The notes under the pieces were generated by a model that was not told the DNA's origin, made no database searches, and saw only the letters and a list, made by a program, of their open reading frames with translations. A stretch of DNA of 45,473 bases, taken from positions 1-45,473 of the forward strand of contig JANPJS010000258.1 in NCBI GenBank assembly GCA_031425655.1, in the 5' to 3' direction. Positions 1 to 45,473 of this stretch are shown here, in pieces. The translations under genes were made by a program, and so were the position numbers. Source of the DNA: Abditibacteriaceae bacterium. Lineage in GTDB: Bacteria; Armatimonadota; Abditibacteriia; Abditibacteriales; Abditibacteriaceae. Position 1 is the first letter of the stretch; each line of letters begins with the position of its first letter.

Positions 1-40
1 AATCTGTGTCGTTTCCGTGTGCGAAGCCCGTGTTCCATTA
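1..40. repeat. Right arm of a hairpin repeat element (same family as 33441-33627), cut by the window edge
   Basis: aatctgtgtcgtttccgtgtgcgaagcccgtgttccatt closely matches aatccgtgcgtttccgtgtggcgaagcaccgtgttccatt at ~33583-33623. Confidence 0.75.
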
Positions 41-52
41 AAACCTCATCGC

Positions 53-1471
53 TCAGCCGATGCGCGCGATTTCCATTCCGACAAGGCACACGTCATCCTC
101 GAAATCCGCGCTGCCGGAATAGCGCTGAATCTCGGCCATCACGCCGTCGAAAAGCGGAGGGAGCGGCAAATCGGCGCCTTTTCTGAACGCTTCCTGCAAG
201 CCATCTTCGCCGTATTCGCCCGACTCGCCTTCGACCTCGAAAAGCCCGTCGGTGAAAAGCACGATGGCATCGCCAGCGCTTAAGGTGCAGCGCTGCGTGT
301 CGTAAGTGGCTGCCTCGAAAAGACCCAAAACCGGGCCGCCGTTGATGGCCGAAGGCAAAGGCTCTACCGTTTTCGCATCGCGCCGCAGCCAGAACGGGCT
401 GGGATGTCCGGCGTTGGTGTAGCTCATTTCGCCGGTCGAAATATCAGCCACCAAATAAAACGCCGACGCGAACAACGGCGTGCGCGTCTGCTGCAATATG
501 CCGATGAGCCGATCATTCAATTCGGCCATAAATTCGCCGGGATTGGCCGCTACCGAGGTGCGTTCGCCAACTAAGGCACGCATCATCGCCGTCACCAGCG
601 CCGAGCGCACGCCATGCCCCATTACGTCGCAAATAAACACGCCGGCAGTGGTGTCGGAAAGCGCCAACACATCGAAGAAATCGCCGCCTAACGTCGTCGT
701 GGGAATCCAGCGATGGCAAAAGCGCAGCGCGCTTGCCGACGGAATAGCTTCGTGGGGAAAACTCGGATACTGGCGCGGCACGAACGACGATTGAATCTCA
801 CGCGCCAGTTGCAAATCGGCCAACATATGCTCGTTTTTCGCGCGTAATTCGCGGCTCACTTGCTCTAATTCGGCGTTCGAGCGCGCCAATTCACGCGCTT
901 GCTGCTCTAAAGTCGCTTTGGCTTCGCTCAGTTCGAGGTTTTTTTGCAGCGTGGTTTCGTAAGTGCCGAGCAGCAGGCCGACTGTGGTTTGCAGGCTCGG
1001 CTTATGAGTCAGCAAATGCCGTTCACCGGCCAAAAACACTTCGACGCCACCATTCGCCGTGCCGACGTTTTGAGCTTCGTGGTTTTCCGTTAAATAGCGA
1101 ATGCGGGCCAGCAGCAGATTTTCGTCAAAAGGCTTCACCATAAAGCCTTCCGCGCCGCAATCCAAGCCTTTGATGACATCGCGCGGCGCCGAAAGTGAAG
1201 TCAGCAAAATGACGGGAATATGGCGCAGCGCCTCATCTCTTTTAATGTTGCGGCACAACTCGTAGCCGTCCATGACCGGCATTTCGACATCGCTGATAAC
1301 AATGCGCGCGTTGAGACTTTGCAAGGCATCGAGCGCTTCCTGGCCGTTGCGCGCGACCGTCACCTGATAATGGTTTTGTTGCAACGTGCGACGCAGCCGG
1401 ATGGCCTGCGTCGGGCTGTCTTCCACGATTAAAACTTCGATGCCGGAATTGGCTGCCGCTGTTTCATCCAT
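53..1471 (-). CDS. Response regulator with C-terminal PP2C/SpoIIE (RsbU-like) phosphatase
   Basis: N-terminal REC (VLIVEDS, ISDVEMP, FMVKP), a coiled coil, then PP2C metal motifs GGDFFD, CDVMGHG, LFTDG, EDDVC. Confidence 0.92.
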   Translation of the reverse strand: MDETAAANSGIEVLIVEDSPTQAIRLRRTLQQNHYQVTVARNGQEALDALQSLNARIVISDVEMPVMDGYELCRNIKRDEALRHIPVILLTSLSAPRDVIKGLDCGAEGFMVKPFDENLLLARIRYLTENHEAQNVGTANGGVEVFLAGERHLLTHKPSLQTTVGLLLGTYETTLQKNLELSEAKATLEQQARELARSNAELEQVSRELRAKNEHMLADLQLAREIQSSFVPRQYPSFPHEAIPSASALRFCHRWIPTTTLGGDFFDVLALSDTTAGVFICDVMGHGVRSALVTAMMRALVGERTSVAANPGEFMAELNDRLIGILQQTRTPLFASAFYLVADISTGEMSYTNAGHPSPFWLRRDAKTVEPLPSAINGGPVLGLFEAATYDTQRCTLSAGDAIVLFTDGLFEVEGESGEYGEDGLQEAFRKGADLPLPPLFDGVMAEIQRYSGSADFEDDVCLVGMEIARIG

Positions 1472-1480
1472 GATATTTCC

Positions 1481-2542
1481 TTAAATGGTTCTATTGACCA
1501 AACTGACCAGCATTGCCGCGACTTTATCGGGCGGCAAAATGTGAATAGCCGCGCCTAATTTAATGGCTTCGCCGGGCATTCCATGCACCACTGAACTGGC
1601 CGCGTCCTGCGCGATGGTGACCGCGCCTTTGTCTTTCATCAGCTTCAATTCATCGGCGCCGTCGCGGCCCATGCCGGTTAATAAAACTCCGGCGGCGTTG
1701 GCTCCGAAACCCTGCGCAACCGAGCGAAATAAATACGAAACCGCAGGCCGTAAATTGCTTTCGGCAGGAGCATCGCTGAGCGCGATGCGCCGTGCGCTCA
1801 CGCCCATGTGATGATTATCGGGCGCTAAATAAGCGTGCCCGGTCAGCAATATCTCGCCTTGCACAGCGATGCGAACCGGAAACTTCGTCACCTGCGTCAG
1901 CCACGAAACGAGGCCCGGCAGAAATCCCGCCGCAATGTGTTGCACGATAAGAATCGGCGCCGCGAAATCCTGAGGCAAACCCGACAGAATCGTTTCCAAA
2001 ACCGGCGGCCCGCCCGTTGACACGCCGATAGCGACGACTTCGATTTTGTGGCGCGGCGCCAAAGCCGGTAGCACCGCCGGCAACGCAGCACTCACCTCAC
2101 TTTTTACAGCTTCGGCAGGCCGTCGCCAGCGCCGCACAACTTTCACTTCGGCCATCGCTTTGACGGTTTGCACCAGTCTGCGGGCCAGCGCATCGGAATC
2201 TTCATGGCCGGGGCCGCGTGGTTTCTCGACGGCGGCGAGCGCCCCGGCTTCCAATGCCTGAAAAGTCAGCGCCACTTCCTTCGCCGCGTAAGCCGCGCTC
2301 ACCATGACAATCGGGACGGGCTGCGGCGATTCCATGATGCGCCGCGTTGCTTCCAAGCCGTCCATCTTCGGCATATCAACGTCCATCGTGATGACATCGG
2401 GTTTGTGCCGCGCTAAAAAAGCCAACGCTTCCTCGCCGTTGCCCGCCGTTCCCATGATGCTCAGCGCCGGATCGGAGCCAAGAATGTGTTCCAGCAATTT
2501 GCGCGCGACGGGCGAATCTTCGACGATGAGGACGTTAATCAT
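1481..2542 (-). CDS. cheB: Chemotaxis protein-glutamate methylesterase/deamidase CheB
   Basis: REC domain followed by methylesterase with GVSTGG, VQHI and TGMGRDG catalytic motifs; GMPGEA near the C-terminus. Confidence 0.96.
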   Translation of the reverse strand: MINVLIVEDSPVARKLLEHILGSDPALSIMGTAGNGEEALAFLARHKPDVITMDVDMPKMDGLEATRRIMESPQPVPIVMVSAAYAAKEVALTFQALEAGALAAVEKPRGPGHEDSDALARRLVQTVKAMAEVKVVRRWRRPAEAVKSEVSAALPAVLPALAPRHKIEVVAIGVSTGGPPVLETILSGLPQDFAAPILIVQHIAAGFLPGLVSWLTQVTKFPVRIAVQGEILLTGHAYLAPDNHHMGVSARRIALSDAPAESNLRPAVSYLFRSVAQGFGANAAGVLLTGMGRDGADELKLMKDKGAVTIAQDAASSVVHGMPGEAIKLGAAIHILPPDKVAAMLVSLVNRTI

Positions 2543-2543
2543 A

Positions 2544-4895
2544 TTAAATGAGGCGGCGTATGACTTCCAATAAATTGCTTTGCTCGAAGTTGCTTTTTAC
2601 TAAATAAGCATTGGCGCCCACATCAATGCCGCGTTCACGATCTTCGCGCGAATCGCGTCCCGTGACCAAAACAACGGGCAAATCGGCTAACTTTTTATCG
2701 CCGCGAATCGCTGCCGTCAGGTCGAAACCGTTCATGCGCGGCATATCAATGTCCGAAACCACAGCGTCGAAAAGCGTAGTCTTCAGCGTGGTCAGCGCTT
2801 CCAAACCGTCCACAGCAGTCGTCACCTGATAACCGGACGATTCGAGGATATTCTTCAAGAGCATCCGCGACGTGATGGAATCTTCCGCGATGAGAATGGT
2901 TTTTGCCGGCGCCGCTTCGCCTTGCGCGGTCGCGGAAACCGTGGTGCGGCCTGCTTTAACCGCCGATTTCATCAAATCGGCAGCGTTGAGAATCGGCACG
3001 GCTTTGCCCGATCCGAGAACCGTGGCGCCCGCCACATTGCGCACGCGCGATAACGGATCGCCCAAACTTTTCACCAGCACTTCCTGCTCGTTCAAAATCG
3101 CCTCTACCACAAAAGCGATGCGTTTTTCCCGCGTGCCCAACACCACGACTTGAAGAAAAGCGGATTCTTCTTTGGCTTTGGCGGGCAGTTCCAAAACGTC
3201 TTCGAGCCACACCAGCGATACCAAGTCCTGTCCCGCATCGGCGCGGTTTAAAGCGATGGTTTCGCGGTTTTCGACGGTTTGCACGTCGCCGGGCTGAATG
3301 CGCACCACGCGCTCGACATCGGCGGTCGGAATCACGAAAATCTGCCCCGCCGCCTGTGTCAGGATGCCTTTGAAGGTGGCCAAAGTCAGCGGGAGCGAGA
3401 TGCGAAACGTCGTGCCCGTTCCCGGTCGGGTTTCCAATTCAATACTGCCGCCGAGCTTTTCGACTTTTTCGCGCACGATGGCCATACCCAAGCCGCGTCC
3501 TGAAATTTCCGTGATGATCGGGCTGGTCGAAACGCCCGAATGGAAAATCAGCGCGAGGGTTTGTGCCTCATCAAGCAGCGCCGCCTCGGATTCGGAGAGA
3601 GCGCCTTTACGCACGGCGGCGGCGCGAATTTTTTCCGAGTCCATGCCCGCGCCGTCGTCGGAAATCAAGACTTCCACTTCGTTGCCGCCGACGCGCGACA
3701 CGACGATGCTGACCGTCGCACGGTGCGCTTTGCCCAGTCGCACGCGCTCGTCGGGCGCTTCGATGCCGTGGTCAACGCTGTTGCGCAAAAGATGAATCAG
3801 CGGGTCTTTGATTTCTTCCAGAATGCGCTTGTCAATCTCGACTTCGCTGCCGCGCATCATCAATTGCACGTCTTTGCCCTGATCGTGCGACAGGTCGCGC
3901 ACCAATTTCGGAAAGATGCCCAAAAGCGTGGCAAAGGGCATCATCAACAGCTTTTTGGTGTCTTCGAGCAGGTTATTGACGAGGGCCGACGTGGCGCGCT
4001 GATCGTGTTCCGCCGATCTGGAAAGCGCCGTCAATTTGCTTTCCAGAGATTTGACGTAAGTCTGATTCCAATCGAGAAATTCCAGCAGGCGCGCCACGGG
4101 CACCAAAGTTGGCGGCGCGCCATCGGCGTTGTTTTTATCTAAAGCGCGCCTTGCGCGGCGCAGTTGCGGCGAGATTTTGTCCCACTCTTTTTTCCAGAGT
4201 TCGAGGCTGGATTCGGCTTCGCGCAAATCGTCGGCGCGCTGGCTGGCCGTGAGTTTCACAACGAGCATTTCTTCGGCCTGTAAGAGCAGCGCGTCGAGCT
4301 TTCGCGTGGAAATACGCACCGTTTCCGAAAGCGTGGCCTTTTCCGCGACGGGCGATGCGACGGGCGCAACGGGCGGCGATGCGACGGCGGCGGGTTCTTC
4401 AGCGATGGCCGAAATCGGCGCCAGTGCAATTTCCGGCGGCGCTTCAATTGGCGCCGGAGCAGGTTCAGGCGGCGCGGTCACTGGTTCGCTTTTGCCTTCT
4501 TTTATCGCGCCCAAACGTTGAACCAGCGGCGTAATCTGTGCGGAGGCAGTGCCGTTTTCGGGTGCGGCGAGCAGCTTTTCGATCACATCAAGCGATTGAT
4601 AAAGCGTGTCGAATTGCGCGGCGGCGGGCTGCAATTCGCCGTATTTCCACGCCGAAAAGACGTTTTCCAGTGCCTGACAAACGGTTTCAACAGCGACCAT
4701 GTTGACCGCGCGCGAGGCACCTTTGAGGCTGTGCGCTTCGCGGCAAATCGTCTCGATGAGCGGCGCGTGAGATGTCGAGGCCGGGTCTTTCTCCACTTCC
4801 AGCAGCCCGCCGGACATGGCGTCAAGATGCTCGCCGGCTTCGATAGTGAAAGCCGCGCGCAGTTCTTCGAGAAAGTCGTCGTCTGATTGGCTCAT
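2544..4895 (-). CDS. cheA: Hybrid CheA histidine kinase (Hpt-HATPase-CheW-REC), WspE-like
   Basis: Hpt REAHSLKG; HLLRNSVDHGIE, DDGAG and SGRGLGM boxes; CheW domain; C-terminal REC (SDIDMP). Confidence 0.96.
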   Translation of the reverse strand: MSQSDDDFLEELRAAFTIEAGEHLDAMSGGLLEVEKDPASTSHAPLIETICREAHSLKGASRAVNMVAVETVCQALENVFSAWKYGELQPAAAQFDTLYQSLDVIEKLLAAPENGTASAQITPLVQRLGAIKEGKSEPVTAPPEPAPAPIEAPPEIALAPISAIAEEPAAVASPPVAPVASPVAEKATLSETVRISTRKLDALLLQAEEMLVVKLTASQRADDLREAESSLELWKKEWDKISPQLRRARRALDKNNADGAPPTLVPVARLLEFLDWNQTYVKSLESKLTALSRSAEHDQRATSALVNNLLEDTKKLLMMPFATLLGIFPKLVRDLSHDQGKDVQLMMRGSEVEIDKRILEEIKDPLIHLLRNSVDHGIEAPDERVRLGKAHRATVSIVVSRVGGNEVEVLISDDGAGMDSEKIRAAAVRKGALSESEAALLDEAQTLALIFHSGVSTSPIITEISGRGLGMAIVREKVEKLGGSIELETRPGTGTTFRISLPLTLATFKGILTQAAGQIFVIPTADVERVVRIQPGDVQTVENRETIALNRADAGQDLVSLVWLEDVLELPAKAKEESAFLQVVVLGTREKRIAFVVEAILNEQEVLVKSLGDPLSRVRNVAGATVLGSGKAVPILNAADLMKSAVKAGRTTVSATAQGEAAPAKTILIAEDSITSRMLLKNILESSGYQVTTAVDGLEALTTLKTTLFDAVVSDIDMPRMNGFDLTAAIRGDKKLADLPVVLVTGRDSREDRERGIDVGANAYLVKSNFEQSNLLEVIRRLI

Positions 4896-4900
4896 CGCGG

Positions 4901-5010
4901 AACCCCGATTAAAATCGGGGGCTACCTTTGCAAAGTCCGCCTTCGCGGACTAAATTCCGAGTCCGAAAAAGCGAAATTCGTAATCATAAACCCTGATTTC
5001 AATCGGGGCA
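4901..5010. repeat. REP-like palindrome cluster inside the che operon
   Basis: accccgattaaaatcgggg, agtccgccttcgcggact and accctgatttcaatcgggg; related units occur at 21874, 24001, 41125 and 45406. Confidence 0.8.
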
Positions 5011-5013
5011 AAA

Positions 5014-6651
5014 TCACACCTTAAATTGCTCGACTTGCTCTTTGAGGCGCTGCCCCAGTTCGGTCAGGCTACGCGCGGCTTCTTCCAATTGGCGGGCGCC
5101 TTCCACGTTTTGCGTGCTGGCCTGCTTGATGCTTTCCATCGCCTGCGCCACTTGATCCATGCCGACTAATTGCTGCTGGCTCGATGCCGCGATTTGGCTG
5201 GCCGCCTGCGCCGCGTCGTCCACGCTTTCCGATAAGGCCAAAATCGCTTCGCCGGCTTGCTCGGCTTGTGTCACGCCAATTTCGACGGCTTTACTGCCCT
5301 GCTCCGTCGCCAAAACCGCCGCGCTGGTGGCCTTTTGGATTTCGGTGAGAATAGCGCGCACTTGCATCGTGGCCTGTTTCGATTGATCGGACAGACTTTT
5401 CACTTCCTGCGCCACGACCGCGAAACCTTTGCCCTGATCGCCGGCTTTGGCCGCTTCGATGGCCGCGTTGACCGCCAACAGATTCGACTGCTGCGCCAAA
5501 TCGTCCACCGAGGCGATGATTTGCCCGATGGCCTGACTTTGCTCGGCCAAGCGCACCATGCCTTCGGCGATGGCTTCCATTTGCTCGCGGATGCGCTGCA
5601 TTCCCGCGCCGGTTTCTTCGGTGGATTTGCGCCCGCTTTGCGCCACATTGACCGCGTGCTGCGCGGTTTCGGCGACTTGGCGCGCTTTCTGGCTGGCCAA
5701 CTGCGAGGTTTGGCGGATTTCTTCGACGGTCGTGGTCGTTTCGGCAACGGCGGTCGCGGTTTGAGTCGAACTGGCGGCAAGTTCGGTGGTCGAAGCCGAT
5801 ATTTCGCTGGACGAGGTCGTCAACACGTTGACGCCTTCGGTGATATTGCGATTGACCTGTTGCAGGTTCGCCACCATTTTGCTGAACGAGCGGGCCAGTT
5901 TCCCCACTTCATCGCGCCGCGCGTCGGCGGCGACTTGGACGGTCAAATCGCCGTTAGCGATGCGCTCGGCGGCGCCGGCCATTGCTTTCAGCGGTCGGGC
6001 GATGATGAGGCCCATAATGATGGTCATCAGAGTGCCCAAAAGCAATGCGACGGCACCGGCTGTCATGAATTGCTGAATGGCCCTGTGCCCGTTCTCTTCG
6101 GCGTTACGAATGGAATTTTTCGCGTTACTATCGGCTTGAGCGGCCAGATTTTCGGCGATATTGCTCATATCCTCGACACGCTGCGCTTGAATACCTAAAA
6201 GCAAGGCTCTGGCCTGCGGCATTTTACCTGCGTAGATTAATGGAATGATTTGCAGCTCGCGCGTTTTCTTATGCGTGTCCTGAATCGTGCGCAACTGCGC
6301 CAACGGCCCCGCGAAATTCTGATCCACCTTGTTGCGGTCGAGAAGACTATCGGTGACCTTTTCCTGCAAAGCGGTCTTCGCTTTCAGGTTGCTGTCCCAC
6401 TTTTGCTGCTCGGCCCGCGTGGTGGCCGACAGCATCGCCAGCACTCCGGCGCGCAAAGCGACGTGTTGCTGGCGCAACTCCCATAAGTCGGTGACGTTGG
6501 CGAACTCCATCTGGTAAAGCCGCTTTTGCGAGGCTTGCATCGTGTTGATGCGAACGTAAGCCAGAGCAATGACGGACGCTAAAAACGCCATCATCACGAT
6601 GAAGCCGAGCGCCAGTTTGGTCGCCGTCGAAAAATTCAAGAACCACTTCAT
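5014..6651 (-). CDS. Methyl-accepting chemotaxis protein (2 TM, four-helix sensor, HAMP), WspA-like
   Basis: Two hydrophobic segments, HAMP (RRDEVGKLA), signalling tip QSNLLAVNAAIEAAKAGDQGKGFAVVAQEV. Start taken at ATG 6651 (MKWFLN) after GGAGCAGG; the longer ORF overlaps cheW. Confidence 0.93.
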   Translation of the reverse strand: MKWFLNFSTATKLALGFIVMMAFLASVIALAYVRINTMQASQKRLYQMEFANVTDLWELRQQHVALRAGVLAMLSATTRAEQQKWDSNLKAKTALQEKVTDSLLDRNKVDQNFAGPLAQLRTIQDTHKKTRELQIIPLIYAGKMPQARALLLGIQAQRVEDMSNIAENLAAQADSNAKNSIRNAEENGHRAIQQFMTAGAVALLLGTLMTIIMGLIIARPLKAMAGAAERIANGDLTVQVAADARRDEVGKLARSFSKMVANLQQVNRNITEGVNVLTTSSSEISASTTELAASSTQTATAVAETTTTVEEIRQTSQLASQKARQVAETAQHAVNVAQSGRKSTEETGAGMQRIREQMEAIAEGMVRLAEQSQAIGQIIASVDDLAQQSNLLAVNAAIEAAKAGDQGKGFAVVAQEVKSLSDQSKQATMQVRAILTEIQKATSAAVLATEQGSKAVEIGVTQAEQAGEAILALSESVDDAAQAASQIAASSQQQLVGMDQVAQAMESIKQASTQNVEGARQLEEAARSLTELGQRLKEQVEQFKV

Positions 6652-6661
6652 ACCTGCTCCT

Positions 6662-7189
6662 TTAGGCCGCGACTTCTTCGTGAACGATGATTTTTTCGTC
6701 CGCCAAAATGCGCGCGACATCAAGCACAATGGTGCGTTCGCCGGTGACGCCGCGCAAATATTCAGCGCGAATGCCGGTTAATGTCGGCAGCGACGATTGC
6801 AATTCCTTCAACGGCAGCAAGCGCACGCCCAAAATGGTATCGGCCAAGATGCCCAATTCCATGCGTCCGGCGCGCACGATAATGACTTTATTGAGATCGC
6901 TGAAGCCCTTTTCCGGGAGTTCAAAAAACCGCTTGATGTCAATGACCGTAAGAATCTGCCCGCGCACGTTGACGATACCGAGAACGAAAGACGGCGTGCA
7001 GGGCACAAAAGTCAGGTCTTTGAGGGGATAAACTTCGCGCACCAGCACCGATTCGACGGCGTATTTTTCGTGCGCGAGCAGAAATTCGACGACTTCGAGA
7101 TCATCTTCACCCGACCGCGCCGTTTGCAGCTCGCGCGCTAAAGTTTCGGCTCTGGCAGCGAAAATGGCGCGCTTTGCATCGTCGCTCAT
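6662..7189 (-). CDS. cheW: CheW coupling protein (WspD-like)
   Basis: VEFLLAHEKYAVE, VPCTPSFVLGIVNVRGQILTVIDI. Confidence 0.93.
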   Translation of the reverse strand: MSDDAKRAIFAARAETLARELQTARSGEDDLEVVEFLLAHEKYAVESVLVREVYPLKDLTFVPCTPSFVLGIVNVRGQILTVIDIKRFFELPEKGFSDLNKVIIVRAGRMELGILADTILGVRLLPLKELQSSLPTLTGIRAEYLRGVTGERTIVLDVARILADEKIIVHEEVAA

Positions 7190-7653
7190 AGCGCGTTCTC
7201 CGGTTCAAGGGCAATTTGCAGCGTGTGTTCTTCGGAAAGCGAAAGTGCGGCCTCTAAATCTTGAATTAGCACGATGCCTGCTTTGCCTTTGATAGCCCCG
7301 CTGACGTATTCGAGGCCGGAAATGAGGTCTTCGGACGGCAAAACTTCGCTCGCCGCACACGCGATAACGCCGCCGACTTCGTCCACAACGAGAGCCACTT
7401 TGCGCCGCGCAGTGCGCGCGATGACGAAGAGATCGGAGAGTTCTAAATCGCGCTCCGGCAGGTTATTGCGCCGGCGCAGGCTGATAACGGGGATGATTTC
7501 GCCCTGCACGTTTATTACGCCGAGAACGATATTAGGCGCTTTGGGAAGAGAAGTGATGAGGGCCGCGCGAACCACACGCTCCACCAAGTCCAGAGCCAGC
7601 GCGTAATGCTGCTCATCGAGAGCGAATTCGACGAAACGGAGCGGCTGATTCAT
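7186..7653 (-). CDS. cheW: CheW coupling protein (WspB-like)
   Basis: LPKAPNIVLGVINVQGEIIPV, ALVVDEV; ATGA overlap with the next cheW. Confidence 0.92.
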   Translation of the reverse strand: MNQPLRFVEFALDEQHYALALDLVERVVRAALITSLPKAPNIVLGVINVQGEIIPVISLRRRNNLPERDLELSDLFVIARTARRKVALVVDEVGGVIACAASEVLPSEDLISGLEYVSGAIKGKAGIVLIQDLEAALSLSEEHTLQIALEPENAL

Positions 7654-7753
7654 GTGGCCCTCGGTTCCTGCGGTGCGATTATTGAGAATTGAGAAGTGTC
7701 AACGGAATTATACAACCAATTTAGAGGCGCAAGAATAATCTCAGTCACCCGGC

Positions 7754-7819
7754 CAGGGCAATCGCATGCGAAATGATTAAGCACAAGAAGCAGGTGTCAT
7801 TCCGAGCGCGTTTGCCCTG
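7754..7819. mobile_element. Internally deleted MITE-like element of the CAGGGCAATCGCATG family
   Basis: Ends cagggcaatcgcatg ... cgcgtttgccctg; flanks tcacccggc / ccacccggc (8/9 direct repeat); contains a gtgtcattccgagc fragment. Confidence 0.65.
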
Positions 7820-7936
7820 CCACCCGGCCATAAATGACCGGGCTGAAATACAAAGCCTCTTCGAGGCTCACCAGAAGCCTCGCCTCAGCCCCGGAGGGGC
7901 TTCGTGTTTTAGCCCGGTCATTTATGGCCGGGTGGC
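7819..7936. repeat. REP-doublet hairpin overlapping the P450 stop codon
   Basis: gccacccggccataaatgaccgggct ... agcccggtcatttatggccgggtggc is a perfect inverted pair with inner palindromes. Confidence 0.85.
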
Positions 7937-9178
7937 TGTGGCAAGGCTGCGGCAAGGCGCCGGATTCCAAGCCACGGGAATGCTTTCAAAGCCGCGAAAA
8001 ACGATGCCGTCGCGGCTTGCCGGTTCGGCGCAGAGCAAATGTAAATCGGGGAAGCGTTGTAAAAGCGAAGTTAGCGCGATTTGTCCGCCGGCGCGAGCTA
8101 AAATTGCGCCCAAACAAAAATGAATGCCGACGCCGAAAGCCATGTGCATTTTCGGATTGCGCTTTAAATCGAGCCGGTCGGGATGCGCGAAAACGTGCGG
8201 ATCGTGGTTGGCGGCGCCTAAAACCATCGTGACTTTGGCGCCTTGAAGAATGGTTTTGCCGCCGATGCACACGTCTTCCAATGCAACGCGCGCCGTCATT
8301 TGCACCGGGCTGTCGTAGCGCAGCAATTCTTCGACGGCAGCCGGCATGAGATGCAAGTGATCTTTGAGATATTGCAACTGCGCGGGATGGCGCAGCAGCG
8401 CTACGACGCTGTTGCCGATGAGGTCAACTGTTGTGCCCTGCCCGGCGCCCAATAAAAGGATGCAGGTGGCCACGATTTCTTCTTCGTCCAGGTGCCCGCC
8501 CTGCTCTTCGGCCTCGCTCAAACGGCTGATTAAATCGTCTTGCGGCTGGCGGCGGCGTTCTTCGAGAATTTCCAGAAAGTAGTCGTGCAGCGCCACGGTC
8601 GCGCGGCTGGCTTCTTCATAAACCTGCGGCGTGCGATTTTGGTCAATAGCCGCCGAAAGTGCGTTCGACCACGCGCGAAACTGCGTTTGATCTTCGGCGC
8701 GCACACCGAGAAGCTCGGCGATGATGACGAGCGGGAGCGGAAATGCGTAATCCGCAATAACATCCATCGAGCCTTTGTCCTGCGCCGCGTCGAGCAAACT
8801 CTCGGCAATCGTGGCAATGCGCGGACGAAGCGCCGAAACCACGCTGGGCGTGAAGGCTTTGCTGACTAAAGTGCGCAACCGCGTGTGATCGGGCGGATCG
8901 CGGTAAAGCATCCATTTGCCGGCCATTTCGTAAAAAGCACGATGTGTTTCGGGCAGAGTGTGAGCGGCGGCGGGCGCGTTAACGCGATGCAATTCGCGTC
9001 CGAATCGAGGGTCTTTCAGGGTGGCGACGACATCGGCGTGCCGAAAAAGATACCAGAAGCCGGGTCTTTCAGGCGTTGGTTCCACCGCGCAATGCACGGG
9101 ATCGTGATTGCGGTAGAGATGATAAAACGGATAAGGGTCGCTGAGAAACCCCGAACGCAGCGGATTGAACGGCTCCAT
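7922..9178 (-). CDS. Cytochrome P450
   Basis: DPYPFY, DPPDHTRLR, EELLR (ExxR), heme signature FGVGIHFCLG. Start placed at ATG 9178 (MEPFNP); the exact start is uncertain. Confidence 0.93.
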   Translation of the reverse strand: MEPFNPLRSGFLSDPYPFYHLYRNHDPVHCAVEPTPERPGFWYLFRHADVVATLKDPRFGRELHRVNAPAAAHTLPETHRAFYEMAGKWMLYRDPPDHTRLRTLVSKAFTPSVVSALRPRIATIAESLLDAAQDKGSMDVIADYAFPLPLVIIAELLGVRAEDQTQFRAWSNALSAAIDQNRTPQVYEEASRATVALHDYFLEILEERRRQPQDDLISRLSEAEEQGGHLDEEEIVATCILLLGAGQGTTVDLIGNSVVALLRHPAQLQYLKDHLHLMPAAVEELLRYDSPVQMTARVALEDVCIGGKTILQGAKVTMVLGAANHDPHVFAHPDRLDLKRNPKMHMAFGVGIHFCLGAILARAGGQIALTSLLQRFPDLHLLCAEPASRDGIVFRGFESIPVAWNPAPCRSLATATRP

Positions 9179-9433
9179 GTCGTAGCTGTAGATTTGCGCG
9201 TGGAGCGATTCCTTCCCTCGCGCGGTGCGTCTGACCTTTAATTGAGATGACAACGAAGCCGGCGGCTGCTCGCTGTGATCCCTATAACCAAAAACGAATA
9301 GGCTGAGCGTCGAGCGTGGTAATTGTCGCACTCAGTATAGGCGAGAGTGCCGCAAAAGCGCACGGCGGCGCACATAAGGTTCCCGTTATGGTGCCGGGCA
9401 TTTACACTTGCGCGAGGTAAAACGCTTTTCATC

Positions 9434-9669
9434 ACTCAGCCTTACGCGGTGCCGCCGTTTTTAAACGGGAAGGCGGGAAGAACGGGAAGGCGGGAAGAGA
9501 TTTGAGTGCTTTAGGCGGACGGGAAGCGATTTGGAGGCTTGGCTAACGAGCGGTGTGCTATCAGGACAGTGTTCAGGCCGTTTTTTCACGTTGTCAACCC
9601 TAAAAGATTTCCCGTCTTCCCGTTCTTTCCGTCTTCCCGTTAAAAACCACGGCACCGCATAAGGTGAGT
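9434..9669. mobile_element. Composite MITE-like element (ACTCACCTTACGCGGTG-type ends) carrying a tandem 9-mer hairpin
   Basis: Left actcagccttacgcggtgccgccgtttttaa is the near reverse complement of right ttaaaaaccacggcaccgcataaggtgagt; inner arms (cgggaagN)n and (Ncttcccg)n. Confidence 0.7.
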
Positions 9670-9685
9670 CAATCAGGAGAATAAC

Positions 9686-10516
9686 GTGAAAATTGCTGTT
9701 CAATTAGGCTTGCTGCCGGGAAATACCAATCTCGAAAAAGCGAAATGGGCGCGGGATCACGGCGTCGAGGGCATCGAATTGGGTGTTTGGGGCGGCGGAT
9801 TGCCTAAAATGCGCCGCGACGCCGAAGAAATCAACGGTTTGGTGCCGATTTCCAGCGTTTGCGGCAACGCCGACGCCGAAGGCAACACCAGTTTCGAGTT
9901 TCTCAGCCCCGATCCGAAAAAGCGCCGCGCCAGCATTGACGGAGCCAAAGCGATTCTTGAGTTTTGCGGCGAAGTCGGCGCCGCCGGACAAATCGTGCCG
10001 CCGATTTTCGGCGCGCCGCAAGTGCCGGATTTATCGCCCTTCAAAACGCCTTTGGAAATCGAAGAAGAACTGATAATCGCCGCCTGCCGCGAAATCGGCC
10101 CGCACGCGCAATCGCACAAAACGCTGTTTCTTTTGGAGCCGCTCAATCGCTACGAACAGCATTATTTACGCAAGCAAAGCGACGGCGTGCGCGTGATAAA
10201 AGCCTCCGGCGCGCCCGGCATCAAGGTGCTGGCCGACCTGTTTCATATGCACATCGAAGAAACCGACAGCCCGGCAGCCTTGCGCGCGGCAGGCAAACAC
10301 GTCGGACATTTGCATTTGGCCGACAACACGCGCATGGAACCGGGCACCGGCGACATTGACTTCGTGGCGGCCTTCAAAGCGTTGAAAGACATTGGCTTTA
10401 CGGGTTTCATGGCTTACGAATGCGGCATTTCAGGCGACACGCTGCGCAAAAAAGCCGCGAACCTGTCGAAGAGCCTCGACTTCGTGCGTAACGCGATTGA
10501 AAAGGCGAGCATCTGA
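9686..10516 (+). CDS. Sugar-phosphate isomerase/epimerase (xylose-isomerase-like TIM barrel, tagatose/psicose 3-epimerase-like)
   Basis: EPLNRYE, DLFHMHIEE, HLHLADNTR, PGTGDIDF and AYE motifs; AGGAG RBS before GTG. Confidence 0.9.
   Translation: MKIAVQLGLLPGNTNLEKAKWARDHGVEGIELGVWGGGLPKMRRDAEEINGLVPISSVCGNADAEGNTSFEFLSPDPKKRRASIDGAKAILEFCGEVGAAGQIVPPIFGAPQVPDLSPFKTPLEIEEELIIAACREIGPHAQSHKTLFLLEPLNRYEQHYLRKQSDGVRVIKASGAPGIKVLADLFHMHIEETDSPAALRAAGKHVGHLHLADNTRMEPGTGDIDFVAAFKALKDIGFTGFMAYECGISGDTLRKKAANLSKSLDFVRNAIEKASI
10391..10516 (+). repeat. Left copy of a ~120 bp direct repeat (3' end of the isomerase gene)
   Basis: Matches 16165-16284; the first 20 bp ggctttacgggtttcatggc are identical. 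Confidence 0.9.
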
Positions 10517-10563
10517 CGTAATGCCAAGAGGGTTATAATTAGCGTAAATAACATAATGGAGAG

Positions 10564-13185
10564 GTGGGCAAATTGAAGTTTGGCTATGAAACCATTATCT
10601 GGGGTCGAGAAATTGACGACCTTGATACTGTGCTTGACATTATCGCGGGCGCTGGATATCAGGGTGTGGAATTCTCTCAGTGGCCGGGACGCTTGCCGCC
10701 CATACAAGACCTGCTCAAGATGCTGGAAGATCGCCAATTGGCGTTGATCGGTTTTTCAGGCGGCACCTTGTATGAGCGCATAAAGTATTGCGGCAATTAT
10801 CGCCCCGAACATCTGATCGTCTTTGATTGGAGTGAACTCGCTGAGAAAGCCACAGCAGACGGGTTCAAATTTGCGTTGCACCCACATCTCCATAAACCAA
10901 AGCACCGGATTGAGGAAGTTTTTGATTTGCTCAAAAAGCACGACAAGCTTCTCTTTCTGCCGGATACTGCTCTGCTAACTATCGCAGGTGACGACCCGGT
11001 TGAGGCGATTCAGAGGGCATTCCAATTGGGTAAAGGAAGGCTGGTTGGTGTCCACTTGAAAGATTGGTCGCCGGAATATGGGCATGCCGCGCACCGCTAT
11101 GCCTACGGCTTCACGGAACTCGGCACCGGCATCATTGAGTTGGAAGCCGTGCTTCGTGAGTTGCAGCAGTCTCATTTCACCGGTTGGATGATTGTGGAGC
11201 AAGACAACACGCGCAAAGATATTCCAACTTCTGTTTCCGAATCTGCACAGTGGCTTGCTAATAAGGGTTTTTCCGTTGTGCCTCGCAAAGCGTCAGCCCT
11301 TTCGTCCCCCAAACCCCGAATCCCCGCGAAGCGGCCAACCACCTTTTCCGCAGATGACGAAGCACGCTTTTTAAAGGCCATATCGCGTGCCAGCACTATG
11401 GAACTGAACGCCTGTTACGACCAAATTGCTGCATCTTTCAGCGAACTCGTGCCTGACAGCCTCGTGATGGTAATGATGTGTAATCCGATAAACAATGTTG
11501 TCAGCCTACTTTCTTTGGCAAACGGGATTTCCACTCAATATGATGAATACTCCCACGCACAACGGACTGCCAACCTGCTCACTGACGGGCACTATGCCGC
11601 AGCATTGGGAAAACTCACTCTGGAATTCGAGAAAACCTTGAGTGGTGTTGCCGTCGAACGGCAAACTACGACATCATTTGACCTGACCACACCTCATCCC
11701 GGCGCAGAATATGGATATCCTTCTGCAAACTTGGGTTATTCAAAGTTGTGCGAGCAGTTAGGCCTGACCCGCATGGTGGGAATTCCAGTGTTGGGTATTT
11801 CCAATCCACGCCACGCGCGCTTAATCGTTAATATTTTTTCCCCGGCCAATGATCGCTTGGCTCATCAGGATGAGCTTGAATATCTCTTCTATCTGAGCCA
11901 ATATGCGGGTATTGCAGCCGATTCGGCTCTGGATGAGATATGTTCTTTTGCTGCCGCCAGTGTCAACATCTTAGCCGGGCCTAGCACGACCACGAATGGG
12001 TTTTTGGAAAAAATCCGAGACCTGATCTTGGAACTCGTGGAATGTGAGGCCATTTCCATCTTTTTGATAAACGACATAGACACCAAACTTGAATTGGCCA
12101 CTTCAACAACGAATGCTGACTGGCGTGTGCCTGAGAATGAGCAATTCTATGCAAAGGGCGAGGGGCTGACGGGCCAGGTTTGGGACCGCAGAGAAGCACT
12201 GCTTACGACTGATACGAATCAAGAGCCGGGGCATTCGGGTAAGAGTGCGGAACGCGTCATAACTGAGCGGAAGGCTTGCCTGATGGCGCCGTTAGTCAAC
12301 TCCAGAAACGAGGTCGTCGGAGTCGTGCGCTGCATGAATAAACATGAGTCTCGCCCGCAAGACCTCAGGATGTTCACCAACGATGACGTAGCAATTTTGG
12401 AAGCGATTGGCCAAGCCGCCGTTCCTCACCTGCAAATCCTCCTGAGCGAGGAGTGGCGTGCCCGCGCTCTGGGTAGGATGATTCATGAATTTAAAACGCC
12501 ATTGGTTGCCATTCGCGGCGCCGCTGACTTGATGGATGCTGAATTCGAGAAGCGGCGCACTTCCGCCGTCGAATTTTTCGATCACGACTACCTGGAAGAC
12601 ATCTGGGCTTGGAGCGATATTATGCGCCGGTTGCTTGGTAATGCTGACGTTTTTCGTTATCCATCGCTGGAGATCCCGCTTCAGCCACAACCCACGTTGT
12701 TATTGAAACACGTTGTTGCGCCGGCGGTTAACCAAGTGCAGATTTTACTGCGCAATCGTGGTTTCTCTCAGAACAGCATTCGCTATGGAAGCTTCACAGT
12801 GATCCCCGATTTGTGGATTGACCGAAGCCAATTTCAGCAGGTGATTTTCAACCTGTTGTCTAATGCAATTAAGTATTGTTATCATGATGCCAAATCCTTT
12901 CAGGTGGCAATTGTGGGAGAGATAGAGGCCGGAGATTTCGTAGTGCGATTTCGAGATTGGGGGCCGGGAATCAGTCGAGAAATGCGTGAAGCCATTTTTC
13001 GGGAGGGCATCCGAGATACAAACGCCATAAAGGACAACGTCGCGGGACAGGGACTTGGCCTTTGGGTGGTGCGGAAGATTGTGGAGGCTCATGGCGGTGA
13101 AGTGCTCGTGACGAAGTTGCGTCAGCCGACGGAAATTTCCATTTACTTGCCTCACTCGCTGGCCTCCCGTCCACCTCGCTCGTGA
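10564..13185 (+). CDS. Soluble sensor histidine kinase: TIM barrel (IolE/AP_endonuc_2-like), GAF-like, GAF, HisKA, HATPase
   Basis: N-terminal GYQGVE, LHPH, PDTAL, VHLKD, ELGTG, GWMIVEQD; GAF with GEGLTGQV, CLMAPL, VVGVVRCMNK, FTNDD; H-box HEFKTPL, NLLSNAIKY, DWGPGI, GQGLGL; no clear TM segment. Confidence 0.9.
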   Translation: MGKLKFGYETIIWGREIDDLDTVLDIIAGAGYQGVEFSQWPGRLPPIQDLLKMLEDRQLALIGFSGGTLYERIKYCGNYRPEHLIVFDWSELAEKATADGFKFALHPHLHKPKHRIEEVFDLLKKHDKLLFLPDTALLTIAGDDPVEAIQRAFQLGKGRLVGVHLKDWSPEYGHAAHRYAYGFTELGTGIIELEAVLRELQQSHFTGWMIVEQDNTRKDIPTSVSESAQWLANKGFSVVPRKASALSSPKPRIPAKRPTTFSADDEARFLKAISRASTMELNACYDQIAASFSELVPDSLVMVMMCNPINNVVSLLSLANGISTQYDEYSHAQRTANLLTDGHYAAALGKLTLEFEKTLSGVAVERQTTTSFDLTTPHPGAEYGYPSANLGYSKLCEQLGLTRMVGIPVLGISNPRHARLIVNIFSPANDRLAHQDELEYLFYLSQYAGIAADSALDEICSFAAASVNILAGPSTTTNGFLEKIRDLILELVECEAISIFLINDIDTKLELATSTTNADWRVPENEQFYAKGEGLTGQVWDRREALLTTDTNQEPGHSGKSAERVITERKACLMAPLVNSRNEVVGVVRCMNKHESRPQDLRMFTNDDVAILEAIGQAAVPHLQILLSEEWRARALGRMIHEFKTPLVAIRGAADLMDAEFEKRRTSAVEFFDHDYLEDIWAWSDIMRRLLGNADVFRYPSLEIPLQPQPTLLLKHVVAPAVNQVQILLRNRGFSQNSIRYGSFTVIPDLWIDRSQFQQVIFNLLSNAIKYCYHDAKSFQVAIVGEIEAGDFVVRFRDWGPGISREMREAIFREGIRDTNAIKDNVAGQGLGLWVVRKIVEAHGGEVLVTKLRQPTEISIYLPHSLASRPPRS

Positions 13186-13221
13186 CGCCGGGCAAAAACC
13201 ACAGCATTAAGGAGAGAGCCA

Positions 13222-13668
13222 ATGGATACAAAGGAACCAGTGCAACGCCTTGTCTTACTGGTAGATGATGAGACGATGCCATCTGATCTTTACGTGCGAG
13301 CGTTAGAGCGAGTCGGATTCAAAGTTGAGCAGCGATTCGATCCTGATGAAGCGCTCGCCTTCGTGGAAAAGGAAGGACAGAATATCAAGGCTATCATCCT
13401 CGATGTGATGATGCCTCCGGGTAGCTATGGCAACAAGCGCACTGAGGACGGTTTGACGACTGGAGTTCTGCTTTACGCCGACCTGCAACAGCGATGCCCA
13501 TATGTGCCAATTTTTGTGACGACCAATACGGCAAACCACGCAACTCTTCAGCAATTTCCGCAGGGGCCACTGCTCCGTATTATTCAAAAGATAGATTATC
13601 CGCCTCGCGCTTTGATTAAACTCGTCCAAGAAATGATTGACAAGGAAGATGCTAACGATGTCGAATGA
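13222..13668 (+). CDS. Single-domain response regulator (receiver only)
   Basis: LLVDDE, phosphoacceptor ILDVMMP, VTT, QK; no output domain; AAGGAG RBS. Confidence 0.9.
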   Translation: MDTKEPVQRLVLLVDDETMPSDLYVRALERVGFKVEQRFDPDEALAFVEKEGQNIKAIILDVMMPPGSYGNKRTEDGLTTGVLLYADLQQRCPYVPIFVTTNTANHATLQQFPQGPLLRIIQKIDYPPRALIKLVQEMIDKEDANDVE

Positions 13669-15637
13669 TTTTGGAACTTCAAAACATGAACCGCAATTGT
13701 CAGGCGAAGATCGCTTCTGGCAGATGGTCAACGAACCACAATTGCTGTTGGATATGAAAGGCTTGGAAAATGCGTTAGGTGAACTTCAAGAACAGCTTGA
13801 TGAAAGTCAAGTGGAATTGCTTGAAGAAATTGGCGGACATTTATGGCGACAGGTCATCATGGGTCTTCGTCAGAGAATTAGTTTGGTTGAGGCCGCGAAC
13901 GCTACGGATGATGAAACGAGAAATTTTAAGGTCGGGCAACTCGCCGACACACTTAAGAACGAATACCCAGTATGGTTAATTCGTGTCGCCGCCAGCACCA
14001 CTACCCCGCCCAATGTCGCGGAGGCGGCGAGGGAGGTGTTGCACGAGTTCGGCTTAACCGCCGAAGAGTTGGCAGAGGAAGCAGAGGGCGAGGCGGTGCT
14101 GGCAGGCGTGGGAGAACCGTCGTCGCCCATCCTTGTGGTGGAAGAGCAACCACAGGAATACATCGTCAGCGTGCCGAGAGGATTACAACTGGCTGCGGCG
14201 GGAGAGGCGCGCCATTCTCTGCGTGACGTGCAACTGCGGAAAGACATTCACATCCTCCGCTCGGCAGGTGAAGACGGCAATCTGGCGCTAATGACGGCGC
14301 GGGAGGCCGCACACCTCAAAGCCACCATGCCGGATTTGTTGGTGGAACCCAACGTGCTCTACAAGCTGATCGGGCATCCGCTGCTCGATAATTTCAAGTC
14401 ATTCGATGCACCGTCCGTATGGGGGCGCAAAACGGTCACTGTGCGTGTAGTGGATATCAACAATAATCAACGGCCCGTTCCCGACGTAACTGTTTATTTG
14501 ATCGTTGATCCCGTCAAGCGTTCGGGTTACAAAGGCATAACGAATAAACAAGGGGAATGCCGCCTGAGCATCCACGCCAGCATTCACGCCGCGCACAAGC
14601 TATGCGACCTTCTACTGCTGCCGAAAGCGGGTTATTGGAATCGCTCACTCAATCAAATTGCAATCACTGATGAGTTCGAGACGTTTGTTCGTCCGCTGTT
14701 TGATGCGCCCGGAGGGGCTTACGATTGGGGGCACCAGTGCTGCGGGGGGCGGGGCGGATTATCCGACGGCGCCGAGATCAAAATCGGCATCATTGATTCG
14801 GGCGTGTGCCGTGACCATCCTTGGCTGGCTCCGGCCAAGGGGCACAGTTTTGTTGATGGCCCGAAAAAATATCCGTGGCATGAGGACGATCTGGGGCATG
14901 GCACGCACGTTGCGGGCGTCATCGCGGCTCGTCTTGCCAGCGCGGGCGGTTCAGGATGTGTAGGATACGTGCCGCAGGCGCAGATTCATTCTTATCGCGT
15001 AGCCAAGGATAAGAATGAAGTATCCCTACTGGACATTAGCGATGCGATTGACCGTGCCGTGACGGACGGCTGCGACCTCATCAATCTGAGCCTTGGCGAC
15101 AATGAGTATTCGGATTATCTACACGGCAGCATTGAGGCGGCTACGGAAAATGGCGTGCTGTGCATCGCCGCCACCGGCAACGATGGTGGCCCAGTGCTCT
15201 ATCCGGCGGCTTATTCCCGTGTCGTGGGGATTAGCGCGTTCGGCAAGTATCGTAGTTATCCAGACGATTCGCTGCATTGCGCCAATGAGCCTCACCAAGG
15301 CAATCGTCCAACTGCGCAGCGTCCCGACGGCGAGTATTACGTGGCGAAATTCTCCAACTTCGGCGATGAGGTAAATTTTTGTGCTCCCGGCGTGGCGATT
15401 ACGTCCACTGTGCCGGTTGACGGTTTCAGTGCTTGGGACGGCACCAGCATGGCTTGTCCGCAAGTCACTGGGATTGCTGCTCTGGCTTTAGCCTTGAATC
15501 CAAGCATTTTTCTTGCTCCACGGAATCCAAGGCGTGTGACACAGCTCAAGCAGGTTCTGGGAAGAACCGCGCAGCCGTTGGGCTTTGGCGCGTCTTACGA
15601 GGGAGCAGGTTGTTTAGATGTGGGACGGCTTCCATAG
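13658..15637 (+). CDS. S8 subtilisin-like serine peptidase with N-terminal helical region, propeptide and beta-sandwich insert
   Basis: Triad IGIIDSG, HGTHVAG, GTSMACP; LINLSLG; AATGND. Start taken at ATG 13658, overlapping the receiver gene; no signal peptide. Confidence 0.92.
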   Translation: MSNDFGTSKHEPQLSGEDRFWQMVNEPQLLLDMKGLENALGELQEQLDESQVELLEEIGGHLWRQVIMGLRQRISLVEAANATDDETRNFKVGQLADTLKNEYPVWLIRVAASTTTPPNVAEAAREVLHEFGLTAEELAEEAEGEAVLAGVGEPSSPILVVEEQPQEYIVSVPRGLQLAAAGEARHSLRDVQLRKDIHILRSAGEDGNLALMTAREAAHLKATMPDLLVEPNVLYKLIGHPLLDNFKSFDAPSVWGRKTVTVRVVDINNNQRPVPDVTVYLIVDPVKRSGYKGITNKQGECRLSIHASIHAAHKLCDLLLLPKAGYWNRSLNQIAITDEFETFVRPLFDAPGGAYDWGHQCCGGRGGLSDGAEIKIGIIDSGVCRDHPWLAPAKGHSFVDGPKKYPWHEDDLGHGTHVAGVIAARLASAGGSGCVGYVPQAQIHSYRVAKDKNEVSLLDISDAIDRAVTDGCDLINLSLGDNEYSDYLHGSIEAATENGVLCIAATGNDGGPVLYPAAYSRVVGISAFGKYRSYPDDSLHCANEPHQGNRPTAQRPDGEYYVAKFSNFGDEVNFCAPGVAITSTVPVDGFSAWDGTSMACPQVTGIAALALALNPSIFLAPRNPRRVTQLKQVLGRTAQPLGFGASYEGAGCLDVGRLP

Positions 15638-15740
15638 ATGCCATAAAGAAGGCCGGGCTGTTCCGAAAGGCCTTACTATGGTAAAAGTAGAATCGTAGGT
15701 GCGAAGGGAAGCGCACCCTCGCTCGAAGTAAGGTGTTACA

Positions 15741-15980
15741 ATGTCAATTCTGACCCGTATGTTCAAACGCCATCCTGCCCAGCAATATATTGTCTGGCGG
15801 AAGTCGGGTAACGTGTCCGTGAGGGGCGAACTCTCGCATTACTCAGGGGTTCGCATTCTCAATGAGGCCAATCCACGCCGAGCGCTGGTCGAAATGTCTG
15901 ACGACGTGCGAGATCGGATTGCCCACGAACATCCTGAATTGTCTATTGAGCCGAACGCCCTCTATAAATTGCAGACGTGA
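15741..15980 (+). CDS. Small protein resembling the subtilase propeptide (I9-like inhibitor)
   Basis: Ungapped 41-residue alignment to the upstream protease pro-region (14 identities, ending IEPNALYKL vs VEPNVLYKL) plus a shared YIV strand; TAAGGTG RBS. Confidence 0.75.
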   Translation: MSILTRMFKRHPAQQYIVWRKSGNVSVRGELSHYSGVRILNEANPRRALVEMSDDVRDRIAHEHPELSIEPNALYKLQT

Positions 15981-16017
15981 GAACGCACAGACAAGCCATT
16001 CGCTGTTGCTGCGCGCG

Positions 16018-16073
16018 GATGTAAAAAGCCAGAACGTGCCTCAAAATCAAGGCACGTTCTGGCTTTTTACATC
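16018..16073. terminator. Long perfect hairpin, probable intrinsic terminator of the islet operon
   Basis: gatgtaaaaagccagaacgtgcct-caaaatca-aggcacgttctggctttttacatc. Confidence 0.75.
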
Positions 16074-16164
16074 TATGACGCGTGTTAGAAGGAATCCTTC
16101 GGCTCCGTGGTTTGCGATGAAGTAAAAATGGTATGCTGGGGCTTGACCTATTGAAGTGAATCGA

Positions 16165-16284
16165 ATCGGCTTTACGGGTTTCATGGCCTACGAATGCGGC
16201 ATTTCCGGCGACACACCACGCAAAAAAGCCGCAAACCTCGCCAAAAGCCTCGACTTCGTGCGCGCCGCGATTTCGAAAGCGTAA
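16165..16284 (+). pseudogene. Displaced 3' fragment of the isomerase gene (right direct repeat)
   Basis: Translates IGFTGFMAYECGISGDTPRKKAANLAKSLDFVRAAISKA*, against IGFTGFMAYECGISGDTLRKKAANLSKSLDFVRNAIEKASI* in the intact gene. Confidence 0.88.
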
Positions 16285-16288
16285 ATTG

Positions 16289-16354
16289 AACCGCCAAGAC
16301 GCCAAGAACGCCAAGAACTTAATTGCTCTTGGCGTTCTTGGCGTCTTGGCGGTT
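16289..16354. repeat. Hairpin repeat built from tandem cgccaaga units
   Basis: aaccgccaagacgccaagaacgccaaga ... tcttggcgttcttggcgtcttggcggtt perfect inverted pair. Confidence 0.85.
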
Positions 16355-16359
16355 AATAT

Positions 16360-18441
16360 TTAGCTTTTCACTTTAGCGACCAAAAGCTTCGTGTTGCTTT
16401 CACCGACGTGCACGATGATGAGACGGCCCCGGCGCGCGACTTCGACAGTCTGACCTTCGATTTTGTCTTCGAGCGCGGCTTGGCCTTGCGCGATTTGCGT
16501 CAGTGCGCCGCCGGCTGCGCCGCGCGATAAAGTGCCTTTGAGCGTGGTCGCTTCGGCTTTGAGCATGAGCGTCACGGCGTTGCGCTTCGGGTCGCCGAAG
16601 ACGAGATTCAATTTCTGATCGGCGGCCAAAGCCGGCATTTTGAAACGCACCGTGCCATCGCCCCAGAACGGGCCTTTGTGCCACATGGTTTTGCTGGTGG
16701 TGTCGGTGGTGCCTACGAACTGCACACCCGGATCGGCCAGCGGCGGCAGCGGCATCCAAGCGCCTTCAGGTGTGCTCCAACCGCCCATTGTTAACGGCTG
16801 CGGGCCGGTGGAATACAAATCGGGGACGCTGGCCCACGTCGGGCGAGGATGCGGGAATTCGACGGCGAACGCGGTGATTTTCGGTGCAGTTTTGCTTTTG
16901 GCATCGCCTTGCGCGAAAAAGCCGGGGCGGCCGCTGTCAATGTCGTCGTCGAAGGCGTCCAGCAGGCGCACGCCGTCGGCTTTGGCGCTCAGATAGCCAC
17001 GGTCGCAGGCAAATTCCCACTGCGTGGTTTTGCCGTCGAAACGGGCGCCGGTGCGCGCTTCATCCAACACTTCGGTTTTGACGCCCATGGTTTTCACCAA
17101 TTGCACCCGTCCGGCATAAGGCGAGGCCGATTTCGAGCCGGCCACGCGCAGCAGATACGTTCCTTTGCCGGCTTGATGGTGCAAAACCACACCGGCAGCG
17201 GCGCTTTCGGGCAGTTCGATGTCGGCGGCGGCGATGTAATTTTCCCAATCGGCTTCGCCCGTGACTGCAAAAGCGCCCTGCGCGCCTTGCGATGTCATGT
17301 AACCAGCTTGAAGATTAGATGCCAGAGCGCCCGTTACCGTCCGCCAGCGGCCTGGAACTGTCACGCGAAAATCGTCGGCGATGTCGTTGATCGAACGCAC
17401 AGTCACGTCGTCGAAGACCGCTGAGGCCTCGATGCTGGGGTTTTCGGTATAAAGCCCGACTTGGCCGCGTCCGAAGAGGCCGGTGCGCGAACGCAAGACT
17501 TCAGTGTCGTCAATTGCGGCGCGCATCCAGCCGTTGGACGCCGAAAGGCGAATGCGATACCACTGATTCTGGTCGTAAGCGACAGGCGCTTCGGCGAGGA
17601 TGCGCGGCTGTCCGTCTATCATGCCGCGCAGTTGCACCGGGCCTTCCTCGCTCCAATGCAATAGCAAATAATTCTTGTCGTCCTGCACATAAACCGCGAT
17701 GCCGATAGCCGTGGCGCCTTCGGGTTTGACCGAAACCTCTACGGCGTAATCGTCCCAGAAAGCCTTGCCCGCCACCGCCAGATTAAGGCCTTTGGCGCCG
17801 GCTTTGAAGACGAACGGGTTGGCACTCTGCGCGACTTGCGCGGCGGCGTTTTCGGCCAGCCCGCTGGTGCTCCAACTGCCGATTAAATTGCTCCATACGG
17901 TTTCTTCGATCTTGACCGAGGCGATAGGAATGCCTTTGCGCGGATCGGCCTGGGTATCGGCCACAACGACATCGTTGGCCACGCGCATGAAGTCGTCGTC
18001 TAAAGTCACATCGCCGCTGGGCTGCATTTTCGGCGTGTTGGCGGCGCCGCGAAAGCCGATTTTGCCTTCTTTCCAGGTTTCGTCGTCGGCCTCGAAAAGC
18101 ACGCGTTTTTCGGCGATGATGCGCCAGCGTGCCCCGCGCCTTTGAATCACAACCGCGCCCGGCGCGATGGCTTTGCCATACGAGGCGAGGCGCGTGGCGA
18201 TTTTGCCTTTGGATAGGCCAAGTTCGATGCCGGCAGGCGTGAATTTCAAGCGATAACCGTCGCCGTTTTCCTGCTCGCACAGCGACCAGTCAACGGGCAA
18301 GCTGGCCAGTTTCGCGGTCACGTCGAAACCGCCTTCTTCGGCGGGGTCTTCGAGATAAGTAAAGCCGGGCAGTGCGGCGTGTGCGGCGTTCGACAGGGCA
18401 AGACAGGGCAGTAAGATCGCCCCAAGAAGTAGCTTTTTCAT
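16360..18441 (-). CDS. Secreted hypothetical protein with repeated ConA/LamG (DUF1080-like) beta-sandwich domains
   Basis: Signal peptide MKKLLLGAILLPCLALSNAAHA; repeated WDDY/WENY strands, GQVGLY, FDDVTV, GRPGFF. Confidence 0.75.
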   Translation of the reverse strand: MKKLLLGAILLPCLALSNAAHAALPGFTYLEDPAEEGGFDVTAKLASLPVDWSLCEQENGDGYRLKFTPAGIELGLSKGKIATRLASYGKAIAPGAVVIQRRGARWRIIAEKRVLFEADDETWKEGKIGFRGAANTPKMQPSGDVTLDDDFMRVANDVVVADTQADPRKGIPIASVKIEETVWSNLIGSWSTSGLAENAAAQVAQSANPFVFKAGAKGLNLAVAGKAFWDDYAVEVSVKPEGATAIGIAVYVQDDKNYLLLHWSEEGPVQLRGMIDGQPRILAEAPVAYDQNQWYRIRLSASNGWMRAAIDDTEVLRSRTGLFGRGQVGLYTENPSIEASAVFDDVTVRSINDIADDFRVTVPGRWRTVTGALASNLQAGYMTSQGAQGAFAVTGEADWENYIAAADIELPESAAAGVVLHHQAGKGTYLLRVAGSKSASPYAGRVQLVKTMGVKTEVLDEARTGARFDGKTTQWEFACDRGYLSAKADGVRLLDAFDDDIDSGRPGFFAQGDAKSKTAPKITAFAVEFPHPRPTWASVPDLYSTGPQPLTMGGWSTPEGAWMPLPPLADPGVQFVGTTDTTSKTMWHKGPFWGDGTVRFKMPALAADQKLNLVFGDPKRNAVTLMLKAEATTLKGTLSRGAAGGALTQIAQGQAALEDKIEGQTVEVARRGRLIIVHVGESNTKLLVAKVKS

Positions 18442-18510
18442 CGTGCAACCTTAGACCCCGCCAGCGCCGGAGCGTTGCAACCTTCTTTGGCTGCGTATTG
18501 CGAGAAATTG

Positions 18511-19131
18511 TCAACGCGCAACCGGCAGGCGTCCCGGTGAAGGCCACAAACGTATCGTGGCACGGCCTCGAATGTCGCTTTTGGCAATCGGGCCGTTGAC
18601 GCGCGAATCGGCGGAGTTGCGGCGGTTGTCGCCCATCACGAAATATTGATCTTCGGTCAGCTTCAGCGGCGGCACGTTGTCTTCGGGGTCTGTCTGCGCG
18701 CCGGCTTTGATTTCCACATCGTTAACCAAAACCTGTCCCCCTCGCACTTCGATGGTTTCGCCGGGCAATCCAATGATGCGCTTGACCAGAACCGAAGGAT
18801 CGTCGCTGAGCCAGCTTTCCGGCGGGTCGAAAAACACGATGTCGCCGCGCTGCCATTGCCCGTAAAGGCTTTGGCGATGATCGAAAACGACGCGGTCGCC
18901 AACCGTGAGCGTCGGCTCCATCGAGCGCGAAGTGACAATCGCCACATCGTAAAGGCCCTGCCTCACCAGCACAGCCAACAGCACCACCACGACGATGATG
19001 GCAATTTCAATCACCCACGAAAGCCATTTGGCGCCCCCGTGACCGCCAGAAGCGGCGTCCGCTTCGCCGCCAGCGGGAGGATCGTTTTTCGGCGGTTCCG
19101 GCTTCTTCGCGGTGTTGATAGTAATAGGCAT
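18511..19131 (-). CDS. lepB: Signal peptidase I
   Basis: TM segment, SRSMEPTL (Ser), VKRIIGLPGE (Lys), MGDNRRNSADSR. Confidence 0.95.
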   Translation of the reverse strand: MPITINTAKKPEPPKNDPPAGGEADAASGGHGGAKWLSWVIEIAIIVVVVLLAVLVRQGLYDVAIVTSRSMEPTLTVGDRVVFDHRQSLYGQWQRGDIVFFDPPESWLSDDPSVLVKRIIGLPGETIEVRGGQVLVNDVEIKAGAQTDPEDNVPPLKLTEDQYFVMGDNRRNSADSRVNGPIAKSDIRGRATIRLWPSPGRLPVAR

Positions 19132-19137
19132 GAATAA

Positions 19138-19472
19138 TTTTGAGTTTTGAGTTTTGAGTTTTGAATTACGAATTCACCTTACGCAGTGGGGTGTGTTAGG
19201 CAGGCAAATTCAAGAAGCGCTGTCATTCTGAGCTTGCGAAGAATCTCGGCCTCTGCGGTGTTTTTGCTCATGCTGAGTGTGGAAGCTCTTACGCAGAGAT
19301 TCTTCGCAAGCTCAGAATGACACAACTCCTTTGCCTTCCCGTGATGCGCAGGCCAATGGCTGCGCCTATCATAACCCCACCGCGTAAGGTGAGTTACGAA
19401 TTACGAATTACGAATTGCGAATTGCGAATTGCGAATTGCGAATTCAAAATTCAAAATTCAAAATTCAAAATT
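19138..19472. repeat. Tandem heptamer tract interrupted by a composite element
   Basis: (ttttgag)3 ttttgaa ttacgaa [element] (ttacgaa)3 (ttgcgaa)4 (ttcaaaa)4. Confidence 0.9.
19173..19393. mobile_element. Composite MITE-like element (TCACCTTACGC ends) carrying a TGTCATTCTGAGC...GAATCT hairpin
   Basis: Ends tcaccttacgcagtggggt / accccaccgcgtaaggtga; flanked by ttacgaa on both sides; inner arms at 19221 and ending 19322. Confidence 0.75.
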
Positions 19473-20808
19473 GCCGTGTGAGTTTGGCGGCGAACATTCC
19501 GTCGCAGCCGTGGCGATGCGGCAAAGTTTGGATGAAGCCGGCGGGCGTGGCTACTTGCGCGATGGTTTCGGCAGGCAGCAGGCCAAAATCGGCGGCGATT
19601 TTCCACATCCCATTTTCGCGCAGAAATTCCAGCATTTGCTCTTCGTTTTCTTCAGGTTCCAGCGAGCAAGTGGCGTAAACGAGCGCGCCGCCGGGTTTCA
19701 CTAAAAGCGCCGCCGAAGCCAATAATTCGCGCTGCAAATCCACCAGTTCTGCGAGTTGTTCCGGCGTTTTGCGATGTTTGGCATCGGGCCGGCGCCGCAG
19801 CGTGCCTGTGCCCGAACACGGCGCATCCAGCAGCACGCAATCGGCTTGCGGTAAGGCCGAAGCGAGCGCGCGGAGGTCACCGGCGCGGGCGGCAATGCTC
19901 GACAGGCCCAGACGCCGCGCGTTGTCTATCACCAGTTTGACGCGCCCCGGCGCCGCATCGCAGGCGATAATCAAACCTTCGTCGCCCATAAGTTGCGCCA
20001 AATGCGTGGTTTTGCCGCCGGGCGCCGCCGCGCAGTCAATAACTACGCTGCCCGGCGCAGGCGCGGCCAAAAGCGACACCAGTTGCGCGGCTTCGTCCTG
20101 CGCGATGATTTGCCCGGCTTTCCATTCGGGCCAATCGTCGGGCGCACCGGCTTCTTCGATGAGAATCGCGTCCGGCGAGAGTTCGCCGCTTCGCGCCTTT
20201 AAATCGCGGGCTTGCAGCAAGGTTAAAGCGGCTTCGCGTTCGACTCGCAGCGTATTCACACGCAGCGACAGCGGCGCAATCTGGTTATTGGCGCGGCACA
20301 ACGCGGCGCATTCGTCGGAGCCAAAACGCGCCAGCCAGCGTTCGACCAGCCACAACGGGTGCGAAAATTCCACGGCGATTTTGCGCGATTCGGGCCAATT
20401 ATCGGGCAAAACGCGCGGTTCGGAGGGCAAGCGACGCGCGACCGCGTTGACAAAACCCGTCGCCGAACTCAGTCGCGCCACGCGCATCAAGCCCGCATAT
20501 TCGTTGGCAACCGCCGAAGCGGGGATATGCAGCCAGGCGCGTTCGTAAACCGCCAAGCGCAGCGCCGCGCGCACCGGCGCATCCAATTTGTCGAGCGAAG
20601 TTTTAAGCAGCGGTTCAAGCGTCCAGTCAATCCATGACAAATGGCGCAGTGAGCCGGAAACAAGTTCGCGTGCAAAAGCGCGTGTGCTATCCGGCACGGC
20701 TACCGAGCGCAGTGCCGCACCGAGCGCGCCGGAAAGCATGGCTCCATCGCGTTCCATCGAAACGAGTGCTTGCAGGGCGGCGTGGCGAGCCACAGTTTTA
20801 GGATGCAT
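19465..20808 (-). CDS. rsmB: 16S rRNA (cytosine967-C5)-methyltransferase RsmB
   Basis: NusB-like N-terminus, SHPLWLV, LRVN, QDEAAQ, DCAAAPGGKT, DAPCSGTG, YATCS. Confidence 0.95.
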   Translation of the reverse strand: MHPKTVARHAALQALVSMERDGAMLSGALGAALRSVAVPDSTRAFARELVSGSLRHLSWIDWTLEPLLKTSLDKLDAPVRAALRLAVYERAWLHIPASAVANEYAGLMRVARLSSATGFVNAVARRLPSEPRVLPDNWPESRKIAVEFSHPLWLVERWLARFGSDECAALCRANNQIAPLSLRVNTLRVEREAALTLLQARDLKARSGELSPDAILIEEAGAPDDWPEWKAGQIIAQDEAAQLVSLLAAPAPGSVVIDCAAAPGGKTTHLAQLMGDEGLIIACDAAPGRVKLVIDNARRLGLSSIAARAGDLRALASALPQADCVLLDAPCSGTGTLRRRPDAKHRKTPEQLAELVDLQRELLASAALLVKPGGALVYATCSLEPEENEEQMLEFLRENGMWKIAADFGLLPAETIAQVATPAGFIQTLPHRHGCDGMFAAKLTRQF

Positions 20809-20914
20809 AAGAATCGCTCCGGCGAGCGTGCTTCAGTGTGCCTTAACTTGCCATCACGCGGCGCACCGAAAAATCGAGCCGCTGCGCGCAATTGTTCGGT
20901 AAGAATGCGAAAAC

Positions 20915-20943
20915 TTGACTAATAATGGGTGGCCGCGTATGCT
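20915..20943 (+). promoter_or_regulatory. Sigma70-type promoter upstream of tRNA-Ala
   Basis: TTGACT-17 nt-TATGCT. Confidence 0.65.
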
Positions 20944-21104
20944 TAATTTCTTCGTCCAAATGGGACTTTGAAAATGTGGGGACAGAAAGGCTCATAAATT
21001 GGAGCCTGTTCAAATTCTTTCCCACACTGAACTAAGGGTGAAGGCGGAAGGACGAAAAATGACTCGGATTCATTTTTCATCCCTCCGCCTTCATCCTTTC
21101 TGTT

Positions 21105-21177
21105 GGGGCCATAGCTCAGATGGGAGAGCGCCTGATTTGCATTCAGGAGGTCAACGGTTCGATCCCGTTTGGCTCCA
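21105..21177 (+). tRNA. tRNA-Ala (TGC)
   Basis: GGGGCCA/TGGCTCC acceptor stem with G3:U70, anticodon arm cctga-TT-TGC-AT-tcagg, GGTTCGATC T-loop; CCA not encoded. Confidence 0.97.
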
Positions 21178-21323
21178 CTAACAACATACATTCGGGGATT
21201 GAATCTCAGATTTCAGCGCTTTCTATTCGTCAAAACGCTGATTTTGGCAAACGCGAATGCCGAACGCAGCACCTTCAGTTGAAACTCGCGCCTCCCAGCC
21301 CAACGCCATAAAAGACTGAAGCC

Positions 21324-21361
21324 AAAAACCCCCGCTTCCTCATGAGGAAGCGGGGGTTTTT
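21324..21361. terminator. Bidirectional intrinsic terminator between the convergent tRNAs
   Basis: aaaaacccccgcttcctcatgaggaagcgggggttttt. Confidence 0.88.
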
Positions 21362-21385
21362 ATTCGACTTTTAAAGATGAAGCGA

Positions 21386-21469
21386 TGCCGCCGGTCGGGG
21401 TCGAACCGACACTCCCTTACGGGAACAGGATTTTGAGTCCAGCGCGTCTGCCAATTCCGCCACAGCGGC
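21386..21469 (-). tRNA. tRNA-Leu (CAA)
   Basis: Reverse complement gccgctgtggcggaattggcagacgcgctggact-CAA-aatcctgttcccgtaagggagtgtcggttcgaccccgaccggcggca, with a long variable arm. Confidence 0.96.
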
Positions 21470-21529
21470 TTGTGTAGGGTTTTGGGGTTCGGGTTCAGGG
21501 TTTAGCCTTTTCCCGATTGGCAACGGGTA

Positions 21530-21558
21530 ATTTTACGGTGCTTGACGCGAATCGTCAA
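21530..21558 (-). promoter_or_regulatory. Sigma70-type promoter of tRNA-Leu
   Basis: TTGACG-17 nt-TAAAAT on the minus strand. Confidence 0.7.
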
Positions 21559-21873
21559 TGTGAACTTCGTATAAAAGCCGTTTATACGTTAAAAAGGTTA
21601 AAACTAATCCGACTTGCTGCCTAATGCTGCTTCGCAAGAATTATTGTGCGATCAATCCCTTGTCGGGCCGAAACAAGTTTTGGCCGCTCGTCTTCGTGTT
21701 CCGCTTTCCCAGCTTCCAACGGCCAAATCAAGTTCTGGCCCGACGGAGCGTGAGAAAACCGCATCAGAAAACCGCATCGCACAACAACTCCTGCGTCTTT
21801 GCACTAATTAGGGCCAAACAGGTAGCAAGTTGAGTGAATTAACCCAAGTTACTCCTTAATTTTGCCTTGAGTT

Positions 21874-21923
21874 CCCCCGATTGAAATCGGGGTCTACGCT
21901 GACCAAGCCGGCCTGCGCCGGCT
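21874..21923. repeat. REP-like palindromes
   Basis: ccccgattgaaatcgggg followed by agccggcctgcgccggct; same layout as 4901. Confidence 0.7.
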
Positions 21924-22018
21924 CACTGGACAGTCCGCGCCGGGCGCCCTCTGGGCGGATTCTATTAAAAAGTGTCCCGACCTCAGGGGGTCATTGGACA
22001 CGAAAAATCAAACACACC

Positions 22019-22798
22019 ATGAACAAAACTGCCTTTGCCATCTTTGCGCACCCCGACGATATCGAGCTTGTCGCCGCCGGAACGCTGCTTTTGCTCAAAC
22101 GCGCGGGATGGGACGTTCATTACATGAATCTGTCGTGCGGCAACCTCGGAAGCATGACTTGCAGCGCCGCAGAGACCGCGCAAACGCGCCGAATCGAGTC
22201 GCAAAACGCCGCGCAAATCCTTGGCGCGACATGGCATCCCAGCCTGGCGCACGACCTCGACATTTATTACGAACGCGGCTTGCTCCGCAGGCTTGCGGCG
22301 GTGGTGCGCGAAGTCCGACCGCAAATCGTGCTGACGCACTCGCCCGTGGATTACATGGAAGACCACGTCAACACGGCTCGTCTGGCGACCACGGCGGTTT
22401 TCGGGCGAGGTATGCCGAACTTCGCCACCGATCCGCCGTTGCCGCACGTGGCCGGCCAAGTGACGCTCTATCACGCGCAGCCTCACCTGAATCGCGATCC
22501 TCTCGGCAAGATGGTGCAGCCGGAACTGTTCGTGGACGTGACCGAAGTGATGAGCCGAAAGCGCGAGGCGCTGGCGGCGCACATTAGTCAGAAAAGCTGG
22601 CTCGATCAGACGCAGGGCATGGATTCCTATCTGCAAACCATGAGCGATCTGATGCGCGAAGTCGGACGGATGAGCGGAGTTTTTCCGTTCGCCGAGGGAT
22701 GGCGCCGTCATCTTTACGCCGGCTTTTGCGGGCCGGACAGCGATCCTCTTTCCGAGACTTTAGGCGGCCTCGTGTCCGTCAACCCCGCCTACGCGTAA
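22019..22798 (+). CDS. PIG-L/LmbE family deacetylase
   Basis: AHPDDIE, IVLTH, DYMEDH, KREALAAHISQ, FAEG. Start taken at ATG 22019. Confidence 0.92.
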   Translation: MNKTAFAIFAHPDDIELVAAGTLLLLKRAGWDVHYMNLSCGNLGSMTCSAAETAQTRRIESQNAAQILGATWHPSLAHDLDIYYERGLLRRLAAVVREVRPQIVLTHSPVDYMEDHVNTARLATTAVFGRGMPNFATDPPLPHVAGQVTLYHAQPHLNRDPLGKMVQPELFVDVTEVMSRKREALAAHISQKSWLDQTQGMDSYLQTMSDLMREVGRMSGVFPFAEGWRRHLYAGFCGPDSDPLSETLGGLVSVNPAYA

Positions 22799-22807
22799 AA
22801 TTAAACC

Positions 22808-23740
22808 ATGCCCCGAAAACTTTCTTCCGTCGCCCCGGACTGGTGGGATTACACCACGCTCGACGACGACATCGTGCGTGATGCCGCCGCGCTGACGCCG
22901 CAAAAAATGCTGAAACTCGCGCGCCCCGGTTTTCGCGTGGTGTTTTACGACACGCTCGCGGAGTTTTATCTCGCCGAAGCTCTGGAATACGTTCAGGCGT
23001 GGCAGCAATCCACGCCCGACAATCCGGTTGGTATCTGCGGGCCGATTGGGCCGACCGAGCAATTGCCGCTCGTGGCGCAAATCGTCAACGCGCTGCAAAT
23101 AGACGTGCGCGCGGGGCACTTCTGGGGCATGGACGAATGGGTGGTGGACGGCCAGTCGGTGCCGGCCTCGCACCCTCTGAGCTTTGAAAAATGCGACCGG
23201 GAACTGTGTTTTGACCGCATCGAGAATCCGCTCCGAATGGCGGATGAGAATCTGCATTTTCCCTCCGCGCAAACGGAAATTTATCGCCGGTCGTGGCAAA
23301 GCGGCGTGCGCTGCGCCGTGATGCAGGGCGGACAGGGCGACGTGAAACACTGGGCGTTCAACGATCCTCTGCGGCGCCGGGGCCGATTCAAAGACGCGCC
23401 GCCTTCGCCCGACGAATTTCGTAAGCTGGCCGCGCGCGTGGTGGATTTGCACCCTCTGACCATTGCGCAAAACGCGCGCACCAGCGGCGGCGGCAACATC
23501 GCTTTGGTGCCCACGCAAGCGGTGACGGTTGGCCCGCGCGAAACGTGGCTGGCGGAAAAAGTTTCGATCTGGCACGCGGGGCAACACGATAACGCCTTCG
23601 GCCAGCGCCTGACCACCTTAATGATCGCCAAAGGCCTTGCCGACAGCGCCGTGCCGATGTCGCTTCTGGCCGATCATCCCAACGTTCAGTTCAATTTTTA
23701 TCGCGGCGGCATCGGCACTTGCGACGTTTCGATGCATTGA
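22808..23740 (+). CDS. Glucosamine-6-phosphate deaminase/isomerase-like (NagB family) protein
   Basis: [33 protein letters not shown]. Confidence 0.8.
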
Positions 23741-23864
23741 GAGCCTACCCGAACAGGCGCAATGTTTGGGGGGCGAACATCCTGCCCAGAGGGCAGGGGA
23801 CTTGGTAGCCTTAAAGTCTGTGCTCAAAAAGAGTTATTCAGTCCGTTGCCATTGAGTGGAAAAC

Positions 23865-24020
23865 AATTGAGTGGCAAAAAATGGTAAAAAAGTGGGATTT
23901 CTCATCCGAAATGCCATGAATGCCCTTATTTTTTGCCACTCAATTTTTTGCCGTGGGGCCGTTTTTACCCAAATAACTTTATTCGAGCACAGACTCTTAG
24001 ACCCCGATTTCAATCGGGGA
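23865..24020. repeat. Inverted repeat and REP palindrome
   Basis: aattgagtggcaaaaaat / attttttgccactcaatt; accccgatttcaatcgggg at 24001. Confidence 0.7.
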
Positions 24021-24043
24021 AACTCGATAAATAGCGACTTCCA

Positions 24044-26401
24044 TTACTTGTGATCCAAGATGAAACTGCCGTCCCAATCTTGCGGCGGCGGTGCGAGGCG
24101 GCATTGTTGGATTCTGCCCAGCAACACTTCGCACGCTTTATCGCCGCCAAGAGCCGTTTGAGCGAGTTTCAGGTGTTTTTCGGCCTCGTCCCAGCGCCGA
24201 TTGCGATAATCGCTCAATCCGTGTCCGTAGTGCGCGTAACCGGCGCGTTGCGCTTCAGGAACAGCCCCGGCCATTCCCAATAATTCGTAAACGCGCACCG
24301 GCAAGCGTTTGCCCGCGACGGCCAGCAAATCTATTTCGCGCACTTCGATGGCGTCTCCGGCCAGGCGGCGCGTGTTTTCGCCGATGAGAATGTGTGTGCC
24401 GTAAATCTTATTAACCGATTCCAAACGCGAGACGAAGTTGACGGTATCGCCCAAAACGGTGTAATTGAGCTTCAATTCGGAGCCGATGTCGCCGACAATC
24501 ACTTCGCCGGTTTCGATGCCGATTCTCATATCCAAACGAGGACGGCCCTCACCTTCCCATTTATCGCACAATCGCTGCAACTGCTCGAATTGTTCGAGCG
24601 CGGCGCGGCAAGAGCGAGCCGCATCGTCGTCGTGCGCGATGGGATGGCCCCAGAACGCTAAAATCGCATCGCCGATATATTTATCCAATGTGCCTTCCGA
24701 GCCGAGAATGATTTTGGTCATGGCGCCGAAATACTCGTTGAGCAGCCCGACAAGGGTTTCGGGCGGCGTTTTCTCGGCTAATGTGGTGAAGCCCGCTAAA
24801 TCGGAGAAAAAGATCGTCGCCACGCTTTTCACGCCGCCCAATTGCACACCGCCCCGGCGCAGCACTTCGTCCACAACCGAAGGCGCGGTATAGCGGCTGA
24901 AGGTTTCTTTGAGCAAATTGCGCTGGCGCAAGCCGCTAATCATAGCGTTGATGGCGCGACCCATTTCGCCGATTTCGCCGCCCGAAGTTTCAATCGCTTG
25001 TTGATCTAAGTTGCCCTGCCCGACTCCGCGCGCCACCGCCGCCATTTGCATCAGAGGGCGAGAAGTGGCTCTTGCGGCAAAGTAAGCCACGACCAACGCC
25101 ACCAATAATGTCGCTCCAATCAAAGCCAGCACGATGGCAGCGGACTTTCGCGTCCTGACTTGAATCGCACGCGAAATGCCGCTTGTCGCCTCGCGCATTT
25201 CGCCGGTTACTGAAGTGATTGGCTCCAGCAGTGATTTCATCGGCAGTTGCACGATGTAATGCCAGCGAACACCATCTTTCTGCGTCGCCGGGCGAGAAAC
25301 CGCTTTGCCGGCGGAGAAGCGCACAGCGGAATAAATAAAAACACTGGCGGCAGCGGCCATCGCTTTCCCGTTTTCCTTGCCGGGCCAGTAAATGTCCGCG
25401 TTTTTGGTCGGGTGAGCACGAATGTGAGCCGCGACTTCGGCGAAACCGGGCACCGATGTCACCGGCGGCATAGCGAGCGCATCGCGAATATCGAAAGACG
25501 GGTTGGATTCGCGGCTGGACGGGTCATAGGAGGCGCTGACGCGCACTTGCTCGGCGTCGTCCACCAAAATGGCTTTGGCAACGCTCAAATTCCCAACGTC
25601 GAACATTTCTTTCAGCACGCCGGGCCACTTCACATCAATGGCGGCCACACCCGCCGGCTTCGACGCTCCCGGCAGTGTTACGCTGCGGGCGCAAGTGAGA
25701 AACAGGGTTTTGCCGTCCCTGTCCAAATTGACAATCCAGATCAGTGTTCCCGGAAGTTGCTCCGGCGCCATCGCTTGTTGATACCACGGGCGGCGGCGCG
25801 GGTCGTAAGTCGGCTTAAAAAAAGTTTTGCCGCCGGGATAACCTAAAATAAAGCCTTGCGCGCTGCCAAAATAAGTCGAATCGCAGCCGGGGACGTTGCG
25901 CTGCGTGTGCGCGAAAAACGCGCCCATCCGTCGCAAACGCTGAAGCGATTGGTCGGCTTCGCGCAGGGAAACTCCCGGCGCCAGATGAAAAATGGAATAC
26001 GGCTGCACGGCGACCAGAGTTTGGCTCAGCGTTGGCTTGGCCCGCACGCGTTTGGTGAGGTCATTGCCCGCAAAAAGCGGCGGCGATTGGGAAACCGCGC
26101 CCGCATCGGAGAGAAACTGACGGACGAGCGTGGCTTCCAACTGCACGGCGTCGGCGATGTTGGCAAAATACGATTCGACTTTGCGCGCCTTTTCTCTCAC
26201 GATCATCAAATGCGTATCGCTGAGGCTGTCTTCCAGCAAAAGCGTTCCCTTTTGCAAGACACGCGCACCAGCTTCGTTATTTTCCGCGCGTAACTGCCGT
26301 TCCAATTCCACGGAATTGCGCCAAAGCAGCCCGGCGACGAGGCCGAGCGATAAGCTCGACACTAAGCCGATCAGCAGGAACAAGCGGGCGAACATCGTCA
26401 T
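24044..26401 (-). CDS. Membrane-bound class III adenylate cyclase (TM-Cache-TM-HAMP-cyclase-TPR-like tail)
   Basis: YDPRRRPWY (Cache), HAMP, FSDLAGFT, DKYIGDAI, RIGI, YTVLGDTVNFVSRLE; the Lys/Thr specificity pair suggests ATP (class IIIb). Confidence 0.93.
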   Translation of the reverse strand: MTMFARLFLLIGLVSSLSLGLVAGLLWRNSVELERQLRAENNEAGARVLQKGTLLLEDSLSDTHLMIVREKARKVESYFANIADAVQLEATLVRQFLSDAGAVSQSPPLFAGNDLTKRVRAKPTLSQTLVAVQPYSIFHLAPGVSLREADQSLQRLRRMGAFFAHTQRNVPGCDSTYFGSAQGFILGYPGGKTFFKPTYDPRRRPWYQQAMAPEQLPGTLIWIVNLDRDGKTLFLTCARSVTLPGASKPAGVAAIDVKWPGVLKEMFDVGNLSVAKAILVDDAEQVRVSASYDPSSRESNPSFDIRDALAMPPVTSVPGFAEVAAHIRAHPTKNADIYWPGKENGKAMAAAASVFIYSAVRFSAGKAVSRPATQKDGVRWHYIVQLPMKSLLEPITSVTGEMREATSGISRAIQVRTRKSAAIVLALIGATLLVALVVAYFAARATSRPLMQMAAVARGVGQGNLDQQAIETSGGEIGEMGRAINAMISGLRQRNLLKETFSRYTAPSVVDEVLRRGGVQLGGVKSVATIFFSDLAGFTTLAEKTPPETLVGLLNEYFGAMTKIILGSEGTLDKYIGDAILAFWGHPIAHDDDAARSCRAALEQFEQLQRLCDKWEGEGRPRLDMRIGIETGEVIVGDIGSELKLNYTVLGDTVNFVSRLESVNKIYGTHILIGENTRRLAGDAIEVREIDLLAVAGKRLPVRVYELLGMAGAVPEAQRAGYAHYGHGLSDYRNRRWDEAEKHLKLAQTALGGDKACEVLLGRIQQCRLAPPPQDWDGSFILDHK

Positions 26402-26502
26402 GGCAGCGTTTTTCGGCGCGAAGCAAAACTCAATACTACAAAGGTTAGAGCGATTGTGTCCAACGCAAAGCGAAAGTTGGTTTTCGCAATCGCGCAGGCT
26501 AA

Positions 26503-26699
26503 CTTCTACGAGTGTGTAGAGAAAGTCGCAGAAATTGCCTGATCCGTCGTCTTGGCACTAAGAGTTGAGTCATCCTGAGCTTGCGAAGGATCTCGGCGTG
26601 ATCGAAGCCATTACGACGAGATTCTTCGCAAGCTCAGAATGACACTCCGCTTACTTTCGGCGTTGATTCGACTTTTTAGACTGCTTCTTAGAGAAGTTG
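26503..26699. mobile_element. Nested repeat element: degenerate outer inverted repeat around a GTCATCCTGAGC...GATCT hairpin
   Basis: Inner arms gtcatcctgagcttgcgaaggatctc / gagattcttcgcaagctcagaatgac (26569-26644); outer aacttct...aaagtcg / cgacttt...agaagtt is imperfect. Confidence 0.6.
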
Positions 26700-26713
26700 C
26701 GGAGCATCTTTCC

Positions 26714-29700
26714 ATGCGCTTTCATGCAATGTATCGGTTGTTTTTAATACTGATTTTGGCGGGTGCGGCAGTGAATGCGGCTCCGATAGCAAAGTGGGAT
26801 TTTGGCGTCGAAGAAGCAACGCCTCTTATTGCGCACGGCGGCGTGCATCGTGACCAACCGGGGCCGCGACCACCCATTTTTCCCGATTTCGAGGCCAATA
26901 ACACAGCCGTGAAATTCGACGGCGGCGGCGCGCATTTTTCGTTCGCCGACCCCGGCCCGAACAGTCTTTTCGATTTCACCAACGGCGATGCGATTACCAT
27001 CGAAGCCTGGGTCAATATCAGCGAACTGCGGGCCGGTGAAAACAGCTATGTCATCGGCAAGGGGCGCACCGGCACGCCGGGTTTTGCGCGCGATAATCAA
27101 AACTGGGCTTTGCGGGTGCGCGAAGGCGAAGGACAAGCGCACGTCAGTTTTCTTTTTGCCACCAAGCCCGCCGCAGGCGCCAAAACGGACGCGCACTGGC
27201 ATCGCTGGACAAGCACGGCGGGTTTTACGCCGGGCAGCGGCTGGCATCACATCGCCGTCGCTTATCGCTTCGGCGCAGCGCAAAGCGTGCGCGGCTGGAT
27301 TGACGGCAAGTCGCAAACCGGCACTTGGGACATGGGCGGTGCGACAAACGACGCGCCGGTTGTGGACGATGACGCGATTTGGATTGCATCATCGCAAGGC
27401 GGCGCTGCTTCCAACAGTTTTCGCGGCACATTAGACGAAATCGCCGTTTTCCGTGAGATTTTAGACGATGGCGTAATGGCTTCGCGCTTTCGCCGCGAAG
27501 GTGCAGCTGTGCCGGACAAAACCGCGCCGGACGCCATGCCCGACCTCGGACTGATTCCGCCGGGCCGCGTTTTGGCGACGTTTCACGAAGATTTGGCCGC
27601 GCATAATCGCTGGCCCAATGCCGACGAAGCGATTCCCTCGGAAACGGTGCGCTGGCTGAGCAGCGCGATGCTTTTGCCGCGTTTGCCGCTGCGCTACGAC
27701 GATTGGGGCATTCGCGCCGGATGGAAAGCGCCGGTTTTAGCCCGTCTTGCCGCCGACGTTAGTCTCGCGCCGGGCCGCCATCGTTTTCTAATTCGCTCGC
27801 GCGGCCTCAGCCGTTTGTGGGTCAACGGCGCAGTGGTCGCGCGCACCAAAGCGCACGCCGGTTCGAGCGACGGACACGAAGCGCTCACGCCCGTCGCGGC
27901 GCCGCCTCTGCCCGGATTGCGGCCCGTGAATTATGGCGATCAGGAAGCGTTCGGCGAAGCAATTGTTGGCACGGATGGCCGCTGTCGTGTGGTTTTTGAA
28001 ATTATCTCCGGCGGCAAGAAACTGCGCGCTGAGCCGGGCGAAACCTGCGTTGCTATCCAGACGCCGGACGGCAAATCGTTCGATCTGCTACAGCCGTCGG
28101 GCACAACTACAGCGCCGATTTCTTTGACTGATACGGCTTTTAGCGCCGTTTTGGAGCAGGCCGAAACTTCGTTGGCCGTTCTCGATACCTTAACGCGCCG
28201 CACCGCCGCTGCCGACGTAGATGGATTCTGGCAAAAGCGCCGCGCCTTAGCCCGCGATTGGGTGCGCCAAAACCCCGCGCCGCCGATGCCGGTTGTGAAA
28301 ATAGGTGCGGCGAATCCGATAGACGCTTTTCTGCGCGCGAAAATCGAGCGCGCTTTAGCCGCTTCGTCCGGCACCGCGAATGATTTTCATTCCAAAGTGC
28401 TGCCGGTTTTAAGCGACAATTGCTTCCGCTGTCACGGCGAAAAAGAAAAAGGCGGCTTGCGATTGAACAGCCGCGAGGCCGCGCTCAAAGCCGGCGATTC
28501 CGGCAAAGTCGCTGTTATTCCCGGCGACCCGGCGAGCAGCGAAATCATAAAACGCATTCGCAGCACCAACGAAGAAGAGCGAATGCCGCCAACCGGCCAC
28601 GGCTTGAAGCCGGAGCAAATTACCGCGCTCGAAAATTGGATCAAAGCAGGCGCGTCCTGGCCCGCGCCGCCCATTGCACCCGAAGCCGTCGCCAGCCCGC
28701 CGATTATTGGCGATGCCGCGTTTTTGCGCCGCGTTTATTTCGATACCGTCGGCGTGCCGCCCGCCGCCGAAGAAGTGCGCGCCTTTTTAGCCGACCAATC
28801 GCCCGAAAAACGCACGAAAATCGTTGATAACTTGCTTAAAGACGACCGCTACGCCGATCACTGGGTCAGTTATTGGCAAGATGTGCTGGCCGAAAACCCC
28901 AACATCTTGAAGCCGAGCCTCAATAATAGCGGCCCGTTTCGCTGGTATTTATACGAGGCGCTGCTCGACAATAAATCGCTTGACCGCATGGCCAGCGAAC
29001 TCATCATGCTGCGCGGCAGCGAACGCGAAGGCGGCAGCGCCGGTTTCGGCCTCGCGGCGGATAACGATGCGCCGTTCGCCGCCAAAGGGCACGTTTTGGC
29101 GGGCGCTTTCCTCGGCATCGAACTGCAATGCGCCCGTTGCCACGATTCGCCTTATCACAGCACCAAACAGCGCGATCTTTACGCGCTTTCGGCCATGCTC
29201 GGACGCCGCAGCGTGACCGTGCCCAAAACCAGCACCGTTCCCCTTGCGTTTTTTGAAAAGAAAGCGCGCGAATCTTTAATCAAAGTAACGCTGAAACCGG
29301 GCGAAACCATCGCTGCGGCGTGGCCATTTGCCAAAACGACGGGCGTTGCCGACGATGCGACTTTGGATGCGCTTGTGCAAAAGCCAACCGATTCGCGCGA
29401 ACGCTTGGCAGCGCTGATAACCGCGCCGCAAAACACGCGATTTGCGCAAGTCGCGGTCAACCGCGTGTGGAAACGCCTAATGGGCGCCGGTTTTGTCGAG
29501 CCGGCGCACGATTGGGAAGGTCACGCGGCCAGTCATCCCGAACTGCTCGATTGGCTGGCGCGCGAATTTGTAGCCCATAATTACGATGTCAAGCACATCG
29601 TGAGATTGATTCTCACCTCGCAGACTTATCAGCGCGCCGCGACGGGCCAGAATCGCAACGCCACGCCCGAAATGCGCTTTTTCGCCGCGCCCGAACGCCG

Positions 29701-30421
29701 TCGCTTAACGGCGGAGCAAGTCGTGGATTCGCTTTTCACCGCCGCCGGGCAGCGCATTGAGGTTGAAGAACTGACCTTCGACCCCGACAGCCGCCGGCCA
29801 GCGGATACCATGATAAGTCTTGGCTCGCCGCGCCGCGCGTGGATGTTTTCCACGCTGTCCAACGAGCGCGACCGCCCCAGTTTGAGTTTGCCGCGCGCTC
29901 AAGCCGTGACCGACGTGCTGGAAGCCTTCGGCTGGACAGGTTCACGCCAAAACCCGCGCACCGACCGCGAAAGCGATTCCAATGTTTTGCAACCCGGCGT
30001 TTTAGCCAACAGCCTTGTTTCGGTGTGGATCACGCGCGCCGGCGAAGGCAGCGCCTTAGCGCAACTCGCCGTCGAAGCCAAGTCGCCGGGCGACTTAGTG
30101 GACGCGGTTTTCCTACGCTTTCTCAGCCGCCTGCCTACGGCGCAGGAGCGGGCGCCTCTGGCCCAAGCGTTAGCTGCGGGCTTCACTGCGCGGCTTGTTC
30201 CCGCCGGGGAAATCAAAGCCAACGTGCCGCTTTCGCGCTTGTCGAAAGTTTCGTGGTCGAATCATCTGAGGCCCGAAGCCACGACCGTCAAGCTCGAAAT
30301 GGAGCGCCGCGCCCGCACAGGGGCACCGCCTGACCCGCGTTTGCGCTCGGTATGGCGCGAAACTTATGAAGATTTCGTGTGGAGCCTCATCAACAGCCGC
30401 GAATTCGTCTGGCTGCCGTGA
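26714..30421 (+). CDS. Exported LamG, planctomycete cytochrome c, DUF1549/DUF1553 protein
   Basis: Signal peptide; LamG (TIEAWV, WHHIAV, FRGTLDEI); CFRCH, GGLRL and RMPP; FLRRVYFDTVG, CARCHD, VNRVWKRLMG, HPELLDWLA, RRLTAEQ, LINSREF. Start is 26714 or 26729. Confidence 0.9.
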   Translation: MRFHAMYRLFLILILAGAAVNAAPIAKWDFGVEEATPLIAHGGVHRDQPGPRPPIFPDFEANNTAVKFDGGGAHFSFADPGPNSLFDFTNGDAITIEAWVNISELRAGENSYVIGKGRTGTPGFARDNQNWALRVREGEGQAHVSFLFATKPAAGAKTDAHWHRWTSTAGFTPGSGWHHIAVAYRFGAAQSVRGWIDGKSQTGTWDMGGATNDAPVVDDDAIWIASSQGGAASNSFRGTLDEIAVFREILDDGVMASRFRREGAAVPDKTAPDAMPDLGLIPPGRVLATFHEDLAAHNRWPNADEAIPSETVRWLSSAMLLPRLPLRYDDWGIRAGWKAPVLARLAADVSLAPGRHRFLIRSRGLSRLWVNGAVVARTKAHAGSSDGHEALTPVAAPPLPGLRPVNYGDQEAFGEAIVGTDGRCRVVFEIISGGKKLRAEPGETCVAIQTPDGKSFDLLQPSGTTTAPISLTDTAFSAVLEQAETSLAVLDTLTRRTAAADVDGFWQKRRALARDWVRQNPAPPMPVVKIGAANPIDAFLRAKIERALAASSGTANDFHSKVLPVLSDNCFRCHGEKEKGGLRLNSREAALKAGDSGKVAVIPGDPASSEIIKRIRSTNEEERMPPTGHGLKPEQITALENWIKAGASWPAPPIAPEAVASPPIIGDAAFLRRVYFDTVGVPPAAEEVRAFLADQSPEKRTKIVDNLLKDDRYADHWVSYWQDVLAENPNILKPSLNNSGPFRWYLYEALLDNKSLDRMASELIMLRGSEREGGSAGFGLAADNDAPFAAKGHVLAGAFLGIELQCARCHDSPYHSTKQRDLYALSAMLGRRSVTVPKTSTVPLAFFEKKARESLIKVTLKPGETIAAAWPFAKTTGVADDATLDALVQKPTDSRERLAALITAPQNTRFAQVAVNRVWKRLMGAGFVEPAHDWEGHAASHPELLDWLAREFVAHNYDVKHIVRLILTSQTYQRAATGQNRNATPEMRFFAAPERRRLTAEQVVDSLFTAAGQRIEVEELTFDPDSRRPADTMISLGSPRRAWMFSTLSNERDRPSLSLPRAQAVTDVLEAFGWTGSRQNPRTDRESDSNVLQPGVLANSLVSVWITRAGEGSALAQLAVEAKSPGDLVDAVFLRFLSRLPTAQERAPLAQALAAGFTARLVPAGEIKANVPLSRLSKVSWSNHLRPEATTVKLEMERRARTGAPPDPRLRSVWRETYEDFVWSLINSREFVWLP

Positions 30422-30478
30422 AATCGTCCGGCCAAACGAAGTGGTTGCTACACTCAATTTCGATAAAGGGAGGACGCC

Positions 30479-30742
30479 ATGAACACCCAAACCAAACCCG
30501 CTAAAGCAATCACGCGCCGGACACCGACGCCACGCCCTGCGAAAAAGCAGCCGCGCATTTCGGCGCGCAACCGCGCTTTGCTACGCTTGCTTGACACATG
30601 GGAAAACGCAACGCCAGAGGAAATCGAAGAGCAACGAGAAACTCATGAAGTTCTACAGCGCGCTCTTGTTGAAAACCACTTGTCGCTCAGGATTCCGCTG
30701 GTAGAGCATTTGGAAGAGGAGCCGGACAAGGACGCCCGTTGA
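30479..30742 (+). CDS. Putative antitoxin upstream of a PIN toxin
   Basis: 87 aa, basic N-terminus and acidic C-terminus (LLDTWE...EEQRET), GGAGG RBS, overlaps the PIN gene. Confidence 0.7.
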   Translation: MNTQTKPAKAITRRTPTPRPAKKQPRISARNRALLRLLDTWENATPEEIEEQRETHEVLQRALVENHLSLRIPLVEHLEEEPDKDAR

Positions 30743-31206
30743 TGGCGAAGCTCATCGTGCTGGATAGCGGCGTGCTGGGGCTGGTCACGAACCCTAAAGC
30801 CAGCGCGCAAACCCAAAGCTGCGCGGCTTGGCTGCGTTCTCAAGTGAGGCAAAATGCGCTCATCGTTGTGCCGGAAATCGCCGATTATGAAGTGCGCCGC
30901 GAACTCATTCGTGCCGGAAAAACGCGCGGTCTGCGCCACTTGGATGCTTTTATCAACCTCGCATCCTACGAGCCGTTGACCACCGCCGCCATGCGCCAAG
31001 CCGCGCAATTGTGGGCGCAGGCGCGTCAGAGCGGGCACGCTACCGCCGCAGCGAATGCACTGGACGGAGATGTGATTCTTTGCGCGCAAGCGCTGCAAAT
31101 CGCGGCGCGGCCTCGGCACGCGGGCGATGATCTCGTAGTCGCCACCACTAATGTTCGGCATTTGCAGCACTTTGTCGCCGCTGATGAATGGCAGAGTATT
31201 CTATGA
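30742..31206 (+). CDS. PIN-domain (VapC-like) ribonuclease toxin
   Basis: [42 protein letters not shown]. Confidence 0.85.
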
Positions 31207-32489
31207 ACAGACGCCATTTTCTGACTGCTTCTGCCGGCGCCGCGCTTTCTGCGACGATTTCGCGCCGCGCACAGGCGCAGCCTCAAACCGCGCCGCTGCT
31301 TAAAGGCAAGGCCGAGCATTGCATTTCGCTCTGGCTCGGCGGCGGCATGGGACAGATTGACACCTTCGATCCCAAGCGCAAGGGCGACCCGGCCAAAAAA
31401 ATCGCCGGTTCGTATTACGACAGCATCGAAACCGCAGTGCCGGGCGTGCGAGTCTGCGAGCATTTGAAAAACCTTGCGCCGCTGATGGATCGCGTCACAG
31501 CAGTGCGCACGCTGCATCACGAAGTCATTGACGAACACGCGGCGGCCACCAACCGAATGCACACCGGACGGCCCGTGAGCGGGACGGTTGTTTATCCGTC
31601 GCTTGGTTCCGTGGTCGCGCACGAGCGTGGCACGGCAGCCGAAGGCGCGCCGCCTTATGTTTTAATCGGTTATCCGAATGTGACGCGCGGCCCCGGATTT
31701 TTGGGGGCAAAAGCGGGCTATCTTTACCTGACGGACACCAGTCAGGGGCCGGCGGGATTGTCGCGGCCCGACGGCATCACGCCCGAACGCCAGTCGCGCC
31801 GCGAAGCGTTTTTAAGGGACTTGCACAACGCTCAGCCTGGCTCCGACGATGCGCGTTTGCGCGATTACGAAGCGGCCATCGAGCAAAGTTTGAAGCTGAG
31901 CGGGCCGGAATTCACGCGCAGTTTCAAATTGGACGAGGAAAAAGCGGATTTGCGCGCCCGTTACGGCGGCGAATTCGGCCAGCGTTGTCTTTTAGCGCGG
32001 CGTTTGGTCGAGCGCGGCGTGCGTTTTATTGAGGTGTCGCACAATCTCAATTTTCTCAACGGCACCGGCTGGGACGCGCATAACGAAGGCATCAAGCAAC
32101 AGCACGAGTTGATTCGTGAATTGGATCAAGCGATGGCGGCGCTCATTATTGACTTGGAAAACCGTAAGCTGCTCGACAAAACCCTGATTATCGTGACCAC
32201 GGAATTCGGACGCCCGCCGGAATTCGACAGCGGCGGAGGGCGGGGGCATCATGGCCAAGCCTTTACCTGCGTCTTAGCCGGCGGAGGCTTGAAGCATCGC
32301 GGCGCCTTCGGAGAAACCGACGAATTGGCGCGCAAACCCATCCGGGATTCGGTCAGTGTGCCGGATTTCTTTTCGACCATTCACGCCGCGATGGGCATTG
32401 ACTACACCAAAAGCCACTTCGACGCCGACCGCCCCGTCCCGATCACTGACGGCGGCCAACCCATCGCCTCTCTTTTCGGCACCGTTTGA
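31203..32489 (+). CDS. DUF1501 domain protein with Tat-like signal
   Basis: [55 protein letters not shown]. Confidence 0.92.
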
Positions 32490-32585
32490 AAGTTGGTGCA
32501 AACAGCACCAGCGCGACGAGCTTTCAATGCCACATTGGTTCGATTAACCGGGATTTCACAGCGTCATTCAACCGGCGTCTCGTCG

Positions 32586-32843
32586 CTACAGCACTTGGCG
32601 CTCGACAACGCGCGTGGTTTCGACCACGGTTGTCGGAACAGGTGCGGAAACCGGCAGCATGACGTTGATTTGCCCGCCGTTTTCCCACAGCGCGCTGCTG
32701 GCATTGGGGATAACGACCGAAACCACGCCTCCGGTCGCGTCGAAATTCACAGTTACGCTGCCCTGCACTTGCGTTTGCGCCAGCGGCGTCGAAGCTAAGG
32801 TCAGGCTTAAAACATCGCTCATCGGGTCATAGGAAATCAGCAT
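32586..32843 (-). CDS. Small DUF2283-like protein
   Basis: MLISYDPMSDVLSL...VNFDATGGVVSVVIPNAS pattern; AAAGGA RBS. Confidence 0.65.
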   Translation of the reverse strand: MLISYDPMSDVLSLTLASTPLAQTQVQGSVTVNFDATGGVVSVVIPNASSALWENGGQINVMLPVSAPVPTTVVETTRVVERQVL

Positions 32844-32898
32844 TGGAATCAGTCCTTTAAATTGGGTTTCGGACGGCGGGGCAAATGCCTCGCCACTT

Positions 32899-33387
32899 TT
32901 ACATCTTGCCTAAAAATCGGGCGCGGCTGTCGGGGTCGAATTCTTCGAGGTTCTTGACTTCGTAGCGGTTGCCTTCGACATCGGTGAGCAAATAGCGGCC
33001 CGGCTCGACTTCCGAAATCGCTTCGTTAATCTGGCCCATCGAAACTTCGCGCCGTCCCCGGTCGGTTTCCACGTCCCAAAGCGACGAGCCAAAACGCTCC
33101 GTGACGGCGTGAATCACTTTGATTTGCGGCAGAAAATAGCGGCGGCGCAGTTGCGCTTCGATAAGAGCGCGCGGCTCGTCCGGCAAATCGCTGAGATTCC
33201 GCAAAACCGCGAATTCGCGGTCGCCGCCGTCGCGCAAAACGATGTGTTCGGACGGATGCGACAGCGGAAAAGCGCGCATCGCTTCGACGCGCATGGCGCA
33301 GCATTCATCTGCGACGGTCACCCGCAGCGTGCCGTCCGGCGCGACTTCAAAACGCGCTTTGGTCGGGTCGAGATACTCAAATTCCAT
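32899..33387 (-). CDS. DUF1854-like protein
   Basis: RAFPLSHP, LRRRYFLPQI, WDVETDRG, LLTDVEGNRY. Confidence 0.8.
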   Translation of the reverse strand: MEFEYLDPTKARFEVAPDGTLRVTVADECCAMRVEAMRAFPLSHPSEHIVLRDGGDREFAVLRNLSDLPDEPRALIEAQLRRRYFLPQIKVIHAVTERFGSSLWDVETDRGRREVSMGQINEAISEVEPGRYLLTDVEGNRYEVKNLEEFDPDSRARFLGKM

Positions 33388-33440
33388 ATCTTCTCAGGAA
33401 ACCACAGATGAAGGTGGAATGCAGACGGAAGCCGCAAAAT

Positions 33441-33627
33441 TTCAATGGAACACGGGGCTTCGCCACACGGAAACGCACAGATTTACACGGATTTTAATAG
33501 AAGGGGCGAAGGAAATGATTTCTGTGAGCTTCCTACGAATCAAAAGGCACCGCGAAAATCAATTTTCAGTCAAAATTCGTGTAAATCCGTGCGTTTCCGT
33601 GTGGCGAAGCACCGTGTTCCATTGGAA
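33441..33627. repeat. Long hairpin repeat element
   Basis: caatggaacacggggcttcgccacacggaaacgcacagatttacacg ... cgtgtaaatccgtgcgtttccgtgtggcgaagcaccgtgttccattg. Confidence 0.85.
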
Positions 33628-33639
33628 AGTAATGCTGGT

Positions 33640-35757
33640 CTACTCAATCGTCAGCGCATCCACGAAGGCGCGCAGTTGCTTTTGGGCTTCGACGTTGGCA
33701 TCGCGCAATTTGGCGCGCTGTTCGGCCAATTCGCCGACGCGCTTTTCCTGAGCGGTCAGTTTTTCGACGTATTGCTTGTAAAGCGCGCTCTGGCGGTCGA
33801 GGCGATCCATATTCTGGCGAATGCGCGATTGTTCGGCGTCAATGTCGGCGATTTCGCGTTCGACGCGCGCCAATTCGTTTTGCGCGTCGGTGATTTTGCG
33901 GCGTCTTGCCACCAAATCTTCCAATGCAGTGCGCAAAGGCGGCGTCAATTGTGCGTTGCGCGCGTAGCTGACGAGCAGGTTCAAATCTAAATCCACCAAA
34001 GCCAGCGTTTCCATCACGGGCCGCTCAGAAACGACTTTAAAATCCACCGATTGCCCGGCGGCGACCGGGACTTTGAAGCGATATTGCTGAGCAGTTTTTT
34101 CGGGCGCGGCTTTCGGCTCGACAACGGTGAAATCGGCTTCGATGGGCTGCTGCACCAAAACCGTTTTGGCATCGCGGCCTTTATTGCGAAAGGTGTAAAC
34201 GATGTCGCGGAATTCGCGGTGGCGAATGATTAAAACGCCATTTCGCGCCGAAAAGGACACGGTTTCGCGCCGAAAAATCGGCTGTTTGCGGCCCGTTACC
34301 AAATCAAGGTCAACTGCGTAAGAAATCAGGCGTTCTTCGTCCGGCTGTAAGTTGGTCATCTGGGCATCGCCGGCATAAATGCCTTCACGAAAAACCGTGA
34401 TCGGCCCGCCGGCAAGGTGCAAACCTGTGGTGTTTTTGAGGCGCAGACCGAGCAAAGCGCGCTCGCCGGCTTGCGCATCGAAAATCGAAAGGCGCTCGCC
34501 TTCGACCGCTTTGCCGATAATCGGCACCATCGCGGCCTGCTGGCGCGCTAAATTCACCGGCTGCGCGATGGCATATTCAAACAATTCGCCGCGTTCGCCG
34601 CCCTGCGCTAAAGCCGTCGCGCCATCGGCCAATTGCCCGGCAGACAGGCCACTATCGCGGCGCCGGGCGATGCCTTCGGCCAACATATCGTTTTGCGCGT
34701 TGCCGCCAAAGCCACCACCTTCACCGCCAAATGCTCCCGGCGCGCCTGATGGCCCGCGTGCGCCGGGTTGGCTTTTTGCGCGGCGGTCGGCTGCCGGCGC
34801 AGCTTCAGCAACGACTTCTTCTTCGCTCAGGCTCAGCGTTTCACCATAAGTTTGTGGCATCGGCGAGCCGATGACTTGCGGCGCCACAACCGGACGCGGC
34901 ACATAAAGAGGCTGATACAAATCCTGAATAAAGCTAATGGGACGGCCCGAAACCAAGCTCAAATGCACGTTTTGCCAGTCTTCGTCGGTCGTGTTTTCGA
35001 CGATGCCCCAACCTTGCAGATAAGGAGCGCCCGCAGCATCCAAAACAAGGCGATAAGTCGTTTTCCAGACCGGCGTTTCCTGCAAATAACCGACGCGCAC
35101 TTGGCGCGGCGCGCCGGGGCCGAAGTTGATTTTCACGCTGCGACTTTCGTCGTTCAAGCCGCCGGAAAGCAGTTCGAGATTCTGGCGAAATTCGCGGTCG
35201 AGACGCACGTCTAAGAATTGTAAATTCGTCGCGCCTTCGAGCGGAATGGCGACTAAGCCGCGCTCGGTCATCAAGTTCAGAATTTCGCGCGAAACGGTGT
35301 TTTCGCTTTTGGGCAACTGCACGGTTTCCACGCTGACGCTGACGATGCGCCCTTCGTAAGTGCCGCCGCGCGAGGAAACCCGCACGCGCGCTCCTTGAAA
35401 TTGACGCAGCAGCGCGCCAAGCGATACGGTGCCGTCAAGCGAGCGTCCCGCGCCGCGCAAACGCCGGCCCAGCGCGTCTTTGGTGGTGTAAGTCACGGGC
35501 CGCACTTGTCCCTGCGGATCAAGCACGACGAGCGATTTCAAAATATCGTTGATCTGCTCGGCGCGAAACGAAAGCTCAACGCCGTTTGCGCCGTCGCCCG
35601 AAACCTGACCATCGCGGCCAAAATAGCCGACTCCGCTGCTGAAAAGCACCACATCGCGCAACGGCAGAGTGCCCGGCGCGTTGTCATTGCGCGATTCGGC
35701 ACTGTGCGCCGCAACGCATAACAACACCGTCAAACCGCCCATCAGTATCTTTTTCAT
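33640..35757 (-). CDS. Exported DUF4139-like protein
   Basis: Signal peptide, LPLRDVVLFSSGVGYF, INDILKSL, WKTTYRL, VENTTDEDW, LVSGRPISF, C-terminal coiled coil; start ATG 35757 after AAAGGA. Confidence 0.85.
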   Translation of the reverse strand: MKKILMGGLTVLLCVAAHSAESRNDNAPGTLPLRDVVLFSSGVGYFGRDGQVSGDGANGVELSFRAEQINDILKSLVVLDPQGQVRPVTYTTKDALGRRLRGAGRSLDGTVSLGALLRQFQGARVRVSSRGGTYEGRIVSVSVETVQLPKSENTVSREILNLMTERGLVAIPLEGATNLQFLDVRLDREFRQNLELLSGGLNDESRSVKINFGPGAPRQVRVGYLQETPVWKTTYRLVLDAAGAPYLQGWGIVENTTDEDWQNVHLSLVSGRPISFIQDLYQPLYVPRPVVAPQVIGSPMPQTYGETLSLSEEEVVAEAAPAADRRAKSQPGARGPSGAPGAFGGEGGGFGGNAQNDMLAEGIARRRDSGLSAGQLADGATALAQGGERGELFEYAIAQPVNLARQQAAMVPIIGKAVEGERLSIFDAQAGERALLGLRLKNTTGLHLAGGPITVFREGIYAGDAQMTNLQPDEERLISYAVDLDLVTGRKQPIFRRETVSFSARNGVLIIRHREFRDIVYTFRNKGRDAKTVLVQQPIEADFTVVEPKAAPEKTAQQYRFKVPVAAGQSVDFKVVSERPVMETLALVDLDLNLLVSYARNAQLTPPLRTALEDLVARRRKITDAQNELARVEREIADIDAEQSRIRQNMDRLDRQSALYKQYVEKLTAQEKRVGELAEQRAKLRDANVEAQKQLRAFVDALTIE

Positions 35758-35780
35758 AGTTTTCCTTTGCCGGCCCGTTG

Positions 35781-35808
35781 GAGCCGATTTACAGCCGATT
35801 TGTTCCCG
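35781..35808 (-). promoter_or_regulatory. Putative ECF sigma promoter of the DUF4139 gene
   Basis: CGGGAAC-N15-CGGCTC; same spacing as the motif at 36486-36513. Confidence 0.45.
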
Positions 35809-35897
35809 GCGCGAAATCCGTGCGAATGTGTCCAAAGTGCGGCGTGTGCTAAATTTGAAGTGCCGCGCAGGCTCATATTACGCTTTTTCCGCTTCTC

Positions 35898-36506
35898 ATG
35901 CGACCGCCTTTTCTTTCTGCTGCCCCAGTTGCCTCGACGCCGGAAGCCCGGCTCATCGAGCGATGCCGTGCCGGTGACACGGGCGGTTTCGACGAATTGA
36001 TGGCGCAGAATCAAAATCGCGTTTTCAATTTGTGCCTATGGCTGCTGCGCGACCACGAAGCTGCAACCGACGCCACGCAGGAAGTCTTTATTCGCGCTTT
36101 TCGCGGCCTGCATAACTTTCGCGGCGACTGCGCTTTTTCGACGTGGCTGCATCGCATCGCCGTCAATATCTCATCCGATCACGCCACGCGACGCCAACGC
36201 ACTCCCGTTCCACTTTCCACGTTGGAAACCGACGATTCTCCGCTGCCCGAACCCGTTTCGCACGGCGACGAACCCGGCGAAGCTCTGGCGCGCCGCGAAC
36301 GCCGCCAAGCGGTGCGCGCGGCGCTGGAATCATTGCCCGACCATCATCGCTTAGTGCTGGTGCTTTTCGATATTCAAGGCCACGCCTACGAGGACATCGC
36401 GCAGATTTTAGAATTGCCGATGGGCACGGTCAAAAGCCGGCTCAATCGGGCACGCTCCGCGCTCCGTGAGAAGCTCGAAGCGTGTCGGGAACTTTTCGAA
36501 GATTAG
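35898..36506 (+). CDS. ECF (sigma-70 group 4) RNA polymerase sigma factor
   Basis: DATQEVFIRA, FSTWLHRIAVN, YEDIAQILELPMGTVKSRLNRAR. Confidence 0.95.
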   Translation: MRPPFLSAAPVASTPEARLIERCRAGDTGGFDELMAQNQNRVFNLCLWLLRDHEAATDATQEVFIRAFRGLHNFRGDCAFSTWLHRIAVNISSDHATRRQRTPVPLSTLETDDSPLPEPVSHGDEPGEALARRERRQAVRAALESLPDHHRLVLVLFDIQGHAYEDIAQILELPMGTVKSRLNRARSALREKLEACRELFED

Positions 36507-36515
36507 CCGGGTCAC
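36486..36515 (+). promoter_or_regulatory. Putative internal ECF promoter for the anti-sigma and vWA genes
   Basis: GGAACTT-N16-GTCAC across the sigma stop codon. Confidence 0.5.
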
Positions 36516-36545
36516 ACTTTTTGCCTTGAATTTGGTGTTGTTGAA

Positions 36546-38348
36546 ATGATTACCTGCGAACAGTGCCGCGAACGGCTAAACGATCTGTTGGACGAAACTT
36601 CGCTTTCGCCCAGCGATAGCGCGCTGCGTGATTTGCGCTCGCACGTCGCCGGCTGCGCGCCATGCACGCACGATCTCACTCTGCTGCGCGCCGCGCAAAG
36701 CGAACTGCGAGCCATGCCCGAAGTTCCCGCTCCCGCCGCCTTGCGTTCGCGTGTGCTGTCCGCGCTGGAAGCTGAAAAAGCGCCGGCCAAGCGCGGTTTG
36801 GGCGCCGCGTTCGCGGCTTTTTTGCAGCGCCCGACGCGTGTGGCGTGGGCCGGCGGCGCGCTGGCGACGGCGTGTTTCCTGATGATTCTCGCGCAGGCGC
36901 CGGAAATTCAGAATTCAAACACGCAACTTAACGAAACGAAAAGCCGCAGCGCCGAATTTGCGGCCCCGTCACCGGAAAAGCAAGAGCGGCCAGAAGGCGA
37001 AGCGATACGCTCGTCCGCCGGAGCCGCAGCGAAAAAACCGCCCGGCAACAGCGCGCCGGCAGCACCGAAAATCGCAGCGGCGCGGCGCGATAATTCGTCC
37101 GCAGCTCCGATAGCGCCTTCGCCGACGCCGACGCCTTTAAGCGCACCGAAAGACTTGCCGAAGGCCAAATCGGTCACGACGCGGACACACAATAAAGCCG
37201 CAAAAGTCATAGCGAAAAGCGCTGCAAGCACACCGGCGCTAACTCGTCGCGTAGACGATGCAAATAGTCTCGCGCGCGGGCCGCTGATGCCGGAAAACGC
37301 ACCTTCGATTTCCGATTCCGAACCACGCGCCGCCGGCCAACCGAGCAAGCCGGATTTCCAGCCGCGCAATTTACCAAGCTCGCTTGAAGCGCCGAAGCGC
37401 ACCCGTCATGTCGAGGGAATACAGCCCGGCGCTTTGGGAATGCGCGGTGCCAACGGGCCGGAAACAAACGCGCCCGTTTCGCCAAATGTGCCGTCGCCAA
37501 GTCCGCGTGTGCCTTTTAATAATCGCATGGCGAAGATGAATCGCGCCGAAAACGGCGCTTTTGCCGAAAACATCGCGCCGCCTTCAGCCGCCGTTAAAAT
37601 CGCGCCGCAAGACGGCGCGGCGTCAAGTCTTGCTATGCCGCGCGTCAAAAATAGCGGAAATAGTGCGGAATCCTCTGCTACGCTCAGCGCGCCGCTCAGC
37701 GCCAGCGCAGATAATATGCAGGTCGGTGCGGCAGGCGCAGCAGGTGCGGCAGGAGCCACAGCGAGGCCACAGACCAGTCCCAAACCAGCGCCGCACGGTC
37801 TGGCACAACCCAACACTGCTCTCAATAACGACAGCGTTGCATCAACTAATGGAACTGAGTCGGCGAACGCTCGCGGAGGTAGCCAATCCGGCCCGGCCTC
37901 GTCTTATATGATGCGAACGTCGCCCGCCTTGCCCGGTGAAGCCACAGATTCAGGCGGAGGATTCGGCGCACGCGGCGCAAAAGGTGATGCGCCCGCGATG
38001 GCAGCCAAACTTGCGGACGAGCGCAAGGACGACGAAAAGCCGAAGGAACGGCGAGTTTTGCCATTAAACACCGCGCGTGACGTGACTTTTAGTTTTTCGC
38101 CCGCGCGCGATTGGAGTGCGGCACAAGTTCGTCTGGTTTTGCCTTCTTCGATTCGCTTCGCCGACGCGAAAAAAAGCAGTGTTCTCTGGCGTGGCGCGGC
38201 GCGGCGCGGCCAAAACATCAGCGTGACCGCTTCGCTTTTAGCGCGCGAAGTTGGAACATGGCAGATTCGCTTGATCTTAGAACAAAGCGCCGGCGGCACT
38301 GCTTTGCCGGTGCAAACCCAAATCGTAGCTGTTGATGCCGTTCGCTAA
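36546..38348 (+). CDS. Zinc-finger (ZAS) anti-sigma factor with long low-complexity extracytoplasmic region
   Basis: CEQC and HVAGCAPC (HxxxCxxC), one TM (VAWAGGALATACFLMILA), ~370 aa rich in A/P/S, C-terminal beta domain. Confidence 0.85.
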   Translation: MITCEQCRERLNDLLDETSLSPSDSALRDLRSHVAGCAPCTHDLTLLRAAQSELRAMPEVPAPAALRSRVLSALEAEKAPAKRGLGAAFAAFLQRPTRVAWAGGALATACFLMILAQAPEIQNSNTQLNETKSRSAEFAAPSPEKQERPEGEAIRSSAGAAAKKPPGNSAPAAPKIAAARRDNSSAAPIAPSPTPTPLSAPKDLPKAKSVTTRTHNKAAKVIAKSAASTPALTRRVDDANSLARGPLMPENAPSISDSEPRAAGQPSKPDFQPRNLPSSLEAPKRTRHVEGIQPGALGMRGANGPETNAPVSPNVPSPSPRVPFNNRMAKMNRAENGAFAENIAPPSAAVKIAPQDGAASSLAMPRVKNSGNSAESSATLSAPLSASADNMQVGAAGAAGAAGATARPQTSPKPAPHGLAQPNTALNNDSVASTNGTESANARGGSQSGPASSYMMRTSPALPGEATDSGGGFGARGAKGDAPAMAAKLADERKDDEKPKERRVLPLNTARDVTFSFSPARDWSAAQVRLVLPSSIRFADAKKSSVLWRGAARRGQNISVTASLLAREVGTWQIRLILEQSAGGTALPVQTQIVAVDAVR

Positions 38349-38370
38349 ATGCGAACGGCGAGGAGGAAGC

Positions 38371-40743
38371 ATGAAATCCCTATTTTTCGGTCTCGCGGCA
38401 CTGTCGGGCGCCATAACCACGCTCGGAGTTGGTGTTCCCGTCGCGCAGGCGCAAACGGATCGGCCTATTATTTATCCGCCGATGCCGCGTCCGTGGCCGC
38501 GCCCCAATCCGGTGCTTGGTCAGGAATTGCAACTCATGGCCGAATCGGCACGCGTGGACATCACCGGCGCCGTGGCGCGCACGCGCTTGACGCAAACTTT
38601 CGTCAACACCACCAACAATCGCATCGAAGGCACTTACGTTTTCCCGTTGCCTGAAGGCGCGGCGGTGACCGGTTTTGCCATGATGGTCAACGGCAAGCGC
38701 ACCGAAGGTGAAATTCTCGACGGCGACAAGGCGCGCGCGATTTATCAGGGCATCGTCGCCAAAATGCGCGACCCGGCGATTTTTGAATTCATAGATCGCA
38801 ATTTGATTCGCGCGAAAATTTTCCCGATTGAACCGCGCGCCGAGCAGAAAATCGAACTCGAATACTCCGAGTCGCTCAAAGCCGACGCGGGCAGTTTTCG
38901 CTATGTTTTGCCGCTGCGTTTGCCGGTCGGAGGCGCCGCGCAAAGCGCCGACGTGGATATAAAAATCAACTCGCCGCTGGGCATTCGCGCCGTTTATTCG
39001 CCGACGCACAACGTAGACATCAAACGCGACGGCAACACGGCGCGCGTCAGCGGCGAATGGGGCTGGAAATATCCCGAAGTGCAGCCCGCCACGCTGCGCC
39101 GCGACGACGTTCCGACCAAAGACCGCTCCGGCGCCGACCGCGATTTCGTGCTTTATTACACCGCCGCCAATGAGAAAATCGGCGTCAATCTGGTAACGCA
39201 TCAAATCGGCGACGAAGACGGCTTTTTCATGCTGCTGGCGGCACCGGACGCCGCTGTTGCGCCGAAAGAAATCGCCGCCAAAGACGCGATTTTCGTGATG
39301 GACACCAGCGGCTCGATGGACGGCGAGAAAATCGAGCAGGCGCGCCGCGCTCTGTTGACGCTGCTCGGCAGTCTCAACGCTGCCGACCGCTTCAACGTCG
39401 TTACGTTTTCCTCGGACGTGCGCTCGTTCCGCGACGCGCCGGTCAGCGCCTCGAAAGACAACATCGAAGCCGCGCGCGAGTTCGTCAAAGCCATCAAAGC
39501 CGTCGGCGGCACCAACATCAACGACGCTCTGATCGAATCGCTGAAAATGCTCAAAAACGACGGGCGCCCGCAGCAAGTCATCTTTATGACCGACGGACAG
39601 CCGACTGTCGGCGAAACCAGCATCGAACAAATCATCAAAAACGCGCGCAACGCCAACGCCAAAAACGAAGCTATAGACCGCAAAGGCGATCTGGCCGCGC
39701 TCGATACCAGAGCGCGTTTGTTCACTTTCGGCGTCGGTTTTGACGTGAACACGCGTTTGCTCGACACCTTAGCCGAAGACAATCGCGGCGCCAGCGATTA
39801 CGTGCTGCCGCAGGAAGACATCGAGCAAAAAGTCGGCGCTTTGTATGCGCGCATCGCTTATCCGGTGCTGGCCAATCCGCGCCTCGATTGGGGCGGCATG
39901 AAAGTCTTCGATGTTTATCCTAAGCGCCTGCCGGATTTGTTCAAAGGCACGCAAGTCGTGGTTTTCGGACGCTACGAGGGCAAAGCAAAAACCGCGAAAA
40001 TTCAGCTTATCGGCGATAGCATGGGCCGCGAAGAGCGCGTTGCCGGACAAGGCGATTGGGACGCCGCCGACACGCGCAACGATTTATTGCCGCGCTTGTG
40101 GGCCACACGCAAAGTCGGCTATCTCATTGATGACGCGCGCCGCAGCGGGCGCGTCGTGGACGGCGAAGTGCGCGAAGAAATTATCAAGCTCAGCAAGCAA
40201 TACGGCATCGTCACGCCCTTCACGGCGGGCCTGATTACCGAAGACGAGAGTCAGTCGGCACCGCCAAGAACGACGCTTTCCATGGGAATCACGGGGCGCA
40301 CCGGCGCATTCAACGGCCCCGCCGATGCTGCCGGCGGTTTCGGCGGCGCGCGTGGTGCGCGTGGTGAGAGTGGCGCAACCGGAGCGCAAGGAGTCCCTGG
40401 GATGCAAGGCCCGGCGACATTGCCGGCGCTATCAAAGCCGATGTCAACCTCCGGCGCGGGCGCCGTAGCGGCGGCGCAGGAAAACCGCCGTCTCAAAGAT
40501 GACGCCAAAGTGCGCGAAGATGCCAAAGTGCGCTACATCGAAGGCAAAGCCTTCTATCTGCGCGGCGATGTTTGGGTGGACGGCACTTACGACGAAGCCA
40601 AATCGCCCAAACTCGTGACCATTAAATTCGCTTCGCCCGAATATTTCGCGCTGGCGCAGAGTAAAACCGTGGCGAAGTGGTTCAGCGTCGGCGAGCGCGC
40701 AATTGTGGTGCTGCCCGGCAAAACCGTCAAAATTGAGCCGTGA
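38371..40743 (+). CDS. Exported VIT + vWA domain protein
   Basis: Signal peptide; VIT (EGTYVFPLPEGAAV, RDPAI); MIDAS DTSGSM, GGTNI, MTDG; GAGGAGG RBS before ATG 38371. Confidence 0.92.
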   Translation: MKSLFFGLAALSGAITTLGVGVPVAQAQTDRPIIYPPMPRPWPRPNPVLGQELQLMAESARVDITGAVARTRLTQTFVNTTNNRIEGTYVFPLPEGAAVTGFAMMVNGKRTEGEILDGDKARAIYQGIVAKMRDPAIFEFIDRNLIRAKIFPIEPRAEQKIELEYSESLKADAGSFRYVLPLRLPVGGAAQSADVDIKINSPLGIRAVYSPTHNVDIKRDGNTARVSGEWGWKYPEVQPATLRRDDVPTKDRSGADRDFVLYYTAANEKIGVNLVTHQIGDEDGFFMLLAAPDAAVAPKEIAAKDAIFVMDTSGSMDGEKIEQARRALLTLLGSLNAADRFNVVTFSSDVRSFRDAPVSASKDNIEAAREFVKAIKAVGGTNINDALIESLKMLKNDGRPQQVIFMTDGQPTVGETSIEQIIKNARNANAKNEAIDRKGDLAALDTRARLFTFGVGFDVNTRLLDTLAEDNRGASDYVLPQEDIEQKVGALYARIAYPVLANPRLDWGGMKVFDVYPKRLPDLFKGTQVVVFGRYEGKAKTAKIQLIGDSMGREERVAGQGDWDAADTRNDLLPRLWATRKVGYLIDDARRSGRVVDGEVREEIIKLSKQYGIVTPFTAGLITEDESQSAPPRTTLSMGITGRTGAFNGPADAAGGFGGARGARGESGATGAQGVPGMQGPATLPALSKPMSTSGAGAVAAAQENRRLKDDAKVREDAKVRYIEGKAFYLRGDVWVDGTYDEAKSPKLVTIKFASPEYFALAQSKTVAKWFSVGERAIVVLPGKTVKIEP

Positions 40744-40757
40744 GTTCTCTGTTAATG

Positions 40758-40794
40758 CGAAAAAGGGTCAGGCTCCAAGCCTGACCCTTTTTCG
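40758..40794. terminator. Intrinsic terminator
   Basis: cgaaaaagggtcaggct-cca-agcctgacccttttcg-type hairpin with A and T tracts. Confidence 0.85.
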
Positions 40795-40854
40795 TTTGGA
40801 GCTTACTTTGCTCACATCCGTTACAGATTTATGTCAATTCAAGCGCGGATTCTT

Positions 40855-41059
40855 CAGGGCAAACGCATGAGAAAAATCAGGACGAAAGGGAGTGTCATTT
40901 CGAGTGGAGTGAAGCGAGGAACGAGCAAAACGTAGTCGAGAAATCTTAAATTTCGGTGCTACGGCAAGATTCCTCGACTGCGTTAGCTCGTTCCACTCGC
41001 TAACTTCGCTCGGAATGACAACTCTCCTATTCCCACAAAATCCTCATGCGATTGCCCTG
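40855..41059. mobile_element. MITE-like element A (CAGGGCAAWCGCATGAG ends, 10-bp target duplication)
   Basis: Ends cagggcaaacgcatgag / ctcatgcgattgccctg; flanked by gcggattctt; cargo is a tgtcatttcgag...ctcggaatgaca hairpin. Confidence 0.82.
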
Positions 41060-41069
41060 GCGGATTCTT

Positions 41070-41252
41070 CAGGGCAATCGCATGAGAACTGCCCGGCGAA
41101 TAAATTCGCGGCAACAACGCCGCAAAGTCGCCCTGCGGCGACTAAAAACTCAGAAAATAGTCCGCGCAGGCGGACTTTGCCGAGTGGTTGCCGCGAATTT
41201 ATTCGCCGGGCACTCAGGAAAGCCTCCGAAAAATCCTCATGCGATTGCCCTG
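41070..41252. mobile_element. MITE-like element B (same ends, different cargo)
   Basis: Ends cagggcaatcgcatgag / ctcatgcgattgccctg; flanked by gcggattctt; cargo is a cccggcgaataaattcgcggc...gccgcgaatttattcgccggg REP doublet. Confidence 0.82.
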
Positions 41253-41403
41253 GCGGATTCTTCTATGCACCAACGCAGGGAAGCGTCGGCGCATTATACT
41301 CGATAATGATTAGATTACGCTTGCTTGGCAGTTTTCGTGCGGCTCGCAGCGCGCTAAAATAGGGAGTTCTGCGTGCAGAGCGTATTATTTGCAGGAGAGC
41401 ATT

Positions 41404-41835
41404 ATGTTTGTTCATCGTTCGTCGCAGACTCGCAAACGTCGCGGTCAGGCCATCATTGAAATGGCTCTGATTACTACCGCCCTGCTCTTTCTCACTCTGG
41501 GATTGATGCAGTTCGCGTTGCTGGCCAACGCTCGCATCACGCTCACCAATCTGGCCCGTGAAGGCGCTCGCTACGCTGCCATGACTAAAGGCGCCACAGA
41601 CAGGCAAATTGAGGACGCGGTTATTGCAGCAGCGGCCTCAACGCCACTGAGCGACATCACCAGACCCGAAATTTCAGTTACGCCAAGCCCTGCATCGGCG
41701 CGCGTGCCGGATGGTTCGGTTACAGTCACGGTGACTTACGATCTGCGTAAGAAACTCATCCCCGGCGTTGCATTTCTTGGCGGATCGAGATGGGCCAACA
41801 CGATGGCGACCGCCGTCATGGTAATTCAGGGATAG
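41404..41835 (+). CDS. TadE-like pseudopilin
   Basis: RRGQAIIEMAL prepilin motif, hydrophobic helix, LAREGARYAA. Confidence 0.9.
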   Translation: MFVHRSSQTRKRRGQAIIEMALITTALLFLTLGLMQFALLANARITLTNLAREGARYAAMTKGATDRQIEDAVIAAAASTPLSDITRPEISVTPSPASARVPDGSVTVTVTYDLRKKLIPGVAFLGGSRWANTMATAVMVIQG

Positions 41836-41875
41836 TCAAGTTTTTTAACAGCAGCAGTTTGCTCCGAAGAAAATC

Positions 41876-42346
41876 ATGTTTTTTCATCGTTCATCACAGC
41901 ATCGCACTAAGTATCGTGGGCAGGCCATGGTCGAGATGGCACTGGTTGTCACGGTCTTATTGTTCCTCAGCATGGGGTTGATTCAGTTCGCGTTGATAGC
42001 CAACGCGCGCATCACGCTCACCAATTTGGCCCGCGAAGGCGCCCGTTTTGCCGCTGTTCATGCGACCGAAACAGGCTCCGACAATAACGCGGACTCAACC
42101 AAAGGCATTAAAACCTACGTCGTGCGTGTTGCGGATTCGACCTCGTTGAACAGCATTGCCATCGGCGACATCACGATTTCGCCGATGGAAACGTCTCCGA
42201 TGAGTATGAGCAGAAGCAGCGGCAAGCCAATTACGGTAACGGTGAATTACAATATGCGCAACAAATTTATCCTACCGGTTTCGTTTCCCGGTTTGTCTCG
42301 ATTCGGCACTAACACTTCATCCAGTGCCAAAATGATAATTGAGTGA
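41876..42346 (+). CDS. TadE-like pseudopilin
   Basis: RGQAMVEMAL, LAREGARFAA. Confidence 0.9.
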   Translation: MFFHRSSQHRTKYRGQAMVEMALVVTVLLFLSMGLIQFALIANARITLTNLAREGARFAAVHATETGSDNNADSTKGIKTYVVRVADSTSLNSIAIGDITISPMETSPMSMSRSSGKPITVTVNYNMRNKFILPVSFPGLSRFGTNTSSSAKMIIE

Positions 42347-42377
42347 AGGTCGTCAATCCTTCACAGGAGGTCGTTCA

Positions 42378-43832
42378 ATGACACAAAAATTTATTCGTTT
42401 ATCGAATCGTCGCAGCCGGCGGCGCAGCGGGACAATTCTGGTTTACATGGCGCTGGGCTTGTTTTCCTTTATTGGTGCCGCTTCTTTGGCTGTGGACATG
42501 GGCAGCCTGTATTCGCGGCGCGCCAGAGCGCAGCAAGCCGCCGATGCCGCGGCTTTAGCGGGCGCCAACGAATTCGCAAATTTCCGCGCCAATGCCGGCA
42601 ATCCCGCCCCAGCTCGCACCCAAGCGCTTCGCTACGCAGAACTCAACGGATATAAGGACGCAACGGGCGGTGTGACGGTCACCACTATTTACCCGGTTGG
42701 AGGAGATACATCTCGTTTCCAAGCCGATGTTCGGCGCACGGAACCGCTGTTTTTTGCGCGCATTTTCGGCTTGCCGACACGTCCTGTCGGTGCTTCCGCG
42801 ACGGCCTTTTATAATACGACGGCGCCTCTGGACGCGGGCAATGGAGTTTATGGACAAGCCGGTGGGCCAACGACGCTAACCATGTATGGTCCTGACGGAC
42901 GCTATGATTTCGGAGATTATCGCAGCGTGCGCTTTCTCACGAACGGCACGCCGAACCCGGACTACGTTGACCCGACCGTTAACCCTTTCAAGGCCGGTTA
43001 CAACTTCACGGTTAATGTTCCCACGAACTTTACCTCCACAGTCGTGGAAATCTATGATCCCGACTGCCACAACGCCGGTAATTTGCCTTACGTCGCACAA
43101 GACGCGCAAGGCAACAACATTCGCGTGGACGAGTTGCGCAAAGCTTGGAATTCTCAAGATGCCGGGCAAGGCGGGCCGGCGGATGCCGCCGTCACACGCT
43201 ATACCCTTTACTGGGATCCAACAGGCTCCGGAAATCCCTCCGGATTCCAGAAAATTGGCGAGAAGACCTACGGTGATGACGCAACCACGGATTTGAAATG
43301 GGACCCTTCGTTCACCTTCGACCGCACCAGTTATCCGAGCGGGAATTTTGTTCTCAATGCGACCACAATTTCCGGTTCCAGCGAAAATGGCTTCAAGTTG
43401 CGCGCCGGGCCGCCGCGCGCCGCGCCGCCGGCGGGACAGGATAACTTTGATCCCAACAACGGAACTTCCATTACCGCCGATGGCCATGTGCCGATCAACT
43501 TCGCAGGCAACGGAACCGCGCCATTCGTGCTGGGCGAAGTGCCTCAGGGAGTCGCCGGCAAAACCTTGACGATCCGTAAATTCGATACCGATATCGGAAG
43601 CCAAACGGTGAATTACAGTTACGTAGCGCCCGATGGCACAGTAAGTCAGGTATTCCCCGGTGTTCTCTCCGGCAACGGAGCGTTTGCAACCGACACCATT
43701 ACCTTGCCTCTCGATTATCCGGGCGGCGTGTGGCGCGCCGATTACGAAGCCGGAGCCAACGACACATCGGTGTGGGAAATGTCCTACGATGGCGTTCCAG
43801 GAAGGCCGGGCAAAATTAGATTGGTGCGCTGA
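42378..43832 (+). CDS. TadG-like pilus-associated protein
   Basis: RRSG then hydrophobic helix, LAVDMG, AQQAADAAALAGA, PLFFARIFG; large beta-rich C-terminus; AGGAGG RBS. Confidence 0.85.
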   Translation: MTQKFIRLSNRRSRRRSGTILVYMALGLFSFIGAASLAVDMGSLYSRRARAQQAADAAALAGANEFANFRANAGNPAPARTQALRYAELNGYKDATGGVTVTTIYPVGGDTSRFQADVRRTEPLFFARIFGLPTRPVGASATAFYNTTAPLDAGNGVYGQAGGPTTLTMYGPDGRYDFGDYRSVRFLTNGTPNPDYVDPTVNPFKAGYNFTVNVPTNFTSTVVEIYDPDCHNAGNLPYVAQDAQGNNIRVDELRKAWNSQDAGQGGPADAAVTRYTLYWDPTGSGNPSGFQKIGEKTYGDDATTDLKWDPSFTFDRTSYPSGNFVLNATTISGSSENGFKLRAGPPRAAPPAGQDNFDPNNGTSITADGHVPINFAGNGTAPFVLGEVPQGVAGKTLTIRKFDTDIGSQTVNYSYVAPDGTVSQVFPGVLSGNGAFATDTITLPLDYPGGVWRADYEAGANDTSVWEMSYDGVPGRPGKIRLVR

Positions 43833-43862
43833 GTTTTAAGAACGGGCCGCACCACGCTTGTC

Positions 43863-43908
43863 CAAATAAAAGGAGCAGAAGCCGATCGGCTTCTGCTCCT
43901 TTTATTTG
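43863..43908. terminator. Bidirectional intrinsic terminator
   Basis: caaataaaaggagcagaagccgatcggcttctgctccttttatttg perfect palindrome. Confidence 0.85.
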
Positions 43909-43912
43909 TCAT

Positions 43913-44082
43913 TAGACCTCTTGCATAAGTCCGCGCAACCCCCACCCAACCTCCCCCGAAGGGGGAGGAGTTACGCCTCGAAGAGCCGGTTTGGCTTTAC
44001 CGAAGCGAGTTCCCCTCCCTCCGCGGGCGCCCTGTGGGCAGGAGGTTAGGGGAGGGCAATGGCGACTTACGCAAGAGGTCTA
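43913..44082. mobile_element. Composite MITE-like element (TAGACCTCTTGCRTAAGTC ends) with a C-rich/G-rich hairpin cargo
   Basis: tagacctcttgcataagtc / gacttacgcaagaggtcta; inner cccccacccaacctcccc ... ggaggttaggggaggg. Confidence 0.75.
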
Positions 44083-44090
44083 TTCAGCAA

Positions 44091-45386
44091 CTATGCACCA
44101 CGCAAAGCCGAGCGTGCAGCCGCGATTGTCGCCGCAATCTCGTCGGCGCTGTGCGCCAGAGATATGAAAGCCGCCTCAAATTGCGAAGGCGGCAAATACA
44201 CGCCGCGATTCAACATGGCGTGAAAAAAGCGCCCATAAGCCGCCGTGTCGCTGGCTTTGGCCGACGTGAAATCGGTGACCGGCAGCGCCGAGAAAAACAG
44301 CGTCCACATCGAACCAAAACGATGCAGTTGCGCGGGCACTCCGGTTTCATTCAAAACCTCACGCAAACCAGTTTCAAGCTGCGCGCCGAGCGTTTCCAAT
44401 TGGGCATAAGATTCCTCATTTAACGCACGCAAGGCGGCTAATCCGGCACTCATCGCAACGGGATTCCCGCTGAGCGTGCCGGCCTGATAAACCGGCCCGG
44501 ATGGCGCCACGCACTGCATGATTTCGCGCCGGCCCCCGTAAGCGCCGACCGGGAAGCCGCCGCCGATGATTTTCCCCAATGTCGTCATATCCGGCGTGAT
44601 GTCGCAAAGCGTTTGAAAACCCCCACGCGCCACGCGAAAACCGCTCATCACTTCGTCGAAAAGCAAAATCGCGCCCAGTTGCTGCGTTTCCTCGCGCAGC
44701 ATTTCCAAAAAGCCCGCGCGCGGCGGCACCAATCCCATGTTGGCCGCCAACGGTTCAACGATCACGCAAGCCAAATCGCCGCCGATGGCACGCAACGCGG
44801 CGCGCGTGCCGTCAATATCGTTATATTCGGCGACGATGGTGTCGGCGGTTTGCTGCGCGGTCACACCGGCGGAATCGGGCACGCCCAGCGTGACGGCGCC
44901 GGAGCCGGCTTGCACCAATAATCCATCGCTGTGGCCGTGATAACAGCCGGCGAATTTAACGATGCGCCGCCGTCCCGTGAAGCCGCGCGCCGCGCGAATC
45001 GCGCCCATCACGGCTTCGGTGCCGGAATTGACCATGCGCACCATTTCGAGCGACGGCACAGCTTCGCAAAGCTCGCGCGCCATTTCGATTTCCAACGCGG
45101 TCGGCGCGCCGAAAGTGCAGCCGCGCTGCAACTGATCGCGCACCGCATCACTAACGAAACCGGGCGCGTGGCCGTGAATCAGCGGCCCCCACGAGCCGAC
45201 GTAATCGAGCAGACGATTGCCGTCTTCGTCCCACAAATAAGCGCCCTGCCCGCGCGCCATGAAACGCGGCGTGCCGCCCACCGACTTGAAGGCGCGCACC
45301 GGCGAATTGACGCCGCCCGGCATCAAAGTTGAGGCTTCGGCAAAAAGCTGCGCCGAACGCGGCGCATCGTTGATTTTTTCGGTCAT
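44091..45386 (-). CDS. hemL: Glutamate-1-semialdehyde 2,1-aminomutase
   Basis: PGGVNSPVRAF, DYVGSWGP, NSGTEA, YHGH, FDEVMSGFR, LGKIIGGG, YQAGTLSGNP, PSQFE. Confidence 0.97.
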   Translation of the reverse strand: MTEKINDAPRSAQLFAEASTLMPGGVNSPVRAFKSVGGTPRFMARGQGAYLWDEDGNRLLDYVGSWGPLIHGHAPGFVSDAVRDQLQRGCTFGAPTALEIEMARELCEAVPSLEMVRMVNSGTEAVMGAIRAARGFTGRRRIVKFAGCYHGHSDGLLVQAGSGAVTLGVPDSAGVTAQQTADTIVAEYNDIDGTRAALRAIGGDLACVIVEPLAANMGLVPPRAGFLEMLREETQQLGAILLFDEVMSGFRVARGGFQTLCDITPDMTTLGKIIGGGFPVGAYGGRREIMQCVAPSGPVYQAGTLSGNPVAMSAGLAALRALNEESYAQLETLGAQLETGLREVLNETGVPAQLHRFGSMWTLFFSALPVTDFTSAKASDTAAYGRFFHAMLNRGVYLPPSQFEAAFISLAHSADEIAATIAAARSALRGA

Positions 45387-45405
45387 AAAACACGCTGTTG
45401 AGTCC

Positions 45406-45473
45406 AACCCATTAAAATGGGGTGCTAACATTACGAAGTCCGCCTTCGCGGACTCAAAATTTAGTCCGCGAAG
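45406..45473. repeat. REP-like palindrome cluster, cut by the window edge
   Basis: acccattaaaatggggt and aagtccgccttcgcggact, the latter identical to the unit at ~4933. Confidence 0.8.

Follow-up and report, generated by a model that had tools for sequence, protein, structure and literature searches.

What is an enzyme barrel doing at the front of a histidine kinase, and does it still work as an enzyme? The usual inputs of such kinases are PAS, GAF, Cache or membrane domains. Enzyme-fold sensors or "trigger enzymes" do exist, for example the N-terminal domain of KdpD and the RsbQ/RsbP pair, and these resemble the present case in general outline, in that an enzyme fold supplies a signalling protein with its input. 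To our knowledge, none of them uses a xylose-isomerase-like barrel. The kinase discussed here is encoded on a contig of 45,473 nucleotides from an Abditibacteriaceae bacterium (JANPJS010000258.1, hereafter the window; Table 1). The original prediction saw in it a catalytically weakened enzyme fold, retained to bind a sugar, an inosose or a metal.

Table 1. Features of the kinase locus (window positions)
Feature	Position	Strand	Details and basis
Host PF01261 sugar isomerase/epimerase	9686..10516	+	Pfam; insertion site of the cassette
Left copy of 117-nt direct repeat	10391..10507	+	In-frame 3' end of upstream isomerase gene
Histidine kinase, barrel-GAF-GAF-HisKA-HATPase, soluble	10564..13185	+	873 codons, one open frame; 870 aa from TTG start
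Shortened IolE/3-ketoglycoside-eliminase-type (beta/alpha)8 barrel	10573..11268	+	Residues 4-235; structure model, fold and profile matches
Family-specific beta7-alpha7 lid loop	11080..11112	+	Residues 173-183, consensus GRSSHRYARGF
Degenerate GAF1	11350..11928	+	About residues 263-455; structure model and profile alignment
GAF2	11929..12447	+	About residues 456-628; Pfam
DHp with phospho-acceptor His641 (12484) and catalytic ATPase domain	12448..13161	+	N, G1, F and G2 boxes intact
Single-domain receiver	13222..13668	+	Pfam above cut-off; D15/D16, D61, K123
S8 subtilase	13637..15637	+	Pfam; cargo of same cassette
79-aa ORF	15741..15980	+	31% over 72 aa to residues 173-244 of S8 protein
Right repeat copy	16165..16284	+	85% identical; orphan isomerase 3' end with own stop; far cassette edge

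Architecture of the kinase

The barrel motifs GYQGVE (residues 31-36), LHPH (105-108), DTAL (134-137), VHLKD (163-167), ELGTG (185-189) and GWMIVEQD (207-214) all lie in the single 873-codon frame, and they are indeed in frame with GAF and kinase domains, as first proposed. Pfam profiles match AP_endonuc_2 (PF01261) at residues 87-233 (E 1.7e-18, 67.7 bits against a cut-off of 31.1), GAF_2 at 476-619, HisKA at 634-663 (weakly, below cut-off) and HATPase_c at 753-864 (E 5e-18). They give no match over GAF1, which is nevertheless aligned to GAF2 by profile comparison (probability 93.5, E 2.3e-7). The whole-protein structure model reaches a pLDDT of 92.7 and a pTM of 0.88, and the top 19-residue hydropathy window, at 1.63, indicates no clear membrane helix. 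The TTG at 10573 is probably the real start, since the database protein P0002 has 870 aa and homologues begin there.

The H-box helix presents the phospho-acceptor as H641-E-x-x-x-P. Among 96 aligned kinases, His641 is kept in 94, N767 in all, and the N, G1, F and G2 box residues in 93-96. Structure comparison places the kinase core on HK853 (Z 21.4, rmsd 7.2, 217 aligned); the fold search with the full-length model probed the protein outside its GAF part. The best score against the named NCBIfam kinase families is 71 bits for a cut-off of 342, and none comes near its cut-off. By domains and key residues the protein appears to be an intact HisKA-type two-component sensor, with phosphotransfer predicted. 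It has the DHp histidine, the N/G1/F/G2 boxes, the continuous GAF-to-DHp helix and the adjacent receiver of class I HisKA kinases (HK853-type core, cytoplasmic GAFs), but differs from them in its input, an enzyme-derived metal barrel at the N-terminus. Promoter and terminator scans at the locus stayed at chance level, and no RNA data set was listed as containing the sequence.

A 6,728-nt Logan contig spans 9621-16348 with zero differences, although the run may be the source of the same DNA, so that the match is not independent. Given this spanning contig and over 100 further sequences of the same architecture, the fusion is not an assembly artefact. Nor is it the singleton that would have undermined the initial claim: it is found in 105 further sequences.

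The barrel and its active site

In the AlphaFold model (pLDDT 96.8) the (beta/alpha)8 barrel is complete and its helices 3 and 4 are short; by fold and above-cut-off score it belongs to PF01261. It was suspected to be shorter than the stand-alone enzymes, and this is so: its length is about 230 aa, that of free relatives (alignment A7) about 271 and that of IolE 3cny 301. The segments that follow beta3 and beta4 in the free relatives are missing. The kinase is intact, and the barrel at its N-terminus is a genuine, conserved module, most likely the input, as had been supposed.

The best fold matches are IolE and keto-sugar enzymes. IolE (TIGR04379; 3cny) comes top (Z 24.2, rmsd 2.6, 230 aligned), with Art22 and Brucella IolE within 1 Z, and 3cny also ranks first by profile among solved structures (E 2.7e-21). 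However, the barrel scores only 48.6 bits against the TIGR04379 equivalog cut-off of 290, reads HPH for HHH and EQD for EAEQD, and has some 35 residues deleted around alpha3-beta4. No iol genes occur among the scanned neighbours of the kinase.

The eliminases AtOGE (PDB 8bvk; PMC10628242) and LgdB1-type (PMC10066097) share with the kinase barrel the PF01261 fold, the beta5 His/beta6 Asp/beta7 His/beta8 Glu set and the HxH base. In AtOGE, H132/D163/H189/E233 bind Mn, the H134A mutant is inactive and H189A is left with less than 0.1% activity (PMC10628242). Alignment to AtOGE predicts H106 (10879), D134 (10963), H164 (11053) and E212 (11197) as metal ligands, and puts H108 (10885) at the position of the catalytic base, AtOGE H134; all five are present in the window barrel. 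None of the 133 fused barrels varies at H106, D134 or H164; the exact tetrad is found in 127, H108 in 120, and tetrad plus H108 in 116. The non-metal pocket residues T10, E36, Q39, H108, H137, K166 and W168 are kept in 120-132 of the 133, and D167 is also kept across the family; some members lack H108 or E212. Judged by these alignments, the barrel holds the predicted metal site and catalytic base of 3-ketoglycoside beta-eliminases. The retained catalytic histidine is equally compatible with an active enzyme, a point against the receptor reading.

Unlike AtOGE and LgdB1, the kinase barrel is about 40 residues shorter, is fused to or co-encoded with a GAF-GAF-kinase, and has the GRSSHRYARGF lid. 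No conserved oxidoreductase, as expected of the glycoside 3-dehydrogenase partner of eliminases, adjoins it in the family loci read. Of seven loci scanned, five have a free relative next to levoglucosan dehydrogenase, and the free relatives have HPH, PDTAH and W..VE.D in common with the kinase barrel (profile probability 99.9). Their LgdB1 label comes from neighbours and length and not from comparison with a characterised protein, and since they were chosen by motif scan, "nearest" is biased and their position in the tree is not firm.

The DTAL variant

Catalytic weakening had been deduced from DTAL standing in place of the usual DTGH-type motif, an argument that is not supported. Full-length sequences retain the histidine in 102 of 106 cases (the window kinase has L137, at 10972), the active eliminase AtOGE has a tryptophan at the aligned position, and the metal tetrad and base are intact. 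DTAL is thus no proof of inactivity. H137L occurs together with Y85I and E/D87F in a five-member subclade (support 98), in which the window copy is 57% identical to the nearest member; the window barrel leaves the family consensus at 83, 85, 87, 137 and 174. Since DTAL is joined to two more pocket changes, this copy, but not the family, may be respecified or inactive. The subclade pocket (H137L, Y85I, E87F) is likely more hydrophobic, so its ligand may differ or turnover be lost. D167 or E212 is altered in two of the five members; none of the five key residues is lost from the window protein. That the subclade holds five divergent sequences argues for continued selection.

Distribution of the family

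With that of the window counted, 106 of the 155 sequences analysed join the barrel to a kinase ATPase, and these come from several phyla: the barrel-kinase family is real and widespread but rare in bacteria. Mean pairwise identity is 0.40 for the barrel, 0.44 for the ATPase, 0.29 for GAF2 and 0.205 for GAF1, and columns conserved at 90% or more number 28/229 in the barrel, 21/120 in the ATPase and 2/193 in GAF1. The barrel tree agrees with the GAF2-kinase tree (rho 0.64; the highest of 500 label shuffles is 0.23), which speaks for long association only and not for co-evolution, since shared descent suffices. At some loci the barrel is a gene of its own, free-standing and directly 5' of a GAF-type gene (L068, L070, L073, L119). 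Stop and start codons overlap at two of these four loci; L068 and L119 also show the kinase. One protein, P0012, is a doubled form of 1742 aa; no longer fusions were found at 1468-4190 aa, weak evidence given that P0012 exists. The family kinase has no match in viral contigs, nor in plasmids at E 1e-30, and ESM Atlas returned generic GAF leads below 0.9 or nothing. The distribution is patchy and mobile, with GC below the flanks in 17 of 18 loci.

No conserved sugar-pathway gene, such as metabolic sensors often have, lies beside the family in the loci read, and no conserved metal-homeostasis genes either, with one locus sitting among iron ABC genes. These neighbourhood counts omit truncated, broken or kinase-less copies (L008, L011, L062, L067, L074, L121) and contig-end loci (L059, L069, L070, L072, L073, L087, L125, L127), and enter L002-L004 once; the effector count given below also omits L063 and L120, with too little downstream DNA.

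Genomic setting

An enzyme of the same superfamily does lie directly upstream, as initially remarked, but its value as a functional clue does not survive. Aligned to the kinase barrel it scores only 26 bits; in two relatives the gene after its orthologue encodes an oxidoreductase and not a kinase; and its duplicated 3' end brackets the low-GC cassette that carries the kinase. No third copy of the 117-nt repeat was found in the genome. On sequence grounds, the isomerase is the insertion site, and neither a partner of the kinase nor the source of its barrel. Tandem duplication from this gene is rejected, its sequence being remote from that of the barrel.

A receiver follows the kinase in all 25 assessable loci, and the lone domain of the window is likely the phosphoryl acceptor. 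The S8 subtilase is absent from every related locus read, and the 79-aa ORF behind it may possibly encode a free propeptide-like inhibitor. PADLOC 2.0 gives only partial ATPase and receiver matches (PDC-M43B, SduA N-terminus), which are weak for the kinase, and the downstream genes vary. The small ORFs ahead of HNH and metallo-beta-lactamase (MBL) genes did not align together as one family.

Predicted coupling of barrel and kinase

In the complex model the two GAFs cap the active-site face of the barrel, with a score of 0.80 where the best of three controls gives 0.00. Runs share at least 80% of contacts, and partner pLDDT is at least 90. The score mark is reached by 116 of 157 solved pairs and 2 of 215 mismatched ones, counts that hold only roughly here; a pass is favoured because both pieces come from one natural chain and one shared alignment. 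Lid residues H177 and R178 are predicted to touch the GAF1-GAF2 helix (452-460) and the start of the His641 helix (606-663). Interface residues are better conserved than the rest on the GAF side (0.46 against 0.34, p 4e-4) and marginally so on the barrel side (0.58 against 0.51, p 0.05), while mutual-information covariation between barrel and GAFs was swamped by conserved columns and gave no informative signal. The aligned loop of AtOGE is poorly ordered in the crystal (PMC10628242).

We lean, with reserve, toward the barrel being a metal/keto-sugar receptor wired to a soluble kinase via the conserved lid loop, its ligand being predicted. A divalent metal would bind in the barrel, together with what is likely a small molecule of 3-keto-sugar or inosose-like type. 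Occupancy, with turnover slow or absent, would order or shift the lid; the shift would move the helix carrying His641 and so change autophosphorylation, and the phosphoryl group would pass to the lone receiver. As this has no DNA-binding domain, it would act via protein contact or a phosphorelay.

Alternative readings

The barrel could instead be an active eliminase or dehydratase whose turnover, or a product read by the GAF pockets, sets the kinase, so that flux is measured. The base and metal ligands held together in the 116 barrels, the kept K166, D167 and E36, the GAF pair adjoining the active site in the model and the existence of free-standing barrels all favour this, but the modelled GAFs cap the active site, GAF1 is poorly conserved, the post-beta3 and post-beta4 segments are gone and some members are without H108 or E212, and we consider it unlikely. 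That the barrel reads Mn, Fe or Co level (or oxidation) with no organic ligand would fit three metal ligands more strictly kept than the substrate-side residues; these too are kept, however, and conserved metal-homeostasis neighbours are lacking, which leaves the idea improbable. An equally slim chance attaches to the window barrel being a relic that no longer senses anything and serves only as a structural cap, for auto-inhibition or stability: the coordinated pocket changes of its subclade and the altered D167 or E212 point that way, the five key residues of the window protein and the ongoing selection suggested by its divergent relatives point the other. The PF01261 gene next door might suggest an assembly chimera or one-off fusion, but the other 105 sequences, the spanning contig and the remoteness of that enzyme have already refuted it, and its chance is negligible.

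A further reading concerns ligand and output, and is compatible with the receptor wiring: a mobile defence-type cassette whose barrel detects an oxidised sugar or nucleotide arising from infection or damage, and whose receiver switches on an effector. In 8 of 23 loci, one of the first two genes behind the receiver encodes, in the same orientation, a nuclease, TIR or peptidase (HNH in L006, L064, L150; metallo-beta-lactamase fold in L009, L061, L119; REC-TIR in L058; S8 in the window), against 1 of 17 other kinases of the same genome. STAND or SEFIR genes occur near L058, L068 and L071, and the patchy spread, low GC and missing sugar genes agree. Yet 15 of the 23 loci have no effector-type gene, the Fisher p is 0.054 with a control from one genome that was PADLOC-scored only, the effectors vary by locus and may merely share insertion hot spots, and the PADLOC kinase matches are weak ATPase-domain ones. 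This conflict or stress role is possible but doubtful. Somewhat more doubtful is a fuller version, in which a mobile module with a metal-dependent eliminase barrel, face-down on the GAF pair, would detect or cleave such a compound and drive the kinase-receiver relay to interchangeable effectors (HNH, metallo-beta-lactamase nuclease, TIR NADase, subtilase). It would amount to a two-component immune sensor derived from a sugar-catabolic enzyme.

Implications

Among the openly accessible papers searched, we found no description of the barrel-kinase architecture, which supplementary tables of comparative-genomics studies could still contain; passages of PMC554113, PMC7159879 and bioRxiv 10.64898/2026.10.19.760177 proved unrelated to it. 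The automatic JGI name [quoted passage not shown] exists, so the domain pair has already been machine-annotated. Here more than 100 divergent proteins conserve the active site of an enzyme as a kinase input, and a concrete lever is predicted to link the lid loop to the phospho-His helix; the split forms and the pocket-altered subclade offer natural controls. If keto-sugars are the ligand, the family would be a receptor for intermediates of oxidation-elimination glycoside breakdown and might serve as a scaffold for biosensors. If the conflict reading is true, little-studied phyla (Armatimonadota, PVC, Acidobacteriota) would have yielded a danger signal and a sensor of a new type.

Architecture and distribution of the barrel-kinase

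The kinase gene is a single open frame of 873 codons containing all the motifs quoted in the original prediction. Pfam finds AP_endonuc_2, GAF_2 and HATPase_c in the protein, with HisKA weakly, confirming that the barrel runs in frame into GAF and kinase domains. A second, degenerate GAF sits between the barrel and the recognised one (secondary structure; profile match to the other GAF, probability 93.5). The barrel model is a full (beta/alpha)8 fold with short helices 3 and 4 (pLDDT 96.8), and the full-length model reaches a pTM of 0.88. Positions 9621-16348 are covered with zero differences by a single 6,728-nt contig from sequencing run X1, possibly the source of the same DNA.

Nor is the fusion a singleton. 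The barrel query matched 675 of the 50%-identity representatives at E <=0.001 and 155 at E <=1e-30; the best 150 of these 155, plus matches from another search and the window protein, form the 155 sequences analysed. The barrel is joined to a kinase ATPase in 106 and stands alone in 22, while the 27 with a GAF and no ATPase are probably mostly fragments. Variants include P0012 (1742 aa), a tandem double barrel-GAF-GAF-kinase protein, and P0047 (1002 aa), which has two ATPase domains. At four loci (L068, L070, L073, L119) the barrel is its own gene immediately 5' of a GAF-type gene; kinase and receiver follow in L068 and L119, and the other two stop at contig edges. In the tree, the split barrels lie within the fused ones, a placement suggestive of fission. 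At L121, where a deep-branching short barrel ends a long frame, no kinase was seen.

Named hosts belong to Phycisphaerae, Planctomycetota, Verrucomicrobiota, Bryobacteraceae, Acidobacteria, Armatimonadota, KSB1 and Omnitrophota, and the family is rare. In scans that scored only 2-4 candidates in each genome, many of the genomes being incomplete, it turned up in none of 24 same-family genomes, in 1/40 relatives' genomes, in 9/401 of its own phylum (window genome included) and, outside it, in 2/401, 1/351, 2/351, 3/216 and 1/216, the seed genome counted in each. Automatic annotations merely name the two domains, kinase and sugar barrel; the architecture is thus a machine-annotated pair for which full-text literature searches gave no description.

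The barrel and its predicted metal site

The top fold matches of the barrel are IolE (Z 24.2, rmsd 2.6, 230 aligned), Art22 and further keto-sugar enzymes. Its score for the IolE family is far below the cut-off, and the protein belongs to the HisKA kinases and the PF01261 superfamily, not to IolE. In the O-glycoside beta-eliminase AtOGE, Mn is bound by H132, D163, H189 and E233, and H134 is the essential base (excerpt of PMC10628242). In a weak, motif-anchored alignment (E 7e-4), these residues fall on window H106, D134, H164, E212 and H108, with Trp166 opposite L137; the resemblance to the eliminase site is one of residue pattern only. The exact predicted metal tetrad occurs in 127 of the 133 fused barrels, and together with H108 in 116. 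A levoglucosan dehydrogenase adjoins free relatives of the barrel, chosen by motif scan, in 5/7 loci scanned. Since the usual PF01261 protein (~275 aa) beside that enzyme is the 3-keto-levoglucosan eliminase LgdB1 (excerpt of PMC10066097), these relatives are presumably of LgdB1 type; in a profile alignment they have segments after beta1, beta3 and beta4 that are missing from the kinase barrel.

The DTAL motif had been taken as the mark of a weakened enzyme. The change is real locally: the window protein sits in a five-member branch (FastTree support 98) where H137 has become Leu or Ile and where Tyr85 and the acidic residue at 87 are lost as well, and L064 carries the same Leu on another branch. 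However, position 137 is His in 102/106 full-length proteins, so the conclusion was too wide.

Predicted wiring to the kinase

Conservation of the barrel is close to that of the ATPase domain and far above that of either GAF. The phospho-accepting His641 is retained in 94/96 and the ATP boxes are also retained. A hydrophobic window exceeds 1.9 in only 2/106 proteins, which points to a cytoplasmic location for the family. A complex of barrel and GAF pair, modelled with Mn, scored 0.80, while the best of three controls reached 0.00, with at least 80% of contacts agreeing between runs and a partner pLDDT of at least 90. This mark is reached by 116/157 solved and 2/215 mismatched pairs, counts roughly applicable here, where the partners are two pieces of one natural chain; the model supports the contact and does not show it. 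The modelled interface is the barrel's active-site face, and lid residues 175-178 contact 452-460 and 606-613. In the full-length model, residues 606-663 form a single helix passing through His641. Interface residues on the GAF side are more conserved than remaining GAF residues (p 4e-4), and the excess on the barrel side is marginal (p 0.05).

A probable mobile cassette

The kinase does lie directly behind an enzyme of the same superfamily, as first remarked, but this adjacency is best read as an insertion site, not as a functional clue. GC3 of the kinase, receiver, S8 peptidase and small ORF is 0.50-0.58, versus 0.64-0.71 in nine host genes; copies of the isomerase 3' end flank the cassette; an oxidoreductase follows the isomerase orthologue in two relatives; and the genome has 37 PF01261 matches. 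Long imperfect flanking repeats were also found in 3/25 related loci tested (see table). Those of the four cassettes are 117-290 nt long and 82-91% identical, three of them contain host-gene pieces (isomerase 3' end, GNAT-like gene 5' end, by eye, and part of a uracil-DNA glycosylase gene), and no integrase was recognised inside, which suggests that cassettes entered different genes by single crossover of small circles. Cassette GC is below that of the flanks in 17/18 loci, and the L122 pair looks like a very recent insertion. Matches of two window inverted repeats to other run X1 contigs suggest a repeated extragenic element. An Atlas search with the N-terminal 370 aa of the S8 subtilase gave no match; the 79-aa ORF possibly encodes a free propeptide-like inhibitor of this protease.

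Coordinates of the cassettes and of neighbouring features
Locus	Position	Feature	Remarks
Window	53-7653	Chemosensory-type operon, few kb upstream	Two CheW, MCP, CheA-receiver hybrid, CheB, receiver-SpoIIE phosphatase
Window	7808-7947	Long inverted repeat	Intergenic
Window	9440-9664	Long inverted repeat	Intergenic; matched by other run X1 contigs
Window	10391-10507 and 16165-16281	Direct repeat of isomerase 3' end, flanking cassette	117 nt, 85% identical
Window	10564-13185	Barrel-kinase gene	
Window	13637-15637	S8 subtilase	N-terminal 370 aa without assigned domain
Window	15741-15980	79-aa ORF after subtilase	Resembles subtilase residues 173-244
Window	16276-16367	Long inverted repeat	Intergenic; matched by other run X1 contigs
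L058	4761-6076	Kinase, receiver, then receiver fused to Cap12/Pycsar-type TIR domain (REC-TIR)	STAND NTPase gene converges on REC-TIR gene
L061	250-411/9836-9998	Imperfect direct repeats flanking cassette	
L064	103-238/4818-4953	Imperfect direct repeats flanking cassette	
L065	551-840/7309-7597	Imperfect direct repeats flanking cassette	
L068	6654-10988	FIST-FIST_C-GAF-HATPase kinase, two genes after receiver of split cassette	SEFIR-WD40 gene upstream
L121	1004-6959	Short barrel ending long frame	After WD40-containing ORF, one TGA between
L122	6070-9334	Kinase-receiver pair between ABC transporter ATPase and permease genes	GC 0.33; region 0.65

Output and possible function

A receiver gene comes after the kinase in 25/25 loci where the end of the kinase is complete and DNA beyond it is available, recognised in L010 by motif only and in L058, L061, L064, L150 and L151 only by a purpose-built receiver HMM. 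It is on the opposite strand in L063 and carries extra sequence in L126, a locus with its barrel on a separate contig. None of the receivers of these 25 loci has a recognised DNA-binding domain. No conserved sugar gene was found near the barrel-kinase in the loci read, and no link between the kinase and the chemosensory-type operon emerged.

A role of the cassette in conflict is possible, if doubtful; this is a proposal on ligand and output that overlaps with every reading of the barrel. A nuclease, REC-TIR or peptidase comes after the receiver in 8/23 loci versus 1/17 control kinases, but with p 0.054 and with controls all from the window genome, scored by non-identical criteria (weak HD, receiver and cysteine-desulfurase matches set aside), this excess is a hint, not a result. 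The L058 REC-TIR is a candidate phosphorylation-gated NADase. As for the barrel itself, an active trigger enzyme is unlikely, and we give still less credence to a pure metal sensor or, equally, to a dead cap in the five-member subclade of the window protein.

We somewhat favour a receptor. The barrel, holding its predicted metal, would bind a keto-sugar-like metabolite and be capped by the GAF pair; its lid loop would work as a lever against the helix that runs to His641, and the output of the barrel-kinase would be the lone receiver.

Follow-up and report, generated by a model that had tools for sequence, protein, structure and literature searches.

We asked whether four consecutive genes of Abditibacteriaceae bacterium (contig JANPJS010000258.1, assembly GCA_031425655.1) form one signalling system, in which a metabolite-triggered phosphorelay ends in proteolysis rather than transcription, as proposed in an initial annotation. 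The window is the whole stretch analysed, 45,473 nucleotides in length. All four open reading frames were confirmed; they share one orientation and lie within roughly 5.7 kb of low GC3. Their products are, in gene order, a histidine kinase with TIM-barrel and GAF domains, a protein consisting of a receiver alone, an S8 subtilase that lacks a signal peptide, and a protein of 79 aa. The unit ends in the strong hairpin described earlier, with 24-nt arms (16018-16041 and 16050-16073) that are 100% complementary and are followed by TTTTT. The kinase likely starts at TTG 10573, the receiver ATG is preceded by AAGGAG at 6 nt, and the protease likely starts at ATG 13658, with the Shine-Dalgarno-like AAGGAAG 10 nt before it. 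Given this protease start, the receiver stop codon (13666-13668) does overlap the next gene, by 11 nt, and the overlap suggests coupled translation. An N-terminal hydrophobic leader was found in none of the four proteins (top 19-residue Kyte-Doolittle means of 1.6-1.7, all intradomain), and Pfam placed no DNA-binding regulator on the segment, in line with the initial annotation.

Features of the four-gene segment and its borders, in window coordinates
Feature	Position	Strand	Basis or detail
Host xylose-isomerase-like TIM-barrel gene (IolO/psicose-epimerase-like)	9686..10516	+	Pfam AP_endonuc_2, 123.5 bits
117-nt direct repeat, left copy, within intact TIM-barrel gene	10391..10507	+	85% identity to 16165-16281
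Histidine kinase gene	10573..13185	+	TTG start 10573, 870-aa gene call; ORF as first read 10564-13185
Stand-alone receiver gene, 148 aa	13222..13668	+	Pfam Response_reg only
Cytoplasmic S8A subtilase gene	13658..15637	+	659 aa from ATG 13658; 666 aa from TTG 13637
Orphan all-helical N-terminal extension of the subtilase, about 165 aa, upstream of pro-domain	13658..14152	+	AF2 helices 23-149, block pLDDT about 50-79
Cis pro-domain-like module, residues 173-244, end EPNVLYKL	14153..14368	+	AF2 beta-alpha-beta-beta-alpha-beta; family alignments
All-beta middle domain, residues 264-351	14426..14689	+	Seven AF2 strands, block pLDDT 87-98
S8 catalytic domain, residues 378-649	14768..15583	+	Pfam envelope
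Free-standing I9-like protein gene, 79 aa, predicted active-site plug	15741..15980	+	Similarity, fold, predicted complex, synteny
Hairpin, perfect 24-bp, with T-run; terminator of four-gene unit	16018..16073	+	Inverted-repeat search
117-nt direct repeat, right copy; displaced orphan 3' end of TIM-barrel gene	16165..16281	+	Repeat search and alignment

The segment is compositionally foreign, as supported by a GC3 of 0.50-0.59 in its four genes against 0.64-0.71 in ten flanking genes; together with the 117-nt direct repeat, this upholds the earlier description of an acquired islet. The left repeat copy is the 3' end of the neighbouring TIM-barrel gene, which has an NCBIfam IolO-like match below cut-off (109.7 bits) and orthologues with 78% and 69% identity in two genomes of the same family. 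The right copy has no start, has a stop codon just upstream, and is marginally nearer to the family orthologues than the left (local scores 42 vs 38 and 43 vs 42). Because the low GC3 is common to all four genes and one repeat pair encloses them, they were transferred jointly at least once. A second assembly, perhaps of the source run, carries positions 9621-16348 on one contig with 0 differences, so the arrangement is not a binning or joining artefact.

The kinase comprises an AP_endonuc_2 TIM barrel (67.7 bits in Pfam), a middle region without assignment, a GAF_2 domain (39.9 bits), a putative DHp segment with H641 (873-aa numbering) and HATPase_c (65.9 bits, cut-off 26.4), in that order, with a weak HisKA match below cut-off (18.6 bits, cut-off 26.9). 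An H-box of the form HE(F/L/I) occurs at H641 and is seen in 12 of the 13 family sequences aligned. The family alignment keeps HPH, PDTA, VHLKDW, VEQD, the H-box HE and the N and G boxes, the latter located at LSNAIKY, DWGPGI and GQGLGLW. The protein agrees with the soluble TIM-barrel/GAF histidine kinase that had been annotated. A search for this architecture, also suggested in the annotation, found kinase homologues with the full architecture in 8 of the phylum's 400 other genomes, whereas the 26 from the window's own family had none; among candidates scored from 5.8 billion sequences, only 8 relatives have both TIM barrel and GAF. The receiver was likewise correctly read as lacking an output domain: Response_reg (33.9 bits, cut-off 30.2) is its sole Pfam match, and D15, D16, D61, T100/T101 and K123 are all present. 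It is 44% identical over 127 residues to the receivers that follow kinase homologues in three loci (L105-L107), and a receiver of 135-175 aa comes after the kinase in all six readable loci of the window's own phylum (6/6). The third gene after this pair varies (NMO-like, APH-like, ABC permease, or none).

The subtilase matches Peptidase_S8 with 150.6 bits (gathering score 21.8) over residues 378-649. Its triad D387, H421 and S604, in order, and oxyanion N515 are invariant or nearly so in a 56-sequence alignment, which agrees, together with the missing leader, with the annotated intact, signal-less protease. The best solved relatives of the protease profile are subtilisin BPN' and intracellular serine proteases. 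Upstream of the catalytic domain, the cis pro-domain is conserved in every aligned family member (block pLDDT mostly 74-95, with one block at 57), and the middle beta domain has a weak Big_1 match below cut-off (E 0.0025). The N-terminal extension has no Pfam match at E<=10, known receiver-binding and Hpt families included; it found only itself among 5436 candidates, and no Atlas look-alike. None of the 120 protease relatives listed carries a receiver domain.

The 79-aa protein is paralogous to protease residues 173-244 (22/72 identical, E 4e-5) and ends in EPNALYKLQT. AF2 predicts a beta-alpha-beta-beta-alpha-beta topology (pLDDT 84.1), and each of the best eight among 48,161 chains in VIA-align is either a subtilase pro-domain or POIA1, a free I9 inhibitor (ranks 1-8: Z 7.5-5.8, rmsd 2.1-3.3, 61-72 residues aligned), where a Z below 8 can reflect a common arrangement. 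This identity and fold sustain the description of the protein as a copy of the protease pro-region. Foldseek gave no match for the model at E<=0.001, with prosubtilisin 3cnq_P at rank 5 (TM 0.60/0.66). By sequence, no solved chain was matched (best E 0.38) and Pfam Inhibitor_I9 (PF05922) was not matched at E<=0.01, nor at E<=0.1 by any of 104 family members (0/104); an Atlas lead, the rank-30 cluster (score 0.87), has Inhibitor_I9 in 16% of its members. The family comprises 705 cluster representatives at E<=1e-3 (72 at E<=1e-10) and is without a Pfam family; lengths are mostly 66-94 aa (range 57-143) among the 150 matches listed.

Modelling of the small protein with the protease, a check that had been proposed alongside the annotation, gave a complex score of 0.88 against 0.00 for the best of 3 controls. 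Of 157 solved complexes, 116 attain this mark, as do 2 of 215 mismatched pairs; with the in-house alignments used here, these rates apply only approximately. At least 95% of contacts were in common between runs, and partner pLDDT was at least 81. In the predicted complex, partner residues 70-79 contact D387, H421, N515 and S604, with the C-terminal tail in the cleft; the high score may stem from the predictor having memorised propeptide-subtilisin complexes that are already solved. The small-protein family is likely to act as dedicated inhibitor of a mobile cytoplasmic subtilase.

Gene order separates the four genes into two pairs. In all eight family loci whose downstream DNA can be read (L013, L014, L015, L016, L018, L019, L119 and L120; a ninth, L017, ends at a contig edge), the small-ORF profile matches the ORF directly 3' of the protease (8/8); among the other S8 loci of the same scan it matches 0 of 73. 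Hosts of the protease pair span several phyla (Roseateles, Acidimicrobiales, Hyphomonadaceae, Parafilimonas, Verrucomicrobiota and Methylobacteriaceae). The TIM-GAF kinase or its receiver was found in 0 of 9 protease-family loci, and the protease or small ORF in 0 of 8 kinase-family loci, counts that omit the contexts of P0122-P0126 (the closest kinase relatives, 41-48% identical) and of protease relative P0004. Within the phylum, the small-ORF profile was matched in 1 of 401 genomes, that of Abditibacteriaceae bacterium itself. The closest protease relatives, L119 and L120 (43-48% identical), keep the small ORF, and kinase and receiver are absent in the DNA covered, which for L120 ends just upstream of the protease gene. 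Of the synteny expected between receiver, protease and small ORF, the link of small ORF to protease therefore stood (8/8) and that of receiver to protease did not (0/9). The initial annotation had taken lack of co-occurrence as evidence against a single four-gene system; given 0/9 and 0/8, this is what is found between the pairs, and its central claim is not supported. A conserved four-gene locus in unsampled lineages is possible.

In the loci compared, the kinase and receiver are a two-component module conserved separately from the protease pair. We conclude that the segment probably combines two modules of two genes each, conserved independently of one another, which arrived in a single block and were fused into one operon. 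In the first module, the kinase would probably read a sugar- or inositol-like metabolite, and the receiver would act via protein contact, or as a phosphate relay or sink. In the second, the cytoplasmic subtilase would be synthesised as a zymogen carrying an I9-like pro-domain, which would probably fold the enzyme and then be cut at the ...EPNVLYKL junction. The 79-aa paralogue is predicted to bind the mature enzyme, its ...ALYKLQT tail passing through the catalytic cleft, as a stand-by inhibitor; proteolysis would begin once free inhibitor drops below enzyme, as in a toxin-antitoxin pair. Regulatory coupling of the two modules in Abditibacteriaceae bacterium is possible, and none of the evidence requires it. 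Speaking against the two-module reading are the 11-nt receiver/protease overlap, the transfer of four genes as one block, and the position of the orphan extension, which shares its side of the presumed cleavage site with the pro-domain, the expected place of a regulatory handle.

These same features speak for an integrated system in which the metabolite-sensing kinase phosphorylates the receiver and the receiver, bound to the helical extension of the protease, governs release of the pro-domain or inhibitor, so that the phosphorelay output is proteolysis. Such a system would also account for a receiver without output domain on a segment without DNA-binding regulator, and the available text of two reports offers precedents: CpdR with ClpXP, in which a receiver-only protein steers a protease (PMC8973945), and Detocs, a two-component system with a non-transcriptional effector (10.1101/2023.01.24.525353). 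We nevertheless consider it unlikely, given that the pairs are together in no other locus covered, that the closest protease relatives keep the small ORF with kinase and receiver absent in the DNA covered, that the kinase-receiver pair elsewhere adjoins unrelated third genes, that a receiver domain is absent from the 120 protease relatives listed, and that the extension matches no known receiver-binding or Hpt family. A variant that we regard as quite unlikely starts from the two pairs: a mobile subtilase/I9-inhibitor pair would have been captured by the metabolite-sensing pair, and the phosphorylated receiver, acting on the orphan extension, would decide pro-domain release.

Two further alternatives concern the protease pair itself. 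It may be an anti-phage or abortive-infection module, with the kinase and receiver as passenger or added sensor; this proposal concerns biological role and would fit alongside the two-module mechanism. Its patchy distribution across several phyla fits, and two other loci give weak neighbourhood hints of a defence or cell-death role: in L013 the pair adjoins an integrase and a mad3/mad8-like protein, and in L016 a DpdE/ZorD-like SNF2 helicase (2e-143) and a GajB-like UvrD helicase. The PADLOC 'subtilase' profile (PDLC03014) matches family members with E down to 1e-47, but comes without a named system. Housekeeping neighbours in L014, L018, L019 and L119 (ClpB, ribonucleotide reductase, YchF, Apt) count against defence, as does the small-ORF profile, which matched 0 of the best 80 viral S8 loci, a family-type copy being absent there; overall we judge this role unlikely. 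It is very unlikely that the 79-aa protein serves the subtilase chiefly as a maturation factor or as a folding chaperone acting in trans, rather than as a standing inhibitor. I9 pro-domains are intramolecular chaperones in subtilisin folding, and a chaperone would be expected to have the same fold and the same predicted binding site. However, each aligned member of the protease family comes with a pro-domain in cis, so a second copy is unneeded for folding, and free-standing I9 homologues whose complexes are solved, among them POIA1 (1v5i), function as inhibitors.

Under the favoured two-module reading, the nearest likenesses of the second module are I9 propeptides and inhibitors (BPN'/E propeptide, 3bgo_P and 3whi_B; POIA1-subtilisin BPN', 1v5i_B), which share the beta-alpha-beta-beta-alpha-beta fold and the docking predicted here, with the C-terminal tail in the substrate cleft. 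POIA1 is a separate polypeptide, as the 79-aa protein is. The latter differs in having neither an Inhibitor_I9 match (0/104 members) nor a solved-chain match, in being bacterial and cytoplasmic with its gene directly behind its own target, and in that this target also keeps a cis pro-domain, giving two I9-like copies per protease. Bacillus ISPs (7y6m, 7xr8), among the profile's best solved matches, are likewise signal-less, intracellular, subtilisin-type S8A enzymes. ISPs are reported to be without a full I9 pro-domain and to have a short N-terminal peptide instead, whereas the family described here combines an I9-like domain in cis and a beta domain with an I9-like gene in trans. According to the available text on Isp1, this protease has a dedicated protein inhibitor, IPI, whose all-beta, Ig-like fold contrasts with the I9-like fold of the 79-aa protein (PMC3901451).

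Detocs, as the available text describes it, consists of DtcA (kinase), DtcB (receiver-only) and DtcC (receiver-effector) (10.1101/2023.01.24.525353). Like the operon here, it links a soluble kinase and a receiver-only protein with an enzyme effector and is without DNA-binding output. In contrast to the Detocs effector, which has its own receiver domain, the protease here has only Peptidase_S8, and Detocs is a conserved three-gene unit whereas the pairs described here are together in none of the other loci covered. No PADLOC match was labelled Detocs or Dtc, which bears on Detocs only so far as that PADLOC release includes its profiles; the ATPase domain matched PDC-M43B, and the receiver SduA. 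In CpdR-ClpXP, a single-domain receiver gates proteolysis by contact according to its phosphorylation state, which is the design initially proposed for this locus; its target is an AAA+ protease, as far as the available text goes, and not a subtilase (PMC8973945). The NCBIfam CpdR match of the receiver is weak (19.8 bits, cut-off 180). IetS of the IetAS anti-phage system likewise has an S8 core in a mobile, non-secreted setting, with an IetA ATPase in place of the I9-like partner gene. PADLOC IetS profiles match the S8 core only (E 4e-11, residues 382-516). IetAS identity was rejected, as about 110-135 residues of profiles of 749-795 positions were matched and the IetA ATPase is absent from the segment.

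If the two-module reading holds, the protease pair defines a free-standing I9-like family of about 80 aa whose gene is always behind one distinctive cytoplasmic subtilase; a literature search found no paper on such a bacterial pair of protease and dedicated inhibitor. The pair passes between phyla and resembles a protein-level toxin-antitoxin pair. The TIM-barrel/GAF kinase is a rare sensor architecture that could show a sugar-isomerase fold recruited as signal input. Were the capture of one pair by the other to prove true, subtilase zymogen activation would be the direct output of a two-component pathway, with the free 79-aa inhibitor as threshold, and the N-terminal extensions, which vary within the protease clade, would serve as exchangeable input handles for the pro-domain. 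As the sole meeting place of the two modules, the fused operon of Abditibacteriaceae bacterium is a natural construct for asking whether the receiver gates the subtilase.

The stretch is one entire contig of a 5.98-Mb, 327-contig assembly, and four ORFs, all co-oriented, lie within 10564-15980. The initial annotation had described four co-oriented genes ending in a hairpin, and the ORFs, their domains and the terminator hairpin were all confirmed (see table). A Pfam scan returned no family for the 79-aa ORF. The likely starts of the kinase (TTG 10573) and protease (ATG 13658) agree with gene calls of 870 and 659 aa in the protein collection, and both are preceded by Shine-Dalgarno-like sequences. 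From the latter start the protease overlaps the receiver stop by 11 nt, as had been proposed; the protease had also been described as lacking a signal peptide, and an N-terminal hydrophobic leader is absent from all four proteins. The protease/small-ORF spacer contains a short GC hairpin (GTGCGAAGGGAAGCGCAC) and is 103 nt long, versus an overlap or a distance of 5 nt at two other loci of the protease family (L016 and L018); the inhibitor in the window may be expressed or processed differently from that at these loci.

Features of the four-gene segment, its flanks and homologous loci (window coordinates, or residues, unless a locus is named)
Feature	Position	Description
Dispersed palindromic element	9440-9664	AACGGGAAGGCGGGAAG in tandem, inverted arms 38 nt
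Independently assembled contig	9621-16348	6,728 nt
TIM-barrel gene	9686-10516	upstream of the segment
Repeat, left copy	10391-10507	117-nt direct repeat
Kinase (+)	10573-13185	TTG start
Kinase, AP_endonuc_2	residues 87-233	Pfam; xylose-isomerase-like TIM barrel
Kinase, GAF_2	residues 476-619	Pfam
Kinase, HisKA	residues 634-663	Pfam; weak, under cut-off
Kinase, HATPase_c	residues 753-864	Pfam
Receiver (+)	13222-13668	Response_reg domain alone (Pfam)
S8 protease (+)	13658-15637	ATG start
Protease, helices	residues 23-149	AF2, moderate confidence
Protease, cis pro-domain	residues 173-244	AF2, beta-alpha-beta-beta-alpha-beta module
Protease, beta domain	residues 264-351	AF2, seven strands
Protease, Peptidase_S8	residues 378-649	Pfam
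Spacer	15638-15740	
Small protein (+)	15741-15980	79 aa
Terminator	16018-16073	perfect 24-bp hairpin and T-run
Repeat, right copy	16165-16281	117-nt direct repeat
Palindromic element	16276-16367	made of CCAAGACGCCAAGAACGCCAAGA
L112 (G052:C1)	6565-12350	TIM-GAF kinase and receiver between double ABC_tran ATPase and BPD_transp_2 permease
L105	3113-4702	receiver-GAF-GAF protein (529 aa)
L106	11829-13418	receiver-GAF-GAF protein (529 aa)
L013	3779-5578 and 11526-13253	tyrosine integrase, mad3/mad8-like protein
L016	9046-14772	DpdE/ZorD-like SNF2 helicase (PADLOC 2e-143), GajB-like UvrD helicase

The four-gene segment is of foreign origin and arrived in one piece. GC3 of the four genes is 0.55, 0.50, 0.58 and 0.59, compared with 0.64-0.71 in ten flanking genes (whole genes), and a direct repeat (85% identity) flanks the segment on both sides. 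Low GC3 throughout, together with enclosure by one repeat pair, argues for transfer of all four genes at once, and the acquired islet of the initial annotation is upheld by these two features. The right repeat copy duplicates the 3' end of the upstream TIM-barrel gene as an orphan (reading IGFTGFMAYECGISGDT...KA*), with no start and with a stop codon immediately upstream. It scores slightly nearer than the left copy to orthologues from two same-family genomes, a weak hint that the cassette brought the left end with it and pushed the native end aside. No integrase is encoded on the segment, and no pre-insertion site was found in the relatives examined: two genomes (G005 and G006) carry TIM-barrel orthologues but with flanks non-syntenic with the window, and the TIM-barrel gene was unmatched at E<=1e-20 in three genomes of the same genus. 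The stretch is contained in one sequencing run only, possibly its source, and no RNA run is listed as containing it. Independent assembly of that run gave a single contig with 0 differences and even read depth across the flanks of the segment, demonstrating that the gene arrangement is not a joining artefact; Logan's contigs hold no alternative joint skipping the segment.

Close paralogy between the upstream TIM-barrel gene and the kinase TIM domain was considered and rejected, since identity is 31% over just 52 residues (E 0.002); their adjacency is not a recent duplication. Two dispersed palindromic families lie nearby, each with a depth spike in Logan's contigs. The element between the displaced gene end and the convergent gene is built of a sequence with 32 genome matches (<=2 mismatches; 0 for a reversed control), mostly inverted pairs about 33 nt apart, and resembles a dispersed hairpin family of the REP type. 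The other occupies the divergent P450/TIM-barrel intergenic region (23 genome matches, 0 for the control).

The kinase and receiver form a pair that recurs elsewhere. The combination of TIM barrel and GAF is common to the kinase and just eight proteins among 7,998 candidates scored from 5.8 billion sequences; identity of these relatives to the kinase is 36-48%, and two of the eight are truncated. A sensor-region search of 400 other genomes of the phylum found full-architecture homologues in eight, with 0/26 in the window's own family. A receiver of 135-175 aa lies directly 3' of the kinase in all six readable loci, the remaining two (L108 and L109) ending at contig edges. The third gene varies: three genomes of one genus have an NMO-like protein, L111 has an APH-like kinase, L112 has a BPD_transp_2 permease, and L110 has nothing co-oriented. 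At L112 the flanking ATPase and permease place the pair inside a sugar-type ABC transporter operon, a possible clue to the signal that the kinase detects. In L105 and L106, which belong to two genomes of a single genus, a receiver-GAF-GAF protein that could be a further relay partner is encoded divergently from the kinase homologue. The window receiver shares 44% identity over 127 residues with the receivers of L105-L107, to which it is clearly orthologous, and it retains the acidic pair, D61, T100/T101 and K123. The H-box HE is present in 12/13 aligned kinase-family sequences. Family-wide motifs of the TIM barrel (HPH, PDTA(H/L)L, VHLKDW and VEQD) resemble metal-ligand motifs, and by analogy with the AP_endonuc_2 family they are putative metal ligands.

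The protease and small ORF likewise form a conserved pair. A scan of species-representative genomes retained 80 S8 loci of at least 525 confirmed relatives, and the N-terminal blocks of the protease family were covered in seven (L013-L019), from Roseateles, Acidimicrobiales, Hyphomonadaceae, Parafilimonas, Chitinophaga (ended by a contig edge), Verrucomicrobiota and Methylobacteriaceae, respectively. The two closest relatives, L119 (43% identity) and L120 (48%), came from a metagenome scan. When a small-ORF profile was run on the six-frame translation of 120 protease- and kinase-type loci, it matched an ORF directly 3' of the protease in the window and in all eight family loci with readable downstream DNA. 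It matched 0/73 other S8 loci of the genome scan, no kinase locus and 0/80 viral S8 loci, and all 80 kept viral loci match the catalytic domain only. In one relative from the protein collection (P0056), the small-protein sequence (MAKFIVRYVGTGS...) continues from the C-terminal end of the protease. A frameshift, or two neighbouring genes wrongly called as one, probably accounts for this, and the case adds to the evidence that the two genes adjoin. Defence-type genes adjoin the pair at two other loci, L016 and L013. Neighbours elsewhere include ClpB (L014), ribonucleotide reductase and a CotH protein (L018), YchF and an AMP-binding enzyme (L019), and Apt and an acylphosphatase (L119). A preprint on bacterial gasdermins names subtilases solely in connection with fungal gasdermins.

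The small protein had been described as a separate inhibitor copied from the pro-region of the protease, and its fold and predicted complex support a propeptide-like inhibitor. Its identity with the cis pro-domain is 31% (E 4e-5); with the small ORFs of L120 and L119 it is 41% and 36%. When 1.84 billion cluster representatives were searched by profile, 705 proteins matched at E<=1e-3, and the stricter threshold of E<=1e-10 retained 72; the 150 members listed are mostly 66-94 aa (range 57-143). Among 104 aligned members, no Pfam match is credible (12 families, one member each, best E 0.0064), and the best E of the family profile against solved chains was 0.38. The AF2 model (pLDDT 84.1, pTM 0.70) is beta-alpha-beta-beta-alpha-beta. 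Foldseek returned nothing from the PDB at E<=0.001, with prosubtilisin 3cnq_P at rank 5. A second structure search, made independently of Foldseek on 48,161 representative chains, filled ranks 1-8 entirely with subtilase pro-domains and the free I9 inhibitor POIA1 (3bgo_P, Z 7.5; 3whi_B, 7.3; 1v5i_B, 6.8; 8c4x_B, 6.5; 4yn3_B, 6.2; 9ues_A, 6.2; 3t41_A, 5.9; 3afg_B, 5.8); Z below 8 can reflect a common arrangement, and what counts here, more than the Z values, is that the top ranks are all of one kind. Modelled with protease residues 250-666, the small protein scored 0.88, while the best of three controls scored 0.00; 116/157 solved complexes and 2/215 mismatched pairs attain this mark, a calibration that is only rough here because our own alignments were used. 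The runs share at least 95% of contacts, with partner pLDDT of at least 81. The predicted interface comprises small-protein residues 15-19, 41-49 and 68-79, which touch D387, H421, N515 and S604, with L77 in the tail against D387 and H421. Propeptide-subtilisin and POIA1-subtilisin complexes are already solved, so this score may reflect resemblance to those complexes without proving binding by this copy. Tails are of two types: that of the window, L119 and L120 (...HPEL.IEPN.LY...) copies the cis-domain junction EPN(V/I)LYK, and that of L013-L019 (...W...PE.....PD.R.K) has no junction copy, which suggests two sub-families or differing engagement of the cleft.

About 60 relatives of the protease were found in the protein collection at roughly 30-45% identity. 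Most are about 500 aa and open straight with a conserved block (QF..LP..G ... LDS..E.G..LVEM ... PGLR..P...Y), followed by a beta-rich block and the S8 domain, and the best solved relatives of the family profile are subtilisin BPN' and intracellular serine proteases. The window protease has all three blocks, with the catalytic domain after the beta domain in an AF2 model built using the family alignment, and it begins with an N-terminal extension of about 165 aa. This extension matched nothing in Pfam at E<=10, had no relatives among 5436 candidates of 362-1154 aa and no look-alike in the Atlas, and did not resemble any third gene that follows a kinase-receiver pair (best BLASTP E 1.7); an Hpt or other known domain was dropped on these results. 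Different extensions occupy the equivalent position in L119/P0002 and P0004, and a transmembrane anchor in those of L119 and P0002 found no support (top 19-residue hydropathy 1.27-1.45, below the usual 1.6).

The initial annotation joined these genes into one system, a kinase phosphorelay through the receiver to the protease. Comparative data do not support it, as the two pairs never co-occur in the sampled loci. With all four proteins as tblastn queries, no receiver or TIM-GAF kinase was found in nine protease-family loci, where the sole stray match was an unrelated HATPase-only sequence 5 kb off in L019, and no protease or small ORF in eight kinase-family loci. A receiver domain occurs in none of 120 listed protease relatives. 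The small-ORF profile matched 1/401 genomes of the phylum, the window's own, and in 40 relatives the protease query aligned to catalytic domains only, from query residue 349 onward. Together these results place the kinase-receiver pair elsewhere in the phylum, and the protease-inhibitor pair in no other sampled genome of it. Synteny held for kinase with receiver and for protease with small ORF, and not for receiver, protease and small ORF together; all four genes in this order have so far been found on this contig alone.

We regard a single integrated system as unlikely on these grounds, although several features leave room for it. These are the receiver/protease overlap, the one-block transfer, and the extension itself, which is without relatives yet forms an open frame of about 165 codons upstream of the family's usual start (the odds of 165 random codons without a stop are roughly (61/64)^165, about 4e-4 by our own arithmetic). 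The extension and the pro-domain lie on the same side of the presumed cleavage site, and a partner binding the extension would act on release of the inhibitory domain. There are also precedents: PMC8973945 describes the receiver-only protein CpdR gating the protease ClpXP, and 10.1101/2023.01.24.525353 describes Detocs, a two-component system with an enzyme output. In the literature, with most subscription journals outside coverage, we found no description of a bacterial subtilase/I9-like inhibitor pair or of a kinase with TIM-barrel input. We favour, with moderate confidence, a composite cassette in which a mobile cytoplasmic subtilase, together with the dedicated I9-like inhibitor that holds it, has been joined to a rare sugar-type two-component pair.
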